From NCBI GenBank assembly GCA_965204875.1, contig OZ242020.1, positions 2,027,729 to 2,091,728 of the forward strand: DNA of 64,000 nucleotides, read 5' to 3'. Under the pieces are notes generated by a model. It did no database searches. It was not told the DNA's origin and saw nothing but the letters and a program-made list of their open reading frames with translations. The position numbers were made by a program, and so were the translations under genes. Shown here piece after piece: positions 1 to 64,000 of this stretch. Every line of letters begins with the position of its first letter. Position 1 is the stretch's first letter. This DNA is from Candidatus Aldehydirespirator sp. GTDB taxonomy: Bacteria > Actinomycetota > Acidimicrobiia > Acidimicrobiales > Aldehydirespiratoraceae.

Positions 1-157
1 CGCGTGCTCGGCGCCCTCGCCGCTGTCGAGGTACTCCCAGGCGAAGCGGGGGATCCGCCGCCGCGCCCCGCGGCGCAGGTCCTCAACGCTCTGATATCGC
101 AGCGGGGGCTTGCGCCGAGGGGGCGTGCCGTCAGCGTGCCGGCGGTTCCAGTTCACG
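1..157 (-). CDS. FMN-dependent alpha-hydroxy-acid dehydrogenase (LldD/glycolate-oxidase type), N-terminal part only; gene continues beyond the left edge
   Basis: Reverse translation of 1-157 is open: [52 protein letters not shown]. The RRIP.F..EY.D.G..E pattern is typical of the N-termini of this family. It is absent from the ORF track because no stop lies in the window. GTG at 157 is only a candidate start. Confidence 0.4.
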
Positions 158-925
158 TGCCAGCAGCGCCAGCGTCTGCGACCAGGACAGCTCTGCCGCG
201 GCCTCGTTGTAGGTGGGCGCCCCCGGCCAGGTGTAGCCGTGGTCGGCGCCAGGGTGGATGTCGATGACGACCCGGTCGCCGAGCGCGGCCGCCGCGTCGA
301 TGAAGGGCTGCATGCCGGCGACGCTCATGATCGTGTCGGCCTCCCCGAATCCGGCATAGAGCGACCCGGCGAGCTGTCCGACGCTGAGGTGGGGCGAGTC
401 GGAGGCATCGTCCACCAGGAACGACGGATGCCACATGGCGCCTGCGGTGAACTGGTCGGGCAGCCGCATCATCGTGCGGAACACGGCCCTCGCCCCCAGG
501 CAGAAGCCGATGCAGCCGACTTTGCTGAGCGACCCGGCCGGACGCTCGCCCTCGAGGATCGCCAAGGTCGCGTCGAGGTCAGCCTGAATGCCGCCGTCGC
601 TGAGCGAGGAGAGCATCTCGAAGATCCTGCCGCGGGCGGAGGGGTCGGCGGCGATGTCGGTGGGGCTGAAGCCGATCATGCGGCCGTGCCGGTGATAGAG
701 GTCCGGCACGGCCACGTCGTATCCGCACCCGGCGAGGCGCCGGGCGAAGGCGTGGGTCGCGGCACGCATGCCGGGGCCGTCATGGAACAGCACCACAGCA
801 GGGTGCGGCCCACCCGTCTCGGGGCGCTTGCGCAGCACCGCCATAGGCTCGCCATCACTGGCGGTATCAACGACCGTCTCGTGGATCGCATGATGGAATG
901 CTCGGTTGTCCTGATGTCTGCTCAC
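131..925 (-). CDS. dienelactone hydrolase family protein
   Basis: 264 aa. Has [11 protein letters not shown], the nucleophile elbow IGFCLGA and a C-terminal HPGADHGY histidine motif, an alpha/beta-hydrolase DLH pattern. Confidence 0.8.
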
Positions 926-1089
926 AGCGCCCAGTATCGCAGCCCACGTGACTGTCGCGAGTTAGCTACCTGGCGTTGACGGTGACCGACTTGCTCGCTG
1001 GTGTCACCGGCGGCGGTGTGCCCGAGGAGCGGTAGTGAGGACGAGCGCACCATGCCTCCACGGGCGATGCTGGCGCGCACCCCCGCCGC

Positions 1090-4000
1090 GTGCTTCAATG
1101 GGCGGCCATGCTCTCACTCCAGCCTGCCGCCACGCTAGGCGAAGCCATCGGACGGTTGGACCGTCTCGCCCCCGAAGCGACTGACGGTTACGACCTTGAA
1201 CTGCTGATCGCTGATATAGCACCTCTGATCTCGGCCTGGCAGCTGTCCGGCTGCTGGTTCTGGGATGAATGGCCTGACCGTGAGAAGGTCTTGCCAGACG
1301 CGCCGCCTGTGGATGTAGGTATCGACTTGGTAGCGCAACGCATCGACGGCGGCTGGGTCGCGATTCAAGCGAAAAGCCGCCAGTTGGACGAGCACGGTGT
1401 TGGCGCGCCCGTAGCCAGCGGCGAGATCAACAAGTTCTTGGCCGCCGCAGGCGACAAGGACATCTGGGCTGAACGATGGATGGTCACTAACGGCGCGGTC
1501 GAACTTGCAGGCTGGGCTGAGGGCAAGGACACGATGAGCGGCGGCCCGCCGATGCGAGTGCTGAACCTGGCAGCCGTGTTACGCGAGGAACTAGCGTCGC
1601 TTGCCAGCAGCGACGCTTGCCCTCCCTCCTCGAAGCCGGCCGGAGACGATGCCGGTAGGCGGCAGTCCCGCGACGAAATGCAGGCCGAAGCTGTCGAAAC
1701 GGCGGTGAGTATCCTCACCGAACACGCTCAGATCGATGAGCCTGGCATCCCCCGAGGCGAAGCCCGAGGCCGGATCGTCCTACCCTGCGGCACCGGCAAG
1801 ACACGGGTCGCTCTACGGATCGTCGAACGTTTGACCTACCCAAGCGAGTTGTCTGTGGTGTTGTGCCCCTCGATAGCGCTCGTAGCGCAGCTACGCCGAG
1901 AGTTCTTGGCCCACGCCGAGCGGCCTTTGCGGACTATGGCCGTGTGCTCCGACCGGACGGTCGCAACCGACCTCGATCAGGAGGAGCGCATCGCACGCAA
2001 CGCCGACGATTTTACTGCCGACCGAGGCGCAGAAACGACGGCTTCGTTGACCGGCACGGTCACCACCGACCCCGACAAGATCGCAGACTGGATCCGCCAG
2101 CGACGCTCCGACGGCAACAACAACCACGTCAGCATCATCTTCGGCACCTATCAGTCCGCTCGACGGCTCTCCGAAGGCATCTCCCAGGCTGAAGCCGCGG
2201 ACGCTTTCAAGGTACTGGTCTGCGACGAAGCGCATCGCACCGCCGGGGTGCGTCGCAAACAACGCAACACATCTGAGACGCGGAAGGTCAGAGACTTCAC
2301 GCTCTGCCACGACAGAGCGGCCTTCCCCGCCTCCTATAGAGTATACCAGACTGCTACGCCTCGCATCTACTCTGACGCAGCTCGCGCTAAACAGCACCGC
2401 GCGGGCTGGCTGGTCCGTGACATGGACGATCAGCAGACCTTCGGGGTAGACCTCTACCGTCGCAGCTATCTCGATGCCGTAACCTACGACTGGCTCTCCG
2501 ACTATCGGATCATCGGCATGGGCGTGGGCGGCGACGAAGCCCTAGCCATCGCCAACCGGCTGGTCCGCGAAGCCGACCAGAACGCCGCAAAAGAAGCCGC
2601 CGACGCCGAAGCCAACGGTGACGCTAAGGCTGTTAAAGCCGCCCGTAGTCGAGCTAGAGGGCTGCCGACCACAGGCGACTATCTGAAGGGCATGGCGTTC
2701 GCCTTGGCTGTGGGTGGCGCAGCCCGCGCCCCTGACGGACATAGCGTTCCGATCACGTCGTGTATCGGGTTCCTGAACACGGTACTCCGTAGCCGGACCA
2801 TGCGGACTGTGCTGGACTCCGAAGCGGTGCGGGACTGGGTAGCGAAACAGGCTGACGGGCCGCGCAACGGCTACCAGCTGGAGCATTTGGACGCTTCGTC
2901 GCCATCGTCGCTGCGAGACGAGGCGAAGACACGGCTCAAGCACAACCCGACCGGCAGCAGTCACAGTGTCCTCAACGTAGGTATCTTCAGCGAAGGCACC
3001 GACGCGCCGTCATTGTCGGCGGTCGCGTTCCTCGAAGCCCGCCGGTCGCCCATCGACGTGGTCCAAGCCGTGGGGCGTGCTATGAGAAAAGCGCCTGGCA
3101 AGCAGATGGGTTACATCATCGTTCCTGTCGTGTTCCCGCAGGGTGTGGACGCTGAAGAGCATCTAACCCATTCCGACATGCACGAAGGCTGGCAGGAGCT
3201 AGGGGAAATCTTGCAGGCTTTGCGAGCGCACGACAAGCGCATCGAAGACGCATTACCGGAGATGCTGCGTATTCAAGCACCGTCCGCTGATCAGTTGCGG
3301 TTGGAGTTGGCAGAGACCTTTGTGGTGACCATCGCCGTCCCTGATAGTCTCCAATGTCAACACCTCGAAGCGGAAGTCACAGGCGGCATCGAAGAAGCGC
3401 AGAAGATCGCCTCTGATCTAATCTCCGGCAAAACAACAGTCAGTGAACATCCGCAGGTGCGTCTGCTACCAGACAAATACGAAGACCCCGACAAAGAGCC
3501 CAACCGCCATATCGCTGTCGCGATGAACGCCGACGGAGACCGCACCGACAGGGTGGATGCCACCCGCCGGTACGCGCCCAAACAGGGCGAGACCAAAGGA
3601 CGTTTCAACGCCGCAGCCACCCGCCGCAACGGTCGTAAGATGGTAAACAGGCAGAGCGGCAAAGATACTCTCAGCGACCAAGAACGTAAGCGCAGGCGCG
3701 AAGAGAACGCCCAGAAACGCGCCGAACGGGAACGGCAACGGCAGGCCGAGGACAACGAGCATCATCAGAAGCAGATCAACCTGCTCACCAGCGAACTAGG
3801 AGACCAGATCGCAGTGAACGTGCTCGAACGCTCCGGCCTGACCGCGGATCGCACCACCCGAGACCTGAACCTGCTTCGAGCATCTGTCGAGGAGGCCGCC
3901 CGTTATCTGCGCTCCGAAACCGCTCTAGCCGCCGCACTGAACGAGCACCACGGCATCACCGCTTTAGAAGCTAACAGCACAGGCAACCCCCGTGCGGATG

Positions 4001-5712
4001 GCGCGACCGTCACAGCGCTGTTGTGGATGAACGCGGCGATGCTCCAGCAGCGCATCCACAAAGGCCGATGGCTGTCCGGCAGCATCGACGCTCTCACCGA
4101 CATCAAATCGCACACCGCACCGCACACGCGGTTTCAAAGGTCGTGGCAGGCCATCACCCGTCAGGACTTCCTGCCGGTTATCCAACCCGCTATCGAAGCG
4201 CTAGAAGCCGCTATCGACACGCAGCGCCTCGCAGGTTTGAGCCGAGCGTTGCGGCATCTCGCCGCCGAAGCCGAACAGATCGCAGAGGTCTACGCTGATA
4301 TGGGCGTAGACCATGCCGGGGTCTTGTTCAACAAGGTGATGGGAGATCAAGCCTCAGATGGCGCGTTCTTCACCCGTCCCGTAGCCGCCGACCTTTGCGC
4401 ACGGCTGGCGTTTGATGCTATTGACCCTGACAACCAGCTTGACTGGTCTGACCCTGCGGTGTGGCGTGAGCATAAGACCGTGGACTTGGCTTGCGGTTCT
4501 GGGACACTGCTAACCGCGGCAATGTCGGAAATGAAGCGGCGTGCCACAGCAAAGGGCGCGAAACGTAAACGGCTGGCCGAGCTTCAGAAGGTCGCAGTCG
4601 AAGACGTGTTGAAAGGGTTGGACATCAACCCGATCTCGTTGCAGCTTGCTGCTACCCAGTTGATGAGCGGCAACACGGATGTCGCTTATGAGAGTATGGG
4701 TTTGTATCAGATGCCCTACGGTGAACAGCCTGACAGTATCGTGGCGGCCGGTTCGGTGGAACTGTTGGCACGAGCGGAAATCGTGACCGCCGACGTTGAA
4801 TATGTGACCGCCCCGGTTCAGCAGCGTATGAACACAGAGAGGGATCGGTCTAAGCAGGTTCTTACAGGGTTGGAGGATCATGAGGCTGCGCTCAAACATC
4901 CGGACGTGAACAAAGCAGCCAAGGCTGTGTCTGATGCGCGTATTGTCATAATGAATCCGCCTTTTACCAAATGGAAAGAGATAGGTAAGAAGTTTACGAG
5001 GAATGTCCAAACGAGATTACGAGAGCGAATGGAGACCCTCGCAGACCATTTGACGGTAGCTGATCCGCTCCTTAGCGAGTTCTTGGGCAAGAATTCGCTA
5101 GGGCCGCGATTCGTGGCCTTAGCAACTTTGTGCCTAGATTCTCAAATTGGAGTTTGCGCTACTATTATTCCTACGTCCGCTTTGACCAACACGAGTGGTC
5201 TTGCTGAACGTTTGGAGTTAGCCAAACGTTTTCAAATTCATACTATCTTGACTTCGCACGACCCGCACAACTTCGCATTGGTTCAAAACAGCAATCTAGG
5301 TGAAAGCATCGTCATCTTGAAAAGGCATCAGGGGGCGCGTCCTCTTACTCGTATAGTCTCGTTGGATCGGCTCCCCAGAGACGAAATCGAAGTGACCCAA
5401 CTGTTCGGCTCCTTCGACACGGCTGTAGGCGCATTCGCGGACGGCTGGGCCGGGGGGGGGGGGGGGGGGGTGGGGAGAAGTGTCGCTATGGCCCGCAGAC
5501 CGCATCGCCGCGGGCGACTGGAGCGTAGCGACCTGGCGTTCTCCAGAGCTGGCCGAAAACGCACAACGGTATGGCTCACATTGCGATCTTCGTGCGATGG
5601 CTTCTGCTGGCCTGTCGGCACACTCGACAGGCCGGCAGATACGCGGGCGCGGATACGCCAGCGTATCTGCCGGAACGCAAGGAGCTTTCGGCTTCGTCAA
5701 AGGTGCGGGTAA
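1090..5712 (+). CDS. Type ISP-like restriction-modification enzyme, N-terminal 3/4 (Mrr-like nuclease + SF2 helicase + gamma-class N6-adenine methyltransferase); frame lost at the G19 tract, so the last ~80 aa of this ORF are out-of-frame read-through
   Basis: Nuclease motif VDVGIDLVAQRIDGGWVAIQAKSR (about 1318-1380). Helicase motif I CGTGKT (about 1786-1803) and motif II DEAH (2224-2235). QAVGRAMR is motif VI-like. MTase motif I DLACGSGTLL and motif IV NPPF (4954-4965). First ATG is at 1108; GTG at 1090. Confidence 0.8.
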   Translation: MLQWAAMLSLQPAATLGEAIGRLDRLAPEATDGYDLELLIADIAPLISAWQLSGCWFWDEWPDREKVLPDAPPVDVGIDLVAQRIDGGWVAIQAKSRQLDEHGVGAPVASGEINKFLAAAGDKDIWAERWMVTNGAVELAGWAEGKDTMSGGPPMRVLNLAAVLREELASLASSDACPPSSKPAGDDAGRRQSRDEMQAEAVETAVSILTEHAQIDEPGIPRGEARGRIVLPCGTGKTRVALRIVERLTYPSELSVVLCPSIALVAQLRREFLAHAERPLRTMAVCSDRTVATDLDQEERIARNADDFTADRGAETTASLTGTVTTDPDKIADWIRQRRSDGNNNHVSIIFGTYQSARRLSEGISQAEAADAFKVLVCDEAHRTAGVRRKQRNTSETRKVRDFTLCHDRAAFPASYRVYQTATPRIYSDAARAKQHRAGWLVRDMDDQQTFGVDLYRRSYLDAVTYDWLSDYRIIGMGVGGDEALAIANRLVREADQNAAKEAADAEANGDAKAVKAARSRARGLPTTGDYLKGMAFALAVGGAARAPDGHSVPITSCIGFLNTVLRSRTMRTVLDSEAVRDWVAKQADGPRNGYQLEHLDASSPSSLRDEAKTRLKHNPTGSSHSVLNVGIFSEGTDAPSLSAVAFLEARRSPIDVVQAVGRAMRKAPGKQMGYIIVPVVFPQGVDAEEHLTHSDMHEGWQELGEILQALRAHDKRIEDALPEMLRIQAPSADQLRLELAETFVVTIAVPDSLQCQHLEAEVTGGIEEAQKIASDLISGKTTVSEHPQVRLLPDKYEDPDKEPNRHIAVAMNADGDRTDRVDATRRYAPKQGETKGRFNAAATRRNGRKMVNRQSGKDTLSDQERKRRREENAQKRAERERQRQAEDNEHHQKQINLLTSELGDQIAVNVLERSGLTADRTTRDLNLLRASVEEAARYLRSETALAAALNEHHGITALEANSTGNPRADGATVTALLWMNAAMLQQRIHKGRWLSGSIDALTDIKSHTAPHTRFQRSWQAITRQDFLPVIQPAIEALEAAIDTQRLAGLSRALRHLAAEAEQIAEVYADMGVDHAGVLFNKVMGDQASDGAFFTRPVAADLCARLAFDAIDPDNQLDWSDPAVWREHKTVDLACGSGTLLTAAMSEMKRRATAKGAKRKRLAELQKVAVEDVLKGLDINPISLQLAATQLMSGNTDVAYESMGLYQMPYGEQPDSIVAAGSVELLARAEIVTADVEYVTAPVQQRMNTERDRSKQVLTGLEDHEAALKHPDVNKAAKAVSDARIVIMNPPFTKWKEIGKKFTRNVQTRLRERMETLADHLTVADPLLSEFLGKNSLGPRFVALATLCLDSQIGVCATIIPTSALTNTSGLAERLELAKRFQIHTILTSHDPHNFALVQNSNLGESIVILKRHQGARPLTRIVSLDRLPRDEIEVTQLFGSFDTAVGAFADGWAGGGGGGVGRSVAMARRPHRRGRLERSDLAFSRAGRKRTTVWLTLRSSCDGFCWPVGTLDRPADTRARIRQRICRNARSFRLRQRCG
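5452..5470. repeat. homopolymeric G19 tract inside the Type ISP-like gene
   Basis: Counted directly: c at 5451, 19 consecutive g (5452-5470), t at 5471. Confidence 0.95.
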
Positions 5713-6262
5713 TATTGTTGAAAGGGTTGCTGCTCAGCCGTCCGCATGGTGGCAAATTCCGTCGTCGGACGCGAACGCATTGAATGCGAAGGCAGGACAT
5801 CTGCTGATTGCGGGCTCAGTAGCGCCAGTACAAAGCAGGGTCTTGGCGATCGCGTCAGATGAATGTTATGTGGGAAACCCGTGGATTCCTGTCACCGGAG
5901 CGTCACCTGCGCAGAGCAAAGCTGTGGCAATTTTTCTCAACTCTACGATCGGAATGCTACTCACTTTAAATCAAGGTGCGGGGCGAAGGGAGTTACTGAC
6001 CTATACTGTCGATGCTGTCAACTCTCTTCCTATCCCCGACATTAGCAACCCGAACATCGTCAAACCGCTTGCCCAATGCTGGCAGAAGACCCGCGAGATA
6101 ACCGTGCCCCAGTTCCGTGATGGCTATTGTGAGGTTCGCCGACTGTGGGATCGGGCGGTGTGCGATACGTTAGGCTGGGATTATAATGAGATCGCGAAGC
6201 TGGGCAAACTGTTACATCGCGAACCGCGAATAGCGGGCGTAGCTTATGGACAGTGGAAGTGA
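5480..6262 (+). CDS. C-terminal (target-recognition-like) part of the Type ISP-like enzyme, in the +1 frame relative to 1090..5712
   Basis: The frame is open from the G tract (tgg gga gaa gtg ...) to the stop at 6262, and the translation looks like a globular domain. Removing one G fuses it to the upstream ORF. Low G+C. Confidence 0.6.
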   Translation: MSLWPADRIAAGDWSVATWRSPELAENAQRYGSHCDLRAMASAGLSAHSTGRQIRGRGYASVSAGTQGAFGFVKGAGNIVERVAAQPSAWWQIPSSDANALNAKAGHLLIAGSVAPVQSRVLAIASDECYVGNPWIPVTGASPAQSKAVAIFLNSTIGMLLTLNQGAGRRELLTYTVDAVNSLPIPDISNPNIVKPLAQCWQKTREITVPQFRDGYCEVRRLWDRAVCDTLGWDYNEIAKLGKLLHREPRIAGVAYGQWK

Positions 6263-6539
6263 AGGGAAAGACAGTTTTATGACAGATCACGCAGTAAGCA
6301 TTGGCGATCCCACCACATGGTGGCGACGATTTTGAGGCATCACCGCGTCAAATGATCCCTCGGGCGGACCCTGCACGGCCTGCCCCAGCGAGGTTCCCAA
6401 TCACGGGGAAGCCTTGCCTTGTGAACTCCGGCTCGTAGCCAGGCGTGACCGCGCGGCGAGTCGTGGCTCGTTGCTCAAGAGTCGAGCGCATGCTTGGTTG
6501 CGGCGGCCATCCTCTTGCCGGTGAGCAGCGACATTGGGC

Positions 6540-7796
6540 TCAAGGCCGGTATCCCTCGAGGGTGTAGGGGTTGAGGAACTGGCGGCCCCAGAGCCGGTCC
6601 CGCTCCGCGCGGCTTGCTTGGGCGGTGTCGCAGACCTCGTCCCAGTGAGCGTGGATCGTCGCGATCTGCTGATCGGCGATCTCCCTGGCGGGTTGGGCAT
6701 CAAGGTGGTAGTGGCCGGCGTGGCTGACACAGCGCGCCACCTGGCTCAGGCGGTCCCCGTCGGGCCCGAAGGCCATCGCCTGGGCGGCCTCGCCGCCGGT
6801 GCGTAGCTGCGGGCAGATGTCGTATGCGGGCGTGAGTGTCAGGTTGGCGCCGTCCCAGAAGGCGGAATGGTTGCGGGCGTGGTCGTCGGTGTTGCTGACG
6901 AGGATGTTGAAGACGATGCGCGAGAACAGCTCCCGCAGCGTCGAGTCGGCGTCGGTGAAACGCGCCCGGATCTGGTGGGCCAGGTCGGTATAGGTCGCGT
7001 AGCGGCCTGCCATGCCGTATGCGTCGTGTAGTTGCAGGATGGTCATTGCTGAGACCATCATGCACCGAGCGCCGCTTGGGGTTCGATCGAATCGCCCCAC
7101 CATCAGGACTTCTCGGCCGAGTGCTTGGGCGAGTTCGACACCGGCGACGTCGATCCCGGCGCGGCGTGCCAGTTCCATGGCTATGTACTCGGCCTTGACC
7201 ACGGGGTATGGGTCCGTGGACGATGAGAACTTGGCGATCATGCCTCGCTGCCCGTCAGCGATCAGAGCCTTGGGCCGCGCCCCGCCGACGGAGGTTCCAT
7301 GGAGCAGGGCGCGGTTTAGCGCGGGGGTCAGCGGCTCGCCCCGCTCCACCCGGTCGGCGGCCTCCGCCAACTCGGTCAGTGACGCGGAGTCGCCCGAGCG
7401 CGCCTCGTAGCTCCGAGCCGAAGCCTGGAAGTCGAGCGCTCCGATGCGATTTGAGCCTGACTCGAGCAGGTACGTCAGGACGGGCAGGTCGGTGTGTGCG
7501 TTGCCGCGGCGATGCTCGATCGCCCGGCGTCCCCAGGCATCCGGCGCGGCGTCGGACACGCAGCCGGCGATCTCGCCAGACAAGGGATGCAGTTCGCCGC
7601 GCCGCAGCGGCAACTCGGGCAGGTACAGCGCTGTCGGCTCGGAGCGCTCGAGGTAGCTGCGGGCGTATGTGAAGGTGACCGTGGCGCCGCGTTCGTCCAG
7701 CCTTCCGGCGACGACGGGCTCGGTTGCCTCTGGCGGCCAGAACCACACGTATGCGTGGTCAGGGTGCCGGTCGGGATCAGAAGTCGTCATCGACAC
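6540..7796 (-). CDS. hipA: type II toxin-antitoxin system HipA family kinase toxin
   Basis: 418 aa. Has GGARPKALI, NTDDHARNHSAFW and an N-terminal coupling region (YLPELPL..G). Confidence 0.85.
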   Translation of the reverse strand: MSMTTSDPDRHPDHAYVWFWPPEATEPVVAGRLDERGATVTFTYARSYLERSEPTALYLPELPLRRGELHPLSGEIAGCVSDAAPDAWGRRAIEHRRGNAHTDLPVLTYLLESGSNRIGALDFQASARSYEARSGDSASLTELAEAADRVERGEPLTPALNRALLHGTSVGGARPKALIADGQRGMIAKFSSSTDPYPVVKAEYIAMELARRAGIDVAGVELAQALGREVLMVGRFDRTPSGARCMMVSAMTILQLHDAYGMAGRYATYTDLAHQIRARFTDADSTLRELFSRIVFNILVSNTDDHARNHSAFWDGANLTLTPAYDICPQLRTGGEAAQAMAFGPDGDRLSQVARCVSHAGHYHLDAQPAREIADQQIATIHAHWDEVCDTAQASRAERDRLWGRQFLNPYTLEGYRP

Positions 7797-8103
7797 GGCG
7801 TGCCCGCACCGTCGCCGGCAGGACAGCCAGGCGGGAGTCGACCACTTCGGCCTCTGTGGCGCGCCTTGCCGGATCGGGATGGAAGAGTGGCACCCCGACC
7901 AATGCCGCCGCCTCGAACGCGGTGCCGAGCGCGACGCTGGGGTCGCCCCTTTCGACCTTGCGCAGTGTCACCACGGACACTCCGACCCTTTCCGCGAGAT
8001 CCGCAAGCGTCCACCGGCGCTCCCGGCGTGCCAGGGCCACCTTGCCTCCGAGCAGCCTGATGGCCTCAACCGTCTCCGGACACAAGGGCCTAGTCCTGCT
8101 CAT
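7777..8103 (-). CDS. hipB: XRE-family helix-turn-helix antitoxin/regulator (HipB-like)
   Basis: 108 aa. HTH WTLADLAERVGVSVVTLRKVERG. Lies immediately upstream of hipA and overlaps it by 20 nt. Confidence 0.7.
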   Translation of the reverse strand: MSRTRPLCPETVEAIRLLGGKVALARRERRWTLADLAERVGVSVVTLRKVERGDPSVALGTAFEAAALVGVPLFHPDPARRATEAEVVDSRLAVLPATVRARRVDDDF

Positions 8104-8438
8104 GGAGAGTATTCTTTCGGTAGAGCTATTTGACCGTCAGTTTACTTTACTGCCCATGTTGGCAGGCTTCCCACCTTTGCCTGCCGAGCGGAGCAAAAAG
8201 TTGTGCTCCCTCCCTATCTGGTCTTCAAAATTGAGATGAGTTCCTCCAATTGCTCTGATATGATGTCTAGCTTCACGTATATATTGTATACGCCCTCATG
8301 TATGTTGTACAGAGCCGCGTACTTGTATGGGATTCTTTTGGTTCCCTTGCCTTGATCTATCATATTGTACATGATTGCCCTCTCATGGTTTGCTCGTGTG
8401 GCTGTTTGCGTCCCTGGGCGGGAGGGTGGTGTGGCTGG
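8104..8438. promoter_or_regulatory. AT-rich non-coding region upstream of hipBA with repeated TTGTAYA motifs and small inverted repeats
   Basis: About 43% G+C by hand count (8261-8320). Motifs tatattgtatac, tatgttgtacag, gtacttgtatgg and catattgtacat lie within 8276-8375. Inverted repeats: GTATA-n5-TATAC, ATCAT-n7-ATGAT, and ggcaggc-n11-gcctgcc near 8158-8190. Confidence 0.4.
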
Positions 8439-10418
8439 TCAGCTCGGGGGGAGTTGGAGCACCCAGCCGGGGAGGATGAGGTCAGCCTTGGTGAGGCTTC
8501 TGCCGTCGCTCTGGGGCTTGCCTCGGTTGAGTGCGTAGATCTCGTTCCAGCGTTCGCCTGATCGGAGGTGGCGGGCCGCGATGCGCCAGAGGCTGTCGCC
8601 GGGCTTGACCATGACGGTGGCCGGTGCCGGCTCGGCTCCGGCCCGCACGGCCGTGATCCGGTTGCCGCCCCCTGGCGGGTAGTCGGCCGCGGTGATCCGG
8701 CCGTCGAGGGTCTTGGCGATGTAGTCCGCGGTTGCCTGCTGGTAGCTCACGCCGAGCAGGGTGAACCCGATGTCGGCGAGCGGGTAGCAGTCGCCCCCGT
8801 TGGCCAGGAAGTCGACCGTGGCCAGCACCACCGGATCGCCCGGCACCACCGATCCGTCGCGCACGATCACGGTGCCGTCGTTGAGCACCACGTCGCGGAT
8901 CCGCGAACCCGGGTCGCCCGTGAGCGAGCAGTCACCCTCGCGGTCGGTCTCCCGGGCGGGGGCGGACGGGTCGTAGGCGAAACTGAACCCGGAGACCTGC
9001 GGGAAATGGCCCCCGGCGCCGGGTATGCGGTCCACGGCCTGCTCCAGCAGCACATGGAAGGTCTCGCGGGAGATCTCACCCACCACCACGAAGTTGCGGA
9101 ACGGGGCCATGTCCCAGGTGTCGCCGGTGGTGACGGCGCCGGCCGCGATCACGGCGTCGTTGCGGATGCCCCCGCCGTTCAGCACGGCCACGTCGGGCAC
9201 CGGCGTGCCGAAGGACGAGGCCAGGTCGGCGGCCGCAGCGCGCAGGGAGTCGGCCTGGAGGTTGCCCTGGTTGGTGGAGCCGGTGCGCACGCTGGTCCGG
9301 CGCCCGTCGAGGTCGACGTCGCTGTGGCCGATGACCTGGGCGTCCACCTCGGCCACGGCCGCGGCGAGGGGCTCGACCACGCTCGACTGCACCGCCGGGT
9401 CGGGCGTCACGTCGAGGCTCACGCCAACCGAGCGGCCGGTGTGGCTCACGATGTTGCCGTCGCCGTCGAAGACGACGGTCAGCGCACCGATGCAGCGATA
9501 GCCGCCGGGCGCGGTGATCACCGGCACGTTCGTGCCCGTCGAGTCCGCCACCAGCAGCGGGTAGGCGCCCGCGGGCTCCTCGCCGGGCATGCAGGTGTCG
9601 CCCTCGTTGCGCAGCAGTTCGTCCCCGCCGCCGGCGATCACCACGTCCACGCCGGACAGGCTGCCCACCAGCTCGACCTCCTCGGACACCCCCTGCAGGT
9701 GGCTGACCAGGATGATCTTGTCGACCCCTTGCCCGGCGAGCCGCCTCACCTCGCCCTGCACCGCCGCCAGCACCTCTGAGATCACCACGTTGCGCGGCGT
9801 GGAGATGTTCCGCAGCTGGGGAGTGACCGCTCCGATCACCCCGATCTGCTGATCGCCCACCGCGACGGTGGTGCCGGCCGCCAGCACGCCCGAGTCCACC
9901 AGCGCCTGCAGCACCGGCTCGCCTGAGAAGTCGGCGTTGGCCGACAGGAACGTGACCGGCGGCGTGAACCCCTTGATGAAGCGGGCCGTCACCTCCGGGC
10001 CGAGGTCGAAGTCGTGGTTGCCCAGTGCCATGGCGTCATAGAGGCCGCTGAGGGCGACCGAGTCATAGAGGGCGCCGTCGCGGGCCAGCGACACACCGAG
10101 CTCCTGTGAGGCCAGGAAGTTGTCGCCAGCGGTGAGCGTGATCGCTCCGGAGCCGGCGGCGGTCGCCGCGGCCTGCATGAGCTTCAGCTGCGCGGCGAAG
10201 CGGGCCACACCCGGATATCCGGCGTCGGCATCGGGCAGCAGCTTCGATTCGCCGTCGTTGTTGTGGAAGATCGTGAGGGTGAACGTGTCGGCGCTGATGG
10301 GCTGCGGCGTGGGCTCCTGCGCGCCGGCCGGCGCAGGCAGCAGCGACGCGACCATCGCGGCCACCAGTGCGAGGGTGGCGAGCGCGGCTACGGGCCTCTT
10401 GGAGCGTGCTCGTGGCAT
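8439..10418 (-). CDS. secreted bifunctional metallophosphatase/5'-nucleotidase with C-terminal LysM domain
   Basis: 659 aa. Signal peptide ALATLALVAAMVASLLPAPAGA. Metallophosphoesterase motifs FHNNDGES and GNHDFD. C-terminal LysM VKPGDSLWRIAARHL...WNEIYALN. Confidence 0.8.
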   Translation of the reverse strand: MPRARSKRPVAALATLALVAAMVASLLPAPAGAQEPTPQPISADTFTLTIFHNNDGESKLLPDADAGYPGVARFAAQLKLMQAAATAAGSGAITLTAGDNFLASQELGVSLARDGALYDSVALSGLYDAMALGNHDFDLGPEVTARFIKGFTPPVTFLSANADFSGEPVLQALVDSGVLAAGTTVAVGDQQIGVIGAVTPQLRNISTPRNVVISEVLAAVQGEVRRLAGQGVDKIILVSHLQGVSEEVELVGSLSGVDVVIAGGGDELLRNEGDTCMPGEEPAGAYPLLVADSTGTNVPVITAPGGYRCIGALTVVFDGDGNIVSHTGRSVGVSLDVTPDPAVQSSVVEPLAAAVAEVDAQVIGHSDVDLDGRRTSVRTGSTNQGNLQADSLRAAAADLASSFGTPVPDVAVLNGGGIRNDAVIAAGAVTTGDTWDMAPFRNFVVVGEISRETFHVLLEQAVDRIPGAGGHFPQVSGFSFAYDPSAPARETDREGDCSLTGDPGSRIRDVVLNDGTVIVRDGSVVPGDPVVLATVDFLANGGDCYPLADIGFTLLGVSYQQATADYIAKTLDGRITAADYPPGGGNRITAVRAGAEPAPATVMVKPGDSLWRIAARHLRSGERWNEIYALNRGKPQSDGRSLTKADLILPGWVLQLPPS

Positions 10419-10686
10419 TGGGCTGTCTCCTTCGTGAGTGTGGTGCGGGGGCGTCGGACGGTGGCTCGCGGTGAGTCAGTGACGGTGCCCGCGGGCCGCC
10501 CCGACCTCGCTGGGCACCTCTCTAGTGCTGTGCTTGCGGACGTTATCAGTGCGCTGTGACACGTCGAGCCGCAGGCCGGCCGAGGATCGCCCCCTGGCTT
10601 GACCCGTTCGCTGGCTGCGCCTACAACGCTGTAGCAGCCGAGGAGCTAGGCCGGCTGGTGTCGCAGCCCGATGGTAGGTTCTAGGT

Positions 10687-11145
10687 ATGGCAGCGACCGT
10701 CGAGCCCTTGATCCCGACCGCCGCACGCGCCGCGCGCAAGATGCGCCGCTTCGACGCTCGTGGCACCTATCTTGCCTCCCTCGCGAAGGACTGGGCCTAC
10801 TACGTCGAGCATCGGGAGCGGATGATCTCCGAGCCTCCACGCGGACGTTGGTGGCATCGCTTCACCCGCCACCGCGGAGACCTACCCCGCCTCGCCGCCG
10901 TCGTTCACGGACTCTGCGAACGGGACGGGGTGGAGGTGCCTGCCTGGGTGTGGCAGCATCGCAGCCGCCACGACATCGGCTGGAGCGGGCAACGGGTGAA
11001 CCAGTGGCACATCGAGTTCTGCCAGTCGAGGAATGCGCCGGAGGCTTGCGCCTATCATAGGGTCTGGTTCGATGGGCCTTCTATCGAGGACATCCGCATA
11101 CACGGGTTCACCTGCCTCGCCGTGGAGCTTCCGCTCGCCCTGTGA
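10687..11145 (+). CDS. hypothetical protein (partner of the downstream nucleotidyltransferase-fold gene)
   Basis: 152 aa, ATG start. Its stop overlaps the next start (GTGA at 11142-11145). No motif recognised. Confidence 0.45.
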   Translation: MAATVEPLIPTAARAARKMRRFDARGTYLASLAKDWAYYVEHRERMISEPPRGRWWHRFTRHRGDLPRLAAVVHGLCERDGVEVPAWVWQHRSRHDIGWSGQRVNQWHIEFCQSRNAPEACAYHRVWFDGPSIEDIRIHGFTCLAVELPLAL

Positions 11146-11765
11146 CTGACGGCTATCGAGAGTTTGGCGCGGATGAACTGCAACGGTTCCTGTCTGAACT
11201 GGATGCTGAACTGCAGCGCAATCAAACCACACCGTTTACACATTTGGTGGTAGTAGGTAGCGCCATCCTATTGAAGGCTATCCCGGGGCGAGCCACTGGC
11301 GATATTGATGTAATCTCTGAGAGCTTGACTCCTGAGGTTCGCCAGGCCGTGAGGAATGTTGGCGCGCAGCATGGGTTACGTCCCGACTGGATCAACGACG
11401 GAGCTAGAGCGCTAGGCATCAGTCTAGGTATCGAGATGGAGACCATTTACCGAGGGCGCAGACTATTGGTTCAATCAGCATCTCCTCGCCCGATTTTAGC
11501 GATGAAGCTGCTAGCCCATCGCCCTAAAGACCGAGAAGACGCGATTCATCTCATCCGCGAGCTAGACATCGGATCGGTCGACGATCTATTCATCCTCATG
11601 CAAAGCGGGCTGCAGCCGTCGCAGCGGCCCTCGCCCACGATGGAGAGTTGGGCTGAAGAGGTTTTTGCCGCATCTCGGATCGGGTTGCGGCGCTGGCGCT
11701 GGCAGCAGCGATGGCTCAAAGCGCGGCACGCTCGCCGTCTGCGGAGCGAACGTCGCGAGCGGTAG
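11142..11765 (+). CDS. nucleotidyltransferase-fold protein (DUF6036/AbiEii-like)
   Basis: 207 aa. VVGSAILLKAIPGRATGDIDV is the G[ST]..L...R.T.DID pattern of minimal NTases. C-terminal KDREDAIHL. Confidence 0.5.
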   Translation: MTDGYREFGADELQRFLSELDAELQRNQTTPFTHLVVVGSAILLKAIPGRATGDIDVISESLTPEVRQAVRNVGAQHGLRPDWINDGARALGISLGIEMETIYRGRRLLVQSASPRPILAMKLLAHRPKDREDAIHLIRELDIGSVDDLFILMQSGLQPSQRPSPTMESWAEEVFAASRIGLRRWRWQQRWLKARHARRLRSERRER

Positions 11766-12118
11766 CAGGACGCTGCCCGCCGCGAGGCGGCGATCTCCAA
11801 AGCGCTGTCGCAGTTCGGGGCACGGGTGCGGGAGATCGAGCCGCCCCAGCCCGCGGGACGCACACGCCGATGCGGACACAGCGGCTGCCGCAGGCGCGTG
11901 GCGGCTGGGAAGATGTGCCCTGTCCATGAACGCCCGCCGAAGGGGAAGCGGGTATAGCGCAGGGCTACCTGCCGGTGGGTGATGCACGCCCCGGGGATCG
12001 CCTGCCTGTGGTGCTTTGGGGGCTACCGTCATTGCAGGCGATCTCACCGGCCTTCGCCCCTGCGTCGCCCGCGGTGTGAGAACCCGCCGAGGCGCTGGGA
12101 AGAGCCGCCGGCAGGAGC

Positions 12119-14632
12119 ATGGCCGCCCAGAAGAGCGACGCCGCCAAGCAGAGCATGGAGAGAACCGTGTCAACACAGCAGCAGCTGATCACCGCGTCCG
12201 CAGACCCGGTGCGGGCCCGCCGTGTCACCGAGGTGCCCGTGGCCACCGAGATGAGCGACTCGTTCCTCGCCTACGCCCTGTCGGTGATCACCTCCCGAGC
12301 CATCCCCGACGTGCGTGACGGCCTCAAGCCGGTTCAGCGCCGGGTGCTGTGGTCGATGCTGCAGATGCGCCTGCTCCCCGGCACCCCCTACCGCAAGTCG
12401 GCTCGCATCGTCGGCGACACGATGGGCCGCTACCACCCCCATGGCGACGCCGCCATCTACGACACCCTCACCAGGATGGGCCAGGACTTCAGCCGGATGG
12501 TTCCCCTGGTCGACCCGCAGGGCAACTTCGGCAGCCTCGACGACCCCCCCGCCGCGGCCCGCTACACCGAGTGCCGTCTCAGCGCCGCGGCCATGGACAT
12601 GGTGGCTGAGGTCGACGAGGACACGGTCGACTTCCGACCCACCTACGACGGCGAGGGCACCGAGCCGGCCGTGCTGCCGGCCGCGTTGCCGAACCTGCTG
12701 GTCAACGGCACCGCCGGCATCGCCGTGGGCATGGCGACCAGCATGCTGCCCAACAACCTCGCCGAGATCGGCGACGCCATCGTGGCGGTGATGAGCAACC
12801 GGTCCCGCGCCGAGCTCATGGACATCGTGGCGGGCCCCGACTTTCCCGGCGGCGGGATCGTCCTGGCCGATGACGGCCTGCGCCGGGCCTATGACACCGG
12901 TCGCGGCTCGGTCAGGGTGCGCGCCCGCGTCAGCCTCGAGCAGGTCACACGCCGCCGCCAGGCCATCGTCGTCACCGAGCTGCCGCACCTGGTGGGTCCC
13001 GAGAGGGTGGTCTCCAAGATCGCCGAGCTGGTCGACGCGGCGCGGCTGCCGGGGGTGTCCGGAGTCGCCGACCTCACGGGAATGGACGGGCTGCGGCTCC
13101 AGATCGACCTCAAGCCCGACGCCGACGCCGGCAGCGTGCTCGCGAGCCTCTACCGGCTCACACCGCTGGAGGAGTCCTTCAGCGTCAACAACGTGGTGCT
13201 CGTGGACGGCGTGCCCACGACGCTGGGGCTGAGGGAGCTTTGCGATCACTACGTGTCGCACCGCCTCGAAGTGATCGTGCGGCGCAGCCGCCACCGCCTT
13301 CGCCGGGCCACCGAGCGCCTGCACATAGTCGAGGGGCTTCTCGTCGCGCTCGATCACATCGACGAGATCGTCGACCTGATCCGCCGCTCCGCAGACGCCG
13401 CCGAGGCCCGCTCCTCGCTGATGGGCCGATTCGGGCTCAGCGAGATCCAGGCGTCGCACATACTCGACATGGCGTTGCGCAGGCTCACCGCGCTGGAGCA
13501 CCGCAAGCTCGCCGACGAGGCCGCCGGCCTGCGATACGACATCGACGAACTCCGCGGGATACTCGCCAGCGAGCGCAAGAGGCGCAACATCGTCCGGCGC
13601 GAGCTGCGCCGCGTCGTCGCTGATCACGGGCTGCCACGACGGACGCAGATCGTCGATGCGCAGACCGCCGATCACGGGCTCAGCGAGATCGGGGAGATCG
13701 GCAGGGTTGGCGATGTCGGCGGGGTCGGCGCTGAGCAGATGGCTGCGGCTCCGGCGGGCCGTGACGTGCCCTGCGTGGTGACGCTGTCAACCAGCGGGAA
13801 CGTCGGGCGGATGCCGCCAACCGGTGCCCGCAAGCCGGTTCCGGGCCGCCATGACCTGATCGCCTCGCGTGTCAGCACCTCCACCGCCTCGCGCGTTGCG
13901 GCGATAACCACAGAGGGTCGCGTCATGCACGTCCCCGCCGCCGACATCGCCGAGGCCGGCAACCGCATCCGCGGCTCCGAGGCGGCCGCGGTGTTCGGCC
14001 TGGGCACAGGAGAGCGCGTCCTGGCTCTCGTGACAGCCTCCGAGCACCCGCTCGTGCTGGTCACCGCCGCTGGCGTGGTCAAGCGGTTGGCAGCGGCGGA
14101 GGTGCTGCGCGCCGAGCCCGGCTCGACGGTGATCACCTTGGCACGCGGCGACCGGGTCGCGGCCGCATTCGCCGCCCCGGACGAAACCGACATCGTGATC
14201 GCCTCAAGCGACGGCAGGGTGCTGCGCACGGCGTCCTCCACGGTTCGCATCCAGCGGCCTGCCGGTTCCGGAGTTGCCGGCATGAGGCTGGTGGACAACG
14301 CTGGCGTCGTCGGCGCGGCTGCCGTCTACACCGACTCGGTGATCCTGCAGGCCACCTCGACGGGTGGGGTCAAATCGACTCGCTGCGCCGAACTGCCCAC
14401 CCAGGGGCGGGGCGGCCAGGGAGTCTTGGCTGCCAAGCTCGCTCCGGGCGAGACGGTGGAGGTAGTCGCCGCCGGCACGGAGGCAGGCATGCTGGCACTG
14501 ATGGCACACGACGACAATCCGCGCCGCATCGACCCCGTGCCAGTGCCGTTGCGCGAGCAGCCCACGCCGCGCTACCGCGCCCCGACCCCTGGCGAGCGGC
14601 GGATCCGCGCCCTGGCGCCTGGCAGGTGGTGA
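12119..14632 (+). CDS. type IIA DNA topoisomerase subunit A (ParC/GyrA family)
   Basis: 837 aa. Has [18 protein letters not shown] and the catalytic-Tyr motif [11 protein letters not shown]-terminal repeats look like a beta-pinwheel. Confidence 0.9.
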
Positions 14633-16941
14633 GGGCCGTGGGTGCCGCCAAGGCTCGCGTGGCGCGGGCGCAGGCTGCCGAGCCGCGGCTGGCGCTCGAT
14701 CACGGATCCGGCAACGGCGCCCACGACGGAACCGATGACGGCACTTACGATGCCACCCCCGACTCCGCTCCCGAAGGTACCCCCGACGGCAACCATGTCG
14801 GCGCCCATGACGGCACCTCGGACGGCGCCCCCGACGGCGCTCACGAAGGCACCCACGTCGACGCCTACGACGGAACTTACGACGCTGACTCCATCGAGAC
14901 CCTCGAGGGGCTCGAAGCCGTGCGCAAGCGACCGGCCATGTACGTCGGCGGCAACGGCTCCGAGGGCCTCATGCACCTGGTCTGGGAGATCGTCGACAAC
15001 GCCGTGGACGAGGCCGCAGCGGGCTTCGCCACCCGGGTGGACGTCACCCTGAACCGCAACGGGTCGGTGGAGGTCGCCGACGACGGCCGCGGCATCCCCG
15101 TAGGCACCCACTCCAAGCGCGACGTGTCCGCGCTGGAGGTGGTGTTCACCGAGTTGCACGCAGGCGGCAAGTTCAACGAGGGGGCCTACAAGGCCTCCGG
15201 CGGGCTGCACGGCGTCGGCGCGGCCGTCGTCAACGCCCTCTCCACGAGGCTGGACGTGGAGGTTCAGCGCGACGGGGCGCTGCACCGGCTGAGCTTCGAG
15301 CACCAGAGGCCGGGGCTCTTCGAGGGCAGGCGGTTCGTTGACGGCCACGAGCTCCACACGGTGCGCAAGCGCTCCAAGGCCACAGGCACGAGGGTGAGGT
15401 TCTGGCCGGACGCCGACCTGTTCCACCCCGACGCCCGCATAGACGCCGGCGAGGTGCGCGACCGGATCCGCCAGACCTGCTTCCTCGTGCCGGGACTGAG
15501 GATGACCCTGCAGGACAACCGGCCCGGCGCCTCGGGCGAGACCTTCGACTTCGTGAGCCGCGGCGGCCTCGCCGACCTGGTCAAGGAGCGTTCCGGCGCG
15601 GGCGCGGCGACCGGGGTGACCGGGGTGACCGGCGTGATCACCCTCGGCGGCATCGACACGTTCACCGAGAAGGTTCCGGTGCAGGGCACCATCGTCGAGG
15701 TCGCCCGCGAGTGCCGGGTGGACATCGCCATGCGCTGGGTCTCCGGCTACGACAGCGAGGTCGTGTCCTTCGTCAACACCATCCCCACTCCCGCGGGCGG
15801 GACCCACCTGGCCGGCTTCGACAAGGCCCTCACCCGCGTGGTCAACAGCGTCCTGCTCAAGGACAACCGCAAGCTGGCGCGCCTGGCCCGCAGGGGCGGC
15901 AACGGCAAGGGGGGCGGCAGCAAGACCAGCGCCACCAAGGACGACGTGCAGGAGGGCCTCGTGGCGGCGGTGAAGGTGACCTTCGGCGAGCCGCAGTTCA
16001 GGGGACAGACCAAGCAGGAGCTGGGCACCCCCGCGGTGGAGGGCATCGTCGCCCGCGTCACCTACGAGCAGATGAAGGAGTGGTTCGAGCCCGGCGGCGG
16101 CGCCCGCTCCCAGGTGAAGGCGGTGGCCGACAAGCTGGCTGCCGCGGTCATCAACCGGGTGGCGTCCAAGCAGATGCTCGACACCAGGCGCAAGGCGGCC
16201 AGCTTCGGCTCCACGAGCCTGCCCAACAAGCTCGCCGACTGCCGGGTGCACGGGCCCGAGGCCGAGCTGGTGCTGGTCGAGGGCGACTCGGCGGCGGGCC
16301 CGGCCAAGCGCGGCCGCGACTCGGAGTTCATGGCGATCCTGCCCCTGCGTGGCAAGATCGTCAACGCGGCCAAGGCCAGCCCCAAGCAGGTCATGGACAA
16401 CGCCGAGGCGCAGGCCGTGTTCACTGCCATGGGCGCGGGCGTCGGGCGCGACTTCGACATCGGCTCGGCCCGCTACGGGCGCATCGTCGTGCTCTGCGAC
16501 GCGGACGTCGACGGGAGCCACATCCGCTGCCTGCTGCTCACCCTCATACACCGGTACATGAGGCCGATGCTCGATGCTGGCAGGGTGTACGCGGCCCAGC
16601 CCCCGCTGTACACGGCGCGGGTGGGCGAGGTGACCCACCGGGCCTTCTCGGACTCCGAGCGCGACCGGGTCACCAGTGAGTTGTGCCGCGGCAACCGCCG
16701 ACCCGACAGCATCAAGTGGCAGCGCTTCAAGGGCCTCGGGGAGATGAACACCGACGAGTTGCGCCATTGCGCGCTGGATCCGGCGACACGCACGCTGCGG
16801 CGCCTCACCATGGCCGACGCGCAGGCCGCGGAGGAGGCGGCACGGATGTTCGACGTGTTGATGGGCGACGACGTGGCACTGCGCCGCGACTACCTGGTGG
16901 AGCACTCCTCGCTGGTGGACGAGGCGACTCTGGACATCTGA
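14626..16941 (+). CDS. type IIA DNA topoisomerase subunit B (ParE/GyrB family) with an acidic low-complexity N-terminal extension
   Basis: 771 aa. Has LEGLEAVRKRPAMYVGG, the Toprim motif LVEGDSAAG, PLRGKIVN and DADVDGSHI. The GTG start overlaps the subunit-A stop (gtggtga). Confidence 0.9.
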   Translation: MVRAVGAAKARVARAQAAEPRLALDHGSGNGAHDGTDDGTYDATPDSAPEGTPDGNHVGAHDGTSDGAPDGAHEGTHVDAYDGTYDADSIETLEGLEAVRKRPAMYVGGNGSEGLMHLVWEIVDNAVDEAAAGFATRVDVTLNRNGSVEVADDGRGIPVGTHSKRDVSALEVVFTELHAGGKFNEGAYKASGGLHGVGAAVVNALSTRLDVEVQRDGALHRLSFEHQRPGLFEGRRFVDGHELHTVRKRSKATGTRVRFWPDADLFHPDARIDAGEVRDRIRQTCFLVPGLRMTLQDNRPGASGETFDFVSRGGLADLVKERSGAGAATGVTGVTGVITLGGIDTFTEKVPVQGTIVEVARECRVDIAMRWVSGYDSEVVSFVNTIPTPAGGTHLAGFDKALTRVVNSVLLKDNRKLARLARRGGNGKGGGSKTSATKDDVQEGLVAAVKVTFGEPQFRGQTKQELGTPAVEGIVARVTYEQMKEWFEPGGGARSQVKAVADKLAAAVINRVASKQMLDTRRKAASFGSTSLPNKLADCRVHGPEAELVLVEGDSAAGPAKRGRDSEFMAILPLRGKIVNAAKASPKQVMDNAEAQAVFTAMGAGVGRDFDIGSARYGRIVVLCDADVDGSHIRCLLLTLIHRYMRPMLDAGRVYAAQPPLYTARVGEVTHRAFSDSERDRVTSELCRGNRRPDSIKWQRFKGLGEMNTDELRHCALDPATRTLRRLTMADAQAAEEAARMFDVLMGDDVALRRDYLVEHSSLVDEATLDI

Positions 16942-17029
16942 GCCCCTGCGCCGCGGGCCGGGTCGGGCGGGCGTCGTCGTCGGCGAGCAGGGCATCGCTC
17001 TGGCAGCACTCAGCCCGCCTGCGAGGGCC

Positions 17030-18004
17030 GTGCCGGCTCGCAAGCCCTGCGCCGCGGGCCGCGCCGGGCACGGTCCCCGTCTCTGTCACAGCGGTGGGCT
17101 AGAACTAGCGACGGTGCAGCTCGACTTCGATCCCGGCGACATCATCGATCCCGCCAACGGCGGCGCGGTCGGCCCCGACGGGCGGCCGGCGCTTCCCGAG
17201 CGGCTCTCGCCGACGGGCGCCTCGACGTTCGAGCACTGCCCCGCCCGCTGGCGCTTCCGCTACGTCGAGCGGATACCCGACCCCCCCGGAGCCGACGCCC
17301 TGGTCGGGACCTTCGCGCACCGGGTTCTGGAGCTGCTGATGCAGCAGGTTCCGATCCGGCGCACCCGCAGCGAGGCGCGCCGCATCGCCAGGGTCGTCTG
17401 GTCTGAGATCTCGGGCTGTGACGACTACCGGGACTTGGAGCTGGAAGAGCACGAGGCGCTGGCGTTCCGCTGGCGGGCCTGGCATGCGATCGAGGGTCTG
17501 TGGCAGCTGGAGGATCCCACCGAGGTGGAGGTGGAGGCCACCGAGGAGCACCTCTCGGTGTTGCTGGGCGGTGTTCCGTTCAGGGGTGTGGTCGACCGCT
17601 TGGAGAGGGAGTCCGATGGCGTCGTGGTCAGCGACTACAAGTCGGGGCGCGCTCCGGGCGCCCGCCACGCCCATGCCCGCTTGCAGCAGGTGCTCCTCTA
17701 CGCGGCGGCGGTGGGCGAGCAGACCGGCGAGGTGCCGGTCCGGGCCCGGCTCCTGTACCTGGGGCAGAAGATCGTGGCGACCCCTGTCGCTCCGGCTGAG
17801 ATCGAGGGTGCGGTGGAGCAGCTCTCGTCCACCTGGAGCGCTATCGGAGCAGCCTGCGACGCCGACGACTTCGAGCCGCGGCCAGGCCCGCTGTGCAAGT
17901 ACTGCGCGTACACCGAGTACTGCCCCCAAGGTCGGGCCGAGGTCGCCCGGCGCGCGGCTGAGCGGGCCGCCGAGGACGCGTCCTTGCTGCGACTCGCCGG
18001 CTGA
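17030..18004 (+). CDS. PD-(D/E)XK nuclease family protein (RecB/Cas4-like, Cys-cluster)
   Basis: Has FEHCP near the N-terminus, VVDRLERESDGVVVSDYKSGR and the C-terminal cluster CKYCAYTEYC. Start is uncertain; an in-frame GTG lies at 17114. Confidence 0.7.
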   Translation: MPARKPCAAGRAGHGPRLCHSGGLELATVQLDFDPGDIIDPANGGAVGPDGRPALPERLSPTGASTFEHCPARWRFRYVERIPDPPGADALVGTFAHRVLELLMQQVPIRRTRSEARRIARVVWSEISGCDDYRDLELEEHEALAFRWRAWHAIEGLWQLEDPTEVEVEATEEHLSVLLGGVPFRGVVDRLERESDGVVVSDYKSGRAPGARHAHARLQQVLLYAAAVGEQTGEVPVRARLLYLGQKIVATPVAPAEIEGAVEQLSSTWSAIGAACDADDFEPRPGPLCKYCAYTEYCPQGRAEVARRAAERAAEDASLLRLAG

Positions 18005-18117
18005 GCGGTCGTGCTACCAACCTGCGGACCGGCTCTGTGTGTGATCCCGGTCTGTCCAGGCCGGCTGCCGCGATGGCGGGATCGTTGTGATGCGCCTCGC
18101 CGGCTGAGCGGTCGCGG

Positions 18118-18414
18118 CTAGCCGGCTCGCCGGCGCTTGCAACGCCTCAGCAGCCATCCCAGCGCCAGCAGTGCCATGGCCGCGCTGAGCAGGGTGGAGA
18201 AGCCGCCGGAGTGCAGCAACCGGTCGCTGCACGACCCCTGAGGGCGGGGTTCGGTCACAGGGCCCGTAGTCGCGGTCGGTTCGGCCGGCTCGGCTGGGTG
18301 GGACTGGGGTGTCTCAGGCTCGCCGGGGCGGCCGTCGAGCAGCGAGTCGACGGGCGAGGGGCCGCCCTCAGAGGCCCGCCTGCGGGGCTGGTCGCGCTGC
18401 GGGTCATAGACCAT
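18118..18414 (-). CDS. small Pro-rich protein with a C-terminal hydrophobic anchor and basic tail
   Basis: 98 aa with high GC3. Strong SD (ggagggag, plus strand 18419-18428 complement) precedes the ATG. C-terminus is LLHSGGFSTLLSAAMALLALGWLLRRCKRRRAG. Confidence 0.45.
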   Translation of the reverse strand: MVYDPQRDQPRRRASEGGPSPVDSLLDGRPGEPETPQSHPAEPAEPTATTGPVTEPRPQGSCSDRLLHSGGFSTLLSAAMALLALGWLLRRCKRRRAG

Positions 18415-18608
18415 GGGACTCCCTCCTTATGCCGGGGCGGCGACCCAACCGTGCCGGCCCGCTACCACTGCCACCATCACTACCACTACAACGACGGCGC
18501 TCAAGCGTCCGCAAGCCGCTGCAGCGACCCGGAACCCGTGGTCGGTGTGCCTCTTCTAGCCGGTCGAGTCTTGGCTTTCTCAAGCCACGGCAGCGACCCA
18601 GGCTGCAT

Positions 18609-19406
18609 TCAGGCACCGTGGGTGACCCCCGAGCCCGGATCGGCTGCCACGAGATCGTAGATCTGTTCCAGGTCGGCGCAAGCGTCGGACGCTCCCGGCC
18701 GCGAGGGCAGCGAGTGGATCGGCCGCGAGCGTGCCGCGGCCTCGGCGAGAGCGGCTCGCAACCGGATGGGGGCGAGGACGAGGCTGCCGTGTTCGGCCAC
18801 CAGCTGCTCGTGCCAGTAGCGGGCGTCGCGGGTGCGTCCGAGACCGTTGACGATCACCCCGGCAACCCCGAGCCCCGAGGGCTTGCGTGCCGCGATCCGC
18901 TCGACGGTGCGAAGGATCTCGCTGACGCCGTCGGAGGACCAGGCGCTGGGCTCGGTCACGACCAGCGCCGAGTCCGCCGCGAACAGCGCGTTGACGGTGA
19001 GCAGCCCGAGCGATGGCGGGCAGTCGATCAGCACCAGTGGTTCCTGCCGTCCCGAGAGCGCCACTCGAAGCCGGTCCGTGGCGCCGATCGGATCGGTGAG
19101 CAACTGGCGCTCGCGCGCCGCCAGCGCCGTTGTGGAGGGCACCACGAGCGGCGGCGTCCCGGCATCGTCGGGCCACCCCGACGGCACGGCCAACTCCGCG
19201 ATGGCGCCCGGCCGGTCGGAGTCCAGGGCCTCGTCCACAGTCCTCGACGGCTCCCAGATTCCCAGCCCGGTGGTGGCGTTGCCCTGGGGATCCATGTCGA
19301 TCACCAGGCTCGGGCTGCGCCGCGACCAGGCGACCGATGCCAGCCCCAGGGTGACCGTGGTCTTGCCCACACCGCCCTTCTGGTTCACCAGAGCAATCGT
19401 CGCCAC
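18609..19406 (-). CDS. ParA/MinD-family ATPase
   Basis: 265 aa. Deviant Walker A VNQKGGVGKTT and LIDCPPSLG. Confidence 0.85.
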   Translation of the reverse strand: MATIALVNQKGGVGKTTVTLGLASVAWSRRSPSLVIDMDPQGNATTGLGIWEPSRTVDEALDSDRPGAIAELAVPSGWPDDAGTPPLVVPSTTALAARERQLLTDPIGATDRLRVALSGRQEPLVLIDCPPSLGLLTVNALFAADSALVVTEPSAWSSDGVSEILRTVERIAARKPSGLGVAGVIVNGLGRTRDARYWHEQLVAEHGSLVLAPIRLRAALAEAAARSRPIHSLPSRPGASDACADLEQIYDLVAADPGSGVTHGA

Positions 19407-19458
19407 AGCGAAGACGGTAGTTGAGCCGGACCGGCCGGACGGGGCTCTGCCGCAACAA

Positions 19459-19630
19459 GCCGCAGCAAAGGCCGCGGCGTGCCCGCAAGCTGCTCTGGGT
19501 GTGCCTGGTAACCCTCGGCGTGTTGCACCTGCCGCAGCAAAGGACGCGGCGCGCCCGCAAGCTGCTCTGGGTGTGCCTGGTAACCCTCGGCGTGTTGCAC
19601 ACGCCGCAGCAAAGGCCGTGGCGCGCCAGC
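19459..19630. repeat. 72-bp tandem repeat, about 2.4 copies
   Basis: Copies at 19459-19530 and 19531-19602 differ at 3 of 72 positions. A partial third copy starts at 19603. Confidence 0.9.
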
Positions 19631-19641
19631 AAACTGGGGGT

Positions 19642-20871
19642 ATGGCTTCGCAGCGAGGAGCTCAGAGGCTGCTGGCCCGCTGGGGCCGCGACCTGCTCGG
19701 GGTGCGCGGCGCCTTCGCGGCCCTGGTGCTGGCCGCGGTCGCCAGCCTCGTCGCCGGCCTGATACTCGCCTCGATCACCGGCACGCTTGAGAGGCTGCCC
19801 GGCATGCTGTTGCTGGTGCCTGCGGCGATAGCGGTCAAGGGCGACATCTTCGGTGCCGTGGGCAGCAGGATGGGCACTGCCATCCATGCCGGCACTTTCC
19901 GCCTCGGCGGCGGGCGCAGTTCGGCGATCGCGCAGAACGCTTACGCGTCCATCGCGCTGAGCCTGGTGATAGGTCTGGGCCTGGCCCTGATGGCGAAGGC
20001 CACGGCGCTCGCATTCAACGTCTCGCCGATCATGACCATCTCAGAGTTCGTTGTGATATCGGCCTTCGGATGTCTCATCGCCGCTTTCGTCGTTCTGGGC
20101 ATCACGCTCGCGGCGACGGCGGCCGCCGTTCGCTTCGGCTGGGATCTCGACAATGTGGTCGCTCCGCTGGTGACTGCGACGGGCGACGTGGTGACGCTGC
20201 CATCGCTGGTGGTGGCGGCTGAGTTGGCCGGACACCGGGTGCTCACGCCGGTTGCGGCCTGGGTGCTGGCGGTGCTGGCGGTGCTGGCCGCCGCCTGGGG
20301 GCTGAGCAGCCGGATGGCGGACCTTCGCACCATCATGCGCGAGTCGATCCCCGTGCTCATGGGGGCGGGCCTGCTGTCGCTAGTAGCGGGCATCACGATG
20401 GAGGTGCGCATCGACAAGTTCCTCACGTACCCGGTGCTGCTGGTGCTGCTGCCCGGATATCTCAGCACCGCCGGGGCGCTGGGCGGGGTGCTGTCGAGTC
20501 GCCTGTCCACCAAGCTGCACCTCGGTCTGGTGATGCCTCGGCCGCTGCCGTCGGGGCCGGCCAGGGTGGATATGGCCACGACGTTCGCCATGTCGGTGCC
20601 GGTGTTCGCGCTGTTGGGGCTGATGGCATCGGCGGCGGGCAGCCTCTTCGGCCATCCGGGGCCTGCGCTGGTCGATCTGGTTGCAGTGGCGTTGCTCAGC
20701 GGGGTGTTGGTGACAGTGCTGGTGGTTGTGATCTCCTATTACGGAACGGTTGCGGCCGTTCGCTTCGGGGTGGATCCCGACACCTGCGGCATCCCCATAG
20801 TGACGTCCTCGCTGGACCTGGTCGGGGCCTTCACCCTGATCTTGTCCGTAGTGGTGGTAGGCGTGGGATGA
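19642..20871 (+). CDS. MgtE-type divalent-cation transporter (duplicated membrane domain, no cytosolic sensor)
   Basis: Has AVKGDIFGAVGSRMGTAIHAG and, in the second half, LPGYLSTAGALGGVLSSRLSTKLHLG. The ORF-track start (18832) was trimmed to the ATG at 19642 because the upstream part is antisense to parA plus the repeats. Confidence 0.7.
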   Translation: MASQRGAQRLLARWGRDLLGVRGAFAALVLAAVASLVAGLILASITGTLERLPGMLLLVPAAIAVKGDIFGAVGSRMGTAIHAGTFRLGGGRSSAIAQNAYASIALSLVIGLGLALMAKATALAFNVSPIMTISEFVVISAFGCLIAAFVVLGITLAATAAAVRFGWDLDNVVAPLVTATGDVVTLPSLVVAAELAGHRVLTPVAAWVLAVLAVLAAAWGLSSRMADLRTIMRESIPVLMGAGLLSLVAGITMEVRIDKFLTYPVLLVLLPGYLSTAGALGGVLSSRLSTKLHLGLVMPRPLPSGPARVDMATTFAMSVPVFALLGLMASAAGSLFGHPGPALVDLVAVALLSGVLVTVLVVVISYYGTVAAVRFGVDPDTCGIPIVTSSLDLVGAFTLILSVVVVGVG

Positions 20872-20887
20872 TTCCCGCTGAGAAGAT

Positions 20888-22147
20888 GTGCGCCGGGAGG
20901 ATGTGATGGACGAGAAGCCTCGCAACCTGCGTGAGATGTTGGCCGAGGCCAAGGACACCTCAGAGTTGATGGTCGACCTGGCCTATGCGGCGCTGTATTT
21001 CGGCGATCAGGAGATGGCCGAGGAGGTGGGCGCGCTGGAGGATCGCATGAGCCAGCTCGTTCAGGACATGAGGGCGGTGAGCATCCTCGCGGTGCGGCAT
21101 CCCCGCGACGCCGAGGGGATGTCCTCGGTGCTGCAGGTGATCTCTGCGATCGAGCGCATAGCCAACGACGCGGTGGACATCGCCCGCATCGTCACGCACC
21201 GGGTCGGCATTCCGGCTGAGCTTGTGGCGGACCTGAGCGCCGCCGAGGAGGTGTCGCACCGGGTGCTGGTCGCCGACGGCTCGACGCTGGCGCACAGCCA
21301 CCTTGCCGATCACGAGATGCCGGTGCATATGGGCATGCGTGTCATGGCCGTGCGCCGCGAGCGGGAGTGGATCACAGACGTCGGCGGCGACACGGTGATC
21401 GTCCCCGACGACGTGCTGTTCCTGCGAGGTTCGCCTGAGGCGATCGAGGAGCTTCGCAAGCTGGCCGGCTCTCCCGGCTGGTCGCCGCCGCAGGTGCCCG
21501 ACGGCCCCGTGCCCACCGACCTGGACCGTGCCGTGGACGTGCTGGTGGAGATGAAGGACCTCTCCGAGGTGGCGGTCGGCCTTGCCTACTCGGCCCTGGT
21601 GCTGTGCGACGAGAGCCTCGCTGCGGAGGTGAACCACCTAGAGGATCGACTCGACGAGATGAAGGACCGGCTCGAGATGTGGGTGCTGCGAGCCGCCCGC
21701 GACAATGTGGGGGAGTCGGGCCTGCGCGGGCTGCTGGACCTGTCGCAGGCGGCCGAGGATCTCGGCGACCAGGCCCAGCAGATGGTGGGGGTCATCGGGC
21801 GCCAGGAGGAGATCCACCCCATTCTGGCGGTGGCGCTCGGTGACAGCGACGATGTCGTGGCCCACGTCCCCGTGGGGGCCGGCTCGGCGGTGGAGGGAGC
21901 GACGCTCGCGGAGCTGAGGCTCAACATAGAGCCCGGGTTCACGGTGCTGGCCATCCGCCGCGGCGGCCAGTACCGGTACCGGCCCCGCGGGGGCGTGCGG
22001 CTCGTGTCGGGTGACGCGCTGATAGCCAGCGGCCCGGACGAGGGGCGTGAGCGCTTGGCCGAGATGTGCGGGTGGCGGCTGCTGCGCCACGACGACGAGC
22101 CGCGCTTCGAGCTCGAGCCGCTGGAGCACGCGGTCGCCGGTTCCTGA
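20888..22147 (+). CDS. PhoU-like/TrkA-C (RCK_C) domain regulatory protein, two-fold internal repeat
   Basis: 419 aa. DTSELMVDLAYAALYFGDQEMAEEV and DLSEVAVGLAYSALVLCDESLAAEV are each followed by an RCK_C-like segment. Adjacent to the MgtE-like gene. Confidence 0.65.
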   Translation: MRREDVMDEKPRNLREMLAEAKDTSELMVDLAYAALYFGDQEMAEEVGALEDRMSQLVQDMRAVSILAVRHPRDAEGMSSVLQVISAIERIANDAVDIARIVTHRVGIPAELVADLSAAEEVSHRVLVADGSTLAHSHLADHEMPVHMGMRVMAVRREREWITDVGGDTVIVPDDVLFLRGSPEAIEELRKLAGSPGWSPPQVPDGPVPTDLDRAVDVLVEMKDLSEVAVGLAYSALVLCDESLAAEVNHLEDRLDEMKDRLEMWVLRAARDNVGESGLRGLLDLSQAAEDLGDQAQQMVGVIGRQEEIHPILAVALGDSDDVVAHVPVGAGSAVEGATLAELRLNIEPGFTVLAIRRGGQYRYRPRGGVRLVSGDALIASGPDEGRERLAEMCGWRLLRHDDEPRFELEPLEHAVAGS

Positions 22148-22341
22148 TCGCCGGGCCGCGTGTGCCCTCGGGTCCGCGCGCACGGTGAGCGGCTCAAGCA
22201 GCGCGGTCACAGGTTCCTGATCGTTGTGCCGCCCGCGCCCGTGTGTGGCGTGTTGGCGGTCCTCGACGCCGCTGGACGGCGCTCGGGCGAGCTGACCCGT
22301 AACGGGTGTTCCAGCCGCGGGCGGCGGTATCTTCACCGGCG

Positions 22342-23220
22342 ATGGCTGATCCGCTCTGCCTGCTCACCGTGCATGCGCATCCCGACGACGAGGCTTCCAA
22401 GGGCGCGCCGACCGTGGCGCGCTATCACGCCGAGGGTGTGCGCACGGTGCTCGTGTGCTGCACGGGCGGCGAGGAGGGCGAGATCCTCAATCCCGCCCTC
22501 GACGGCCCGGACATGGCCGAGCGGCTGGCGGAGGTGCGTGCGGAGGAACTGGCCCGCGCCGCTGAGGTGATCGGCTACGACGAGGTGGTCATGCTCGGCT
22601 ACCGCGACTCCGGCATGGAGGGCTCCGACGCCAACGACCACCCCGAGTGCTTCGCCAACGCCGAACTCGACGAGGCCGTGGACCGGCTCGTGGAGGTGAT
22701 ACGCCGCCACCGACCCCAGGTGGTGGTGACCTACCCCGAGGACCAGACCGGCTACCGGCATCCCGACCACGTGAGGGTGCACGATGTCTCGGTGCCGGCC
22801 TTCGATCGTGCCGGCGAACCCGGTTACCGCCCCGACCTCGGCGAGCCGTGGACACCGTCGAAGCTCTACTACACGCTCTGGTCGCACGAGCGCATCGTGG
22901 GGCGCCACCGGGCGTTCCAGGACCTCGGCTTGGAGTCGCCCTACAGCGACTGGTGGTTCGAGCGCGAGTCCACGGACGAGCAGATCACCACGCAGGTGCC
23001 CGTGGACGGGTTCATCGACGCCCGCATCGAGGGACTGCTCGCCCACGCCACGCAGATAGACCCCGAGTCGACGTTCTGGTTCGGGCTTCCCCCCGAGGTG
23101 GAGCGCTCCATCCATCCCTACGACGACTATGTGCTGGCCCGCGGGCCGCGGCCCGCGCAGCTTCCCGAGCGCGACCTGTTCGAGGGTCTGCGGGGCGAGC
23201 CGGCCGCGGGCGCCGGCTGA
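22342..23220 (+). CDS. mca: mycothiol S-conjugate amidase (PIG-L/LmbE family)
   Basis: 292 aa from the ATG at 22342. Has VHAHPDDE, TGGEEGEILNP, HPDH and AHATQIDP. It resembles mycobacterial Mca along its whole length, from memory. Confidence 0.75.
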   Translation: MADPLCLLTVHAHPDDEASKGAPTVARYHAEGVRTVLVCCTGGEEGEILNPALDGPDMAERLAEVRAEELARAAEVIGYDEVVMLGYRDSGMEGSDANDHPECFANAELDEAVDRLVEVIRRHRPQVVVTYPEDQTGYRHPDHVRVHDVSVPAFDRAGEPGYRPDLGEPWTPSKLYYTLWSHERIVGRHRAFQDLGLESPYSDWWFERESTDEQITTQVPVDGFIDARIEGLLAHATQIDPESTFWFGLPPEVERSIHPYDDYVLARGPRPAQLPERDLFEGLRGEPAAGAG

Positions 23221-23382
23221 CGGCCGCGCTTTGAGGACGCGCCAAGACGTATGTTCGCCGCGATGACAGGGCGGGGTGACTGGTTGCTGCTGACGGTCGC
23301 GCTCCGAGGACGTGCCAAGACGTATGCTCGCCACCGGCGGCCTCGACGCCCGAAATCGGGCTGATCGTGCCATGGTCGGCTG
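23217..23382. repeat. direct repeats (about 43 nt, period ~73 nt) beginning on the mca stop codon
   Basis: ctgacggccgcgctttgaggacgcgccaagacgtatgttcgcc (23217-) versus ctgacggtcgcgctccgaggacgtgccaagacgtatgctcgcc (23290-). A short third copy, ctgacggtcgcg, lies at 23370. Confidence 0.8.
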
Positions 23383-23783
23383 ACGGTCGCGGTTCGATGA
23401 TTGCAGTCGTGGCGACTGAGCCCCTGGGCGAGGTTTGGCTGCAGGCGGCCGCGCAGGCGCTGGGCGGTGTGCATGCGCCGGATGCTCCCGACGGTGCCGC
23501 GCAGTTCACCGTCAGCGGCTCGCCCCAAGGTGCGGTGTCGTTCTACGTGACGGTTTCCGGAGGCGGGGTCAGCCTGTCCGCGGGGCGTCACCCCCGCCCC
23601 GACGTGGTGCTGGGCTGGACGTACCCCGACCTGCTGGCGGTGCTGCGCGGTGAGCTTCCACTGGAGGTGGCTTACATGTCCGGCAGCCTGAAGCTGGAGG
23701 GCGACCGGGTGCTGCTCTTCGACGGTTGGCGCTCGCTGCGCCGCTCGGCTGCAGTGTGCGAGGCTCTCGCCGCAACCGCCTAG
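23367..23783 (+). CDS. SCP2 sterol-binding domain protein
   Basis: Has LLAVLRGELPLEVAYMSGSLKLEGD. The start may be the ATG at 23397. Confidence 0.6.
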   Translation: MPWSADGRGSMIAVVATEPLGEVWLQAAAQALGGVHAPDAPDGAAQFTVSGSPQGAVSFYVTVSGGGVSLSAGRHPRPDVVLGWTYPDLLAVLRGELPLEVAYMSGSLKLEGDRVLLFDGWRSLRRSAAVCEALAATA

Positions 23784-23791
23784 GGGGATCC

Positions 23792-24631
23792 TCAGACGCG
23801 GTGGCGGGCCCGTCGCTGCGCGCTGCGCAGCTCGCGGTAGCCGACCGGAACCGCCTTCGCCTCGCGGATCATCTGGGCCGTCTCCGCTGCCAGCGCGAGG
23901 GCCAGGTCGTCCACCCTGCCCGCAGCGGACGGGTCGATGGCGTGGATCTCGGGCTCGTCGAGTGCCGGGCACAGAGACAGCTCGGTGACGCCCTCTGCGA
24001 GGTCGCTTAGCTGCTCGACGACGTGTCGCCGCGCGTTGCCGCGCACCAGACGGAAGTTGTCGGGGAACACCACGCCCTCGGCCACCGCCAGGGAGCGGAA
24101 CGGGAAGCCGGCGTTCGCCTCGGCGGGAGCACCCTCGAGCCGGATCGGCAGGTCGAAGCTGACGGCCAGGTCCAGCAGCACGTCGAAGAACTCCGGCCGC
24201 TGCTGCAGCGCTGCCATGTGGGTTGTGAGGTGTGTGACGTCGAAGCCCCAGAGCACGGCACGCTCGAGCTGAGCCCGGCACTCCCTGCGGGCCTCGTCGA
24301 GGTCGGCGTGGTCCCACAGGTCTTGCAGCGTTCGGGGGAACCCGCCGTCGCCGTCGAGCAGGCTCGGGGCGTTGGTGATGGGTCCCCAGCGGAAGCAATC
24401 GAGCTCCGAGTTGAGCGTCAAGTGAACTCCGAGGTCCTCGCCCCGGTAGAGCTCGGCCGCGTGGCGTGCCCAGGCGCCCGGCATCACGATCGTGCCGGTG
24501 GTGGCCGCGCCCTCACGCAGGGCTTGGTAGCCGCCCGCCGTGGAGGAGTGCGTCGTGCCGATCCGGTCTGCGCTGAGGATCACGAGCCGCGTGCCGGGGC
24601 GGTGCCCGAGCTGCTCCACCAGCGATTCCAC
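23792..24631 (-). CDS. ChbG/YdjC-family carbohydrate deacetylase
   Basis: 279 aa. N-terminal LVILSADRIG..HS, then LGVHLTLNSE. Confidence 0.65.
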   Translation of the reverse strand: MESLVEQLGHRPGTRLVILSADRIGTTHSSTAGGYQALREGAATTGTIVMPGAWARHAAELYRGEDLGVHLTLNSELDCFRWGPITNAPSLLDGDGGFPRTLQDLWDHADLDEARRECRAQLERAVLWGFDVTHLTTHMAALQQRPEFFDVLLDLAVSFDLPIRLEGAPAEANAGFPFRSLAVAEGVVFPDNFRLVRGNARRHVVEQLSDLAEGVTELSLCPALDEPEIHAIDPSAAGRVDDLALALAAETAQMIREAKAVPVGYRELRSAQRRARHRV

Positions 24632-24741
24632 AGCCCTGAAGGTATCGGGCTGCGCGGCAGTGCCCGAAGCCGGCCATTGAAGGCCGCCGAGGCTCAGGCG
24701 TCGCGGTCATGCGGAGCCGGCGGCGCGGTCATGGGGGTGCC

Positions 24742-25506
24742 TCACTCCAGGGGCGTGTCGGGGCCTCCGCAGGCGCCCCACAGCCCGAGTCCGGCCGACC
24801 TGGCCTGGGCTTCGGCGCGTGCCATCGCGACGGCGTAGGTGTCGTTGGGCGGGAAGTTCAGCTTGGCGGCGTGGCCGCTGACCACAAGCTCGAGGTTCAC
24901 GAACAGGCCGTCACCGGACCGCACCACGTAGCCGAGCAGCCGGTCGTAGATGTCGCGCAGCTCCGTGTCGCGTATCACGGTGATGGGCGTGCCGGGGGGA
25001 AGCAGCTCGTGCAGGTACCTCGAGGCTTCCGAGCCGTAGCACTCCACCGGGCGGTAGCGAGCCACCGACTCCGGCGTGTCTATTCCGATGAGCCGGAGCG
25101 ACTCGGAGTTGCTGCCGATCTTCGCGATGATGGTGTCGCCGTCGATGACCGCTTCGACGGTGGCGTTGGGCTCCCACATGTCCGGCCCGCCCGGCACGCG
25201 GCTCGGTGCGCCGGTGCCGTTGCCGTCCGCGCCGGACTGCGCCGCCTGAGCGCTGTTCGCGCCGGGCTCCGTCGCCGCCTCGATGTCGCGCAGCAAGGCC
25301 GTCGATGCCGCCGCGGTGCCGTCCGCGCCGGGTTGCACTGCTTGACCTGGTTGCGCTGCCTCACCGGATTGCGCTGCTTGGCCGGGTTGCGCCGTCTCGG
25401 CGCTGGCGGCGCCGGCCGTGTCGCCCGGAGACTCCGAACTCCGGCGGTCCGAGCTGCAACCGGCGCCGGCGACCAGCAACACCACCGCTGCAAGGGCGAT
25501 CCGCAT
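24742..25506 (-). CDS. thermonuclease (staphylococcal nuclease) family lipoprotein
   Basis: Trimmed to the ATG at 25506. Lipobox LLVAGAGC. SNase motifs VIDGDTI and LRLIGIDTPE. A Q/A/G-rich linker is present. Confidence 0.75.
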   Translation of the reverse strand: MRIALAAVVLLVAGAGCSSDRRSSESPGDTAGAASAETAQPGQAAQSGEAAQPGQAVQPGADGTAAASTALLRDIEAATEPGANSAQAAQSGADGNGTGAPSRVPGGPDMWEPNATVEAVIDGDTIIAKIGSNSESLRLIGIDTPESVARYRPVECYGSEASRYLHELLPPGTPITVIRDTELRDIYDRLLGYVVRSGDGLFVNLELVVSGHAAKLNFPPNDTYAVAMARAEAQARSAGLGLWGACGGPDTPLE

Positions 25507-25831
25507 CAGCCGGCTCGTTCTCACTGGCGGCACGGATCTCGACGACCGGCCCGATCTCCACGACCGCACCCGTCTCCGCTGGCTCATTCTCACCGAATAC
25601 CTGAACTTCACTGGCCGAGAATTCTCGACGTCATGGCGGTGTGGGGTGGCCGGTAACGCCAATCGTGACTCCCGGCTGGTCGGTGCTTGCGCAATGCGCT
25701 CATCCGTCTGCGGGCTCGGACACTGCGGAGTCCGCCCCTTGCCGTGCGGTGCCTGCTGCGAGGGCGCTCTCAGATTCATCTGCGGGCTCGGGCTGCCGGG
25801 AAGGGTCGAGCGGTGGCGCGGCTCGCAGCGC

Positions 25832-26011
25832 TCACGCCGCCGCGGGCAGGTCGTCGCTCGAGACGATACCGGCCCGACGATCGCGCCCTGCCGCTTGAAG
25901 TGCGGCCCGGGCACGGGCCACGCCCCGCCGCCCCGTCTCGCGGGTGGCGGCGTCGAGGTGCCACACGGCAGCGGTGTCGTCGGTGTCGATGAGGATCATC
26001 TGATCGGTCAT
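25832..26011 (-). CDS. possible small ORF (59 aa), hypothetical
   Basis: MTDQMILIDTDDTAAVWHLDAATRETGRRGVARARAALQAAG... has high GC3 and runs divergent from the LLM gene. No clear SD. Confidence 0.25.
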   Translation of the reverse strand: MTDQMILIDTDDTAAVWHLDAATRETGRRGVARARAALQAAGRDRRAGIVSSDDLPAAA

Positions 26012-26050
26012 GCACCCATAATCCCAGGGGGGTGTGACATCCTGTCCTGC

Positions 26051-27019
26051 ATGACTCAGCGATACGGCATCACCGTGCCCTTCTCCGGCCCGCTGCACAC
26101 CCAGCGGGCACGTTTCGAGGAGTTGGCCGAACTCGGATACACCGACGTGTGGTCGGCAGAGTCGGACGGGTTCGACGGGCTGACGACCCTGACCCTGGCG
26201 GCGGCCTGGGCGCCGTCGTTGCGGCTGGGCACGGCCATCCTGCCCGTGTTCACCCGCGGCCCCGCCCTGCTGGCGCAGTCGGCGGCGTCGCTGGCATCGG
26301 CGGCACCGGGCCGTTTCGTGCTGGGAATCGGCTCGTCGTCGGACGTGATCGTGCAGCGCTGGAACGCCATGGACTTCGACCGCCCCTACGCCAGGGTGCG
26401 TGACACGGTCCGGTTCCTGCGGGCCGCGCTGGGCGGCGAGAAGGTCACCGCAGACTACGACACCTTCGCAGTGCGCGGCTTCAGGCTCAGCGTGAGGGTG
26501 CAGGAGCCGGTGCCGATCTTCGTGGCCGCCCTGCGCGAGCGGATGCTGCGCCTCGCCGCACGCGAGGCCGATGGAGCGATCGTCAACTGGCTCTCCACCA
26601 GCGACGTGGCCCGCGTGGAGAGCATCGTCCGCTCCGAGAGCGCCACCGCGGAGCTGGTCGCCCGGATCTTCGTGATACCCACGCCCGACCGCGAGGCGGC
26701 GATATCTGCGGGCAGGTTCATCCTTGCGGCCTACATCAACGTTCCCGTGTACCGTGCCTTTCATGAGTGGCTCGGCCGCGGCGATGCGCTCGGCGAGCAC
26801 TGGGCGCAGTGGGACTCCGGCGACCGCCGCGGCTCGCTGGAGAAGATTCCCGAGCACGTGGTGGATGAGCTGCTCGTGCACGGCGAGCCCGACGAGTGCC
26901 GCAGGCAGATCCTCGGCTACATCGACAGCGGCATCACCTGCACGGCGCCAATGGTGCTGCCGGTGCCGGGAGTCGACAGCTTCGAGGTGGTGCGGGCGCT
27001 CGCTCCCGCCGCCTCCTGA
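26051..27019 (+). CDS. LLM-class (luciferase-like) F420-dependent oxidoreductase
   Basis: 322 aa from the ATG at 26051. Has LGTAILPVFTRGPALLAQSAASL and GIGSS. Confidence 0.8.
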   Translation: MTQRYGITVPFSGPLHTQRARFEELAELGYTDVWSAESDGFDGLTTLTLAAAWAPSLRLGTAILPVFTRGPALLAQSAASLASAAPGRFVLGIGSSSDVIVQRWNAMDFDRPYARVRDTVRFLRAALGGEKVTADYDTFAVRGFRLSVRVQEPVPIFVAALRERMLRLAAREADGAIVNWLSTSDVARVESIVRSESATAELVARIFVIPTPDREAAISAGRFILAAYINVPVYRAFHEWLGRGDALGEHWAQWDSGDRRGSLEKIPEHVVDELLVHGEPDECRRQILGYIDSGITCTAPMVLPVPGVDSFEVVRALAPAAS

Positions 27020-27161
27020 AGTCACCGGGCCGAGGATGACGGCGCGTCCTGAAGTAGTGCGGGCGCCCGCGCCTGCCGCCTCCTGAAGTCGTTGGCCGCG
27101 TGATGCTCTGGTGTCGGGTTCGCGTGGAGTGCGCCCAGCGAGCGGGCGGCGATGCAGGCGG

Positions 27162-27983
27162 CTACGGGGATCGTGTGAGCGTTCGGCGCATCCTGCGCAT
27201 GCCTGCGAGCCAGCGCTCCCGGTCGCCGGCGCGGCGCTGCTCGTAGTCGGCCACCTCGGGGTGGGGCAGCACTAGGAAGCGATCCTCGCGCAGCGCCTGC
27301 AGGGTGACCTCGGCCACCTGTTCGGGCTCCATCAGGCCGAGTCCCCGCACCTGGCTGACACCCAGCTGGCCATCCGCCTCTGTCATGGGTGTGCGCACGC
27401 CCTGCGGGCAGAGGCATGACACCCGCACGCCGTCGTCTCCGTGCGTGATGGATATCCACTCGGCCAGCCCCACGGCGGCGTGCTTGGTGACGGCGTAGGA
27501 GGCGGTGCCCAGGCCCGTGAGCAACCCCGCAGCCGAGGCCGTCACCAGCAAATGCCCGGACCGGCGCTGTGTCCAGAGCGGTACGAGGTGGCGGCAGGCG
27601 ATCACATGCGCCAGCACGTTCACCTCCCACAGCCGGTTCCAGGCCTCGTCGGGACGCTCCAGCCCGCCGGGGTCTGCGATGCCTGCGTTGCCGCACCACA
27701 GCTCCAGAGCGCCGAGCTCGTCCTCGACCCGGCGTATGAGAGCGGCGACCGCAGCCTCGTCGGTGACGTCGAGGCCGACGCCGAAACCGCCGGTACCGCT
27801 TGCCCGCCCGGCACCGCCGCTGATCTCGGCCGCGATCTCGGCGGCAACGGACTCCGCGCCGAGCCGGTCGAGATCGGCCGCCACCACCGTGGCGCCCGCA
27901 TCGAGTGCCAGGGCCCTCGCCAGCGCCCTGCCGATCCCGCTGGCCGCGCCCGTGACCACCGCCACGGCTCCCTGAAGCTCCAC
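27162..27983 (-). CDS. SDR family oxidoreductase
   Basis: Has VTGAASGIGRALA (TGxxxGxG) and YAVTKHA (YxxxK). Confidence 0.8.
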   Translation of the reverse strand: MELQGAVAVVTGAASGIGRALARALALDAGATVVAADLDRLGAESVAAEIAAEISGGAGRASGTGGFGVGLDVTDEAAVAALIRRVEDELGALELWCGNAGIADPGGLERPDEAWNRLWEVNVLAHVIACRHLVPLWTQRRSGHLLVTASAAGLLTGLGTASYAVTKHAAVGLAEWISITHGDDGVRVSCLCPQGVRTPMTEADGQLGVSQVRGLGLMEPEQVAEVTLQALREDRFLVLPHPEVADYEQRRAGDRERWLAGMRRMRRTLTRSP

Positions 27984-28061
27984 GCCGTAGAGCTTAGGCG
28001 CCCCGCCCTTAGGCGCCCCGCCGCCACCGGACGGTGAGCGCCCGCTCGCAGCGAACGTCGC

Positions 28062-28757
28062 TCAGCGCAGTATCCGCCTGGCCGCTGAGGCAAGCAGGGC
28101 GCCTGCGGTCATCCCTGCCGCCACGTCGCTGGCGTGGTGAAGGCGAACGTGGATGCGGCTCAGCGACACCACTAGCGCCAGCCCGAACCACACCGGCGTG
28201 AAGCGGCTGCGGCGTGACAGCAGCGCCGCCGCCACAACCGCCGCGCTCGCGTGACCGCTCGGGAAGCTGCTCGTGAGAGGCTGGCGCAACCGGTGCGGGC
28301 GCGTTGCGGTGTGCTGTGGCCGAGTCCTGCGGAACAGCGACTTCAATCCACCGTTCACGACGGCCGAATCCGCCGCGAGCACGAGGCTCAACTCCACTGC
28401 GCACCGCTTGTCGCGGCGAGCCGCGGCCTGCGCGATCCCGAGCGCGTGCCACAGCCTGGAATGGTTGGCCGCTTCCGACGCTCCGTAGAACAGCCGGTCC
28501 AGCGCCGGGCGACCCCGCAGGCGCCGCTCCCACCAGGCGTCGACGCTCGCATCGATGCGGTCAAGCAACTTCCAGGCAGGATCCAACAGATCACTCCCCG
28601 CATCCGGCGGTGCAGGCGTCACGCCCACGAGTCCTGGTCGCCGCCCATTCTGGTCATTGCGTGCATCCGGCGATTGCGGTGTTACTCCACGCCGCGCTCG
28701 GTGGTGCAATTCTTGGTGGAGTTGGTGCCACCCACGACTCCAGGTCGCTCGTCTCAC
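28062..28757 (-). CDS. PAP2-family phosphatase
   Basis: Has SFPSGHAS and SRIHVRLHHASDV. Confidence 0.75.
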   Translation of the reverse strand: MRRATWSRGWHQLHQELHHRARRGVTPQSPDARNDQNGRRPGLVGVTPAPPDAGSDLLDPAWKLLDRIDASVDAWWERRLRGRPALDRLFYGASEAANHSRLWHALGIAQAAARRDKRCAVELSLVLAADSAVVNGGLKSLFRRTRPQHTATRPHRLRQPLTSSFPSGHASAAVVAAALLSRRSRFTPVWFGLALVVSLSRIHVRLHHASDVAAGMTAGALLASAARRILR

Positions 28758-28760
28758 AGC

Positions 28761-30536
28761 TCATTCGCATCCGGCGGTGCAGGCGGGCTCGGGCAGAGTG
28801 GTGCTCGGAGCGGTGGACGTGGTGCTCGGGGCTGTCGTCGTGGTGCTCGGAGCGGTGGAGCTGCCGTCGCAGCGCGTCGCCTCGGGGCGGTATTGCGCCC
28901 AGACGGTGTCGGTCTCGCTGCGCCCGTCTGCGAGCCATGTGCGCGTGCGCTCGGTGGTCACCCGAGTGCAGGAAGTGCCGACGGATCTCGTCCGCTGCCC
29001 GGTCTGCTCAGCGAGCACCGACGGGGTGGAGTACATCTTGACGGTGATCGACGTCGCCGTCGTGGTCGGCCACAGCATCACCGCGTGGGGCGTGTTGTTC
29101 TCGAGGACGAGGTCGGGTTTGGGGTACGACACCGTCGCCTCGCGTCCGAAGGGGTAGCGGCTCAGGTAGATCGTGTGGCTCTGGTACTCGATGAAGTCGA
29201 GCCCGGCGAAGAAGGCCGCGTTGAACAGCGTCGTCGCGTACTGCGAGATGCCTCCTCCCACTGAGTCCACGAACATGCCGTCGAGGATCATGCCCGCCGG
29301 AACGAAGCCCTTCGCCGCGGTGCGGGGCCCCACGAACTCGTTGACCGAGAACCGCCGGCCGGGCTCGATGATCACGCCACGGGTCAGCTCGGCGATCCGG
29401 GCGATGTTCACGACGCGTTGCTGGCCGGCCTGGAAATTGGTGGTGAACTCGCTCACGACCTCTGTGATGCCCAGCGACTCCGCCCACTCGCGACCCCTCG
29501 GGTGCGGCACTGAAGCGGCGGGAACCCTGACAACCTCTAGGTCGCCGTACATGCCCCACAGGATCCACGCGGCCGCGGTGTCGCTGCAGCACTTGGATCC
29601 GGGCTCTCCGCCGGAGATCACGACGGCGCCCGCGTCGTCGATCGAGACGGTCGCCGGCGCTCCCTCGGTGCCGACCCCGACGAAGAGGCTGGCGAGGGTG
29701 TTGGCGAACTTGTCGTCGAGGGCGAGGCGTGTGTTGTGGCGGTCGCCCTCGAGCACGATGAAGTTGCGCAGGGCCTGCTCGCCTATGCGAAAGACCTGCT
29801 CGAACCCGTCGAGTTGCAGCCGGACGCCTCCTGCGGTGATCTCGTTGGCCTGAGCGGCCAGGGTCGTGGCCAGCTCGAGCGCCACCGGGTCGGCCGGGAC
29901 CATCCCGGCGATCGGCACGACGACGGTCACCCTCGCGCCCATGGCACCCGTGACGGCCTTCTCAAGCCGCCGTGCCAGCAGCTCCATGTCGGGTATGGCG
30001 ATCTCTGTGGTGGCGACCGGCTCGAAGGCGCCGTCGACGAGGGCTATCCGCGGGGTCTCGGGGTCGGTGTAGGGGGTCACGGCGCCCTGGAGGCGGGAGA
30101 CGTCGGTGGCTATCGACGGCTCGACGTTCCGCGTGGCGAACAGGTCGAGCAGCCAGGCTGCCGGGCGCACCACGGGCGGCGGCGGCTTGTCGGCCTCGGC
30201 AAGTGTGCGCTCGGTGTCGAGGGAGATGCCCAGCTCCTCGGCGGTGACCGTGATGGTGTGGTCCTGGAACTGGAGCTCGATCACGGTGGAGGCAACGTCG
30301 CTGCGCAGCGGCTCGAGGGCCTCGGTCGCCTCCCTTGGCGCCAGCCCGCCGATGTTGATTCCCGCCACCTCGGCACCGGGGCGGATGTGGTCGCTCCGGC
30401 GGTTCTCGTCCACTGCCCAGACGACGATGAGCGCGCCGACGATGGTCGTGACGATGACGATCCCGGGCCAGAACCAGCCCCCCCTGCGGATCCGGGCCAG
30501 CGTTCTTTGCAGCCCGGCAAGCCAACGTCTGAGCAC
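28761..30536 (-). CDS. VanW-family protein (membrane-anchored, Ser/Thr/Pro-rich tail)
   Basis: 591 aa. N-terminal TM WFWPGIVIVTTIVGALIVVWAV. VanW-like core ...FSVNEFVGPRTAAKGF.... Confidence 0.7.
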   Translation of the reverse strand: MLRRWLAGLQRTLARIRRGGWFWPGIVIVTTIVGALIVVWAVDENRRSDHIRPGAEVAGINIGGLAPREATEALEPLRSDVASTVIELQFQDHTITVTAEELGISLDTERTLAEADKPPPPVVRPAAWLLDLFATRNVEPSIATDVSRLQGAVTPYTDPETPRIALVDGAFEPVATTEIAIPDMELLARRLEKAVTGAMGARVTVVVPIAGMVPADPVALELATTLAAQANEITAGGVRLQLDGFEQVFRIGEQALRNFIVLEGDRHNTRLALDDKFANTLASLFVGVGTEGAPATVSIDDAGAVVISGGEPGSKCCSDTAAAWILWGMYGDLEVVRVPAASVPHPRGREWAESLGITEVVSEFTTNFQAGQQRVVNIARIAELTRGVIIEPGRRFSVNEFVGPRTAAKGFVPAGMILDGMFVDSVGGGISQYATTLFNAAFFAGLDFIEYQSHTIYLSRYPFGREATVSYPKPDLVLENNTPHAVMLWPTTTATSITVKMYSTPSVLAEQTGQRTRSVGTSCTRVTTERTRTWLADGRSETDTVWAQYRPEATRCDGSSTAPSTTTTAPSTTSTAPSTTLPEPACTAGCE

Positions 30537-30663
30537 CTTCGGGAGGGTACCTGCGGCGTGTGACGCAGGGCAGCCTCTAGAACAGCCTCGACCAGCTCTA
30601 GAAGAGCCTCAACCGGGCGGGAGCGCGTGAGCGACGCTGTGGTGGAAGGGTCGCGACCGGCCT

Positions 30664-31332
30664 CTAGAACAGCCTCAACTCGTTGGACTCGATGCCCCGG
30701 AGCTCGTCGTAGTCCACCTCCACGCAGTCGATGTGCCGATCCGAGGCCAGGACCTTGGCCTGGGGCCGGATCGAGCCGGCCACCAGCACGCCCCGCACCG
30801 GTGCCACCGCCGGGTCGGCGTTGAGGAAGTCGAGGTAGCGGGTCAACTGCTCCACCCCGTCGATCTCGCCCTGGCGCTTCACCTCCACGGCCACGGCGTT
30901 GCCCGAGGCGTCGCGGCACAGCAGGTCGACCGGCCCGATCGCGGTCGGGTACTCCCGCCGGACGAGCGTCAGCCCCTCCGCAATGGTCGACGGGTTGTCC
31001 GCCAGCAGTTTCTGAAGCTGGGTCTCCACGCCGTCCTTCTGCAGGCCGGGGTCGTTGCCCATGTCGTGGCTGCTGTCGTGGAGGATCTCCTCGACGGTGA
31101 TGGTGAGCGTCTCGGAGCGACCGGGAGAGGTGACCCTCCAGACGCCCGTGTCGTGGTCGATGACCAGCCGGTTCGGGGCGTTCATCCAGTTGAGGGGCTT
31201 GTACGCGCCGCCGTCGGCGTGGATGGCGACGCAGCCGTCGGCCTTCACCATGATGAGCCGCACCGCTGATGGCAGATGGGCCCGCAGCCGCCCGCCGTAG
31301 TCGACGGCGCAGCGGGCTATCACAAGCCGCAC
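30664..31332 (-). CDS. nucS: endonuclease NucS (EndoMS)
   Basis: 222 aa from the GTG at 31332. Starts [17 protein letters not shown]-terminal RecB-like domain has VDLLCRD..G..VAVEVKR. Confidence 0.85.
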
Positions 31333-31424
31333 GGCAGAACAAGGTAGCGCTCTCGGCAGCCCCGCGCCCGAGTCCCTTCGAGCGGTGCGGGCGCCACACG
31401 GGATCATGCACGTCGAGCGCCGCC

Positions 31425-31715
31425 CGTAGCAAAGCGCCCGCTACCTGCGCCGGATCCAAGTAAAGCGATTGCGGTTTTGCTTTACTTAGATTTGCGCTAA
31501 GTAAAGCGCCCGTTACCCACACTCGATCTAAGTAAAGCGACTACGGGTTTGCGTTACTTAGATTTGTGCTAAGTAACGTCCCCGTTACCTGCGGCTGATC
31601 TAAGTAAGCGATTGCGGGTTTGCTTTACTTGGATCTGCGCGTAGTAAAGCGCCCGTTACCTCCGGCCAATCTAAGTAAAATAATCATCAGGGTGGTTTAC
31701 TTGTGAGTGGGAAGT
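31425..31715. repeat. four tandem ~72-bp units, each with a CTAAGTAAAGC-n12-GCTTTACTTAG type inverted repeat
   Basis: Unit starts are about 31426, 31497, 31569 and 31640. The motif aagtaaagcg (or a close variant) lies at 31458, 31498, 31529, 31570, 31600, 31641 and 31670. G+C is 45% in 31461-31520. Confidence 0.85.
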
Positions 31716-31762
31716 AGCTAGGATCCAAACTCGTTTCGAGCCTATTCAATACAGGTACCCGC

Positions 31763-32935
31763 ATGCAGTCGAGCGCCTTCCCTTCCCAAGAACGTGGCAG
31801 CGTCCTCAGGACGCCTGAGGGCTTCTGGGCGTTCCACCCCAAACCCCTGCCTCGCAGGTACCGGCTGCCGTTCGAGCTGACCTCACTGCTGGACGAGGCT
31901 ACCGGGGTCTTGCATCGCCTCGGCGGGGTGGGACGGCTGCTGCCTAATCCTCACCTGCTGATCGGGCCGCACCTGCGGATCGAGGCCGTTCTGAGTTCGC
32001 GCATCGAGGGCACCCGCACCGAGATGACGCAGTTGCTGCGGGTCGAGGCCGGCGAGAGGTCCGCGGCGGGCGGTGCCGATGAAGAGGCGCAAGAGGTGCT
32101 CAACTACATCGTCGCCACCGAGCACGGGATCGCCCGGATCCGAGCGGGCTTTCCGGTCTCGATCCGGCTCTTCCGGGAGATGCACGAGCTTCTCCTGGCT
32201 GGAGTCAGGGGCCAGGACAAACGTCCTGGAGAACTGCGCAAGAGCCCGGTGTGGATCGGCGGCGCCAACCTCAACGATGCAGTATTCGTGCCGCCGCCGC
32301 CCACCGAGATGCTCGATGCTCTGGGCGACCTCGAGCGGTTCATGCACGAGCACGAGTTGCCGTTGCTGGTTCAACTCGCCCTGGCCCACTACCAGTTCGA
32401 GGCGATCCACCCGTTCCTCGACGGCAACGGCCGGATCGGAAGGCTGCTGATCCTGTTGATGCTGCTGGAGCGTGGGGTCCTGTCCCAGCCGCTGCTGTAC
32501 CTGTCGGCCTTCTTCGAGCAGCGTCGATCCGAGTACTACGACCATCTGCTTGCCACGAGCCAGCACGGTGACCCCGCTCCCTGGATCCGCTTCTTCCTTG
32601 AGGGGGTGAGGCTGCAGGCACGCGACGCCGAGGAGCGAACCGTCCGGCTGGTCGAGCTTCAAGAGCAGATGCGTGGCGAGTTGCTCGCAGAGGGCCGGCC
32701 TTCCTCGGTGTTGCGGCTGGCCGAGTTGCTGTTCGTGGCGCCCGTGGTAAGCGCCTCGATGGCGGCGGCCCGGCTCGGGGCTACTAGGCCAACGGTTTAC
32801 AGGGCGATAGCCGCGTTGCAGGAGCGCGGCGATCTTCAGGAGATAACCGGCCGCCAGCGGCACCGGCTCTACGAGGCACCCGAGATCTTCCAGGCCGTCT
32901 ACGGCCCGATCGAGGCCGGTGACACGGAGGAGTAG
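31763..32935 (+). CDS. Fic/DOC family protein (class II, N-terminal inhibitory helix, C-terminal wHTH-like)
   Basis: 390 aa. Active site HPFLDGNGRIGR. Inhibitory motif SSRIEG matches (S/T)xxxE(G/N). Confidence 0.85.
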   Translation: MQSSAFPSQERGSVLRTPEGFWAFHPKPLPRRYRLPFELTSLLDEATGVLHRLGGVGRLLPNPHLLIGPHLRIEAVLSSRIEGTRTEMTQLLRVEAGERSAAGGADEEAQEVLNYIVATEHGIARIRAGFPVSIRLFREMHELLLAGVRGQDKRPGELRKSPVWIGGANLNDAVFVPPPPTEMLDALGDLERFMHEHELPLLVQLALAHYQFEAIHPFLDGNGRIGRLLILLMLLERGVLSQPLLYLSAFFEQRRSEYYDHLLATSQHGDPAPWIRFFLEGVRLQARDAEERTVRLVELQEQMRGELLAEGRPSSVLRLAELLFVAPVVSASMAAARLGATRPTVYRAIAALQERGDLQEITGRQRHRLYEAPEIFQAVYGPIEAGDTEE

Positions 32936-33053
32936 TCGCAGCCGCTACCTGCACAGCGAGGTGGACAGGACACCCTGCAGCGCACGATCAAGCACAGCGA
33001 CACGGAGGAATAGTCGGAGCTCTCCACGATGGTGGGTGGCTGCGGTAGTGTCG

Positions 33054-34079
33054 GTGCCTGTGAAGGTTGACGGGTTGCTGACCGGTTCGATCGGCGATGC
33101 CGCGGCCGGTGCCGCCGACCTTGAGGCGTCCGGGTTCTCGGGTGCCTGGACGCTGGAGGGATCCCACGACCCGTTCCTGCCCCTGGCGGTGGCCGCTGGT
33201 CACACCAGCGAGATCCAGCTCGGGACGGCGATCGCCATCGCGTTCGCTCGCAACCCGATGCTGCTGGCAAACATCGGCTGGGATCTGCAGGCGCATTCGC
33301 GGGGCCGGTTCGTGCTGGGGCTCGGCAGCCAGATCAGGCCCCACATCACCAAGCGCTTCTCCATGGAGTGGAGCAGGCCGGCGGCGCGGATGTGCGAGAT
33401 GGTGCAGGCCACGAGGGCCGTCTGGGACGCCTGGTGCAACGGCACCCGGCTGAGCTTCCGCGGCGACTTCTACCAGCACACCCTGATGACCCCGATGTTC
33501 ACCCCCGATGCGGCCGATCTGGGCGACTTCGGCCCGCCGCCGATCTTCCTGGCCGGTGTGGGCCCGCTGATGACGGAGGTGGCGGGCGAGGTGTGCGACG
33601 GGTTCTTCTGCCACCCCTTCACCACCGAGCGATACCTCCGGCAGGTCACGCTGCCGGCGCTGGAGCGCGGCCGCGCCAGGGCTGGCGCGTCGATGGACGG
33701 TTTCGAGATCGCCGGCCCGTCGTTCGTGGTGACCGGGTGCAACGACGCCGAACTCGAGCGGGCGGCGGCGGCCACCCGCCGGCAGATCGCCTTCTACGGC
33801 TCGACGCCCGCCTACCGGCCGGTCCTGGAGATTCACGGCTGGGGCGACCTGCAGGGCGAGCTGAATGCGCTGTCGAAGCGGGGCGAGTGGGAGGCGATGG
33901 GTGCGCTCGTCGACGACGAGGTGCTCAACACCTTCGCCGTGGTCGGCACGCCCGAGCAGATCGCGCCCGAGCTGGGCCGGCGTTACGGCGACGTGATCAG
34001 CCGCATCTCCTTCCAGGGCCCGAACCGCGGCGACCCCGACCGCTGGCTCGGGGTGATGGAGGCACTCAAGGCTCTCTGA
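33054..34079 (+). CDS. LLM-class F420-dependent oxidoreductase
   Basis: Has LGTAIAIAFARNPMLLA and GLGSQIRPHITKRF. GTG start candidates lie at 33048, 33054 and 33060. Confidence 0.75.
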   Translation: MPVKVDGLLTGSIGDAAAGAADLEASGFSGAWTLEGSHDPFLPLAVAAGHTSEIQLGTAIAIAFARNPMLLANIGWDLQAHSRGRFVLGLGSQIRPHITKRFSMEWSRPAARMCEMVQATRAVWDAWCNGTRLSFRGDFYQHTLMTPMFTPDAADLGDFGPPPIFLAGVGPLMTEVAGEVCDGFFCHPFTTERYLRQVTLPALERGRARAGASMDGFEIAGPSFVVTGCNDAELERAAAATRRQIAFYGSTPAYRPVLEIHGWGDLQGELNALSKRGEWEAMGALVDDEVLNTFAVVGTPEQIAPELGRRYGDVISRISFQGPNRGDPDRWLGVMEALKAL

Positions 34080-34845
34080 GACCGATGGCGGCGAGCACTG
34101 CGCCGTGCAGTTCGGGGCGGCACACAACCAGGTCGGGCAGGTAGGGATCGGGCTGGTTGTAGCGCAGCTCGGTGCCGTCGATCCGGCTGACGGCGCACCC
34201 GGCGGCAGCGGCCACGGCCGTCGGGGCACAGGAGTCCCACTCGTACTGGCCACCGGCGTGGACGTAGATGTCGGCGTCGCCGCGCACGACCGCCATCGCC
34301 TTGGCACCTGCTGAGCCCAGCGACACCAACTCCGCGTCCAGTGCCTCGGCCACGGCGTCAGCGGCGGCCGGGGGCCGGGACCGCGACACCACCAGCCGGG
34401 GCCTGCCGGGACGGGCGGGCGGCAGTCTCGGCGGGTGCAGTGTGGAGAGGGTCAGCCCGAGCGCCGGCAGCGACACAGCCCCGGCGGCGGGGCGCTCATC
34501 AACGGTCAGCGCCACATGCACGGCCCAGTCGCCGCGCCCCGGCTCGGAGAACTCCCGGGTGCCGTCAAGCGGATCGATCACCCAGACCCGCCGCGAGCCG
34601 AGGCGGCGAGGGTCGTCCGCCGCCTCCTCGGAGAGCAGGGCGTCGCCGGGCCGAGTCTCGGCAAGCTGCCGCGACAGCATCTCCTGCGAGCAGCGGTCAC
34701 CCTCGGCTCGCAACACCGCCGGGGGAGCATCCTGGCTCGCCAGCCTGTCCCGCAACTCCACCAGCAGCATCCCGGCCCGCTCCGCAGCCTCCGCGGCGAG
34801 CCTGTGATCATCGAGACCAACCAGCCCAGGTCCTACCTCAGACAC
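34066..34845 (-). CDS. cysQ: 3'(2'),5'-bisphosphate nucleotidase / inositol monophosphatase family
   Basis: 259 aa. Has WVIDPLDGTREF and GSAGAKAMAVVRGDADIYVH. Confidence 0.75.
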   Translation of the reverse strand: MSEVGPGLVGLDDHRLAAEAAERAGMLLVELRDRLASQDAPPAVLRAEGDRCSQEMLSRQLAETRPGDALLSEEAADDPRRLGSRRVWVIDPLDGTREFSEPGRGDWAVHVALTVDERPAAGAVSLPALGLTLSTLHPPRLPPARPGRPRLVVSRSRPPAAADAVAEALDAELVSLGSAGAKAMAVVRGDADIYVHAGGQYEWDSCAPTAVAAAAGCAVSRIDGTELRYNQPDPYLPDLVVCRPELHGAVLAAIGLREP

Positions 34846-34958
34846 CCCAACACGTTATGTCCGCTGGTTTCCGGTCTTCGATTGAAGGGTCCAGGCCGCT
34901 AGGAGCGCGCTGCCTGCGTCAGGATCCACACCCGTTCTCGGCACTATGGTCGAATGGT

Positions 34959-35414
34959 GTGGGAGCGGACTCGGGGAGCGGGTCGTGGGCCTCGTCGCCG
35001 GCCACGCGCAGGTCGATGCAGGCCAACCGTGGCCGCGACACCAAGCCCGAACTTGCCGTGCGCTCAGCCGTGCATCGTCGCGGCATCCGCTTCCGAGTAT
35101 CGACACGCCCTCAACCGGAGCTTCCCCGCACCGCCGATCTCGTCCTGCGCAAGACCAAGATCGCCGTGTTCGTGGATGGCTGCTACTGGCACGGCTGCCC
35201 CGAGCACCACACCCGGCCCGCCACCAACGCCCAATACTGGACCGACAAGATCGCGGGCAACATGGAACGCGATGTCGAGACCACCGACTACCTGCAACGG
35301 GCCGGGTGGACCGTGCTGCGGTTCTGGGAGCACGAGGACGCCGAATCCGTGGCCGACACCATCGAGCAAGCCGTGCGATCTGCCAAGAAGCGATCTACCC
35401 CATCACCCTCCTGA
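34959..35414 (+). CDS. vsr: very-short-patch repair endonuclease
   Basis: 151 aa from the GTG at 34959. Has RDTKPE, FVDGCYWHGC and VLRFWEHE. Confidence 0.8.
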   Translation: MGADSGSGSWASSPATRRSMQANRGRDTKPELAVRSAVHRRGIRFRVSTRPQPELPRTADLVLRKTKIAVFVDGCYWHGCPEHHTRPATNAQYWTDKIAGNMERDVETTDYLQRAGWTVLRFWEHEDAESVADTIEQAVRSAKKRSTPSPS

Positions 35415-35739
35415 CGTGGGGCAATCGTGGCCGCAGCTATCTCCGTGGGCTCGCGGCGGCCTGATCATCCACCGCAATGTCACATGGCGATGGAACTATG
35501 AGCGGCATGAGCAGATCACTCCACCCGGCCCTGCGCCGAGCGTCGGCGCCGAGCCCGCTTCGCGGGACGCTCGGCCGATCCGCGAGAGAACGTCAGCACC
35601 CCTGGCCTGCCGAATCGACGGATTCGCGCCGCAACCGGGCGTGCGCGGCTAAGCCCCTGCGCGGAGCAGCGAAGAAGCTGCGTCGCCCTAGCGTCCGCCT
35701 CTGCCTATCGGCCGTCGCTCACTTGCGCGGCCTGCTACG

Positions 35740-36411
35740 GTGATCGACGTGCCGCGGCTGTTGGACCTGTTCTGTTGCGCTGGCGGTGCTGCGGAGGGCT
35801 ACCATCGGGTCGGGTTCGAGGTGGTTGGGGTGGACATCGATCCTCAGCCGAACTATCCGTTCGAGTTCATCCAGGCCGACGTTCTTGACCTCGATCCCGA
35901 CTGGCTTCGTTCGTTCGACGTCGTGCATGCGTCGCCCCCCTGCCAAAGCTACTCAGCGCTTGCTGCCCGCACTGGCACCGGCCACTTGTGGGCACGGCTC
36001 ATCGACCCTGTGCGCGAGTTGCTGAGAGCTTCGGGCCGACCCTACGTGATCGAGAATGTGGTCGGCGCACCCTTGCGCGATCCGATCATGTTGTGTGGCA
36101 CGATGTTCGCTGAACTACGAGTGATCCGTCATCGGCTGTTCGAGTCGAATATGCTGCTTGTTGCTCCAGGGCCTTGCAGGCCGCATCCTCTGTGCCACAC
36201 ACTTGACAGGCGCAAACGCCATTACGGGCTTACCAACGAATGGCGCGACTATGTTCAGGTAAATGGCGGGGGCAATAGCAGTGTTGCCGCGGCTCGCGAT
36301 GCTATGGACATCGATTGGATGACAAAGCGCGAACTGAATGAAGCGATCCCTCCTGCCTATACCGAGTACTTGGGAGAACAACTCATAGAATACGCGAAGG
36401 CAGCCGCATGA
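35740..36411 (+). CDS. compact DNA (cytosine-5)-methyltransferase
   Basis: 223 aa. Motif I DLFCCAGG, motif IV SPPCQSYS, motif VI VIENV and a C-terminal LNEAIPPAYTEYLG (motix X-like). There is almost no variable/TRD region. Confidence 0.8.
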   Translation: MIDVPRLLDLFCCAGGAAEGYHRVGFEVVGVDIDPQPNYPFEFIQADVLDLDPDWLRSFDVVHASPPCQSYSALAARTGTGHLWARLIDPVRELLRASGRPYVIENVVGAPLRDPIMLCGTMFAELRVIRHRLFESNMLLVAPGPCRPHPLCHTLDRRKRHYGLTNEWRDYVQVNGGGNSSVAAARDAMDIDWMTKRELNEAIPPAYTEYLGEQLIEYAKAAA

Positions 36412-36980
36412 GCGATCTGAAAGGCCGCAAGGGAATCGCCGCGTATTTTCGTAACCACATTGGTGAGATTGTGACCTCAGATGATCTACGTCAGGCAAGT
36501 GGCAACCAGATGGAGTGGGGTCGAAGAGTCCGTGAATTGCGCCTGGAGTACGGGTATCGGATAGAGACGCATCGTGATTCGCTAGAACTCAAACCTGGCC
36601 AGTATCGGCTTGTCGAGCAGCCACCGGACAAGCCGCCGCCACGGTTCAGTCGCCAAATCTCACAGAAGACTCGAGCGCAAGTGCTCGCACGCAACGGCTC
36701 CACCTGTCAACTCTGTGGCAGAGGAACTGGAGACGACTTCGAGGACGGAGCACGCGTATTGCTGCACGTTGATCACATCCACAACAAGAGCGAAGGCGGC
36801 AGCGACGACCTCGCAAACCTCCGTACTCTTTGCCAGCGATGCAACGAGGGTGCCAAGGATGTCCTGCCACCACCGCCAGACCGACTTTGGTTGATGGGCA
36901 GGATCAGGGCAGCAAGCAACCGGGACCAGAAGGCTGTATACGAATGGCTATGCCAGAAGTTCAAGGCTGACACACCATGA
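36408..36980 (+). CDS. HNH endonuclease (probable restriction partner of the C5-MTase)
   Basis: 190 aa. Has CQLCG....HVDHIHNKSEGGSDDLANLRTLCQRCN. Its ATG overlaps the MTase stop (ATGA). Confidence 0.75.
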   Translation: MSDLKGRKGIAAYFRNHIGEIVTSDDLRQASGNQMEWGRRVRELRLEYGYRIETHRDSLELKPGQYRLVEQPPDKPPPRFSRQISQKTRAQVLARNGSTCQLCGRGTGDDFEDGARVLLHVDHIHNKSEGGSDDLANLRTLCQRCNEGAKDVLPPPPDRLWLMGRIRAASNRDQKAVYEWLCQKFKADTP

Positions 36981-37014
36981 GTGCGCTGCCTTCTTGCCTG
37001 TCTTGCCGGGATGC

Positions 37015-38022
37015 CTACTTCGCGCGGCGAACATCTCCTGTCCACAAGTCTGTTGCTGTCTGGGAGGACGTCAGAGCCTCGACCGTTTCCTTCACGTCGC
37101 TGACACGCCGAGCTACTTCTGGCGCATCCGGATATGTCGCGTGGTATGCGTCCGCGACCTTCGGGGAGAACTGTGCGGCGACTTCGATGTACTGCGCGGT
37201 TAGCTCGCACAGAGCTTCGTCGCTAAGGTCATCGGCTTCGATCAGAGCCTCTAGCGTCTCTTCATATGTGCCTGCTTGACGCCAGGCGCTCCCCTGTCGC
37301 AGGAGGCTGTCCGGGAGTTCCGCACATCGATCAGTCAGGCTGGAGTCGATCTCATCGATCAACTCGCTGAGATCATGCGTCCTGATCGGCGGTTTGCCAG
37401 ACATGGCGATCAGTGCCTTGAGACCGTGTTCAACAACCATGACGCTTGAAGCGCAGAGTCTGGCTAACCGGTGCCGGCGAAACCCATCAGCCCTAACGGT
37501 GCTCTGAGATTGACGTACCGACAGTTCGCGCGCGCTGGCCGCATAACTTCTCAGTATATTATCTATCTCATATTCGATGTCGCGAAGTTTCTGCTCGGGC
37601 ACGAGGTGCTCGGAGGCTGGCATTTTTTCGATCAACTCCAGGTTCAACGGATGCTGAGGCTCATCTAGCAATGTAATGATGCTGTCTCGGATACCACGCT
37701 CGAAAGTGTTGCTGATCTGTTCGCTACGATGCTGCCATTTGAGGCGGTCTGTGACTAGCACATCTACACGACGGTCGATACACTCATGTGCGGCCGCTTC
37801 TAGTTGCAGCTTGAGTTGCAGCCGACTCTTCTGGCTGGTGCGAGTGGCGTAATCCAAGTCATCGTATACGGCTACCAGGTCGATGTCGCTGCTCTCGCCG
37901 GCGCTGCCCTCAGCTACCGACCCGAACAGCAGCACAGCCCCCACACCATGCTCCTCCGCGAAGACTCTGGCGACGCGGCGGGCATCCTCCACCGTCGGGA
38001 TCACAGAGACGGTCGCCACCAT
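37015..38022 (-). CDS. fused minimal nucleotidyltransferase (MNT) + HEPN domain protein
   Basis: MNT motif LLFGSVAEGSAGESSDIDLV. HEPN-like C-terminal half has IRTHDLSELI. Trimmed to the ATG at 38022. Confidence 0.6.
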   Translation of the reverse strand: MVATVSVIPTVEDARRVARVFAEEHGVGAVLLFGSVAEGSAGESSDIDLVAVYDDLDYATRTSQKSRLQLKLQLEAAAHECIDRRVDVLVTDRLKWQHRSEQISNTFERGIRDSIITLLDEPQHPLNLELIEKMPASEHLVPEQKLRDIEYEIDNILRSYAASARELSVRQSQSTVRADGFRRHRLARLCASSVMVVEHGLKALIAMSGKPPIRTHDLSELIDEIDSSLTDRCAELPDSLLRQGSAWRQAGTYEETLEALIEADDLSDEALCELTAQYIEVAAQFSPKVADAYHATYPDAPEVARRVSDVKETVEALTSSQTATDLWTGDVRRAK

Positions 38023-38166
38023 GCCCGCCAGGCTATCGCGGCCGTTTGTGCGCCAGCGAGCGCATCGGCTAGCCGGAGTGCGACTCACGGTGTCGGCGGG
38101 GCCTCCGGAGGTCCCGCCTCGCCAGGGAGTTCCGTGCGTTCAAGGGGCTGATACTCGCCTACCCTC

Positions 38167-38406
38167 ATGTTCGTCGAGGTCGTAGTGTCCGCGCCCGACG
38201 CTGTGTTCGAGGCTGTCGAGGAGTTGGCGGCGCGCCGCCGGTGCTCGCGGTCCAGCCTCTACGTGCAGGCTCTCGAGCGCCTGCTTGCTGATGCCGAGAG
38301 CGACGATGTCACCGCCCGTCTCGATGCCGTGTATGCCAACGAGCCATCCGAGCTTGACCCCGTGCTGCGAGAGGCGCAGGCACGCTCGGTCACTGAGTCT
38401 TGGTGA
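38167..38406 (+). CDS. ribbon-helix-helix (CopG/MetJ-type) antitoxin-like protein, no adjacent toxin
   Basis: 79 aa. N-terminal beta-strand FVEVVV, then SRSSLYVQALERLL. C-terminal LDAVYANEPSELDPVL resembles antitoxin tails. Confidence 0.55.
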   Translation: MFVEVVVSAPDAVFEAVEELAARRRCSRSSLYVQALERLLADAESDDVTARLDAVYANEPSELDPVLREAQARSVTESW

Positions 38407-38591
38407 CTTGAAGACATCGTCGCGTTCGGGGAAGCTGCTGGCCTCGCGTCGGCATTGCACGCCGCAGGGGACGGATGGATCTGAGGCAGTGCTTGCGGCA
38501 TCGCGTGCAGCGGAAAGAGGCAGGGGGCGACGGCGACTGACCTGACCAGAGGAACTGCGCTTCTGCGATATAGTATCGCCGCCCGCGGGGG

Positions 38592-41500
38592 GTGGCTACC
38601 GATCGAAAGGTTTCATCCGTGCTATATCAAGAATTATCGGAACTCATTCAAATCGGTGACTTAAGCCAACTGTTTGTCGTAAGGATGGGCTGGGACAATC
38701 CGGTTCAGGCTGAGCCGGTCGAAGTGTCCGATAGTGCGCTGCGTCCTGTGGCTGTCGCTGACAAGAAGGGTGTTACCGCTTGGCGGGTGGACTGCCCAGG
38801 CTTGCCGCAGCGTTCCGAGCAGCATCGGGTGGTGCGGGAGCTCAAGCGCCGTAGCCGTGATCAGCTGGTCGTGTTCGTAGCCCCGGACACGCACCTGTGG
38901 CTGTGGCCCGAGCAGCGTTCGAGCGGCGTCGGGTACCGGTTGGTCGATTACGAGTACCCGGCGCAGGCACCGACCGAGGCGCTGTTGCAGCGCCTCAAGC
39001 AGGCATCGTTCAAGATCGAAGAAGAGAACCAGCTGACATCTAGCTCGGTATTGGACAGAGTCCGCCGCTCGTTCAACGCCGACAAGGTAACCAAGTCCTT
39101 CTACCGTGAGTTCCAGAAGCACCACAAGGACTTCTCGAGGATGGTGGAGGGAATCCCCGTAGACAAGAGCCGCCGTTGGTATGTGTCGGTGCTGCTCAAC
39201 CGGCTCATGTTCATGTACTTCATCCAGCAGAAGGGCTTCCTGAACGGCGATCAGAACTACCTTCGCAAGTGTCTGGGCAGGGTTCGAGAGCGCTACGGTG
39301 CCGACCAATTCTATGCGTTCTATCGTGAGTTCTTGCTTCCGCTATGTCATGAAGGTCTGGGACGCCCCTCGGGTCAGCGCAATATAGACCCTGTGATCGA
39401 GCAGATCATCGGCAACGTGCCGTACGTGAACGGCGGAATCTTCGAGCAGCATACTCTGGAGATCAAGCACGATATACAGATCAGAGACGACGCGTTTGAG
39501 ACTCTGTTCGACTTCTTCGATAGCTGGCGCTGGCACCTGGATGAGAACCGGACCGGTGCTGCGAATGAAATCAACCCTGACATCCTCGGATTCATCTTCG
39601 AGAAGTACATCAACTTCACAGATCGTGGCCAGAGAGAAACGGGCGCGTACTACACGAAGCCCGACGTGACCGGCTATATGGCGACCTTCACCATACTGCC
39701 CGCCCTCGCGGATCGGTTCGTCTCGGCTGGGCTGGACGATCCGTGCTTGCTGCTCTCAGGCTCAGACGATGACTACATTCACGACAGCGTGCTCCACGGC
39801 GTAGAGCCGATTTCTGCGGGGGGGGGGAAGGCTGATCAGCCTCCGCCATCGGACGAGCTGGCGCTGCCAGGAGAGCGCTGGTGTGACATCACCCATCGCC
39901 GGGAGCGGTGCGCGCGACTGCGGAGCCTGCTGTCGGACGGCTCACGCGAGTGGACGATCGACGACTGCATTACCGAGAACCTTGACATCCGGGAGCTGCT
40001 GGCCGACTACCTGGTGCAACTGTCCAGTGCCGAGGAGTGCGATCAAGCCTTCAAGGTTCTGAGATCGCTGACCGTATGTGATCCCACGGTCGGATCAGGA
40101 GCGTTCCTGTTCGCTGCTCTCGAAGTGCTGGAGCCACTGTACGAAGTGGTGTTGTCGCGCGCTGCGGAGTTGCATGACAGGCAAGGCGATACTGAACTTG
40201 CGGACTGTCTGAGGGAGAGTCGCAGGCATCCAAATCCGAGTTACTGGATGCTGAAGACCCTGTGCCTCAACAACCTCTATGGCATCGATCTCATGGACGA
40301 GGCGCCTGAGATTTCCAAGTTGCGCCTGTTCCTGAAGCTCGCCGCACAGTTGGACGATGTGAACCAGTTGGAACCCCTGCCTGATCTTGACTTCAATATC
40401 AAGTCAGGCAACCTCTTGGTAGGCATTGCCGACAGGCAGGACGCTGAGCGAAGGCTTGGTGCGGGCCAACTTGATCTTGGTGGAGAAATCAAGCAGATCG
40501 GCGAGTTAGCAGAGCGAGTTGGAATCATATATGACGACTTTGTGCGAGCTCAATCTAAGGACATCGGGAACAGCGACCACGCGGTAGCCAAGCAGAGGTT
40601 GAACGCTGAACTCATGACGGCGCGCCATTCGGCAGATGATCTGCTCTACAGGAAGCGGCACGAGCGTGGTGACTTCGAGTATTGGCGTGATTCACACCGA
40701 CCATTTCACTGGTTTGTGGAGTTTCCAAGCGTGTGGCGACACGACGGCTTTGATATAGTAATCGGCAACCCACCGTATATTCAGACGAATAAGGTAAGAG
40801 AATATAGGCGGATAGGCTATAAGACTCAGAATTGTCCTGACCTCTATGCAGTTTGCGTTGAGCGAGCGTCGAACTTGGTCAACGAAAGGGGTCGAGCATC
40901 CATGATCGTAATGCACAATCTGTGCTTCAGTCACCAGTATACTCGTCTTCGTAATCACCTTTCAAGTCTCTTTTCTTCCTTGCACGTATCATCCTACGAT
41001 AGATTACCCAGTGGGCTATTCAGTGACTCCGCTGCTGTTCGCAGTTCCATATTCTTGGCTACCAAGTATCAACACATGGCAAATCTCGCTGTTGATATTG
41101 CACAGGACGAACGCAGATGTGCAGTTGTCGTGCCATATGTGTCCTCAGTTCATCGCTGGCATACGAATTCTCGTTCGTGGCTGTTTGATTCTGTGACGTA
41201 TGTTGGTCCTCAACGATCGCTCGTTACGCTCAACGGCAACGACGTCTGGCCCTTTGTTGGCTCTGAAGCCATATCGGGTGCTCTTGGTAATGTGGCGTTA
41301 GGAAAACCAATATCTGATGTAACGTCTAGGAACGGTCGCTACTCGCTGGCCTACAAGAAGACGGGACTATATATGTTAGGTATATCCGTGGAACCTCCTC
41401 CCACACTGGGTGGCACGACGGCAAACTACGGATACTTGCGTTTTTCGGAATCGATTTGTCGCGACTTGGCCCTGCTGATGCTGGCTGGCCGCTGGGGGTA

Positions 41501-41843
41501 TGTTTGGTGGCTAATCTACTCGGATTGGTTTCATGTGACGAGTGGCGTAGTCAAGAGCTTTCCGGGCGATATTGCGCGAATCGTCGTCGAAGCGGAACAT
41601 GAAGCGTCTGATTTGAGGCTTGGTGCCCTACAGTCGCTAGCTCACGGACTTGCAGAAGAGATGACAGACCATCTGGCATGGACATGGAAACTTGGTCTTA
41701 AGGTCGGTCGATACAAGATGCATGAGCTTAGACACATTACTGACGAGGCTGATCTGCTGCTGGCTCAGGCTTGGGGAATCGAGGATGCTTATGAGGCGGC
41801 GGGGAACTTTCGTGATCGCATGATCTTCGGAACCAAAGAGTAG
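38592..41843 (+). CDS. large gamma-class N6-adenine DNA methyltransferase (Eco57I/MmeI/PglX-like), no nuclease motif seen
   Basis: 1083 aa. Has DKVTKSFYREFQ, LLNRLMFMYFIQQKGFL, motif I VCDPTVGSGAFL (about 40074-40109) and motif IV NPPY (40767-40778). The C-terminal third is AT-rich and TRD-like. Confidence 0.85.
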   Translation: MATDRKVSSVLYQELSELIQIGDLSQLFVVRMGWDNPVQAEPVEVSDSALRPVAVADKKGVTAWRVDCPGLPQRSEQHRVVRELKRRSRDQLVVFVAPDTHLWLWPEQRSSGVGYRLVDYEYPAQAPTEALLQRLKQASFKIEEENQLTSSSVLDRVRRSFNADKVTKSFYREFQKHHKDFSRMVEGIPVDKSRRWYVSVLLNRLMFMYFIQQKGFLNGDQNYLRKCLGRVRERYGADQFYAFYREFLLPLCHEGLGRPSGQRNIDPVIEQIIGNVPYVNGGIFEQHTLEIKHDIQIRDDAFETLFDFFDSWRWHLDENRTGAANEINPDILGFIFEKYINFTDRGQRETGAYYTKPDVTGYMATFTILPALADRFVSAGLDDPCLLLSGSDDDYIHDSVLHGVEPISAGGGKADQPPPSDELALPGERWCDITHRRERCARLRSLLSDGSREWTIDDCITENLDIRELLADYLVQLSSAEECDQAFKVLRSLTVCDPTVGSGAFLFAALEVLEPLYEVVLSRAAELHDRQGDTELADCLRESRRHPNPSYWMLKTLCLNNLYGIDLMDEAPEISKLRLFLKLAAQLDDVNQLEPLPDLDFNIKSGNLLVGIADRQDAERRLGAGQLDLGGEIKQIGELAERVGIIYDDFVRAQSKDIGNSDHAVAKQRLNAELMTARHSADDLLYRKRHERGDFEYWRDSHRPFHWFVEFPSVWRHDGFDIVIGNPPYIQTNKVREYRRIGYKTQNCPDLYAVCVERASNLVNERGRASMIVMHNLCFSHQYTRLRNHLSSLFSSLHVSSYDRLPSGLFSDSAAVRSSIFLATKYQHMANLAVDIAQDERRCAVVVPYVSSVHRWHTNSRSWLFDSVTYVGPQRSLVTLNGNDVWPFVGSEAISGALGNVALGKPISDVTSRNGRYSLAYKKTGLYMLGISVEPPPTLGGTTANYGYLRFSESICRDLALLMLAGRWGYVWWLIYSDWFHVTSGVVKSFPGDIARIVVEAEHEASDLRLGALQSLAHGLAEEMTDHLAWTWKLGLKVGRYKMHELRHITDEADLLLAQAWGIEDAYEAAGNFRDRMIFGTKE
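39818..39827. repeat. homopolymeric G10 tract, in frame, inside the methyltransferase gene
   Basis: Counted directly: ...ttctgc gggggggggg aaggct.... It encodes AGGGK. Confidence 0.9.
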
Positions 41844-41848
41844 TCACC

Positions 41849-44800
41849 ATGCCGAAGATACTTGACAACATCGATCTTCAGACCGAGGCTGAACTGCTTG
41901 ATACTTTGAGGTCGTCCTATCGTCTGGACGCGGCTATCGGCTACTTTAACCTTCGTGGCTGGTCGCTGCTGGCTGAAGCGGTGGAGGCCATGCCTGATTG
42001 TCCAGGTGAGCCGAAGTGTCGGCTGCTGGTCGGCATCCATGAGGCGCCTACAGCAGAGATGCGTCGCTCGGCCCGGATGCGTCCTCCTGAGCAGACGGAT
42101 AACAAGACCGCGGCGCGCCTGAGGACCGAGACGGTTTCCGAGTATCGGGACCAGTTGCAGGTTGGGTTGCCCACTGCGGGCGACGAGAAGTCGCTCCGCA
42201 CTCTGTTGCGCCAGATCGAAGCCGGCGAAGTCGAGGTTCGTGTCCATACGGCTCATCGCCTGCATGCCAAGCTTTACATCTGTCACCGTGACGATTCCGC
42301 AGCACCTCGGGTCGGGTATGTGGGCTCGTCCAACCTGACGGCGGCAGGGCTCCGTGAGCAGGGCGAACTCAATGTGGATGTGGTGGACACCGACGCATCG
42401 GGCAAGCTGGCTCGCTGGTTCGAGGATCGCTGGAACGACCCGTTCACGGTCGATGTGATGCCAGAGTTGGCCGAGGCCCTTCGCGAGTCGTGGGTGCGCG
42501 AGGATCAGCTCGATCCCTACCTCGTGTACCTGAAGATGGCCTACCACCTATCCAGGGAGGCACGCGAGGGACTCATCGAGTACGGCCTGCCTGCCTCGAT
42601 GCGGGACAAGCTGCTGGACTTCCAGGCAGCCGCAGTGCAGATCGCGGCCCGCATCGTCATGCAGAAGGGCGGCGCCATGATCGGCGACGTAGTGGGACTC
42701 GGCAAGACGCTTGTGGCAACCGCCATTGCGCGGTTACTCCAAGAAGAGCAGGGCTTCGAGACACTGGTGGTATGTCCGAAGAACCTCACCGAGATGTGGA
42801 AGTCATACCTTCACGAGCATGAGGTGCGCGGCACGGTCGAGTCGCTGTCGATGGTACACAAGAACCTGCCCAATGCTCGCCGGTACCGGCTGGTCATCAT
42901 CGACGAGGCACACAACCTCCGCAGCCACGAGCGCCGTGATCACAAAGTCATCCAGGAGTACATCGCTGATAACGACTCCAGGACGCTGCTGCTGACGGCC
43001 ACGCCCTACAACAAGCAGCTGGACGACCTAAGAGCGCAGCTGGCGCTGTTCATCCCAGCAGACAAGGACCTGGGCGTTCGACCGGAGCGAGCCATCGCTG
43101 CCATGGGCGCCGCGTACTTCGAGTCGAAATGCGATGGGCTGACCTCCACGCTGAGCGCGTTCAAGCACTCCGACTCCCTTGAGGATTGGCAGCAACTGAT
43201 GTCGCAGTACTTGGTGCGCCGCACCCGACGTTTCGTCGAGGACAACTACGCCCAAACTGACGAGGACGGTCGCCGCTACCTGCAGTTCGGCACTGGCAAG
43301 CCCTTCTACTTCCCGAAGCGTCAGCCCAGTCCTGTTGAGCGGGATATGTCACCAGATGATCCGGCCTTGCCGATGGCGTCTGACGCAACGCTCGACTCGA
43401 TTCGCGATCTGCGTCTGCCGCGATACCGCCGGGGCGACTACCTCGACGCGGACTTCATTCCATCGAGTTCGCAAGAGCAGCGGTTGCTGGAGGATCTGAA
43501 GAGGTCCAACAAGGGAAACCTGGGGGGTGTCACCAGGATCACACTGTTCAAGCGGTTGTCGTCGTCAGGCCCAGCCTTCATCAAGACGTTGAACCGCCAT
43601 CGCCTGCGTGACCTGATTGCGGCACACGCGCTCGGCAACGGGTTGGATGTGCCCATCGGACCGCTCGATGAGGCGCTTTGGGATGACCAGTATGACGGAG
43701 ACCCCGAAGACAGCGGCGAAGACGGCAACACGGCACAGTTCCTAAACGCTGAAGAGGATACCGCGGCAGCCGCCTACGGCAGGCTTCGCGCCAAGAGTCC
43801 CAAGCCAGTTCGCTGGGCACCGGCTGCGATGTTCAGAGACGATCTCAAGGAGGACCTATATCACGATGCGGAGGTGATCGCCGAGATGCTGGAGCGCTTC
43901 GGGACCTGGGACCGAGAGCGTGACGGCAAGATCGGAGCACTCGAGAGCCTGCTCACTTTTCACCACCCTGACGACAAGGTTCTCATCTTCACCGAGGCGG
44001 CCGACACGGCCCACTACGTCCACGAAGAACTGCTGCGACGGGGCGTCGACGCGGTCGGCGTGGTCACCGGCGACTCCGAGAACCCGACTTTGCTGGCGCA
44101 GCGGTTCTCGCCGCGGTCCAACATCGTCGCCGCTGGCGAATCGGGCGCAGAAGGCGAACTGCGGGTGCTGGTGTCAACGGACGTGCTCTCCGAGGGCCAG
44201 AACCTCCAGGATGCTCATATCGTCGTCAACTACGACCTCCCGTGGGCCATCGTCAAGCTGGTCCAGCGCGCCGGACGAGTCGACAGGATCGGCCAGCAAT
44301 CGCCCGAGGTGCTGCTCTACTCGCTGATGCCTGCCGAACCCGTCGAGGCCGAGATCGATCTGCGCGGGCGCATCCGCAGGCGCTTGGGCGAGAACGCGCG
44401 GCTTCTCGGCTCGGATGAGGAGTTCTTCGGCGACCCGTCAGAGCGCCAGAAGATCAGCGGCGTCTACGACGAGACCTCCGCTTTCGGGCTGCGAGAGCAA
44501 GACATAGACGACGTCGATCCGGTGTCGATGGCCTACGAGATCTGGCGGCACGCCAAAGAGGACCACCCCGAACTTGCGAAGCGAGTCGAATCGTTGCCCA
44601 ACGTCGTCTACTCGACCAAGCACGCAGGCAAGGAGGCGCCCGATGTGGGCGTTCTGGTTCACACGCAGACGGCCGCAGGCCCGGGTGTCAATGTTCCTGG
44701 CTCGCATCGTGACACCAGATCAGGCGAGCACCTGTCTGCGATCGACGCCTTCGCGTTCGTGGAACCCGGCGGTGAGGCTCGCCGCGTCACGCCGCAGGAG

Positions 44801-45223
44801 GCGCTGCGACTCGCGGAGTGCAAGCCGTCGACACCCGCGGCGCCACGCCTGGCTGACCACCACGATCTGACCGCAACCGCGCTCGGAGGGCCGTTGCGGA
44901 TCTCGTCGGGTACTGCAACCACAGCGCTACAAGGCGTCCGAGGCAGGGTCTGGCAGAAGCTCCACGACCATATGGACACCTTGACCGACAACATCCTGTT
45001 CACCAAGTCGGATCTCGGTGCCGCCCACGATGCCATGAACGAGCGCCCCCTCTACGAGCAGGCAACCCAGCTACTGGCCCGAGCCATGCGAGAACGAAGC
45101 ACTGAAGACCTCGCAGTTCTCGTAGTGGAACTCCACAGAGACAACCGGCTGTGCGTGCCGCCCACGACCGACGGAACTCACAACGAACCCGTCATCGTCT
45201 GCACGATGGGCATCACAAGCTAG
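41849..45223 (+). CDS. PLD (HKD) nuclease domain fused to an SNF2-family helicase
   Basis: 1124 aa. One HKD motif (HAKLYI at 42263-, with GSSNLT). SNF2 motif I GLGKT (42695-42709) and motif II DEAH (42902-42913). Helicase-C: STDVLSEGQNLQ...QRAGRVDRIGQ. Starts 5 nt after the MTase stop. Confidence 0.85.
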   Translation: MPKILDNIDLQTEAELLDTLRSSYRLDAAIGYFNLRGWSLLAEAVEAMPDCPGEPKCRLLVGIHEAPTAEMRRSARMRPPEQTDNKTAARLRTETVSEYRDQLQVGLPTAGDEKSLRTLLRQIEAGEVEVRVHTAHRLHAKLYICHRDDSAAPRVGYVGSSNLTAAGLREQGELNVDVVDTDASGKLARWFEDRWNDPFTVDVMPELAEALRESWVREDQLDPYLVYLKMAYHLSREAREGLIEYGLPASMRDKLLDFQAAAVQIAARIVMQKGGAMIGDVVGLGKTLVATAIARLLQEEQGFETLVVCPKNLTEMWKSYLHEHEVRGTVESLSMVHKNLPNARRYRLVIIDEAHNLRSHERRDHKVIQEYIADNDSRTLLLTATPYNKQLDDLRAQLALFIPADKDLGVRPERAIAAMGAAYFESKCDGLTSTLSAFKHSDSLEDWQQLMSQYLVRRTRRFVEDNYAQTDEDGRRYLQFGTGKPFYFPKRQPSPVERDMSPDDPALPMASDATLDSIRDLRLPRYRRGDYLDADFIPSSSQEQRLLEDLKRSNKGNLGGVTRITLFKRLSSSGPAFIKTLNRHRLRDLIAAHALGNGLDVPIGPLDEALWDDQYDGDPEDSGEDGNTAQFLNAEEDTAAAAYGRLRAKSPKPVRWAPAAMFRDDLKEDLYHDAEVIAEMLERFGTWDRERDGKIGALESLLTFHHPDDKVLIFTEAADTAHYVHEELLRRGVDAVGVVTGDSENPTLLAQRFSPRSNIVAAGESGAEGELRVLVSTDVLSEGQNLQDAHIVVNYDLPWAIVKLVQRAGRVDRIGQQSPEVLLYSLMPAEPVEAEIDLRGRIRRRLGENARLLGSDEEFFGDPSERQKISGVYDETSAFGLREQDIDDVDPVSMAYEIWRHAKEDHPELAKRVESLPNVVYSTKHAGKEAPDVGVLVHTQTAAGPGVNVPGSHRDTRSGEHLSAIDAFAFVEPGGEARRVTPQEALRLAECKPSTPAAPRLADHHDLTATALGGPLRISSGTATTALQGVRGRVWQKLHDHMDTLTDNILFTKSDLGAAHDAMNERPLYEQATQLLARAMRERSTEDLAVLVVELHRDNRLCVPPTTDGTHNEPVIVCTMGITS

Positions 45224-45316
45224 ACGGCCTGCCGGCCGGGGTCACCGAGACGGTGGCCGCCCGCCCGCGAGTGTCGTTGCTCGGCTGCGCGCCCGCGAAC
45301 TGCATCGCGGACGCGG

Positions 45317-48300
45317 TCAGGGCAGGACTGCTTGCTGTAGGAGTTCTTGCTGCTCTTGGGCGTGCACGCGGGCGCTGCCGCTTGCGGGGCTGCCCGACTC
45401 GGGACGGCTCAGCCGGCGGATCCGGTGCGTGCCGGAATGCGCCTCGAACAGGCGGCCCTTCACCCCGTTCCATGCACCCATGTTCTCGGGCTCCTCCTGC
45501 ATCCAGACGATCTCACTGGCGTTGCGGTAGCGCCGCAACTCATGTTCCACGGCCGCGAAGGGCCACGGGAACAGCTGCTCCACCCGGCAGATCGCCACCG
45601 GCGAGCCGTGCTCGTTGCGCAACTCCATGGCGTCGTAGGCGACCTTGCCGCTGCAGAGGATCACCCGAGTCACCGGATCCGGGTCGACTCTCCCGGCCTC
45701 GACGTCGACATCGCCCAGAACCTCCTCGAAAGTGCCCGATATCAGCTCGGTCACCTGCGAGCGGGCCGTACGCCTGCGCAGCAGCGACTTGGGGGTGAAC
45801 ACGATCAGCGGCTTGCGCTGGTGCAGGATCATCTGGCGGCGCAACAGATGAAAGAACTGCGCGGCGGTGGTCGGCTGGCAGACCTGGATGTTGTCCTCGG
45901 CGGCAAGGGTGAGGAACCGCTCGATCCGCGCCGACGAGTGCTCGGGCCCCTGCCCCTCCATCCCGTGCGGCAACAGCAACACCAGGCCGCAGCGCTGCTG
46001 CCACTTGTCCTCCGCAGCGACGATGAACTGATCGATGATGATCTGGGCGCCGTTGGCGAAATCGCCGAACTGTGCCTCCCACAGCACCAGCGCCTCAGGC
46101 TTGGCGACGGCATAGCCGTATTCGAAGCCCAGCGCCGCGTACTCCGAGAGTATCGAGTCGTATATCCACAGGTTGCTGTCCTGCGTGCACAGCGCGCTGA
46201 GCGGGACGTACTGCTCGTTGGTGACGTAATCCACCAGCGTCGAGTGGCGGTGCGAGAAGGTTCCCCGGCCGCTGTCCTGGCCGCTGAGCCGCACCGAGGT
46301 GCCCTCCATCAGCAGCGAGCCGAAGGCCATCGCCTCGCCCAGACCCCAGTCGATCTCGCCGGAGCGGAACATCCGGTCGCGCTGCTCGAACTGCTTAGCC
46401 AGCTTGGGATGCACCGTGAACCCCGCAGGCACCGTGTTGAGCGCCCGGTAGACGCGCTCCACCGTGACCGAGTCCACGGCCGTGCGAACATGCGGCAGGA
46501 CGCCGATCGGCGCCGGCGGCGGCTTGGCCCTGATGTGGTCGCCGCCGGCGGCGTCCCGGGTCTCGTCGAGGGCGGCCTGCAGCTGCGCCCGGTACTCCCC
46601 GAGCGACTCGTCGGCCTCGGCAGCGGTGAGGTCGCCGCGCTTCATCAGCGCCTCGATGTACTGCTGGCGCACGGTCGGCTTGGCGTCGATGCGCCGGTAC
46701 ATCTCCGGCAGCGTGTAGCTGGGGTCGTCGCCCTCGTTGTGGCCGTGGCGCCGGTAGCAGATCATGTCGATCACGGCGTCCTTGTTGAACCGCTGGCGGT
46801 AGGCGAAGGCCAGGCGAGCCACCCGCACGCAGGCCTCCGGGTCGTCGCCGTTCACATGGAAGATCGGCGCGCCGACCATCTTGGCCACATCGGTGGAGTA
46901 CTGGGTGGAGCGGGCCGAGTCGGGGGTGGTGGTGAACCCGAGCTGGTTGTTGATCACCACATGGATCGTGCCGCCGACGCGGTAGCCCTTGATGAGTCCC
47001 AGGTTGAACGTCTCGGCCACCACGCCCTGGCCCGCGAAGGCGGCGTCGCCGTGCACCAGCACGGGCAGCACCGGATAGGGGCCGTAGCCGCCCTCGGGGG
47101 GGATGTTGTCCATGCGGGCGCGGGCCATGCCCACCACCACCGGATCGACCGCCTCCAGGTGCGACGGGTTGGCGGCGAGCTCCACGAGCAGGTTGCGACC
47201 CGACGGGCTCTGATAGGAGGCGATCTGGCCGAGGTGGTACTTGACGTCGCCGCTGCCCTGGATCTGATCCTCGGTGATGGCGCCCTCGAACTCCTTGAAC
47301 AGCTGCTGGTACGTCTTGTCCAGCAGGTTGACCAGGACGTTGAGGCGGCCCCGGTGGGCCATGCCCATGACCACCTCCGCCAGGGGCTCGTCGGCCGCCG
47401 CGGTGAGCAGCGAGTCCAGCAGCGGCATGGCCGACTCCGCGCCCTCGAGGCCGAAGCGCTTCTGGCCGACGTACTTGGTGCCGAGAAACGTGGAGAGGGC
47501 CTCCGCGGCATTGAGCATGGTCAGGATGCGGCGCTGGTCCTCGTGCTTGAGCTCGGTTTCGGCGCCCTCGATCTGCTCCTGCATCCAGCGCTTCTCCTCG
47601 GGCTCCTGGATGTGCATGTACTCCACGCCCACGGTGCGGCAGTAGGCGTCGCGCAGCACGCCCAGCAGGTCGCCCAGGGTCATGCGTGCAGCACCGCCGA
47701 CGGTGGCGTAGATGCCGGTGGAGCTGCCGGTGAGGAACTGGCGGTCGAGGTCCCAGATGGTCAGCCCGTAGGTCGCCGGGTCGAGCTCGGCGTGCATCAC
47801 GGGGGCCTCGTCGCGCAGCGGGTCGAGGTCGGCGATCAGGTGGCCGCGCACCCGGTACTGGTTGATCAGCTGGTTGACCTTTGCCTGCTTGTCGAGCATG
47901 GCCGCCTCGCGGTCGACCGGGTTGAAGTCGCGCCGCCACTTCACGGCCTCATAGGGGATGTGCAGCGAGCGGAACACCTTGTTGTAGAAGTCGTCGGCTC
48001 CGAGCAGCAGGTCGTGTACCTGCCGCAGGAAGAGGCCCGACTCGGCGCCCTGGATCACCCGGTGGTCGTAGGTGCTGGTGATGGTGACGAGCTTGCTCAC
48101 GCCGAGGTCGGCGAGCAGGGAGGGGTCGGCGGCCTCGTACTCGGTGGGGAACGCCAGCGCGCCCACGCCCACGATGGTGCCCTGCCCGAGCATCAGGCGC
48201 GGCACCGACTGGCGGGTGCCGATGGTGCCCGGGTTGGTGACCGTGACCGTGACGCCGCGCAGGTCATCGGCAGTCACACGGTTGTCGCGCACCTTGGCGA

Positions 48301-48928
48301 CCTGCTCCTCGTAGCGCTCCATGAAGGCCGCGAAGTCGAGCGTGTCGGCGTCGTGGATGCAGGGCACCATCAGCGTGCGGGTACCGTCGAGCCGGGGGAG
48401 GTCCACGGCGAGGCCCAGGCCGATGTGCTCGGGCCGCACCAGGCGGGGCCGCCCGTCGGCGTCGGTCGCATAGGTGCTGTTCATGAACGGCACGGCGTCG
48501 GCTATGGACCGCACGACGGCGTAGCCGATGAGGTGGGTGAACGACACCTTGCCGCCCAGCTTGCGGCTCAGGTGGCCGTTGATGATCTTGCGGTTGACCT
48601 CGAGCAGCTTGGCCGGGATGTCACGGAAGCTCGTGGCGGTCGGCACGGCCAGGCTGGCCTCCATGTTGGCCACGATGCGGGCGCCGACGCCGCGGATCGG
48701 CTCGCCGCCGGGCGTGTGGTCCGCGGCCGGGTCGGGCGCGGGCGCAGATGTCCGGCTCGGCGACGTCGGCGGGGTGGTGCGCTCGCCGCCCTCGAACAGA
48801 GCGCGCCAGTCGGCGTCCACCGAGGCCGGATCGTCCAGCCAGCGGTCCCGCATCTCGTCGATGATCCAGGCGTTGGCGCCGAGGGCGTCCCGACGCTCAG
48901 CGAGGCTCTGCCCATCCATCGGGTCCAA
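45317..48928 (-). CDS. kgd: multifunctional 2-oxoglutarate decarboxylase/dehydrogenase E1 with N-terminal E2-like acyltransferase domain
   Basis: 1203 aa. Acyltransferase catalytic motif YDHRVIQGAESG precedes a long TPP-dependent E1 body. This is the actinobacterial Kgd architecture. Confidence 0.9.
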   Translation of the reverse strand: MDPMDGQSLAERRDALGANAWIIDEMRDRWLDDPASVDADWRALFEGGERTTPPTSPSRTSAPAPDPAADHTPGGEPIRGVGARIVANMEASLAVPTATSFRDIPAKLLEVNRKIINGHLSRKLGGKVSFTHLIGYAVVRSIADAVPFMNSTYATDADGRPRLVRPEHIGLGLAVDLPRLDGTRTLMVPCIHDADTLDFAAFMERYEEQVAKVRDNRVTADDLRGVTVTVTNPGTIGTRQSVPRLMLGQGTIVGVGALAFPTEYEAADPSLLADLGVSKLVTITSTYDHRVIQGAESGLFLRQVHDLLLGADDFYNKVFRSLHIPYEAVKWRRDFNPVDREAAMLDKQAKVNQLINQYRVRGHLIADLDPLRDEAPVMHAELDPATYGLTIWDLDRQFLTGSSTGIYATVGGAARMTLGDLLGVLRDAYCRTVGVEYMHIQEPEEKRWMQEQIEGAETELKHEDQRRILTMLNAAEALSTFLGTKYVGQKRFGLEGAESAMPLLDSLLTAAADEPLAEVVMGMAHRGRLNVLVNLLDKTYQQLFKEFEGAITEDQIQGSGDVKYHLGQIASYQSPSGRNLLVELAANPSHLEAVDPVVVGMARARMDNIPPEGGYGPYPVLPVLVHGDAAFAGQGVVAETFNLGLIKGYRVGGTIHVVINNQLGFTTTPDSARSTQYSTDVAKMVGAPIFHVNGDDPEACVRVARLAFAYRQRFNKDAVIDMICYRRHGHNEGDDPSYTLPEMYRRIDAKPTVRQQYIEALMKRGDLTAAEADESLGEYRAQLQAALDETRDAAGGDHIRAKPPPAPIGVLPHVRTAVDSVTVERVYRALNTVPAGFTVHPKLAKQFEQRDRMFRSGEIDWGLGEAMAFGSLLMEGTSVRLSGQDSGRGTFSHRHSTLVDYVTNEQYVPLSALCTQDSNLWIYDSILSEYAALGFEYGYAVAKPEALVLWEAQFGDFANGAQIIIDQFIVAAEDKWQQRCGLVLLLPHGMEGQGPEHSSARIERFLTLAAEDNIQVCQPTTAAQFFHLLRRQMILHQRKPLIVFTPKSLLRRRTARSQVTELISGTFEEVLGDVDVEAGRVDPDPVTRVILCSGKVAYDAMELRNEHGSPVAICRVEQLFPWPFAAVEHELRRYRNASEIVWMQEEPENMGAWNGVKGRLFEAHSGTHRIRRLSRPESGSPASGSARVHAQEQQELLQQAVLP

Positions 48929-49098
48929 TCCTAGGACCGGGCTCGATCAGGCGACAGTCCTCGCCCCCGAGTCACTGATGCCACGGCACTGACATCGCGC
49001 GCCGCGCTGGCTGCTCCGACCGGCCCCGACCCATGCTCGGCTAGCGGCCCGCAGCCGGGTCTCGTCCGCATGTCCGGCCCGCGGGTCGCTGCGCAGGT

Positions 49099-49929
49099 AT
49101 GGTCAGCCGGGTGCGGGTAGCCACATGGAACGTCAACTCGCTCAAGGCGCGCCAGGCCCGCGTGGAGCGCTGGCTCGAGGCCTTCGCCCCCGACGTGGTG
49201 TGTCTCCAGGAGACCAAGCTGGCCGACGCCGCCTTCGGTGCCCTCGCCTTCGAGGCGCTCGGGTACGAGTCGTTCCACCATGGCGAGGGGCGCTGGAACG
49301 GCGTCGCCATTCTCAGCCGGGTCGGGATCACCGAGACGGTGGCCGGCTTCGGCGACGGGATCGAATCCGACACCGACGCACGGCTGGCCTGGGCGACCTG
49401 CGGGGGAGTGCGTGTCGCGTCGTGCTACGTGCCCAACGGCAGGGCGCTGGGACACGACCACTACCACTACAAGCTGAGCTGGCTGAGCCGGTTGAGGGAG
49501 TCGTTGGACGCGCAGGCCGACGCGGGTGCCCCCGCCGTGGTGTGTGGGGACTTCAACATCGCGCCCGAGGACCGCGATGTGTACGACCCGGCGGCGTTCA
49601 GCGACACGACACACACGAGCCCCGCCGAGCGGGAGGCGCTGGCGGCTCTGCTCGACTGGGGCCTGGCCGACCTGTTCCGGCTGCGCCACAGCCAGGGCGG
49701 CCTGTTCACATGGTGGGACTACCGCGCCGGCGACTTCCACAAGCGCCGTGGCATGCGCATCGACCTGATCCTCGGGACCCAAGCCGTTGCCGGGGCCGCG
49801 ACCTTCGCGCTCATCGACCGCAACGAGCGCAAGGGCCCCAAGAACGACCCCCCCAGCGACCACGCCCCCCTCTTCGTCGACCTCGACCTCGACACGACGT
49901 CGACCCCGTCGACCTTGACCTCGACTTGA
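49099..49929 (+). CDS. xthA: exodeoxyribonuclease III
   Basis: 276 aa. Has VATWNVNSL, CLQETK, GDFNIAP and SDHAP. Confidence 0.85.
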   Translation: MVSRVRVATWNVNSLKARQARVERWLEAFAPDVVCLQETKLADAAFGALAFEALGYESFHHGEGRWNGVAILSRVGITETVAGFGDGIESDTDARLAWATCGGVRVASCYVPNGRALGHDHYHYKLSWLSRLRESLDAQADAGAPAVVCGDFNIAPEDRDVYDPAAFSDTTHTSPAEREALAALLDWGLADLFRLRHSQGGLFTWWDYRAGDFHKRRGMRIDLILGTQAVAGAATFALIDRNERKGPKNDPPSDHAPLFVDLDLDTTSTPSTLTST

Positions 49930-50011
49930 ATGTAGGCGGCATGCGGGCACCCGAAGCTCATACGTTCGTCGACGCCGATCTCGACCTCTTCGTTGACCTA
50001 GGGATCGAGCC

Positions 50012-52267
50012 GTGCTGACGCCGCTGGACGAGCATGCGCTGCTCGTGTTCTGGACGCAGATGCTGGTGCTCGTGGTAGCGGCCAGGGCGTCCGCCTATGT
50101 GATGAGGCGCGTTGGGCTGCCGTCGGTCATCGGGCACCTTGCGGCGGGCGTGATCCTCGGCCCGTCGGTCTTCGGGCAGCTCTGGGAGAGCGGCTTCGAG
50201 TGGTTCCTCCCGCCCGAGGAGATCTCCTCGGGCGCCCTGTTCGCGGTCACCTGGGTGGGGGTGGCGCTGCTGCTGGTGACGGCCGGGTTCGAGACCGACC
50301 TGGGACTGATACGCCGCCTCGGGCGTGCTGCCGCGCTGGTGACCGGCTTCAGCCTGGTCGTGCCCCTGCTGGGAGGCCTCGTGACCGGGCTGCTGCTGCC
50401 CGACGCCTTCGTGGGCGGCGGCGCCGACCGCACGGTGTTCGCGCTCTTCGTGGCTGCGGCACTGTCGGTGTCGGCCTTGGCGGTGATCGCCCGCATCCTG
50501 TCGGAGCTGGGCCTGATGAGGCGCGACTTCGGGCAGATCACCGTTGCCGCGGGAATGGCCAACGACGTGGTCGGCTGGGTGATGCTCGCCGTGTTCGCAG
50601 GGTTCGCCACCGCCGGGGAGGTGTCGCTGCTCGGGACGCTGCGCACGGTGGTCGGGCTCGGCCTGTTCCTGGTGCTGGCGATGACGCTCGGTCAGCGCGC
50701 CATTGACGCCGGCCTGCGCCGGGTCCGCCGCGACGGCCCCAACCTGCCCGGCGCGCTCGGCATCGCCGTGGTGGCGATGCTGTCGTTCGGGGTGGCGACG
50801 CAGGCCCTGGGTATCGAGGCCGTGCTCGGCGCCTTCGTGGCCGGGGTCGTGCTGAACCGGTCCCGCTTCCAGCAGCACGAGGTGGCCGAGCACATCGAGT
50901 CGCTCACCAACGCGTTCCTGGCCCCCGTGTTCTTCGCCACCGCCGGCTTGCGGGTGGACCTCTCGCTGCTCGCCGATGCCGAGACGCTGGGGTGGGCCGG
51001 CGTGGTCATGGCGGTGGCCATCGTCGCCAAGTTCGCCGGAGCGTTCATCGGGGCGCGGCTCGCCGGGCAGTCCCAGCGTGCCGCGGTGGCGCTCGGAGCG
51101 GGCCTCAACGCCCGCGGCGCCCTCGAGATCGTCATCGCCTCGGTCGGGCTTTCGCTGGGGGTGTTTAACGAGACCGCCTACACGGTCATCGTGATCGTGC
51201 CGCTGATCACCTCGGTCTTCGCCGCGGCCAGCCTGCGCCTGGCAGTGCGGGATTGGAGGGGGTCCCCAGCCGAGCGCGAGCGCCTGGAGCGGGAGGAGGC
51301 GCTGAGCCGCAACCTGGTGGTGCGCTCCTCGCGGCTGCTGCTGGCATCGCGAGCCGAGCCGGCCTCGATAGCCGCCGCGCAGCTCATGCACTTCGCCTGG
51401 CCGGTGCAGGTGCCCGCCACCGTCATGTCCGTCGTCTCCGAGCCGGTTCACGATGGCTCCCACGATCCCGCCGGCCCGGCGGCCGGTGGAGACCGCAGTC
51501 CCGACATCACGGTAATCCGCAACGTGCTCGACGGGCGCGACATCGACCATCGCAAGGTGCGGGCCGCAAGCGGCAGCGGCGCAGTGGTGGCCGACGCCAT
51601 CGTGGCCGAGGCCCGTCTCGGCTACGGGGCGATCTGCGTGGGCGTGGCCGGACGCCACGAGGGGCAGCTGTACTCGCCGATGGTCGACGAGCTGCTGCTG
51701 CGCTCGCCGCTGCCGCTGGTGATCGTGCGGCGGGCGCGCGGCCTGACCACGCCGCTGCCGGGCGCGTTCACCCGTGCGGTGGTGCCGGTCACCGGAACCC
51801 GGTCTTCGACGGCCGCCCAGGAGGTCGCCTTCGGCGTGAGCCGCCAGCTGGGAACCGAGATAGTGCTCACGCACGTGGTGCAGAGGCAGCGTCCGCGGGT
51901 TGTGGATGCCGCCCGGCAGATCGCCCCCGCCCAGCTGGTCGACACCCGCCTGGCGAGGCGTGTGCTCGGCGAGGCTCGCAGCGACCCGACCCGGGGCGTG
52001 ACGGAAGCGCTGATGGACTCCGCGGTGGCTCGGGGCGCCGAGATGGGCGTGGCCGCCCGGACGCTGGTGGCAGAGGGCCGATCACCGGCGTCGATGCTGG
52101 TCTCCGTGGCCGAGGAGGTGGAGGCCGATCTGGTGGTGCTCGGCGCGTCGTTGCGCCATGTGGACGGACGCCCGTTCCTGGGCCACACCGTGGAGACTGT
52201 GCTGGAGCAGAGCAACGCCAATGTCGTGGTGGTGGCCATGCCCCGCGATGCTGCGGTCAGCGGTTGA
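50012..52267 (+). CDS. CPA2-type cation:proton antiporter fused to C-terminal universal-stress-protein-like domains
   Basis: 751 aa. GLPSVIGHLAAGVILGP and multiple TM helices, then two USP-like halves ending ...ANVVVVAMP. Confidence 0.8.
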   Translation: MLTPLDEHALLVFWTQMLVLVVAARASAYVMRRVGLPSVIGHLAAGVILGPSVFGQLWESGFEWFLPPEEISSGALFAVTWVGVALLLVTAGFETDLGLIRRLGRAAALVTGFSLVVPLLGGLVTGLLLPDAFVGGGADRTVFALFVAAALSVSALAVIARILSELGLMRRDFGQITVAAGMANDVVGWVMLAVFAGFATAGEVSLLGTLRTVVGLGLFLVLAMTLGQRAIDAGLRRVRRDGPNLPGALGIAVVAMLSFGVATQALGIEAVLGAFVAGVVLNRSRFQQHEVAEHIESLTNAFLAPVFFATAGLRVDLSLLADAETLGWAGVVMAVAIVAKFAGAFIGARLAGQSQRAAVALGAGLNARGALEIVIASVGLSLGVFNETAYTVIVIVPLITSVFAAASLRLAVRDWRGSPAERERLEREEALSRNLVVRSSRLLLASRAEPASIAAAQLMHFAWPVQVPATVMSVVSEPVHDGSHDPAGPAAGGDRSPDITVIRNVLDGRDIDHRKVRAASGSGAVVADAIVAEARLGYGAICVGVAGRHEGQLYSPMVDELLLRSPLPLVIVRRARGLTTPLPGAFTRAVVPVTGTRSSTAAQEVAFGVSRQLGTEIVLTHVVQRQRPRVVDAARQIAPAQLVDTRLARRVLGEARSDPTRGVTEALMDSAVARGAEMGVAARTLVAEGRSPASMLVSVAEEVEADLVVLGASLRHVDGRPFLGHTVETVLEQSNANVVVVAMPRDAAVSG

Positions 52268-52468
52268 CGCGGCCCTGCCTGCGCGGGCATTCCGCAGCTT
52301 GCCTGCGCGGGGATTCGGGGGCCGGCCTGCGGTTGCGGCGGCGGAGGGTTGTTGGTATTGTGTGGTTTGCTGCTGTGTCAGCTCCTCTGCGTGTGTGATA
52401 CCGCAGCCTCGGTGCAGCCTTCGTGGTGCCCCAACCCAACACCGGCTAAGGCCGAAGGAGGCCCCGAG

Positions 52469-53158
52469 ATGGTCACGACTCAAGCGCAGCGGGCCGTGTT
52501 GCGCACGAAGTTGGTGGAACTGATGGATCAGGAAGCCGCAGACATCCTTATGGATCAACTCCCGCCCGCGGGGTGGGAGCAGATGGCCACCAAGGACGAC
52601 CTCGCCAACACCGAGCAGCGCCTGCAAGCCGCGCTCCAGACCGCCATGGCCGAGACCAACATGAAGTTCGCCGAGGTGTACACGGTCATGCAGGCCGGAT
52701 TCGCCGAGGCCGCCAGGGAGCGGGCTGTCCTGGCGGCTGGGCTTGCCGAGGTCAAGGCGGTCTTGGCTGTGGTCGTGAAGGATCAGGCTGACTTGGCTGC
52801 TGGTCTCGCTGAGACCAATAGAGCGTTGGCCAAGGTCGTGGAAGATCAGGCTGTCTTGGCTGCTGGTCTCGCTGAGACCAATAGGGCGTTGGCCAAGGTT
52901 GTGGAAGATCAGGCTGTCTTGGCTGCTGGGCTTGATGAGGTCAGAGCGGTTTTGGCTGTGGTTGTGAAGGATCAGGCTGTCTTGGCGGCTGGGCTTGCGG
53001 AGACCAACGCGGCTTTGGAAAGATACCGCGCCGAGGCCTCCATGGAGCGAGCCAAGATCGTGAGGGCCCAAGCCAGGCAACTCTTCGCCATCGCCGCCAC
53101 CTTTGTGGCCTCCACCGCCTCGATCCTGATCGCACTGGTCAACGGTGCCGGCGCCTGA
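52469..53158 (+). CDS. coiled-coil repeat protein with a C-terminal TM anchor
   Basis: 229 aa from the ATG at 52469. About six 20-aa repeats of the form AVLAAGLAE(T/V)N(R/A)ALAKVVEDQ. C-terminal LFAIAATFVASTASILIALV. Confidence 0.5.
   Translation: MVTTQAQRAVLRTKLVELMDQEAADILMDQLPPAGWEQMATKDDLANTEQRLQAALQTAMAETNMKFAEVYTVMQAGFAEAARERAVLAAGLAEVKAVLAVVVKDQADLAAGLAETNRALAKVVEDQAVLAAGLAETNRALAKVVEDQAVLAAGLDEVRAVLAVVVKDQAVLAAGLAETNAALERYRAEASMERAKIVRAQARQLFAIAATFVASTASILIALVNGAGA
52736..53010. repeat. 60-bp in-frame tandem repeat (about 4.5 copies) inside the coiled-coil gene
   Basis: Units 52796-52855 and 52856-52915 differ at 2 positions. Flanking units are more diverged. Confidence 0.85.
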
Positions 53159-53215
53159 TCATCGATGGTGCCCCGCCCGGCGTTGGGACTCGTGTGCGGT
53201 TGTGTACCGACTTCC

Positions 53216-54925
53216 TTACGCGGGTCTCTCGGGCCTCGGCGGCAGCGCCCGGCGAGCCGTGGTGACGGCTTCGAGCGGGTCGACGCGATCCGGCCGGCCC
53301 TCAGCGTCGGCTGCGGAGGCGATGGCGTCCAGCCAGGGTGACCGGTCGCGCTCCACGCTGCGCCCCGCGACGTCGCGCCGCGGGCACCACATCGCGTGAA
53401 GCTCCTGCTCGGCGCGGGTGACGGCCACATACAGCAGGCGGCGCTCCTCGGCCCGAGCCGCTGCGGAGCGTGCGTGTGCGATGGGCACGAGTCCGTCCTC
53501 GAGGCCCACGATGTGCACGACCGGCCACTGGAGTCCCTTGGCCGAGTGGAAGGTGAGCAGGTTGACGCCGTCGGAGGAGGCGGCCGGGCGATCGCCCGAC
53601 GACAGCGTGGCGCGAAAGGCTCCGACGGTGGCGTCGGGCTCCAGCGTCAGATGGTCTTGCGCCAGTTCCAGCAGCGCCTCGACGTCGGCGCGTGCGTCGC
53701 CGGCGTGAAGCTCCCCGCGGCAGTCGGCCAGGCAGGCCGAGAGGCTCGCGCCCTCCGGCCACGACCCGAGCAGGGTCGCCACCGCGGCCCTCTCCAGCAG
53801 GCTGCCGTCGCTCTGGGAGACCACCGGTATGTTCTGGCGCTCCAGGGCCTGCCGCAGCCCGATGAGCTGGTCGTTGGTGCGGGCCAGCACCGCCTGCCGG
53901 CGCCACGGCGCGCCCGGACGGTGCCGCCGGCGGACCGCGCGGACCAGCACAGCCGCCTCGTCAGCGCCGTCGCACACCGTCACCTCCGGCACCTTGCCCG
54001 ATGGCCTCACCGAGGGCTGCGGCGCCTTGCCCGCGACCCGTCCCGCCGCCTCCAGCACCTCCGGCGTGGAGCGGAAGTTCGTGCGCAGGTGCAGCACGGC
54101 GCAGCCGGCGAAGTGCTCCGCGACGTTGCCGATCAGCTCGGGGTCCGCGCCGTTCCATCCGTATATCGCCTGGTCGGGGTCGCCGACCGCCAGCAGCGTC
54201 GAGTCCGGCCCCAGCCATGACCGCAGCAGCGCGAACTGCAGGGGGTTGATGTCCTGGAACTCGTCGACGAGGACGTGCTGGTGCAGCCAGCGCCGGGCTG
54301 CGGCGTGCCTGGGCTGGGTCGTCATCAGGTCGAGGGCGTCGGCCAGTACATCGTCGAAGTCGAGCATCCGCTGCCTGTGCTTGGCCGATTCGTAGTCGGC
54401 GTACAGCTGGGCGAAGCGGTCGGCGCCGCCGGCCGGCGGCCTGCGGCCTGCTTGCTTGGCGGCCGCGGGGTATCGCTCGGGGGTGACGAGCCGAGCCTTG
54501 GCCCAGCCGATCTCGTTGGCCGTGTCGGTGATGGCCTTGGGGCTCGACCTGGGACGGAGCTCTGCGATCAGTCTGCGGGGGCCGGCCAGGATGCGCGGCG
54601 GGCGCTGGGAGTTGTCGGCTGCGTGACGCCGCAGCTGGGCGAGCGCGATGGCGTGGAAGGTGCCAGCTGAGACGGCGTCATTGAGGCCCAGACGGCGCAG
54701 CCGCGCACGCAGCTCGCGCGCGGCGCGCCGGGTGAAGGTGACGGCGAGCATGCGCCGGGGATCGGCCCGACCCTGATCGGCCTGCCAGGCGATCCGTGTG
54801 GTCAGCACCCGGGTCTTTCCCGAGCCCGCACCGGCGATGATGCACAGCGGGGTGGCTCGCGTGGTGACGGCGTCACGCTGCTCTCCGGTGAGTCCCGCAA
54901 GCAACGGGTGCTCCTCGCCAGCCAC
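53216..54925 (-). CDS. UvrD/Rep-family ATP-dependent DNA helicase (short form)
   Basis: 569 aa. Has IIAGAGSGKT, VDEFQD and a C-terminal YVAVTRA. Confidence 0.8.
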   Translation of the reverse strand: MAGEEHPLLAGLTGEQRDAVTTRATPLCIIAGAGSGKTRVLTTRIAWQADQGRADPRRMLAVTFTRRAARELRARLRRLGLNDAVSAGTFHAIALAQLRRHAADNSQRPPRILAGPRRLIAELRPRSSPKAITDTANEIGWAKARLVTPERYPAAAKQAGRRPPAGGADRFAQLYADYESAKHRQRMLDFDDVLADALDLMTTQPRHAAARRWLHQHVLVDEFQDINPLQFALLRSWLGPDSTLLAVGDPDQAIYGWNGADPELIGNVAEHFAGCAVLHLRTNFRSTPEVLEAAGRVAGKAPQPSVRPSGKVPEVTVCDGADEAAVLVRAVRRRHRPGAPWRRQAVLARTNDQLIGLRQALERQNIPVVSQSDGSLLERAAVATLLGSWPEGASLSACLADCRGELHAGDARADVEALLELAQDHLTLEPDATVGAFRATLSSGDRPAASSDGVNLLTFHSAKGLQWPVVHIVGLEDGLVPIAHARSAAARAEERRLLYVAVTRAEQELHAMWCPRRDVAGRSVERDRSPWLDAIASAADAEGRPDRVDPLEAVTTARRALPPRPERPA

Positions 54926-54972
54926 GTCGCGACCCTACGACCCCCGCCCCCTCGGACCTTGGCCGGCGGGGA

Positions 54973-55356
54973 TTGCGGGGCCGCGGCGGGTGGGCTGGGT
55001 ACGGTCGGGTGGTGCTGGTGCTGGCAGAGGACCGCTTCGAGCAGCTGGTGGCGCAGGCTCTCGACTCGCTGCCCCCGGCGCTGGGCGGGCTGATGGACAA
55101 CGTCGCGGTGGTCGTCGAGGACGCTCATCCGACCGAGGAGCTGCTGGGTCTCTACGAGGGGGTGCCCCTCACGGAGCGGACGGATTATGGCGGTTGGGCG
55201 ATGCCCGACAGGATCACCCTCTACCGGCTGGCGATCTGCGCCGTGTGCGACACCGAGGACGAGCTGTTCGAGGAGATCACGGTCACGGTGGTGCATGAGG
55301 TCGCACACCATTTCGGCCTCGACGACGACACCCTGCACGAGCTCGGCTGGGGATGA
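54973..55356 (+). CDS. small zinc metallopeptidase-family protein
   Basis: HEVAHHFG (HExxH) lies near the C-terminus. The start is probably one of the GTGs at 55009-55018. Confidence 0.65.
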   Translation: MRGRGGWAGYGRVVLVLAEDRFEQLVAQALDSLPPALGGLMDNVAVVVEDAHPTEELLGLYEGVPLTERTDYGGWAMPDRITLYRLAICAVCDTEDELFEEITVTVVHEVAHHFGLDDDTLHELGWG

Positions 55357-55411
55357 GGCCGCGCCCTGGGTGGCGGGACGTCGAGTGTCGGGCTACGGTC
55401 ATGCCTGACAA

Positions 55412-55516
55412 CCACAACACCGGGGAGCTCGGGACAGCCGGGCTGAGAGGGCATCCGCGCCAGTGCAGCGGTGTCGACCCGCCGACCTGATCTGGGTAAT
55501 GCCAGCGGAGGAAGCC
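55412..55516 (+). promoter_or_regulatory. TPP (THI-box) riboswitch
   Basis: Has ggggagc...ctgaga (55443-55448)...acctgatctgggtaatgccagcg (55485-55507) gaggaag. These match the conserved THI-element cores and sit directly upstream of the thiamine-type ABC operon. Confidence 0.8.
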
Positions 55517-55518
55517 CC

Positions 55519-56700
55519 ATGGATCCCAAGTACCTCGAAGTTCCGGCCTACCAAGGCGCGTTGAGCCGCCGGACGCCACCGCAACCGCGCCTAGGCGCCA
55601 AGGCTGTGGCCGTGGCTCTGGCGCTGATCGTGGCGATGTTGGCCGCAGCCTGCAGCGGAGACTCCTCCGGCGGCGACAGCAGCGGCGTCTCCTCGGAGGG
55701 AAGCGGTGACCCTGCATCCGGTGACAGCGACGGCGACGATCCGGCCGGCTCCACGGTCAAGCTGTTGACGCACGACTCCTTCGCGCTCTCGCCTGAGACG
55801 CTCGCAGCGTTCACGGACTCGACGGGCATCGCCGTGGAACAGCTGGCCTCCGGCGACGCGGGCGCCCTGGTGAGCCAGGCCTGCATCACCGCCGGCGCGC
55901 CGCTGGGTGACGTGCTGTTCGGCATCGACAACACCTTCCTGCAGCGGGGGCTCGACTGCGGCATCTTCGAGCCCCACGAGTCGCCGGCGCTGCCCGGCGT
56001 GCCCGGCAGCTTCAAGCTGGACGCGCGGCATCGTGTCACGCCCGTCGACTTCGGAGACGTGTGCCTCAACTACTGGGTCGATTCCTTCGATGGGTCGCCG
56101 CCCCCTCCAGAGTCCCTCGACGACCTGATCGATCCGGCCTACGAGGGGATGCTCGTGGTGCAGAGCCCCGAGACGTCGTCGCCCGGACTGGCCTTCCTGC
56201 TGGCCACGATCGCCCGTTACGGCGACGGCTGGGAGGACTACTGGGCCGCGTTGCGCGACAACGGCGTGTCCGTAACCGCCGGGTGGGAGGACGCCTACTA
56301 CGGCGAGTTCGTCGCAGGCGGCGGCGACCGCCCGATCGTGGTGTCGTACGCCTCGAGCCCGCCCGCCGAGGTGATCTACGCCGATCCGCCGGTGGACGAG
56401 CCCCCTACCGGCGTCGTCACTGCGAGCTGCTACCGCCAGATCGAGTTCGCAGGCGTTCTCGCCGGCGCGGAGAACCCCCGCGGCGCGCGGGCGCTGATCG
56501 ATTTCATGCTCACGCCGGCATTCCAGCAGGACGTGCCGCTCAACATGTTCGTGTTCCCCGTCCTCGAGTCGGCGGCCCTGCCCGAGGTCTTCGCCGAGCA
56601 CGCCGAGATCGCCGAGGATCCGTTCATGCTCGATCCCGCCGAGGTCGAGGCCCAGCGCGACGCCTGGACCGACCGCTGGGTGCAGATCGTCCTTCGTTGA
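55519..56700 (+). CDS. thiB: thiamine ABC transporter substrate-binding lipoprotein
   Basis: 393 aa from the ATG at 55519. The ORF-track start (55471) lies inside the riboswitch. Lipobox MLAAAC. Function assigned from the riboswitch context. Confidence 0.7.
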   Translation: MDPKYLEVPAYQGALSRRTPPQPRLGAKAVAVALALIVAMLAAACSGDSSGGDSSGVSSEGSGDPASGDSDGDDPAGSTVKLLTHDSFALSPETLAAFTDSTGIAVEQLASGDAGALVSQACITAGAPLGDVLFGIDNTFLQRGLDCGIFEPHESPALPGVPGSFKLDARHRVTPVDFGDVCLNYWVDSFDGSPPPPESLDDLIDPAYEGMLVVQSPETSSPGLAFLLATIARYGDGWEDYWAALRDNGVSVTAGWEDAYYGEFVAGGGDRPIVVSYASSPPAEVIYADPPVDEPPTGVVTASCYRQIEFAGVLAGAENPRGARALIDFMLTPAFQQDVPLNMFVFPVLESAALPEVFAEHAEIAEDPFMLDPAEVEAQRDAWTDRWVQIVLR

Positions 56701-58400
56701 CGTCGTTGACATCGCCAGCAGGCCCGCCGGCCTCGCCGGCAGCCGCCGGCGCCAGGGCTGCGGGCCGGCTCGCCGGAGTGCTGGGTGCATGGATCCCCGC
56801 GCTGGCGGCGGGCGGGTTCATGGCGCTGTTCTTCATCTGGCCCATCGCCGGGGTTCTCTGGCGCGGTCTCGGCGGCGAGAGCTTGGGCGGCCTGCTGCGC
56901 GAGGTGTTCGGCTCTGCGTCGCAGCGGTCTGTGCTGTGGTTCACCCTCTGGCAGGCGGCCGCGTCCACGTTGCTCACCGTGGCCGCGGCGCTTCCCGCGG
57001 CCGGGGCGGTGGCCCGCCTGCGGTTCCGTGGTCAGCGGCTGGTGCGGGCACTGGCGACCGTGCCGTTCGTGCTGCCGACCGTGGTGGTCGCCGCCGCCTT
57101 CGAGGGACTTTTCGACCGGTTCGGACTCGCCGGTGGCGGCGCGCTGAGCCTGCGGCACACGGTCTGGGCGATCCTGCTGGCCCACGTCTTCTTCAACTAC
57201 GCGGTCGTGTTGCGCACCGTCGGCGCCCACTGGGCCGCCCTCGACGCCCGGGTGGAGGATCAGGCTCGGGTGCTCGGGGCGTCGCGCTCGCAGGTGTTCC
57301 GCGGGATCGTGCTGCCGCGCCTGGCGCCTTCGGTGGCAGCCGCCTCGTCCATCGTCTTCCTCTTCTCGTTCACCTCCTTCGGTGTGGTGCTGATACTGGG
57401 CGGCCCAGCACGGGCCACCATCGAGACCGAGATCTATCGCTACGCCGTCGTGCGCCTCGATCTTGCCACCGCCGCGGCGCTGGCGGTTGTGCAGCTGGCG
57501 GCGGTGATAGCGCTGGTCGCCGTGTCCAACACACTCGAGCGCCGCCGCGCCGGCGTCGAGGCCGCATACTCGCCCGCCGCCGCGCCACGGCATCGCGGCC
57601 CCGGCCTGATCGCCAACCTCGCCGCCATGGCGCTGGTGCTGGGCCTGCCCGTCGCCGTGCTTGTGGAGCGGTCGCTGGCCGCGGGCGGTGGCGGCTACAC
57701 GCTGCGCAACTATCAGGCCCTGGCCGAGCGCGTCAACCTGCTGCCCGACACGGCGCTGGCGGCGCTGCGCAACTCGCTGATGTTCGCGACCCCGGCGGCG
57801 CTGCTGGCACTGCTCGTGGGAGGCGCGGCGACGCTGGTGGTGATGCGCCCAGGCCGGCAGGGGGGCGGTCAGCGGATCGGGCAAGCCTTCGACATCGGGC
57901 TGACCCTGCCGCTGGGCACCTCGGCGGTCACCATCGGGCTCGGGTTCCTGCTGGTGCTGGACCGGCCGCCCCTCGACATCCGCACCTCGGTCGTCGTGGT
58001 GCCCATCGCCCATGCGGTGGTGGGCATCCCCTTCGTCGTGCGTACGCTCGTGCCGATATTGCGCACCATCAACCCCAGGGTGAGGGAGGCCGCGTCGGTG
58101 CTGGGTGCGGCGCCGCGCCGGGTGCGCCGCGAGGTCGACCTAAGTGTGGCGTCGCGTGGCCTGGCGGTGGGCGCCGGGTTCGCCTTCGCGGTGTCGCTGG
58201 GCGAGTTCGGGGCCACGTCGTTCGTTCCTCGCCGCCCCGAGACGCTCACCGCGCCGCTGGCGGTGTTCCGGCTCCTGGGCACGCCGGGTCAGGTCCTGAG
58301 AGGTCAGGCCATGGCTCTGGCGGTGGCGCTCATGGCGCTCACAGCTGTGGCAGTCTTCGTCATGGACCTGTGGGGCGACGCTCGCCGGGGAGGCATCTAG
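56697..58400 (+). CDS. thiP: thiamine ABC transporter permease (double 6-TM permease)
   Basis: About 567 aa from the TTG at 56697, which overlaps the thiB stop. Two permease halves are present. The upstream part of the track ORF overlaps thiB out of frame and was trimmed. Confidence 0.7.
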   Translation: MTSLTSPAGPPASPAAAGARAAGRLAGVLGAWIPALAAGGFMALFFIWPIAGVLWRGLGGESLGGLLREVFGSASQRSVLWFTLWQAAASTLLTVAAALPAAGAVARLRFRGQRLVRALATVPFVLPTVVVAAAFEGLFDRFGLAGGGALSLRHTVWAILLAHVFFNYAVVLRTVGAHWAALDARVEDQARVLGASRSQVFRGIVLPRLAPSVAAASSIVFLFSFTSFGVVLILGGPARATIETEIYRYAVVRLDLATAAALAVVQLAAVIALVAVSNTLERRRAGVEAAYSPAAAPRHRGPGLIANLAAMALVLGLPVAVLVERSLAAGGGGYTLRNYQALAERVNLLPDTALAALRNSLMFATPAALLALLVGGAATLVVMRPGRQGGGQRIGQAFDIGLTLPLGTSAVTIGLGFLLVLDRPPLDIRTSVVVVPIAHAVVGIPFVVRTLVPILRTINPRVREAASVLGAAPRRVRREVDLSVASRGLAVGAGFAFAVSLGEFGATSFVPRRPETLTAPLAVFRLLGTPGQVLRGQAMALAVALMALTAVAVFVMDLWGDARRGGI

Positions 58401-58409
58401 ATCGATGCT

Positions 58410-58575
58410 CTGGCAGGCGCGACGGTGTTATTGGGTCATGCGCTTGCTGCGGCGCTGGTGTACTGGGGCGATGCGCTGGCTGCGGCGATGGTGTTCTAGG
58501 GTCATGCGCTTGCAGGCGCGACGGTGTACTGGGTCGATGCGTGCGCTGGTGCGCTGGTGTTCTTGGGGTGCGATG
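58410..58575. repeat. 33-bp tandem repeat, 4 exact-length units plus a degenerate fifth, between the permease and ATPase genes
   Basis: Units are 58410-58442, 58443-58475, 58476-58508 and 58509-58541. Example unit: ctggcaggcgcgacggtgttattgggtcatgcg. Confidence 0.85.
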
Positions 58576-58592
58576 GCGGTGCGGGGCGTGCC

Positions 58593-59654
58593 GTGTTGAG
58601 CGTTGTCGGCGCCTCGGTGAGCTTCGGGCGACTGCGGGCCCTTGACGGGATCGATCTGCAGGTTGCGACCGGCGAGGTGGTCGCCATCCTCGGCCCGAGC
58701 GGTTGCGGCAAGAGCACCCTGCTGCGCGCTGTTGCGGGCCTGCAGTCCCTGGAGGCGGGCGAGGTGCGCTGGGATGGCGAGGACCTGTCGGAAGTGCCGG
58801 TGCATCGCCGGGATTTCGGGCTGATGTTCCAGGAGCACGCCCTGTTCAGCCACCGCGACGTGGCCGCCAACGTCTCCTTCGGGCTGCGGATGCAGAAGCT
58901 GCCCGCCCCGCAGCGTCACGCCCGGGTGCGCGAGGTGCTCAACCTCGTCGGACTCGCGGGCTTCGGGGACAGGCAGATCGCCACGCTCTCCGGCGGGGAG
59001 GCGCAGCGGGTGGCGCTGGCCCGCTCGCTGGCGCCCGAGCCGCGGCTGCTCATGCTCGACGAGCCGCTCGGATCGCTGGACCGCCCCCGCCGCGACGAGC
59101 TGACCGAGGAGCTGCGCACCCTGCTGCGCAAGGTCGGCGTCACGGTGTTGCATGTGACCCACGACCACGACGAGGCGTTCGCGGTCGCTGACCGTGTGGC
59201 CGTGATGCAGTCGGGCCGCATCGCCCGCATCGGCACTCCCGCGGAGATCTGGCACGACCCGCGGCACTCCGACGTGGCCCGGTTCCTGGGACACAGCAAC
59301 GTGGTGACGGTGGGGAGCGGCGGCGCCGTGGCCTGGGGGCGGATCGGTGCTCCGGCGGGCCGGGTCGTGGTCCGCTGTGACGCGTTCCGCCGCATCGAGC
59401 CCGGACCGCCGGTTGCGGCAGACCCCGGCGATGTCGCTGATGCCGGGATCGCGAACTCCGGCGATGTCGCTGTTGCCGGGGCGGTCGCGGGCACTGTCGT
59501 GGACGTGCGTTTCCGGGGCGACCGCTTCGAGCTGTCCCTGCGAACCGATCCGGGTGAACTGCGGCTGCTGGTGCGAGACCCCCGGCCAGCCTCGGTGGGC
59601 GAGCGGCTCCGCTACGCCATCGACCCTTCTGGGGTGCTGCCCTTACACGATTGA
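58593..59654 (+). CDS. thiQ: ABC transporter ATP-binding protein (thiamine importer ATPase)
   Basis: Walker A GPSGCGKST, signature LSGGEAQRV and Walker B LLMLDEP. Start is GTG 58593 or TTG 58596. Confidence 0.75.
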   Translation: MLSVVGASVSFGRLRALDGIDLQVATGEVVAILGPSGCGKSTLLRAVAGLQSLEAGEVRWDGEDLSEVPVHRRDFGLMFQEHALFSHRDVAANVSFGLRMQKLPAPQRHARVREVLNLVGLAGFGDRQIATLSGGEAQRVALARSLAPEPRLLMLDEPLGSLDRPRRDELTEELRTLLRKVGVTVLHVTHDHDEAFAVADRVAVMQSGRIARIGTPAEIWHDPRHSDVARFLGHSNVVTVGSGGAVAWGRIGAPAGRVVVRCDAFRRIEPGPPVAADPGDVADAGIANSGDVAVAGAVAGTVVDVRFRGDRFELSLRTDPGELRLLVRDPRPASVGERLRYAIDPSGVLPLHD

Positions 59655-59798
59655 CCGTCGCGACAAACCCCAAACCTGCTTAGCGAACCTGATCGGGTGC
59701 TGCCCTCACACGATTGACGGTCGCCCATCCGCCCGGCCTGGCCGGCATATGAACCCTGGTGTTGCGATGACGTGACTAACGGGCACATCCAGGCAGGA

Positions 59799-59904
59799 CT
59801 AGCCGGGTTGTCACCTGTCGGAGCAGACCGGGAACACCCAAGTACGCCTCCGTCTTGCCGCCGCCAGTCGGCTAGCCGGGTTGTCACCTGTCGGAGCAGA
59901 CCGG
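59799..59904. repeat. two perfect 33-bp direct repeats, 73 bp apart
   Basis: ctagccgggttgtcacctgtcggagcagaccgg occurs at 59799-59831 and 59872-59904. Confidence 0.9.
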
Positions 59905-59986
59905 TAACCCTGTTGCGAGTCCGCTGTCGAACCGCCGGTCGGACCCAGGGCGGGCCGCCGACGCCACCGTGTAGTGAGCGGCGCTG

Positions 59987-61252
59987 TCAGCCTGCGGGCC
60001 GGACGCGGGCCAGCCGGGCCGTCACCCAGGTGCCTGCCGCGGCGGCGAGCAGCAGCAGCGCCGCGAGGCCGGCGTAGTGGCTGAACGACTGGAAGCCGAG
60101 GGCCTCCACCACGGCCCCCGAGAGCAGCCCCGCCACGGCGCCGCCGGTGGTCATCATGAAGTCGGCGCCGCCCTGCACCTCGACCCGCTCCGACACGGGG
60201 AACGAGCCCGTCAGCAGGGCGCTGCCCGAGATGAGCCCGAAGCTCCAGCCGAGGCCGATCAGCAGCAGCCCCGCGAACATGCCGGTGCTGTGCTCGGCCT
60301 GGGTGTGGGCCGCAAGCTCCGCGCCGACGAACAGGACGACCCCGCCCAGCCCGATCATCGGGTGCGGCCCCAGCTTGTCGACGAGCCAGCCCACGACCGG
60401 CGAGAAGGCGTACATCCCGACGATGTGCAGCGAGATGACCCAGCCGATCACCCGGAACTCCTGGCCGCCGCCCTCCATGTGCAGCGGGGCCAGGGTCATC
60501 ACGCCGACCATCACCGCCTGGCCCATGAGCATCCCCACGACCGCGAGCCGCGCCGCGGGCACGCCGGCGATGCGGCGGAGCACCGTGAGCGGCGACGCCG
60601 GCCGGGGCGCCTCGGACCCGATCGTTCCGAGCACCTCGAGCGGGTCGGGGCGCAGCAGCGCGTGGGTGACCGCGATGGCGATCCCGAACATGACGGCGCT
60701 CAGCATGAACGGTCCGGCCAGCTCGGGCAGGCCGACGGCCTCGGCGGCCGCCGCTGCCGGCCCGAGGGCGATGGTGGGGCCGGCCACGGCACCGAAAGTG
60801 GAGGCCCAGACCAGCATGCCGATGGCCCGGGCGCGCCGCTCGTCCGTCGCCAGGTCGGCGGCGGCGAAGCGGGCGGCCAGGTTGGCGGCGTTGCCGGCGC
60901 CGACGCCCATGATCCCCACCACCACCAGCGGGTACAGGCTCGTCGCTGCGGCCAGCACCGCGGCGAGCGCGCCGGCCGCGCCCACGCCCCAGGCCGCGAT
61001 CAGGCCCCGGCGGCGACCCAGGCGGGCCATCCGGCGGGCCAGGGGGACTGCGGTGGCGACGCTGCCGACCGACAGTGACCCGGCGGCCAGCGTGGCCAGT
61101 GTCTCGCTGCCCGTGATCTCCTTGGCGAGCAGGGCGGTCGCTGCGAACGCCGAGGCCATCGCCGAGGTCGAGGCGATCACCGAGCCCATGAGCGTCCAGG
61201 CCGCCCGCCGCTGCGCGGCGACCCGGTCGAAGGCCGTCCTGGCTGCGGTCAC
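59987..61252 (-). CDS. MFS transporter
   Basis: 421 aa with about 12 hydrophobic segments. Loop motif ARRMARLGRRRG. Confidence 0.8.
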   Translation of the reverse strand: MTAARTAFDRVAAQRRAAWTLMGSVIASTSAMASAFAATALLAKEITGSETLATLAAGSLSVGSVATAVPLARRMARLGRRRGLIAAWGVGAAGALAAVLAAATSLYPLVVVGIMGVGAGNAANLAARFAAADLATDERRARAIGMLVWASTFGAVAGPTIALGPAAAAAEAVGLPELAGPFMLSAVMFGIAIAVTHALLRPDPLEVLGTIGSEAPRPASPLTVLRRIAGVPAARLAVVGMLMGQAVMVGVMTLAPLHMEGGGQEFRVIGWVISLHIVGMYAFSPVVGWLVDKLGPHPMIGLGGVVLFVGAELAAHTQAEHSTGMFAGLLLIGLGWSFGLISGSALLTGSFPVSERVEVQGGADFMMTTGGAVAGLLSGAVVEALGFQSFSHYAGLAALLLLAAAAGTWVTARLARVRPAG

Positions 61253-61725
61253 GGGACCGGCGCCGCCGCGCCGGTGCGGACATCGCGGCGCATGGGCACG
61301 TGGAGCATCCCCCAGTCCTCGAACGGCTCGCCCGCAGCCGTGAAACCGAAGCCCGCGTACCAGCCCTCGAGGCGTGCCTGCGCGTCGAGGCTCCAGGGAC
61401 CCGCGGTGCTGCGCACTAGGTGCTCGACGAGCAGGCCGCCCAGGCCGTTGCCGCGCGCTGACGGGTGGGTCACGATGCGCCCTATCCGGGTTCCTCCGTG
61501 CCGGTCGGCAAGGGCCCGTGCGTAGGCGGCCACCGGCAGTTCGGGCAGCCCAATGGCGTCGCCGGGCACCCAGCAGTGGCGCGTGGCCGGCTCGGCGTCG
61601 CGGCAGTCCAACTCGGGGTATGCGCAGTCCTGCTCGACGACGAAGGTGTCAACGCGCAGTCTGGCGATGTCGTGCCACTGGCGTGCCGTGAGCTGCGTGA
61701 GGGCCCGGTCCTCGATGCGTGCCAC
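61249..61725 (-). CDS. GNAT family N-acetyltransferase (ElaA-like)
   Basis: 158 aa. Has RLRVDTFVVEQDCAYPELD and RGNGLGGLL. Confidence 0.7.
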   Translation of the reverse strand: MARIEDRALTQLTARQWHDIARLRVDTFVVEQDCAYPELDCRDAEPATRHCWVPGDAIGLPELPVAAYARALADRHGGTRIGRIVTHPSARGNGLGGLLVEHLVRSTAGPWSLDAQARLEGWYAGFGFTAAGEPFEDWGMLHVPMRRDVRTGAAAPVP

Positions 61726-61933
61726 CGGCCGACGCTACCGCGGCGCCACTCCACCCGACGGGCATGCCTCTTGGCCGTGAACACTCTCGCCGGCCACCTT
61801 CACCGAAGGTCCCGCCATTGAGCCTCACGCCTCGCAGGTCACCATCTGTGCCCACTGGCAGGCTCGGCAGCGACGCACTCGCCCCGCACGGCACGGGCCG
61901 GAACCGGCAACCGGCGATTGCGCCCAACGCTGC

Positions 61934-62785
61934 GTGCCTTCGGCTAGACATCATCGCATGGCAACGGCTCGCAACGGCGGGGTCGAGATCGTCTACGAGA
62001 CGCTGGGAGATGCCGTCGGCCCGGCGCTGATGCTGCTGCACGGGCTGGGCTCGAGCCTGCTCGTGTGGCATGAGGAGCTGTGCTCGAGCTTCGCCGACCG
62101 CGGCTTCCTCGTGCTGCGCATGGACCTCCGGGACTCGGGTCTGTCCACGGTGCTGCCCGAGGGCGCCCGCTACACGCTCGCCGACATGGCGGGCGACGTG
62201 GTCGCGGTGCTCGACGACGCCGGCCGCGACCGCGCCCTGGTGTGCGGCTACTCGCTGGGAGGCATGGTGGCCCAAGCGATGGCGGCGTCGCATCCCGAGC
62301 GGGTGGCTGCGCTGGTGTCGCTGTCGTCGAACACCGGCGACCCGGGCGTCGGCGACCCCACGGAGGAGGCCCGGGCCGCTCTGACGGCTCCCGCCGCGGC
62401 GACCATCGCTGCACAGATCGAGCAGGATCTCGATGGCTATCGCATCTGGTCCAACCCCGACTGGCGCGACGAGCAGGCCCAGCGCGCCTATCTCGAGCGC
62501 AGCTACGGACGGGCCTGGCGTCCGGGGGCGTCGCGCCGCCAGTTCGGTGCGGCGTCGCGTGGCGGCAGCCGGGCCGGGCAGCTTCGCAGGCTCGATGTGC
62601 CCTGCCTGGTGATTCACGGCAGCCTCGACCCCCTGATCGGCCCCGAAGCCGGACGACGCACCGCCGAGCTCGTGCCGGGGGCCGAGTACCTGGAGATCGA
62701 GGGGATGGGACACGAGCTTCCGCCCCAGGTGTGGGCTCCGATCATCAGCGCGATCACGGCACTGTCGTCCCGCATCGCTTGGTGA
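61934..62785 (+). CDS. alpha/beta hydrolase
   Basis: Has LLHGLGSS, the nucleophile elbow GYSLGG and C-terminal IEGMGHE. Confidence 0.8.
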   Translation: MPSARHHRMATARNGGVEIVYETLGDAVGPALMLLHGLGSSLLVWHEELCSSFADRGFLVLRMDLRDSGLSTVLPEGARYTLADMAGDVVAVLDDAGRDRALVCGYSLGGMVAQAMAASHPERVAALVSLSSNTGDPGVGDPTEEARAALTAPAAATIAAQIEQDLDGYRIWSNPDWRDEQAQRAYLERSYGRAWRPGASRRQFGAASRGGSRAGQLRRLDVPCLVIHGSLDPLIGPEAGRRTAELVPGAEYLEIEGMGHELPPQVWAPIISAITALSSRIAW

Positions 62786-62884
62786 CCCCGCACCCGACCC
62801 CGCCATGGAGCTTCCGAGCAACACCGCCGGCGCCCGGCCTTCAGCCCACGCGGCCCGCGCCCCCGCCCTCGATCCCCGATCGGA

Positions 62885-62957
62885 CTGCCAGCCCAGTGAC
62901 TGCCAGCCCAGTGTCTCAGGTCCCAGTCTCAGGTCCCAGTGTCTCAGGTCCCAGTGT
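62885..62957. repeat. 15-bp tandem repeat, about 5 copies
   Basis: ctgccagcccagtga, ctgccagcccagtgt, ctcaggtcccagt, ctcaggtcccagtgt, ctcaggtcccagtgt. Confidence 0.85.
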
Positions 62958-63015
62958 CTAAGGTTACATGAGCCTATATGAGGAAAACGCTTAGACACCC
63001 TTAGGATTCCTTGTC

Positions 63016-64000
63016 ATGGATGCCGTTCAGAACCCTTACGTGCCAGGAGCCGGCCTGTGGCCCCCGGAGTTGGCGGGCAGGGAGCGCGAGCGATCTCTGT
63101 TCGCAGCGTTGCTTGACCGCCTGGAGGCGGGTCGTGGCGAGCGAGGCATCGTCCTTACCGGCTATCGCGGGGTTGGCAAGACGGTTCTGTTGGAGGAGTT
63201 CCGCCTGATGGCAGGCCGGCGAGGCTGGGTCGTGGCCTTCATGGAGGCCGGGCCGAACGGGCCGTTTCGCCTTAGCGTGGCACGGGCCTTGACCGCCTCC
63301 TTGCGAGCCGTTTCTTTGCGGCAACGCGCGTCGGAGCGGCTCAGGCGAGCCCTGGGAGCGTTCAAGTCCTTCTCTTTGCAGGCCTCGCCCGACGGCTCCA
63401 TGGCCATCGGGATCGATGTCGATCCCGTCGCTGGGCGTGCCGACTCGGGCGATCTTGAGCTGGACCTGTCCGAGCTTCTGGTCGATCTCGGTGTGGCCGC
63501 GTCCGAGATGGACGCGGGTGTGCTGCTTCTGGTGGACGAGCTGCACGAGCTGCCGCTGCCCGACATCGCTGCGGTGGCCGGCGCTGCTCACCAGGCGAAC
63601 CGGCTGCAACTGCCGGTCGCTGTGAGCGGCGCGGGCTTGCCGAACCTCCCAGGGGTCTTGATCGAGGCCAAGTCCTACGCCGAGCGGCTCTTCGCCTACC
63701 ACTCGATCGGCGCCCTCAATGAGGCTGACGCCGCGGCTGCGCTCAGCAGGCCGGCTGAGGCCCTGGGGGTGACCTGGCAGCCTGACGCCCTCGCCCACGC
63801 GGTGGGTGCCTCCGGTGGCTACCCCTACTTCCTGCAGGCGTTCGGGAAGCAGGTCTGGGACTACGCGCCAGGTCCCGACAGCATCACAGCCGACGATGCG
63901 AGGGCTGGCGTCGAAGCGGCCCAGAGAGGGTTGGACGAGGGGTTCTACGGCTCGCGCTGGGCGCGGGCCACTCCGGCACAGCGTGCCTATCTTGCTGCGA
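63016..64000 (+). CDS. P-loop AAA/STAND-like ATPase, 5' part only; continues beyond the right edge
   Basis: Hand translation from the ATG at 63016 is open to the window end. Walker A GYRGVGKT, Walker B LLLVDELH, and GGYPYFLQAFG. SD agga lies 9 nt upstream. It is absent from the ORF track because no stop lies in the window. Confidence 0.6.
   Translation, partial: MDAVQNPYVPGAGLWPPELAGRERERSLFAALLDRLEAGRGERGIVLTGYRGVGKTVLLEEFRLMAGRRGWVVAFMEAGPNGPFRLSVARALTASLRAVSLRQRASERLRRALGAFKSFSLQASPDGSMAIGIDVDPVAGRADSGDLELDLSELLVDLGVAASEMDAGVLLLVDELHELPLPDIAAVAGAAHQANRLQLPVAVSGAGLPNLPGVLIEAKSYAERLFAYHSIGALNEADAAAALSRPAEALGVTWQPDALAHAVGASGGYPYFLQAFGKQVWDYAPGPDSITADDARAGVEAAQRGLDEGFYGSRWARATPAQRAYLAA

What the first reader, a model, noticed from the sequence alone, without database searches (positions are those of the whole stretch)
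5452..5470. G19 tract puts the Type ISP-like R-M gene out of frame (phase-OFF state or homopolymer sequencing error)
The upstream ORF starts at 1090 (position = 1 mod 3). The downstream ORF (5480..6262) is in the next frame (2 mod 3) and is open back through the tract (tgg gga gaa gtg). G18 or G21 would give one continuous 1,723-aa ORF (1090..6262) reading ...ADGWAGGGGGGWGEVSLWPADRIAAGDW.... With G19 the protein ends at 5712 after about 80 aa of Arg-rich out-of-frame sequence and lacks the C-terminal TRD-like domain. That fits a contingency locus switching a combined restriction + modification enzyme on and off, which would change both defence and the methylome.
Basis: partly seen in the sequence, partly recalled or inferred. 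Interest (0 to 1): 0.65.

Follow-up and report, generated by a model that had tools for sequence, protein, structure and literature searches.

The report
Poly-G switch in a restriction-modification gene
A run of 19 G's splits a 1,723-codon restriction-and-methylation gene of an uncultured Acidimicrobiales bacterium, and public data sets of the same strain carry 13, 15, 16 or 19 G's, so it behaves as a real on/off switch of a kind well known in pathogens but, as far as I could find, not reported for such uncultured bacteria.

Summary
G19 lies at 5452-5470. ORF 1090-5712 is followed by a second frame that is open from 5429 to 6262. G15, G18 or G21 would fuse them into a protein of about 1,723 aa.

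The protein has a Type ISP architecture: Mrr-like nuclease, SF2 helicase (LlaBIII/LlaGI, E 2e-47), a gamma N6-adenine methyltransferase (NPPF motif) and a C-terminal domain. That domain folds like the target-recognition domains of BpuSI, CamA and HsdS.

The tract is an 8-codon insertion (AGGGGGGW) absent from all relatives. It sits in a low-confidence interdomain loop.

Four public runs of this strain differ from the window by at most 3 substitutions in 12 kb, yet carry G19, G16, G15 (in frame, full depth) or a G13/G15/G16 mixture. The window's only other long homopolymer is a G10 in a Type IIG R-M gene. It reads G11, out of frame, in the run where the G19 tract reads G15.

Homologues in many phyla carry G/C tracts of 9-25 nt, about 9-fold enriched inside the gene, and 23 of 80 fetched genes change frame, 18 of them at a listed tract.

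Verdict: a real SSR phase-variable R-M gene, here in an OFF state. It is a new member of a known kind. ON/OFF activity and methylome effects are untested.

The parts
1090..5451 (+). Pre-tract part of the single-polypeptide R-M gene (codons 1-1454; likely start ATG at 1108). Nuclease motifs GIDLVAQ 1318-1338 and AIQAK 1360-1374. Helicase motifs GTGKT 1786-1803, DEAH 2221-2235, QTATPR 2347-2364 and QAVGRAMR 3064-3087. Methyltransferase motif I DLACGSG 4483-4503 and motif IV NPPF 4954-4965.
   Evidence: Pfam Mrr_cat_2 (aa 51-133), ResIII (196-425), Helicase_C (592-667). PADLOC REase_MTase_IIG PDLC03597, E 2e-88 (aa 51-722). PDB LlaBIII 4xqk, E 2e-47 (aa 71-730).
5437..5481 (+). Junction ...ADGW-AGGGGGG(W)-GEV. 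It holds an 8-codon insertion (GCC, the G tract, TGG) that is absent from all aligned homologues, which read DGW-GEVS.
   Evidence: alignment of relatives; the Gly run falls in a pLDDT<50 loop (model residues 448-458) between a helix of the methyltransferase domain and the first strand of the C-terminal domain.
5452..5470 (+). G19 homopolymer, the switch. All in-frame Gly codons would be GGG, which makes up only 16% of Gly codons in a sample of genes from this window.
   Evidence: Length variants G13/15/16/19 in public runs.
5471..5712 (+). Out-of-frame tail read in the G19 state. It is 80 aa, Arg-rich, with its stop at 5710-5712.
5471..6262 (+). Target-recognition-like C-terminal domain (263 aa plus stop), in the frame reached with G15/G18/G21. 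It has no stop codons.
   Evidence: AF2 pLDDT 88.7, pTM 0.89. Foldseek: BpuSI 3s1s E 3e-4 with TMq 0.60, CamA C-domain, PacII and BsaXI S subunits, HsdS weakly.
38592..41843 (+). Second single-polypeptide R-M gene of the window (Type IIG, Eco57I family). It carries an in-frame G10 at 39818-39827. Run X3 has G11, which truncates the product at 414 of 1083 aa.

Best explanation
The G19 tract is a hypermutable simple-sequence repeat that works as a reversible frame switch (contingency locus) in a single-polypeptide Type ISP-like restriction-modification gene.

How it works:
- Slipped-strand mispairing during replication changes the number of G's (inferred from established knowledge; length variants are shown).
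- With G15, G18 or G21 the ribosome reads through a 5-7-residue Gly loop into the C-terminal target-recognition domain. This gives the full enzyme of about 190 kDa: nuclease, helicase, methyltransferase and TRD (frames shown; activity inferred).
- With G19, as in this window, or G13/G16, translation leaves the frame at the domain boundary and ends at 5712. With G14, G17 or G20 it ends after 17 more codons.
- Either OFF product keeps the nuclease, motor and methyltransferase cores but lacks the TRD. In Type ISP/IIG enzymes site recognition needs the MTase-TRD unit, so restriction and methylation should be lost together (inferred).

The population therefore holds ON and OFF cells for this enzyme and, independently, for a second R-M gene in the window switched by a G10/G11 tract. 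This would give a mix of defence specificities and methylomes.
For: (1) The tract is real and far beyond chance.

(2) It is a lineage-specific 8-codon insertion at a domain boundary, in a loop modelled with pLDDT<50. Its Gly codons are all GGG, the minor codon here at 16%.

(3) The tract is the only lesion. Both frames are otherwise open over 5.2 kb, and the nuclease, helicase and methyltransferase motifs are intact.

(4) Logan contigs of four public runs:
- X1 has G19.
- X2 has G16, linked to two substitutions (4811-12 CC>TT).
- X3 has G15, in frame, at full contig depth (103x), linked to the same two substitutions plus one more.
- X4 has G13 (32x), G15 (48x) and G16 (29x).
Over 12 kb these runs differ from the window by only 0-3 substitutions, so the tract is the fastest-changing site.

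(5) Control tract. The G10 in the Type IIG gene is a clean G10 in X1, X2 and X4 and a clean G11 at full depth in X3. In X3 the ISP-like gene is in frame and the Type IIG gene out of frame; X1 and X2 show the reverse.

(6) Family context:
- 32 of 39 homopolymers of 9 nt or more, all G or C and up to C25, lie inside the homologous genes, which make up 33% of the DNA examined (binomial p = 4.5e-10).
- 23 of 80 fetched genes change frame, 18 of them at a listed G/C tract; three more have a tract of 9-19 nt 54-110 nt upstream.
- Tracts recur at a few positions (around aa 180, 340, 780, 1110, 1405 and 1455).
- A Pseudohongiella homologue has an in-frame G19 seven codons before GWGE.

(7) In the closest clade, 43 of the 120 best protein hits end early, mostly at a poly-Pro (C-tract) site near aa 1412 or at a (GA)n/(AC)n/Gn site near aa 1503.

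(8) PolyG switching of a single-gene R-M enzyme is experimentally established for C. jejuni Cj0031 (PMC4889913). G/C tract mutability is documented in PMC3401435.
Against: No raw reads were available, only assembler contigs and unitigs. Each individual length call for a tract of 13-19 G's may be off, and part of the heterogeneity in X4 may be library or sequencing slippage.

No expression, methylome or restriction data exist for this gene, and no RNA run holds it.

Three of the four runs and most tract-bearing homologues are out of frame (21 OFF against 10 ON overall; 2 of 21 in frame upstream of aa 1300). This is also what relaxed selection or decay would give.

The window protein deviates from family-conserved residues 3-6 times more than any of 42 relatives, in every domain.
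Confidence: 0.72

Rival explanations
1. Assembly or sequencing artefact. The real tract is a uniform in-frame length such as G18, and the gene is simply intact. G19 would be a homopolymer miscall of the assembly.
For: The relatives' records are mostly chromosome-scale MAGs, which suggests long-read assemblies, and consensus errors in homopolymers of 15 nt or more are common (my knowledge). Unitigs around the tract are noisy, and all-G artefact words pile up there at depths above 1e5.
Against: An independent Logan contig of run X1 reproduces G19. X2 and X3 carry G16 and G15 on contigs that also carry linked substitutions, so they are different haplotypes and not noise. The short G10 tract, which should be read reliably, also differs cleanly between runs, G10 against G11. 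SPAdes/MEGAHIT-named (NODE_/k141_) MAGs of relatives also break frame at G10-G12 tracts: L009, L042 and L062.
Confidence: 0.07
2. A pseudogene in decay. The homopolymer is a mutational scar that inactivated the gene. Its length now drifts without any adaptive ON state, and the same holds for many family members.
For: OFF lengths occur in 3 of 4 runs. Only 2 of 21 tracts upstream of aa 1300 in relatives are in frame, fewer than the one third expected. The window protein is the most deviant of 43 at conserved positions in all domains.
Against: There is no other stop or frameshift in 5.2 kb, and the catalytic motifs are intact. Divergence is uniform, not concentrated downstream of the tract. An in-frame G15 allele is dominant in run X3. 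Tracts in the family recur at a few positions; the two sites that could be checked on the model (near aa 1405 and 1455) are loops, and in-frame examples read as Gly or Pro runs. In the three-frame cassette of close relatives the three frame states occur at similar frequency.
Confidence: 0.13
3. Leaky recoding rather than a genetic switch. RNA polymerase slippage or ribosomal frameshifting on the 19-G run restores the frame in a fraction of transcripts. The G19 genotype would then still make some full-length enzyme, and the tract would act as an attenuator.
For: Long homopolymers are known to provoke transcriptional slippage (established mainly for A/T runs; my knowledge). Nothing in the data excludes it.
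Against: There is no RNA evidence. It does not explain why DNA tract lengths differ between haplotypes. It is compatible with DNA-level switching rather than an alternative to it.
Confidence: 0.05
4. A split enzyme. The C-terminal domain is translated on its own from GTG 5480 and joins the truncated protein in trans, much as HsdS joins HsdM.
For: The break lies exactly at a domain boundary. A GTG lies just after a G-rich, SD-like stretch. Gene callers list such downstream ORFs as separate genes in relatives L081 and L082.
Against: The GGAG lies only 2 nt from the GTG. The upstream frame runs 230 nt past this start, so there is no coupling by termination. The 71 untruncated proteins among the 120 best hits are single chains, with GWGEVS continuous across the junction in those aligned.
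Confidence: 0.03

Closest known systems
Cj0031 (cj0031c/cj0032) of Campylobacter jejuni: a polyG phase-variable Type IIG restriction-modification enzyme (PMC4889913)
   Same: One gene encodes both nuclease and methyltransferase. An intragenic polyG tract decides whether the full-length protein is made. ON/OFF changes methylation of a specific motif and phage restriction; this is shown for Cj0031 and inferred here.
   Different: - Cj0031 has no helicase motor. Here the enzyme has an Mrr nuclease plus an SF2 translocase, as in Type ISP.
- C. jejuni tracts have a modal length of 9 (PMC3401435). Here the tract is 13-19 nt and lies at the MTase/TRD boundary.
- The host is an uncultured, 67% G+C Acidimicrobiales bacterium, not a low-G+C pathogen.
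Type ISP restriction-modification enzymes LlaGI and LlaBIII (PDB 5ffj, 4xqk)
   Same: Same domain order in one polypeptide: Mrr-like PD-(D/E)xK nuclease, SF2 helicase-like ATPase, gamma N6-adenine methyltransferase, C-terminal TRD. The nuclease and helicase half is clearly homologous (E 2e-47).
   Different: - The methyltransferase/TRD half is not detectably similar in sequence to LlaGI/LlaBIII.
- By fold it is closest to CamA, BREX PglX and BpuSI. LlaBIII/LlaGI are not among the 50 best Foldseek matches.
- In two literature searches I found no report of SSR phase variation of a Type ISP enzyme (one search found only papers that mention both terms separately).
Phasevarions: SSR phase-variable Type III mod and Type I hsdM/hsdS genes (surveys PMC5909438 and PMC7383803; review PMC12707154)
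   Same: Intragenic simple-sequence repeats, slipped-strand mispairing, and stochastic ON/OFF switching of an N6-adenine methyltransferase. Several independently switching R-M loci occur per genome.
   Different: - Those are multi-subunit systems, mostly in host-adapted pathogens, and a regulatory role has been shown for them.
- Here it is a single-chain enzyme in an uncultured bacterium, and no regulatory role has been shown.
- The family uses many alternative tract positions, and in one clade a three-frame cassette.
CamA, BREX PglX (BrxX) and BpuSI: gamma-class adenine methyltransferases with a C-terminal recognition domain
   Same: Best structural matches of residues 1001-1723 are CamA 7lni (E 1.6e-15, TMt 0.64), BrxX 9ewz, PglX 8q56 and BpuSI 3s1s. 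The post-tract domain alone also matches BpuSI at TMq 0.60.
   Different: Sequence identity is only 9-14%. CamA is an orphan methyltransferase and PglX works in a multi-protein BREX system. Neither is fused to an Mrr nuclease and a helicase.

Membership tests
Type ISP restriction-modification enzymes (LlaGI/LlaBIII type) | N-terminal Mrr-like PD-(D/E)xK nuclease in the same polypeptide | tested here: met
   Pfam Mrr_cat_2 E 9e-9 at aa 51-133. The LlaBIII alignment starts at aa 71. The GID...QxK motif is present at aa 77-95.
Type ISP restriction-modification enzymes (LlaGI/LlaBIII type) | SF2 helicase-like ATPase (motifs I, II DEAH, III, VI) homologous to the LlaGI motor | tested here: met
   ResIII E 8e-19 and Helicase_C. 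LlaBIII E 2e-47 and LlaGI E 7e-45 over aa 71/225-730. Motifs GTGKT, DEAH, QTATPR and QAVGRAMR are present.
Type ISP restriction-modification enzymes (LlaGI/LlaBIII type) | Gamma-class N6-adenine methyltransferase domain downstream of the motor | tested here: met
   Motif I DLACGSG and motif IV NPPF. The AF2 model matches adenine methyltransferases CamA, PglX and M.BseCI at E 1e-15 to 1e-12. No sequence-level match to the LlaGI/LlaBIII methyltransferase was found.
Type ISP restriction-modification enzymes (LlaGI/LlaBIII type) | C-terminal target recognition domain | tested here: met
   The post-tract 263-aa domain models at pLDDT 88.7. Its Foldseek matches include BpuSI, the CamA C-domain, the PacII and BsaXI S subunits and, weakly, HsdS. 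This is fold-level evidence only (E 3e-4, TMq 0.5-0.6). In this window the domain is out of frame.
Type ISP restriction-modification enzymes (LlaGI/LlaBIII type) | ATP-driven translocation from an asymmetric site, cleavage on collision of two enzymes, one-strand methylation | not testable with these tools
   This is biochemistry. It needs the purified in-frame enzyme.
SSR-driven phase-variable (contingency) R-M locus | Intragenic simple-sequence repeat long enough to be hypermutable, whose length sets the reading frame | tested here: met
   G19 at 5452-5470. Frames were computed for G13 to G23.
SSR-driven phase-variable (contingency) R-M locus | Tract-length polymorphism within or between populations of the same strain, including in-frame and out-of-frame lengths | tested here: met
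   G19 (X1), G16 (X2), G15 (X3) and G13/15/16 (X4) sit on otherwise nearly identical DNA, linked to SNP haplotypes. The second R-M tract reads G10 or G11. Caveat: these are contigs, not raw reads.
SSR-driven phase-variable (contingency) R-M locus | No other inactivating lesion; the ON allele encodes a complete protein | tested here: met
   A single 1722-1724-aa ORF results with G15/18/21. The motifs are intact. However, divergence at conserved residues is raised.
SSR-driven phase-variable (contingency) R-M locus | Reversible high-frequency switching in a clonal lineage, with matching change in methylation or restriction | not testable with these tools
   This needs culture or heterologous expression, or per-read tract length against 6mA kinetics in long-read data.
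Phasevarion (phase-variable regulon) | ON/OFF of the methyltransferase changes expression of other genes | not tested
   There are no transcriptomes of ON and OFF variants. No RNA run holds the locus.

The most novel reading that the evidence does not exclude
The G19 tract may be one instance of a family-wide contingency system spread across phyla, in bacteria whose MAG names suggest sponge microbiomes.

The Type ISP-like family has repeatedly gained long G/C, (GA)n and (AC)n tracts at a few recurrent positions; the two that could be checked on the model are loops. Relatives were found in MAGs labelled Acidimicrobiia, Dehalococcoidia, Caldilineaceae, Rhodothermales, Gemmatimonadota, Nitrospirales and Proteobacteria, often with several paralogues per genome.

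In one clade the switch has become a three-frame cassette. An SSR is followed by three diverged copies of one segment, 74 nt apart and therefore each in a different frame. Two frames end in defined short tails and the third gives the full enzyme. That would be a three-state protein switch rather than a simple ON/OFF.
Probability: 0.45. Interest if true: 0.8.

Novelty: new member of a known kind. Interest (0 to 1): 0.62.

Why it matters
Phase-variable R-M systems have been studied mainly in host-adapted pathogens. This locus shows the same device in an uncultured, high-G+C Acidimicrobiales bacterium and in a Type ISP-like enzyme, an enzyme class for which I found no report of SSR switching.

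Two R-M genes in one 64-kb window toggle independently between public samples of the same strain. So the defence repertoire and methylome of this bacterium would not be fixed properties of its genome sequence. This matters for three practical reasons:
- Annotation pipelines will call such genes pseudogenes.
- It affects how MAG methylomes are read and binned.
- It bears on how phage pressure is met in dense microbial communities.

The family-wide pattern offers a ready test set of natural ON and OFF alleles.

Tried and rejected
- Looking up the window's own products P0001 and P0003 to get the record and the paralogue's DNA returned nothing on record. The cluster look-up gave no names.
- An exact-flank pattern scan of JGI metagenomes for other tract lengths found nothing.
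- No RNA run holds the locus, so expression and transcriptional slippage could not be examined.
- TRF does not detect the 74-nt triplication in relatives because the copies are too diverged. It was found through peptide motifs instead.
- The genome scan ranks full-length matches to the C-terminal 424 aa first. Tracts near the C-terminus are therefore biased towards in-frame in L001-L080, so I did not use them for ON/OFF ratios.
- The codon-position test for selection on the alternative frames of the cassette is suggestive for copy 2 (3, 4 and 10 variable sites at codon positions 1, 2 and 3). It is not for copy 1 (6, 3, 6). Six loci are too few to conclude.
- Pfam, NCBIfam and PADLOC give no family for the methyltransferase/TRD half beyond weak hits. 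Only fold comparison was informative.
- A G-quadruplex or regulatory-DNA reading of the tract was considered and not pursued. Nothing supports it beyond the sequence being G-rich.
Full report
**Observation.** The window holds an uninterrupted run of 19 G at 5452-5470. The only other homopolymer of 8 nt or more in the 64 kb is a G10 at 39818. Given the base composition, about 1e-4 G or C runs of 19 nt or more are expected by chance.

ORF 1090-5712 (+) codes for 1540 aa. The public gene call for the same product is 1534 aa, consistent with the ATG at 1108. The next frame is open from 5429 to the stop at 6260-6262. Removing one G gives a single 1,723-codon ORF that reads ...ADGWAGGGGGGWGEVSLWPADRIAAGDW....

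Frame outcomes:
- G15/18/21 give 1722-1724 aa.
- G13/16/19/22 give about 1540 aa, with an 80-aa Arg-rich tail.
- G14/17/20 give about 1478 aa.

**What the gene is.**
- The N-terminal half carries an Mrr-type nuclease (Pfam Mrr_cat_2, aa 51-133) and an SF2 helicase (ResIII, Helicase_C). It matches the PADLOC Type IIG/ISP model PDLC03597 (E 2e-88, aa 51-722). It also matches the solved Type ISP enzymes LlaBIII (4xqk, E 2e-47) and LlaGI (5ffj, E 7e-45) over aa 71-730.
- All catalytic motifs are present: GID...QxK, GTGKT, DEAH, QTATPR, QAVGRAMR, DLACGSG and NPPF.
- The C-terminal half has no useful sequence-family match.
- An AlphaFold2 model of residues 1001-1723 (43-sequence alignment, pLDDT 75, pTM 0.70) is most similar to adenine methyltransferases that carry a C-terminal recognition domain. 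These are CamA (7lni, E 1.6e-15, TMt 0.64), BREX PglX/BrxX, BpuSI and M.BseCI.
- The post-tract ORF alone (263 aa) models at pLDDT 88.7 and pTM 0.89. It matches BpuSI (E 3e-4, TMq 0.60), the CamA C-domain, the S subunits of PacII and BsaXI and, weakly, HsdS.

So the architecture is that of a Type ISP enzyme: nuclease, motor, methyltransferase, TRD. The methyltransferase/TRD module is of the CamA/PglX/BpuSI kind rather than the LlaGI kind. 'TRD-like' is supported at the fold level.

The neighbours are unrelated: a dienelactone hydrolase, a HipA toxin, a 5'-nucleotidase/LysM protein and a GyrA/ParC-like protein. The enzyme therefore stands alone, as Type ISP enzymes do.

The GyrA/ParC-like protein is 74% identical to one on a 3,445,870-bp contig. 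That length equals that of OZ220491.1, a MAG labelled Acidimicrobiales. The organism is thus an uncultured Acidimicrobiales bacterium.

**The tract itself.** All aligned relatives read ...DGW-GEVS.... The window has eight extra codons (AGGGGGGW) between W and G, so the tract is a lineage-specific insertion. In the model the Gly run lies in a loop with pLDDT below 50 (model residues 448-458). That loop sits between the last helix of the methyltransferase domain and the first strand of the C-terminal domain. All its Gly codons would be GGG, which makes up only 16% of Gly codons in a sample of genes from this window. A flexible interdomain loop encoded entirely by the rarer, slippage-prone codon is what a contingency tract looks like.

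**Is the length variable?** Four public runs hold this locus. Only Logan contigs were available, not reads. Over window 1-12000 they differ from the window by 0 (X1, X4), 2 (X2) or 3 (X3) substitutions. Their tracts differ:
- X1 has G19.
- X2, from the same sample, has G16 together with 4811-12 CC>TT (A1241V).
- X3, under another organism label, has G15 on a contig at full depth (103x), with the same two substitutions plus a synonymous one at 3834.
- X4 has unitigs with G13 (32x), G15 (48x) and G16 (29x), against 765x in the flanks.

G15 is in frame. Because the lengths are linked to substitutions, they are haplotypes and not just noise. Within the TT haplotype the tract differs by one base between samples.

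As a control I laid the same runs on the G10 at 39818. It is a clean G10 in X1, X2 and X4 and a clean G11 at full depth in X3. That tract lies in a Type IIG R-M gene (38592-41843; PADLOC PDLC03628, E 1e-174), and G11 truncates its product at 414 of 1083 aa. So in X1 and X2 the ISP-like gene is out of frame and the Type IIG gene in frame, while X3 shows the reverse. Both long homopolymers of this window sit in single-chain R-M genes, and both toggle between samples of a nearly identical strain.

**Family context.** 1,672 homologues were found, and 343 genome stretches in species-representative genomes encode relatives. The 80 loci fetched come from MAGs labelled Acidimicrobiia, Dehalococcoidia, Caldilineaceae, Rhodothermales, Gemmatimonadota, Nitrospirales, Alpha- and Gammaproteobacteria and others. 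Several genomes carry two or three copies. Names such as Candidatus Poriferisodalis and the bin labels point to sponge microbiomes; that is my reading of the names and was not verified here.

- In these loci plus the window, 32 of 39 homopolymers of 9 nt or more lie inside the homologous gene. All are G or C, and they reach C25. The gene makes up 33% of the DNA examined (binomial p = 4.5e-10).
- 23 of 80 genes change frame, 18 of them at a listed tract; three more have a tract of 9-19 nt 54-110 nt upstream.
- Tracts recur at a few positions: around aa 180, 340, 550-585, 780, 1030-1110 and 1400-1455.
- In-frame tracts read as Gly or Pro runs.
- A Pseudohongiella homologue (L017) has an in-frame G19 seven codons before GWGE.
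- MAGs with SPAdes/MEGAHIT-style contig names (L009, L042, L062) also break frame at G10-G12 tracts. The breaks are therefore not only long-read miscalls.
- The loci were ranked by an intact C-terminal match. Only tracts upstream of aa 1300 are unbiased, and of those just 2 of 21 are in frame. That is fewer than the one third expected. It may reflect long-read errors, selection for OFF, or decay. I cannot tell which.

**Closest clade.** Among the 120 best protein hits, 43 end early. Most do so at a poly-Pro (C-tract) site near aa 1412 or at a site near aa 1503. Another 14 lack the N-terminus, 10 of them starting near aa 190-230, just after the tract site around aa 180.

The DNA of six loci shows what lies at the aa-1503 site. 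First comes an SSR: (GA)4-26, (AC)9 or G8. Then come three diverged copies of the segment that encodes xHATGQxxRxxY. The copies are spaced 74 nt apart in most cases, and always 2 mod 3, so each copy lies in a different frame.
- Frame A ends about 10 codons after copy 1 (IHKTxPTLSxxYRR...*).
- Frame B ends after copy 2 (...VMVHATLQxLYxDYRK...*).
- Frame C reads through to the full enzyme.

All three frames are kept in all six loci, whatever their current state. The three states occur at similar frequency among the proteins: roughly 9, 6 and 11. The window gene lacks this cassette. Even so, it shows that frame switching in the first ~50 residues of the TRD, just past the MTase/TRD junction, is a maintained feature of the clade.

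**Mechanism, and what is shown or inferred.**
- Shown: the tract, the frames, the domain boundary, the length variants linked to haplotypes, the second toggling tract, and the family enrichment.
- Inferred from established knowledge: length changes arise by slipped-strand mispairing. The TRD-less products cannot recognise the target, so they lose methylation and restriction together. The population therefore hedges between defence and methylome states.
- Open: how a cell survives OFF-to-ON switching with an unmethylated chromosome. Type ISP and Type III enzymes need two head-to-head unmodified sites (my knowledge), which may soften this.

**Rivals.**
- A pure assembly artefact is unlikely, given the haplotype-linked lengths and the G10/G11 control.
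- Decay is the most serious rival. The window protein departs from family-conserved residues 3-6 times more often than any of 42 relatives, in every domain, and most observed states are OFF. Against decay: the tract is the only lesion in 5.2 kb, the excess divergence is not concentrated downstream of the tract, and an in-frame allele dominates one sample.
- Transcriptional slippage and a split enzyme cannot be excluded, but nothing supports them.

**Comparison and novelty.** The closest known case is the polyG-switched Type IIG enzyme Cj0031 of C. jejuni (PMC4889913). Next come the SSR-switched Type III and Type I methyltransferases (PMC5909438, PMC7383803, PMC12707154). I found no paper on SSR switching of a Type ISP enzyme, or on contingency loci in sponge-associated bacteria. 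The library is incomplete, so this is not proof of absence.

The G19 locus is a new member of a known kind. The family-wide pattern and the three-frame cassette would be a new variant if confirmed.

Noticed in passing
window 39818-39827 (gene 38592-41843, +): The only other long homopolymer in the window, a G10, lies in frame (..SAGGGK..) in a Type IIG REase-MTase gene (Eco57I family; PADLOC PDLC03628, E 1e-174). Public run X3 has a clean G11 there, which truncates the product at 414 of 1083 aa. Runs X1, X2 and X4 have G10.
   Followed up: yes
L081 7493-7760; L082 7466-7720; L083 7436-7690; L085 2233-2480; L087 2231-2530; L096 2244-2500: Close relatives carry a three-frame cassette about 48 codons after GWGEVS. 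An SSR ((GA)4-26, (AC)9 or G8) is followed by three diverged copies of one segment spaced 74 nt apart (2 mod 3). Frames A and B end in conserved short tails and frame C gives the full enzyme. All three frames are kept in all six loci.
   Followed up: partly
L001-L080 (for example L020 4209 C25, L022 3365 G21, L033 5537 C19, L017 7463 G19, L018 4308 G17): Homologous genes in MAGs of many phyla hold G/C tracts of 9-25 nt at a few recurrent positions. 23 of 80 genes change frame, 18 of them at a listed tract. Upstream of aa 1300 only 2 of 21 tracts are in frame, fewer than the one third expected.
   Followed up: partly
L012 3240 (G12); L018 3273 (C22); L032 8419 (C15) and 8497 (G15): Long G/C tracts also lie about 100 nt upstream of the gene start in two loci, and 150-220 nt downstream of the stop in another. 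These may be promoter-type or neighbouring switches.
   Followed up: no
window 3834 and 4811-4812: The only substitutions that separate the public haplotypes over window 1-12000 all lie inside the ISP-like gene: a synonymous S915 change and a CC>TT change giving A1241V.
   Followed up: partly
window 1090-6262 (protein level): The window protein is the most deviant of 43 family members at family-conserved residues in every domain (for example helicase 7.6% against a median of 1.3%; C-terminal domain 19.7% against 3.5%). The paralogue on the same contig (P0003, 1771 aa, intact) ranks second in the C-terminal domain.
   Followed up: partly
window 41849-45223 (+): An HKD (PLD) nuclease plus SNF2 helicase gene (PADLOC C3a139 'HKD+Snf2', E 1e-40; also DrmD-like) directly follows the Type IIG gene. 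This may be a two-gene defence module.
   Followed up: no
window 6540-7796 (-) and 10687-11765 (+): A HipA-family toxin kinase gene lies just downstream of the R-M gene. A small ORF plus a DUF6036 nucleotidyltransferase pair lies nearby. The R-M gene therefore sits among toxin-antitoxin-like genes next to the GyrA/ParC-like gene.
   Followed up: no
L003 5489-6740: One homologue (an Acidimicrobiales MAG, OZ220474) has an insertion of about 1.25 kb inside the gene, between the parts matching aa 1203 and 1193. It was not characterised.
   Followed up: no

Follow-up and report, generated by a model that had tools for sequence, protein, structure and literature searches.

A widespread adenine methyltransferase and PLD-SNF2 gene pair as a candidate split, ATP-dependent restriction-modification system

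Do two adjacent genes, one for an adenine methyltransferase and one for a nuclease fused to a translocase, form a single restriction system, and does such a system belong to a described class? The question is raised by a pair of co-directional genes in the 64-kb stretch of DNA analysed here (the window; Table 1), which a first-pass annotation, made from the letters alone, had taken for an unclassified restriction-like module. Both open reading frames are intact and, as that annotation had it, 5 nt apart; an AAAGAG ahead of gene 2 reaches into the last bases of gene 1, and gene 2 may thus be translationally coupled. Where gene 1 truly starts is uncertain: GTG 38592 and GTG 38619 are both candidates, GAAAGG lies 8 nt upstream of the latter, and the public gene call (P0121) begins at M32; conservation in the family reaches upstream beyond M32, to about residue 8.

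Table 1. Coordinates of the gene pair, its domains and the neighbouring genes (positions in the window; res, residues)
Feature	Position	Strand	Details
Gene 1, gamma-class N6-adenine DNA methyltransferase, Eco57I/PglX-like, Mod-like subunit	38592..41843	+	GTG start, 1083 aa
Gene 1 N-terminal domain, family-specific, res 1-165	38592..39086	+	conservation; AF2 pLDDT 91.9
Gene 1 helical spacer domain, res 166-480	39087..40031	+	holds DKVTKSFYREFQ and LLNRLMFMYFIQQKGFL
G10 homopolymer in gene 1, candidate phase-variation tract	39818..39827	+	codons A409-G412, in frame (ON)
Gene 1 methyltransferase catalytic core, res 481-830	40032..41081	+	profile HMMs, motif conservation
Gene 1 C-terminal region, hypervariable, presumed target-recognition domain, res 831-1083	41082..41840	+	
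Gene 2, HKD(PLD) nuclease fused to SNF2 translocase, Res-like subunit	41849..45223	+	ATG start, 1124 aa
Gene 2 PLD/HKD nuclease domain, single, res 1-215	41849..42493	+	PLDc_2, RE_NgoFVII
Gene 2 SNF2-type ATPase/translocase, res 240-850	42566..44398	+	profile HMMs, motifs
Gene 2 C-terminal region, conserved, res 851-1124	44399..45220	+	all-pairs identity 0.51
Type II-like unit in the same island (Vsr, C5 methyltransferase, HNH)	35001..36980	+	
Vsr endonuclease	about 35001-35414	+	
Compact C5 cytosine methyltransferase	35740-36411	+	
HNH endonuclease	36408-36980	+	
Nucleotidyltransferase (MNT) + HEPN fusion	37015..38088	-	Polbeta, NTP_transf_2, HEPN; PADLOC PDC-S09

All motifs that had been read in gene 1 were recovered where they had been placed: VCDPTVGSGAFL spans residues 495-506, motif I (DPTVGSGAF) lies at nt 40080-40106, motif IV (NPPY) occupies residues 726-729 (nt 40767-40778), and DKVTKSFYREFQ and LLNRLMFMYFIQQKGFL lie within the helical spacer domain, the most conserved part of the protein. 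Profile HMMs agree with the methyltransferase reading (Eco57I, 9.5e-25; MmeI_Mtase; N6_Mtase). In the DPxGSGxF motif, D497, P498, G501, G503 and F505 were present in all 55 family members, as was NPP; position 729 is Y in 51 and W in 4, and position 499 is T in 48 and A in 7. Comparison of the domains shows an all-pairs identity of 0.18 for the C-terminal region and of 0.39-0.57 for the others. This hypervariable region, which matched nothing in Pfam or PADLOC, falls where the G+C of the island is lowest (0.52-0.53 between 40 and 42 kb) and is presumed to be the target-recognition domain.

The motifs reported for gene 2 are likewise all in place: HAKLYI holds H139 and K141 (H139-x-K141, nt 42263-42271), GSSNLT covers residues 159-164 (GSSN, nt 42323-42334), GLGKT residues 283-287 (nt 42695-42709), DEAH nt 42902-42913, TATP residues 383-386 and QRAGRVDRIGQ residues 806-816 (nt 44264-44296). 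Profile HMMs matched PLDc_2 (1e-09, in one stretch, residues 116-195), RE_NgoFVII (6.2e-07), SNF2-rel_dom (2.6e-14) and Helicase_C (4.1e-17). Each chain has one HxK...GSSN motif, so the single HKD joined to an SNF2 motor holds up, and its catalytic residues are invariant or nearly so: all 81 sequences have H139, G159, S160, S161 and N162, and 80 of them have K141; G283, G285 and K286 of GLGKT, D352/E353 of DEAH and motif VI are likewise in all 81. Where the textbook motif HxK(x)4D has its aspartate, which is not kept, gene 2 has H146 and its family F, H or Y. The C-terminal region is predicted with an AF2 pLDDT of 76.7; neither Pfam nor PADLOC returned a known domain there, a modified-base reader included, and Foldseek against the PDB gave nothing significant (best match RapA, E = 0.25).

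Full-length relatives of gene 2 (41-75% identity over residues 1-1122) were found in at least 588 species genomes, as at least 588 stretches of a one-genome-per-species collection, from about 20 phyla that include Actinomycetota, Chloroflexota, Cyanobacteriota, Planctomycetota, Acidobacteriota, Verrucomicrobiota, Pseudomonadota, Bacillota, Bacteroidota and Spirochaetota. A gene 1 homologue adjoins gene 2 co-directionally in 73 of 80 fetched loci by tblastn, and the family HMM added four (L029, L033, L037 and L068), giving 77 of 80; L033 and L068 stop at a contig edge. The synteny that the first-pass annotation had made a test of its proposal is thus seen in nearly all of the fetched loci, with either the methyltransferase or the PLD-SNF2 gene first, and in cultured bacteria the pair is also found on plasmids. 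A DprA-like gene lies near the pair in 27 of the 80 loci and was the sole further conserved neighbour. The N-terminal, helical and methyltransferase domains of gene 1 co-diverge with gene 2 (rho 0.48-0.78), and the recognition region is decoupled from it (rho 0.03-0.16). On these comparisons, gene 1 and gene 2 form a genuine functional pair that is conserved.

We consider it fairly probable that the pair is a split ATP-dependent restriction-modification system of Type III-like logic, with the slippery G10 tract as its switch. In such a system, the variable C-terminal domain of gene 1 would read a short, probably asymmetric DNA sequence, at which the gamma-class core would methylate adenine and so mark host DNA, and gene 2 would supply both a motor that travels along DNA with ATP and half of a PLD/HKD active site. 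The N-terminal domain of the methyltransferase might dock the PLD-SNF2 protein into a complex, which is a guess because neither this domain nor the C-terminal domain of gene 2 has an assigned fold. An unmethylated site would set off translocation, and two PLD domains would have to pair for cleavage, plausibly upon the meeting of two complexes; cleavage confined to such meetings would spare hemimethylated host DNA after replication. We infer in the same way that restriction would depend on the methyltransferase and that the system would serve in phage defence.

The earlier statement that the parts fit no described class was too strong. PLD-plus-ATPase restriction was described before, PLD nucleases that act with SF2 ATPases being known in SauUSI and in CglI/NgoAVII. 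HKD domains fused to SWI2/SNF2 in restriction-modification contexts were noted by Aravind and colleagues (PMC3417536), Type-2 BR/Hma-like systems use such a fusion as their effector (PMC12839542, which cites SauUSI for the HKD endoDNases of ATP-dependent restriction-modification systems), and Morgan et al. (2009) reported nuclease-less MmeI-like methyltransferases with helicase genes beside them, for which they proposed a Type I-like system (PMC2731913). What stands is that defining features set the pair apart from the named classes: DrmA/DrmB of DISARM and PglZ/BrxC of BREX are missing, gene 1 has no recognisable nuclease to make it Type IIG, Hma/BR differs in spite of the common HKD-SNF2 fusion in its Type-2-like systems, and Type III is alike in logic (Mod-like plus Res-like) but different in parts. 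On sequence criteria the pair would be a widespread, unnamed variant of ATP-dependent restriction-modification, the mechanism of which we infer.

Alternatively, the pair might be a stripped-down relative of DISARM, BREX or ARMADA, with which it would share a module of SNF2 protein and PglX-like methyltransferase, and might block phage by other means than site-directed cleavage, for example by interfering with replication or attacking DNA ends, with methylation only as a self mark. Gene 2 does match models of DrmD, BrxHI/HII and DpdE, and gene 1 models of DrmMI and PglX, the nearest solved relatives of the gene 1 core are PglX/BrxX cores, and DISARM class 1, BREX type 3 and ARMADA each contain an SNF2 plus PglX-like pair. 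The scores, however, fall far under the curated cut-offs (135.8 against 610 bits for DrmD, 73 against 900 for PglX); DrmA/DrmB, PglZ and BrxC, already taken as lacking at first pass, are absent from the window and from the conserved neighbours in the 80 loci, as are YprA-like and DUF499 genes; and an invariant nuclease site fused to a motor argues for cleavage. We regard this account as unlikely.

The G10 tract of gene 1 is one of just two homopolymers of at least 8 nt in the window and is by itself only weakly unexpected, 0.41 G or C runs of at least 10 nt being expected per window by chance. In relatives, the methyltransferase gene has repeats at this linker position too, and frameshifts coincide with them, and at least five frameshifts between HSPs lie at or beside repeats (L003, L006, L007, L017 and L053), many of the ON/OFF calls coming from OZ/CBD chromosome-level MAG assemblies, assumed to be long-read, in which homopolymer lengths are error-prone. 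We identified 13 frame-shifting simple repeats in 209 kb of methyltransferase genes (Poisson P = 2e-7); partner genes had 1 in 272 kb and flanks 10 in 881 kb. This enrichment is new here for the gene 1 family. Together with the in-frame G10, it suggests phase variation of the methyltransferase gene, and the tract may switch the methyltransferase, and the whole system with it, on and off. Restriction would then probably depend on the methyltransferase, as it does in Type III, since the tolerance of OFF states argues for a nuclease that cannot act without it.

A homologous pair, intact and with all motifs, lies on plasmid pSYSX of Synechocystis PCC 6803. Its PLD-SNF2 protein is WP_011153866, and its methyltransferase slr6050 has been assigned, by elimination plus REBASE, as M.Ssp6803IV with the motif GAm6AGGC (PMC6105098); as the complement GCCTTC has no adenine, one strand only can be marked, and the m6A of this homologue is probably confined to that strand. 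The slr6050 knock-out could not be segregated, which fits an active restriction partner, a link between essentiality and the neighbouring helicase-nuclease that the authors did not draw (PMC6105098). If restriction strictly needs the methyltransferase, the failed deletion wants an extra explanation, possibly polyploidy with gradual loss of methylation.

The enriched repeats and the frameshifted methyltransferase genes of several relatives would also suit a mainly epigenetic switch (phasevarion), with the PLD-SNF2 protein engaged in repair or remodelling or left as a decaying remnant. Yet gene 2 is intact, with invariant catalytic residues, even beside frameshifted methyltransferase genes, the recognition region diversifies as in restriction-modification systems, the pair occurs in defence islands and on plasmids, slr6050 resisted deletion, and Type III systems combine phase variation with restriction. 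In B. subtilis, the analogous cluster YeeA/DnmA-YeeB-YeeC showed no restriction in transformation assays, which counts against the restriction reading, and DnmA (YeeA) affects promoter activity (PMC7261158); both speak for an epigenetic switch, which on balance we find quite unlikely.

Could gene 1 be a self-contained Type IIG enzyme with a cryptic N-terminal nuclease, and gene 2 an accessory or back-up effector? The PADLOC classification suggested at first pass placed the gene 1 family in a putative Type IIG model built from REBASE (PDLC03628, REase_MTase_IIG; 1.1e-174), which also covers the N-terminal domain (3.3e-14), where the charged residues K58, E/D90 and, in most members, D97 are kept. 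This domain (predicted topology alpha-alpha-beta-beta-alpha-beta-beta-beta), however, has no PDB match by Foldseek at E<=0.001 (TM<0.3), no Pfam match and no conserved PD-(D/E)xK triad across the family, position 57 being E, Q, H or D, in keeping with the earlier observation that gene 1 lacks a nuclease motif. It had 282 matches (E<=0.001) in a 50%-identity library, is N-terminal in nearly all of the 150 listed, whose full-length proteins have about 1000-1280 aa, and belongs to a family almost always paired with a PLD-SNF2 gene. MmeI-family homologues without the nuclease motif showed no endonuclease activity (PMC2731913), and a Type IIG enzyme here appears very unlikely.

That the genes are functionally independent, gene 1 being an orphan methyltransferase and gene 2 a SauUSI-like Type IV enzyme that attacks foreign DNA bearing modifications, is extremely improbable, because the SauUSI-like architecture and a weak match of the PLD domain to a Type IV model (PDLC03659, 1.2e-4) stand against adjacency at 77 of the 80 loci, in different phyla, against co-divergence and against a gene 2 C-terminus without a known domain or modified-base reader in Pfam or PADLOC and without a significant Foldseek match.

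The pair sits within a low-G+C defence island, as first described, with a G+C of 0.52-0.62 over about 36-44 kb and about 0.70 elsewhere in the window. The Vsr, C5 methyltransferase and HNH unit is island context outside the pair, as is the divergent MNT-HEPN gene directly upstream of gene 1.

We rate the two genes as a widespread, uncharacterised variant of ATP-dependent restriction-modification (R-M) that current tools mislabel. The first-pass annotation had described two co-directional genes 5 nt apart, a gamma-class m6A methyltransferase (gene 1) and an HKD/PLD nuclease fused to an SNF2 motor (gene 2); both reading frames are intact, the gap is 5 nt, and every motif it quoted was found at its position. 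Profile HMM searches bore out the domain assignments: gene 1 matched Pfam Eco57I (9.5e-25), MmeI_Mtase and N6_Mtase and no other Pfam family, and gene 2 matched PLDc_2 in a single stretch (residues 116-195) together with RE_NgoFVII (PF09565, 29.3 bits, passing the cut-off of 23.8), followed by SNF2-rel_dom and Helicase_C. Motif I of gene 1 precedes NPPY and the recognition region is C-terminal, which is the gamma order. In the family alignment, little or no variation occurs at the catalytic residues of PLD site, ATPase and methyltransferase. Sequence and profile searches of the PDB matched only PglX/BrxX cores, generic SNF2 proteins and DEAD proteins, and the closest solved relatives of gene 1 are BREX PglX/BrxX, in the catalytic core only. 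The C-terminus of gene 2 had no match in Pfam or PADLOC, nuclease and modified-base reader families included; its AF2 model is of moderate confidence and had no significant Foldseek match, the likeness to RapA (E = 0.25) being only a hint from that model. The public gene call for gene 1 (P0121, 1052 aa) begins at M32; residues L19, F22, D23, L27 and F28, upstream of M32 (window 38592-38685), are conserved in the family, and a start at GTG 38592, or at GTG 38619 with GAAAGG upstream, appears more likely than M32.

At least 588 confirmed stretches of a one-genome-per-species collection, spanning roughly 20 phyla, encode a full-length gene 2 relative (41-75% identity over residues 1-1122). The earlier view of the two genes as one module agrees with their neighbourhoods in 80 fetched loci carrying gene 2 homologues (labelled with L numbers): a gene 1 homologue adjoins gene 2 co-directionally in 73 by tblastn, and in 77 when a family HMM is included. 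Of the four loci added by the family HMM via the N-terminal domain, two end at a contig edge, one holds a fragment and one (L029) is divergent. The L029 partner (11411-14902, 1163 aa) keeps the family N-terminal domain and the motif I region, is otherwise divergent, and has only a sub-threshold Pfam match; in another locus (L005, 2091-7989), two insertions, one of ~1.0 and one of ~1.6 kb, disrupt the methyltransferase gene. Gene order varies: in close relatives from the Acidimicrobiia, and at two loci of the Ktedonobacter group (Chloroflexota; L023 and L055), the methyltransferase gene comes first, and in the remaining loci the PLD-SNF2 gene does. Clustering of flanking ORFs in the 80 loci yielded no other broadly conserved neighbour beyond a DprA/Smf-like gene and occasional AbrB-PIN cassettes, neither of which is present in the window. 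The DprA/Smf-like gene (~213 aa; DNA_processg_A, 2e-14) lies co-directionally downstream of the methyltransferase gene in 27 of the 80 related loci, and its product may be an optional third component. The AbrB/VapB-like and PIN/VapC genes form small toxin-antitoxin cassettes that separate the PLD-SNF2 gene from the methyltransferase gene at several loci unrelated to one another.

Positions of the features discussed, in window coordinates or, where a locus is named, in the coordinates of that locus
Feature	Position	Strand	Remarks
Type ISP-like single-chain gene	1090-6262	+	Mrr-type nuclease, ResIII/Helicase_C motor, N6 methyltransferase
HipA-like kinase toxin	6540-7796	-	HipA_C 5.6e-48, Couple_hipA; adjoins Type ISP-like gene
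CysQ-like gene	34066-34845	-	Island boundary; reading of translation
Vsr endonuclease, compact C5 cytosine methyltransferase (223 aa) and overlapping HNH endonuclease	35001-36980	+	
Minimal nucleotidyltransferase (MNT; Polbeta/NTP_transf_2)-HEPN fusion	37015-38088	-	PADLOC candidate PDC-S09; divergent, upstream of gene 1
Gene 1	38592-41843	+	Intact ORF, 1083 aa
Gene 2	41849-45223	+	Intact ORF, 1124 aa
2-oxoglutarate dehydrogenase E1 gene	45317-48928	-	Island boundary; reading of translation
DprA/Smf-like gene, examples (L013-L078)	L037 16691-17332; L041 14714-15349; L078 14652-15263		
AbrB/VapB-like and PIN/VapC cassettes	L081 10487-11120 (pSYSX); L016, L027, L035, L043, L048, L050, L065		

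Divergence along gene 1 runs in parallel with that of gene 2 in the N-terminal, helical and catalytic parts (Spearman 0.48-0.78), whereas the C-terminal 250 residues are decoupled from it (0.03-0.16). The C-terminal region is also hypervariable (all-pairs identity 0.18 vs. 0.39-0.57 in the other domains), a combination to be expected of a swapped or fast-evolving R-M specificity domain.

The PADLOC profile PDLC03628 (REase_MTase_IIG) matches gene 1 at 1.1e-174 over residues 23-834, N-terminal domain included, so that automated annotation would probably label gene 1 as a full Type IIG enzyme; on such a reading the N-terminal domain would be a cryptic nuclease, which is improbable. The label of this profile, however, derives from putative REBASE entries and not from tested activity. 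Residues 1-165 make up a domain peculiar to the family (W34, A56, K58, G60, P72, E/D90, W103 and W105) in which family conservation reveals no PD-(D/E)xK triad, and a Pfam scan of residues 1-167 gave no match. The AF2 model of the domain is confident (pLDDT 91.9) and had no Foldseek neighbour in the PDB at E ≤ 0.001, with TM below 0.3; a match of the model to Hjc was dismissed as not significant (E = 0.29). The initial statement that gene 1 carries no nuclease motif was thus upheld by conservation, by Pfam, and by AF2 with Foldseek, and assignment to Type IIG was rejected because no nuclease was found in gene 1, although the methyltransferase is present and the curated profile matched. A search with the N-terminal domain against 1.84 billion representatives returned 282 matches at E ≤ 0.001; of the 150 matches listed, almost every one has the domain at the very N-terminus, and full-length proteins among them measure ~1000-1280 aa, the shorter ones looking like fragments. 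Because the domain is specific to the family and co-diverges with gene 2, the comparisons suggest that it could dock the PLD-SNF2 protein.

Among described systems, Type III (Mod and Res, as in EcoP15I) resembles the pair in its two genes, with a specificity-bearing methyltransferase and a helicase-nuclease fusion, in the probable marking of one strand of an asymmetric site (GAm6AGGC for a homologue of the pair), and in phase-variable repeats within the mod-type gene. However, Type III Mod is a beta-class methyltransferase (N6_N4_Mtase type), whereas gene 1 encodes a 1083-aa gamma-class, Eco57I/PglX-like enzyme, and Type III Res is an SF2 helicase with a C-terminal PD-(D/E)xK nuclease, whereas gene 2 has an N-terminal PLD/HKD domain and an SNF2-type motor. 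Methyltransferase class, motor and nuclease all differ, and Type III membership was therefore rejected. The nuclease-less MmeI-like methyltransferases flanked by helicase genes that were described by Morgan et al. (2009), with Type I-like organisation and single-strand modification predicted and YeeC proposed as a GIY-YIG nuclease (PMC2731913), are alike in that YeeA/DnmA is a large single-chain methyltransferase with a recognition domain, that the nuclease has been lost or replaced, and that a helicase (YeeB) invariably adjoins. The YeeA/DnmA-YeeB-YeeC set, for whose B. subtilis example no restriction was reported (PMC7261158), nevertheless comprises three genes with a separate YeeC, whereas the pair comprises two, with PLD fused to SNF2. 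The MmeI family also differs from gene 1, which matches MmeI_Mtase at 1.3e-06 only, and MmeI is missing from the PDB sequence matches.

In Type-2 BREX-related (BR)/Hma-like systems, the effector is a Swi2/Snf2 helicase preceded by an HKD endoDNase, and it acts together with an N6 methyltransferase along R-M-like lines (PMC12839542); gene 2 shares this order (PLDc_2 at residues 116-195, SNF2, Helicase_C). These systems are defined by a DUF499 AAA+ ATPase and DUF3780 (PMC12839542), and their methyltransferase, of COG1743 (PMC7641849), differs from gene 1; HmaA matches only the helicase C-domain of gene 2 (4e-21). With no DUF499/large ATPase or DUF3780-like neighbour in the window or in the 80 loci, this assignment was rejected. 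The PbeA effector is a similar HKD fusion, but with an SF2 helicase. Class 1 DISARM has parts akin to those of the pair (the SNF2 helicase DrmD, the PglX-like DrmMI and the PLD nuclease DrmC), but keeps DrmC separate, whereas gene 2 fuses PLD to SNF2. The window genes match the DrmD and DrmMI models (135.8 bits vs. a cut-off of 610 for NF038317 DrmD; a partial PADLOC DrmMI match to gene 1 at 5.7e-22), and the PLD domain of gene 2 had no match to DrmC models at E ≤ 0.001. DrmA/DrmB, PglZ and BrxC, which the first-pass annotation had named as needed by DISARM and BREX, are absent from the island and are not conserved neighbours in the 80 loci; without DrmA (helicase) and DrmB (DUF1998), and with DrmD and DrmMI below equivalog level, class 1 DISARM was rejected.

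CglI/NgoAVII and SauUSI likewise have a PLD-family nuclease working with an SF2 ATPase. Like CglI/NgoAVII, gene 2 has a PLD domain of the NgoFVII type (RE_NgoFVII). In CglI/NgoAVII, nuclease and ATPase are on separate proteins, the nuclease bears a B3-like DNA reader, and the methyltransferase is a C5 enzyme; the pair does not fit this type, having PLD and ATPase in a single chain and an m6A enzyme as partner. SauUSI attacks modified DNA and is not known to have a cognate methyltransferase. It joins PLD to a helicase (cited in PMC12839542); this fusion is present here, but with a methyltransferase linked in 77 of the 80 loci, and with no reader domain found in the gene 2 C-terminus by Pfam, PADLOC or Foldseek, a SauUSI-like Type IV assignment does not fit. 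BREX was dismissed because neither the PglZ phosphatase nor the BrxC ATPase occurs in the island or in related loci, PglX NCBIfam models scoring only 20-73 bits on gene 1 against cut-offs of 400-900.

The first-pass interpretation is largely right, and its claim that the part list fits no described class stands insofar as the defining features of five families (DISARM, BREX, Type-2 BR/Hma, Type III and Type IIG) fail here, but it exaggerated the novelty of the architecture. Aravind and colleagues had already pointed out fusions of HKD domains with SWI2/SNF2 ATPases in R-M systems of bacteria (PMC3417536), and the best PADLOC match of gene 2, ‘C3a139 HKD+Snf2’, which belongs to no defined system, is a type III CRISPR-associated accessory cluster of Shah et al. 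2018 (PMC6546367). A search of the published literature found no paper that names or tests the two-gene pair.

The feature new here is the occurrence of simple repeats in the gene 1 family (METHYLTRANSFERASE gene). In several relatives, the methyltransferase gene is split across two reading frames, and repeats lie exactly at the split points: G9 (L003), G17 (L006) and (TG)15 (L007). Gene 1 itself contains G10 at 39818-39827, coding in frame for A409-G412, and the same linker position (~residues 408-413) holds (CGAC)x27 in L001, G17 in L004 and C15 in L012. Elsewhere in the methyltransferase gene, we found (AG)17 (L010), G13 (L009), C11 (L017), C17 (L045), and C15 (L053 and L070); of the repeat-bearing genes, some keep the reading frame and others lose it precisely where the repeat lies. 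In methyltransferase genes, 13 frame-shifting repeats were counted over 209 kb, whereas partner genes had 1 over 272 kb and flanks 10 over 881 kb (Poisson p = 2e-7 for the enrichment in methyltransferase genes). The 64-kb window contains only two homopolymers of at least 8 nt (G10 and G19), both inside R-M genes, although the G10 tract taken alone is only mildly unexpected by chance. Many of the repeat-bearing genomes are OZ/CBD chromosome-level MAG assemblies, assumed to be long-read, so that these tract lengths would be unreliable; the contig names of L007, L009 and L010 are SPAdes-style, suggesting short-read assembly. Because the same position recurs with different repeat types, and because of the L007, L009 and L010 examples, the sequences argue for the repeats being contingency loci. 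The frameshifted or phase-variable methyltransferase genes adjoin intact PLD-SNF2 genes in relatives; if cells can bear a methyltransferase-OFF state while the nuclease next to it is intact, restriction is likely to depend on the methyltransferase, as it does in Type I and Type III. With the methyltransferase gene first and the 5-nt coupling, premature termination could also lower expression of the gene 2 nuclease.

Among plasmids, 24 records carry at least 80% of gene 2, their hosts including Rhodococcus, Microbacterium, Gordonia, Nostoc, Anabaena and Synechocystis PCC 6803 (pSYSX). On pSYSX, the PLD-SNF2 gene (WP_011153866, pSYSX 43696-47151; 41.7% identity to gene 2 over residues 1-1122) is followed by a small hypothetical protein and a VapC-family toxin (VapBC-like) and then by the methyltransferase WP_011153869, which we identify as slr6050 from its position on pSYSX and its length of 1100 aa. 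Slr6050 shares 35% identity with gene 1 across residues 23-1065, N-terminal domain included, and all motifs are kept in both proteins; no long repeat was found in slr6050. The two are thus a true homologous pair, but with reversed gene order and the VapBC-like insert between them. Hagemann et al. (2018) assigned slr6050 to M.Ssp6803IV, the probable source of the GAm6AGGC mark; a deletion of the gene failed to segregate in their hands, and they regarded it as essential. They treated it as an ‘orphan’ methyltransferase, the neighbouring helicase-nuclease being unmentioned (PMC6105098). Since the complement, GCCTTC, has no adenine, only one strand can be marked. An undeletable slr6050 beside an intact nuclease would be what an active R-M pair predicts.

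In the mechanism that we propose, the PglX/Eco57I-like methyltransferase would carry specificity, mark host DNA, and recruit the PLD-SNF2 motor-nuclease via its dedicated N-terminal domain. The restriction subunit would be an SNF2 translocase with a single HKD half-site, the half-sites would cut only when two translocating complexes meet, and hypermutable repeats in the methyltransferase gene would switch the system on and off. Where a PLD nuclease has a single HKD in each chain, it works as a dimer, as is established for Nuc and BfiI, and marking of one strand alone calls for some way of sparing daughter DNA that is hemimethylated; cleavage at the meeting of two complexes, an idea of the first-pass annotation that we find plausible, would meet both needs. 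That the pair forms a distinct, phylum-spanning class of ATP-dependent R-M, with a methyltransferase-recruited PLD-SNF2 protein that cuts on meeting and is switched by repeats, we place a little below an even chance.

If the model is true, a common system is at present annotated wrongly, its methyltransferase being called Type IIG and its partner a ‘helicase-related protein’. The pair would then have an R-M architecture of its own, spread over ~20 phyla and found also on plasmids from cultured members of Rhodococcus, Microbacterium, Nostoc and Synechocystis; on the same condition it provides a natural experiment on the coupling of a half-site PLD nuclease to an SNF2 translocase, and offers a testable explanation of why slr6050 of a model cyanobacterium cannot be deleted; such a class would also account for the essential ‘orphan’ M.Ssp6803IV. 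Repeat-driven phase variation of R-M genes is best known from host-adapted pathogens and would, on the same model, extend to environmental lineages; several source MAGs belong to groups that we take to be sponge-associated (Ca. Poriferisodalis, Poribacteria). New methylation or cleavage specificities could come from the hypervariable recognition domain.

The pair lies in a low-G+C island, as first described: G+C drops from ~0.70 to 0.52-0.62 between 36 and 44 kb, and the island extends over ~35.0-45.3 kb, the MNT-HEPN fusion being among its genes. No tRNA was found in the window, the island flanks show no convincing direct or inverted repeats, and promoter and terminator scans remained at background level. 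The Vsr mismatch endonuclease, C5 methyltransferase and HNH endonuclease within the island together resemble a small Type II-like R-M unit equipped with a repair nuclease. In a separate low-G+C patch, the Type ISP-like gene (PADLOC REase_MTase_IIG, 1.7e-88, and REase_MTase_I, 1.2e-50) is interrupted by the G19 tract at 5452-5470, its ORF 1090-5712 being overlapped by ORF 5480-6262 in a different frame. The latter is probably the recognition domain, and the gene looks like a second phase-variable or frameshifted R-M gene of the window.
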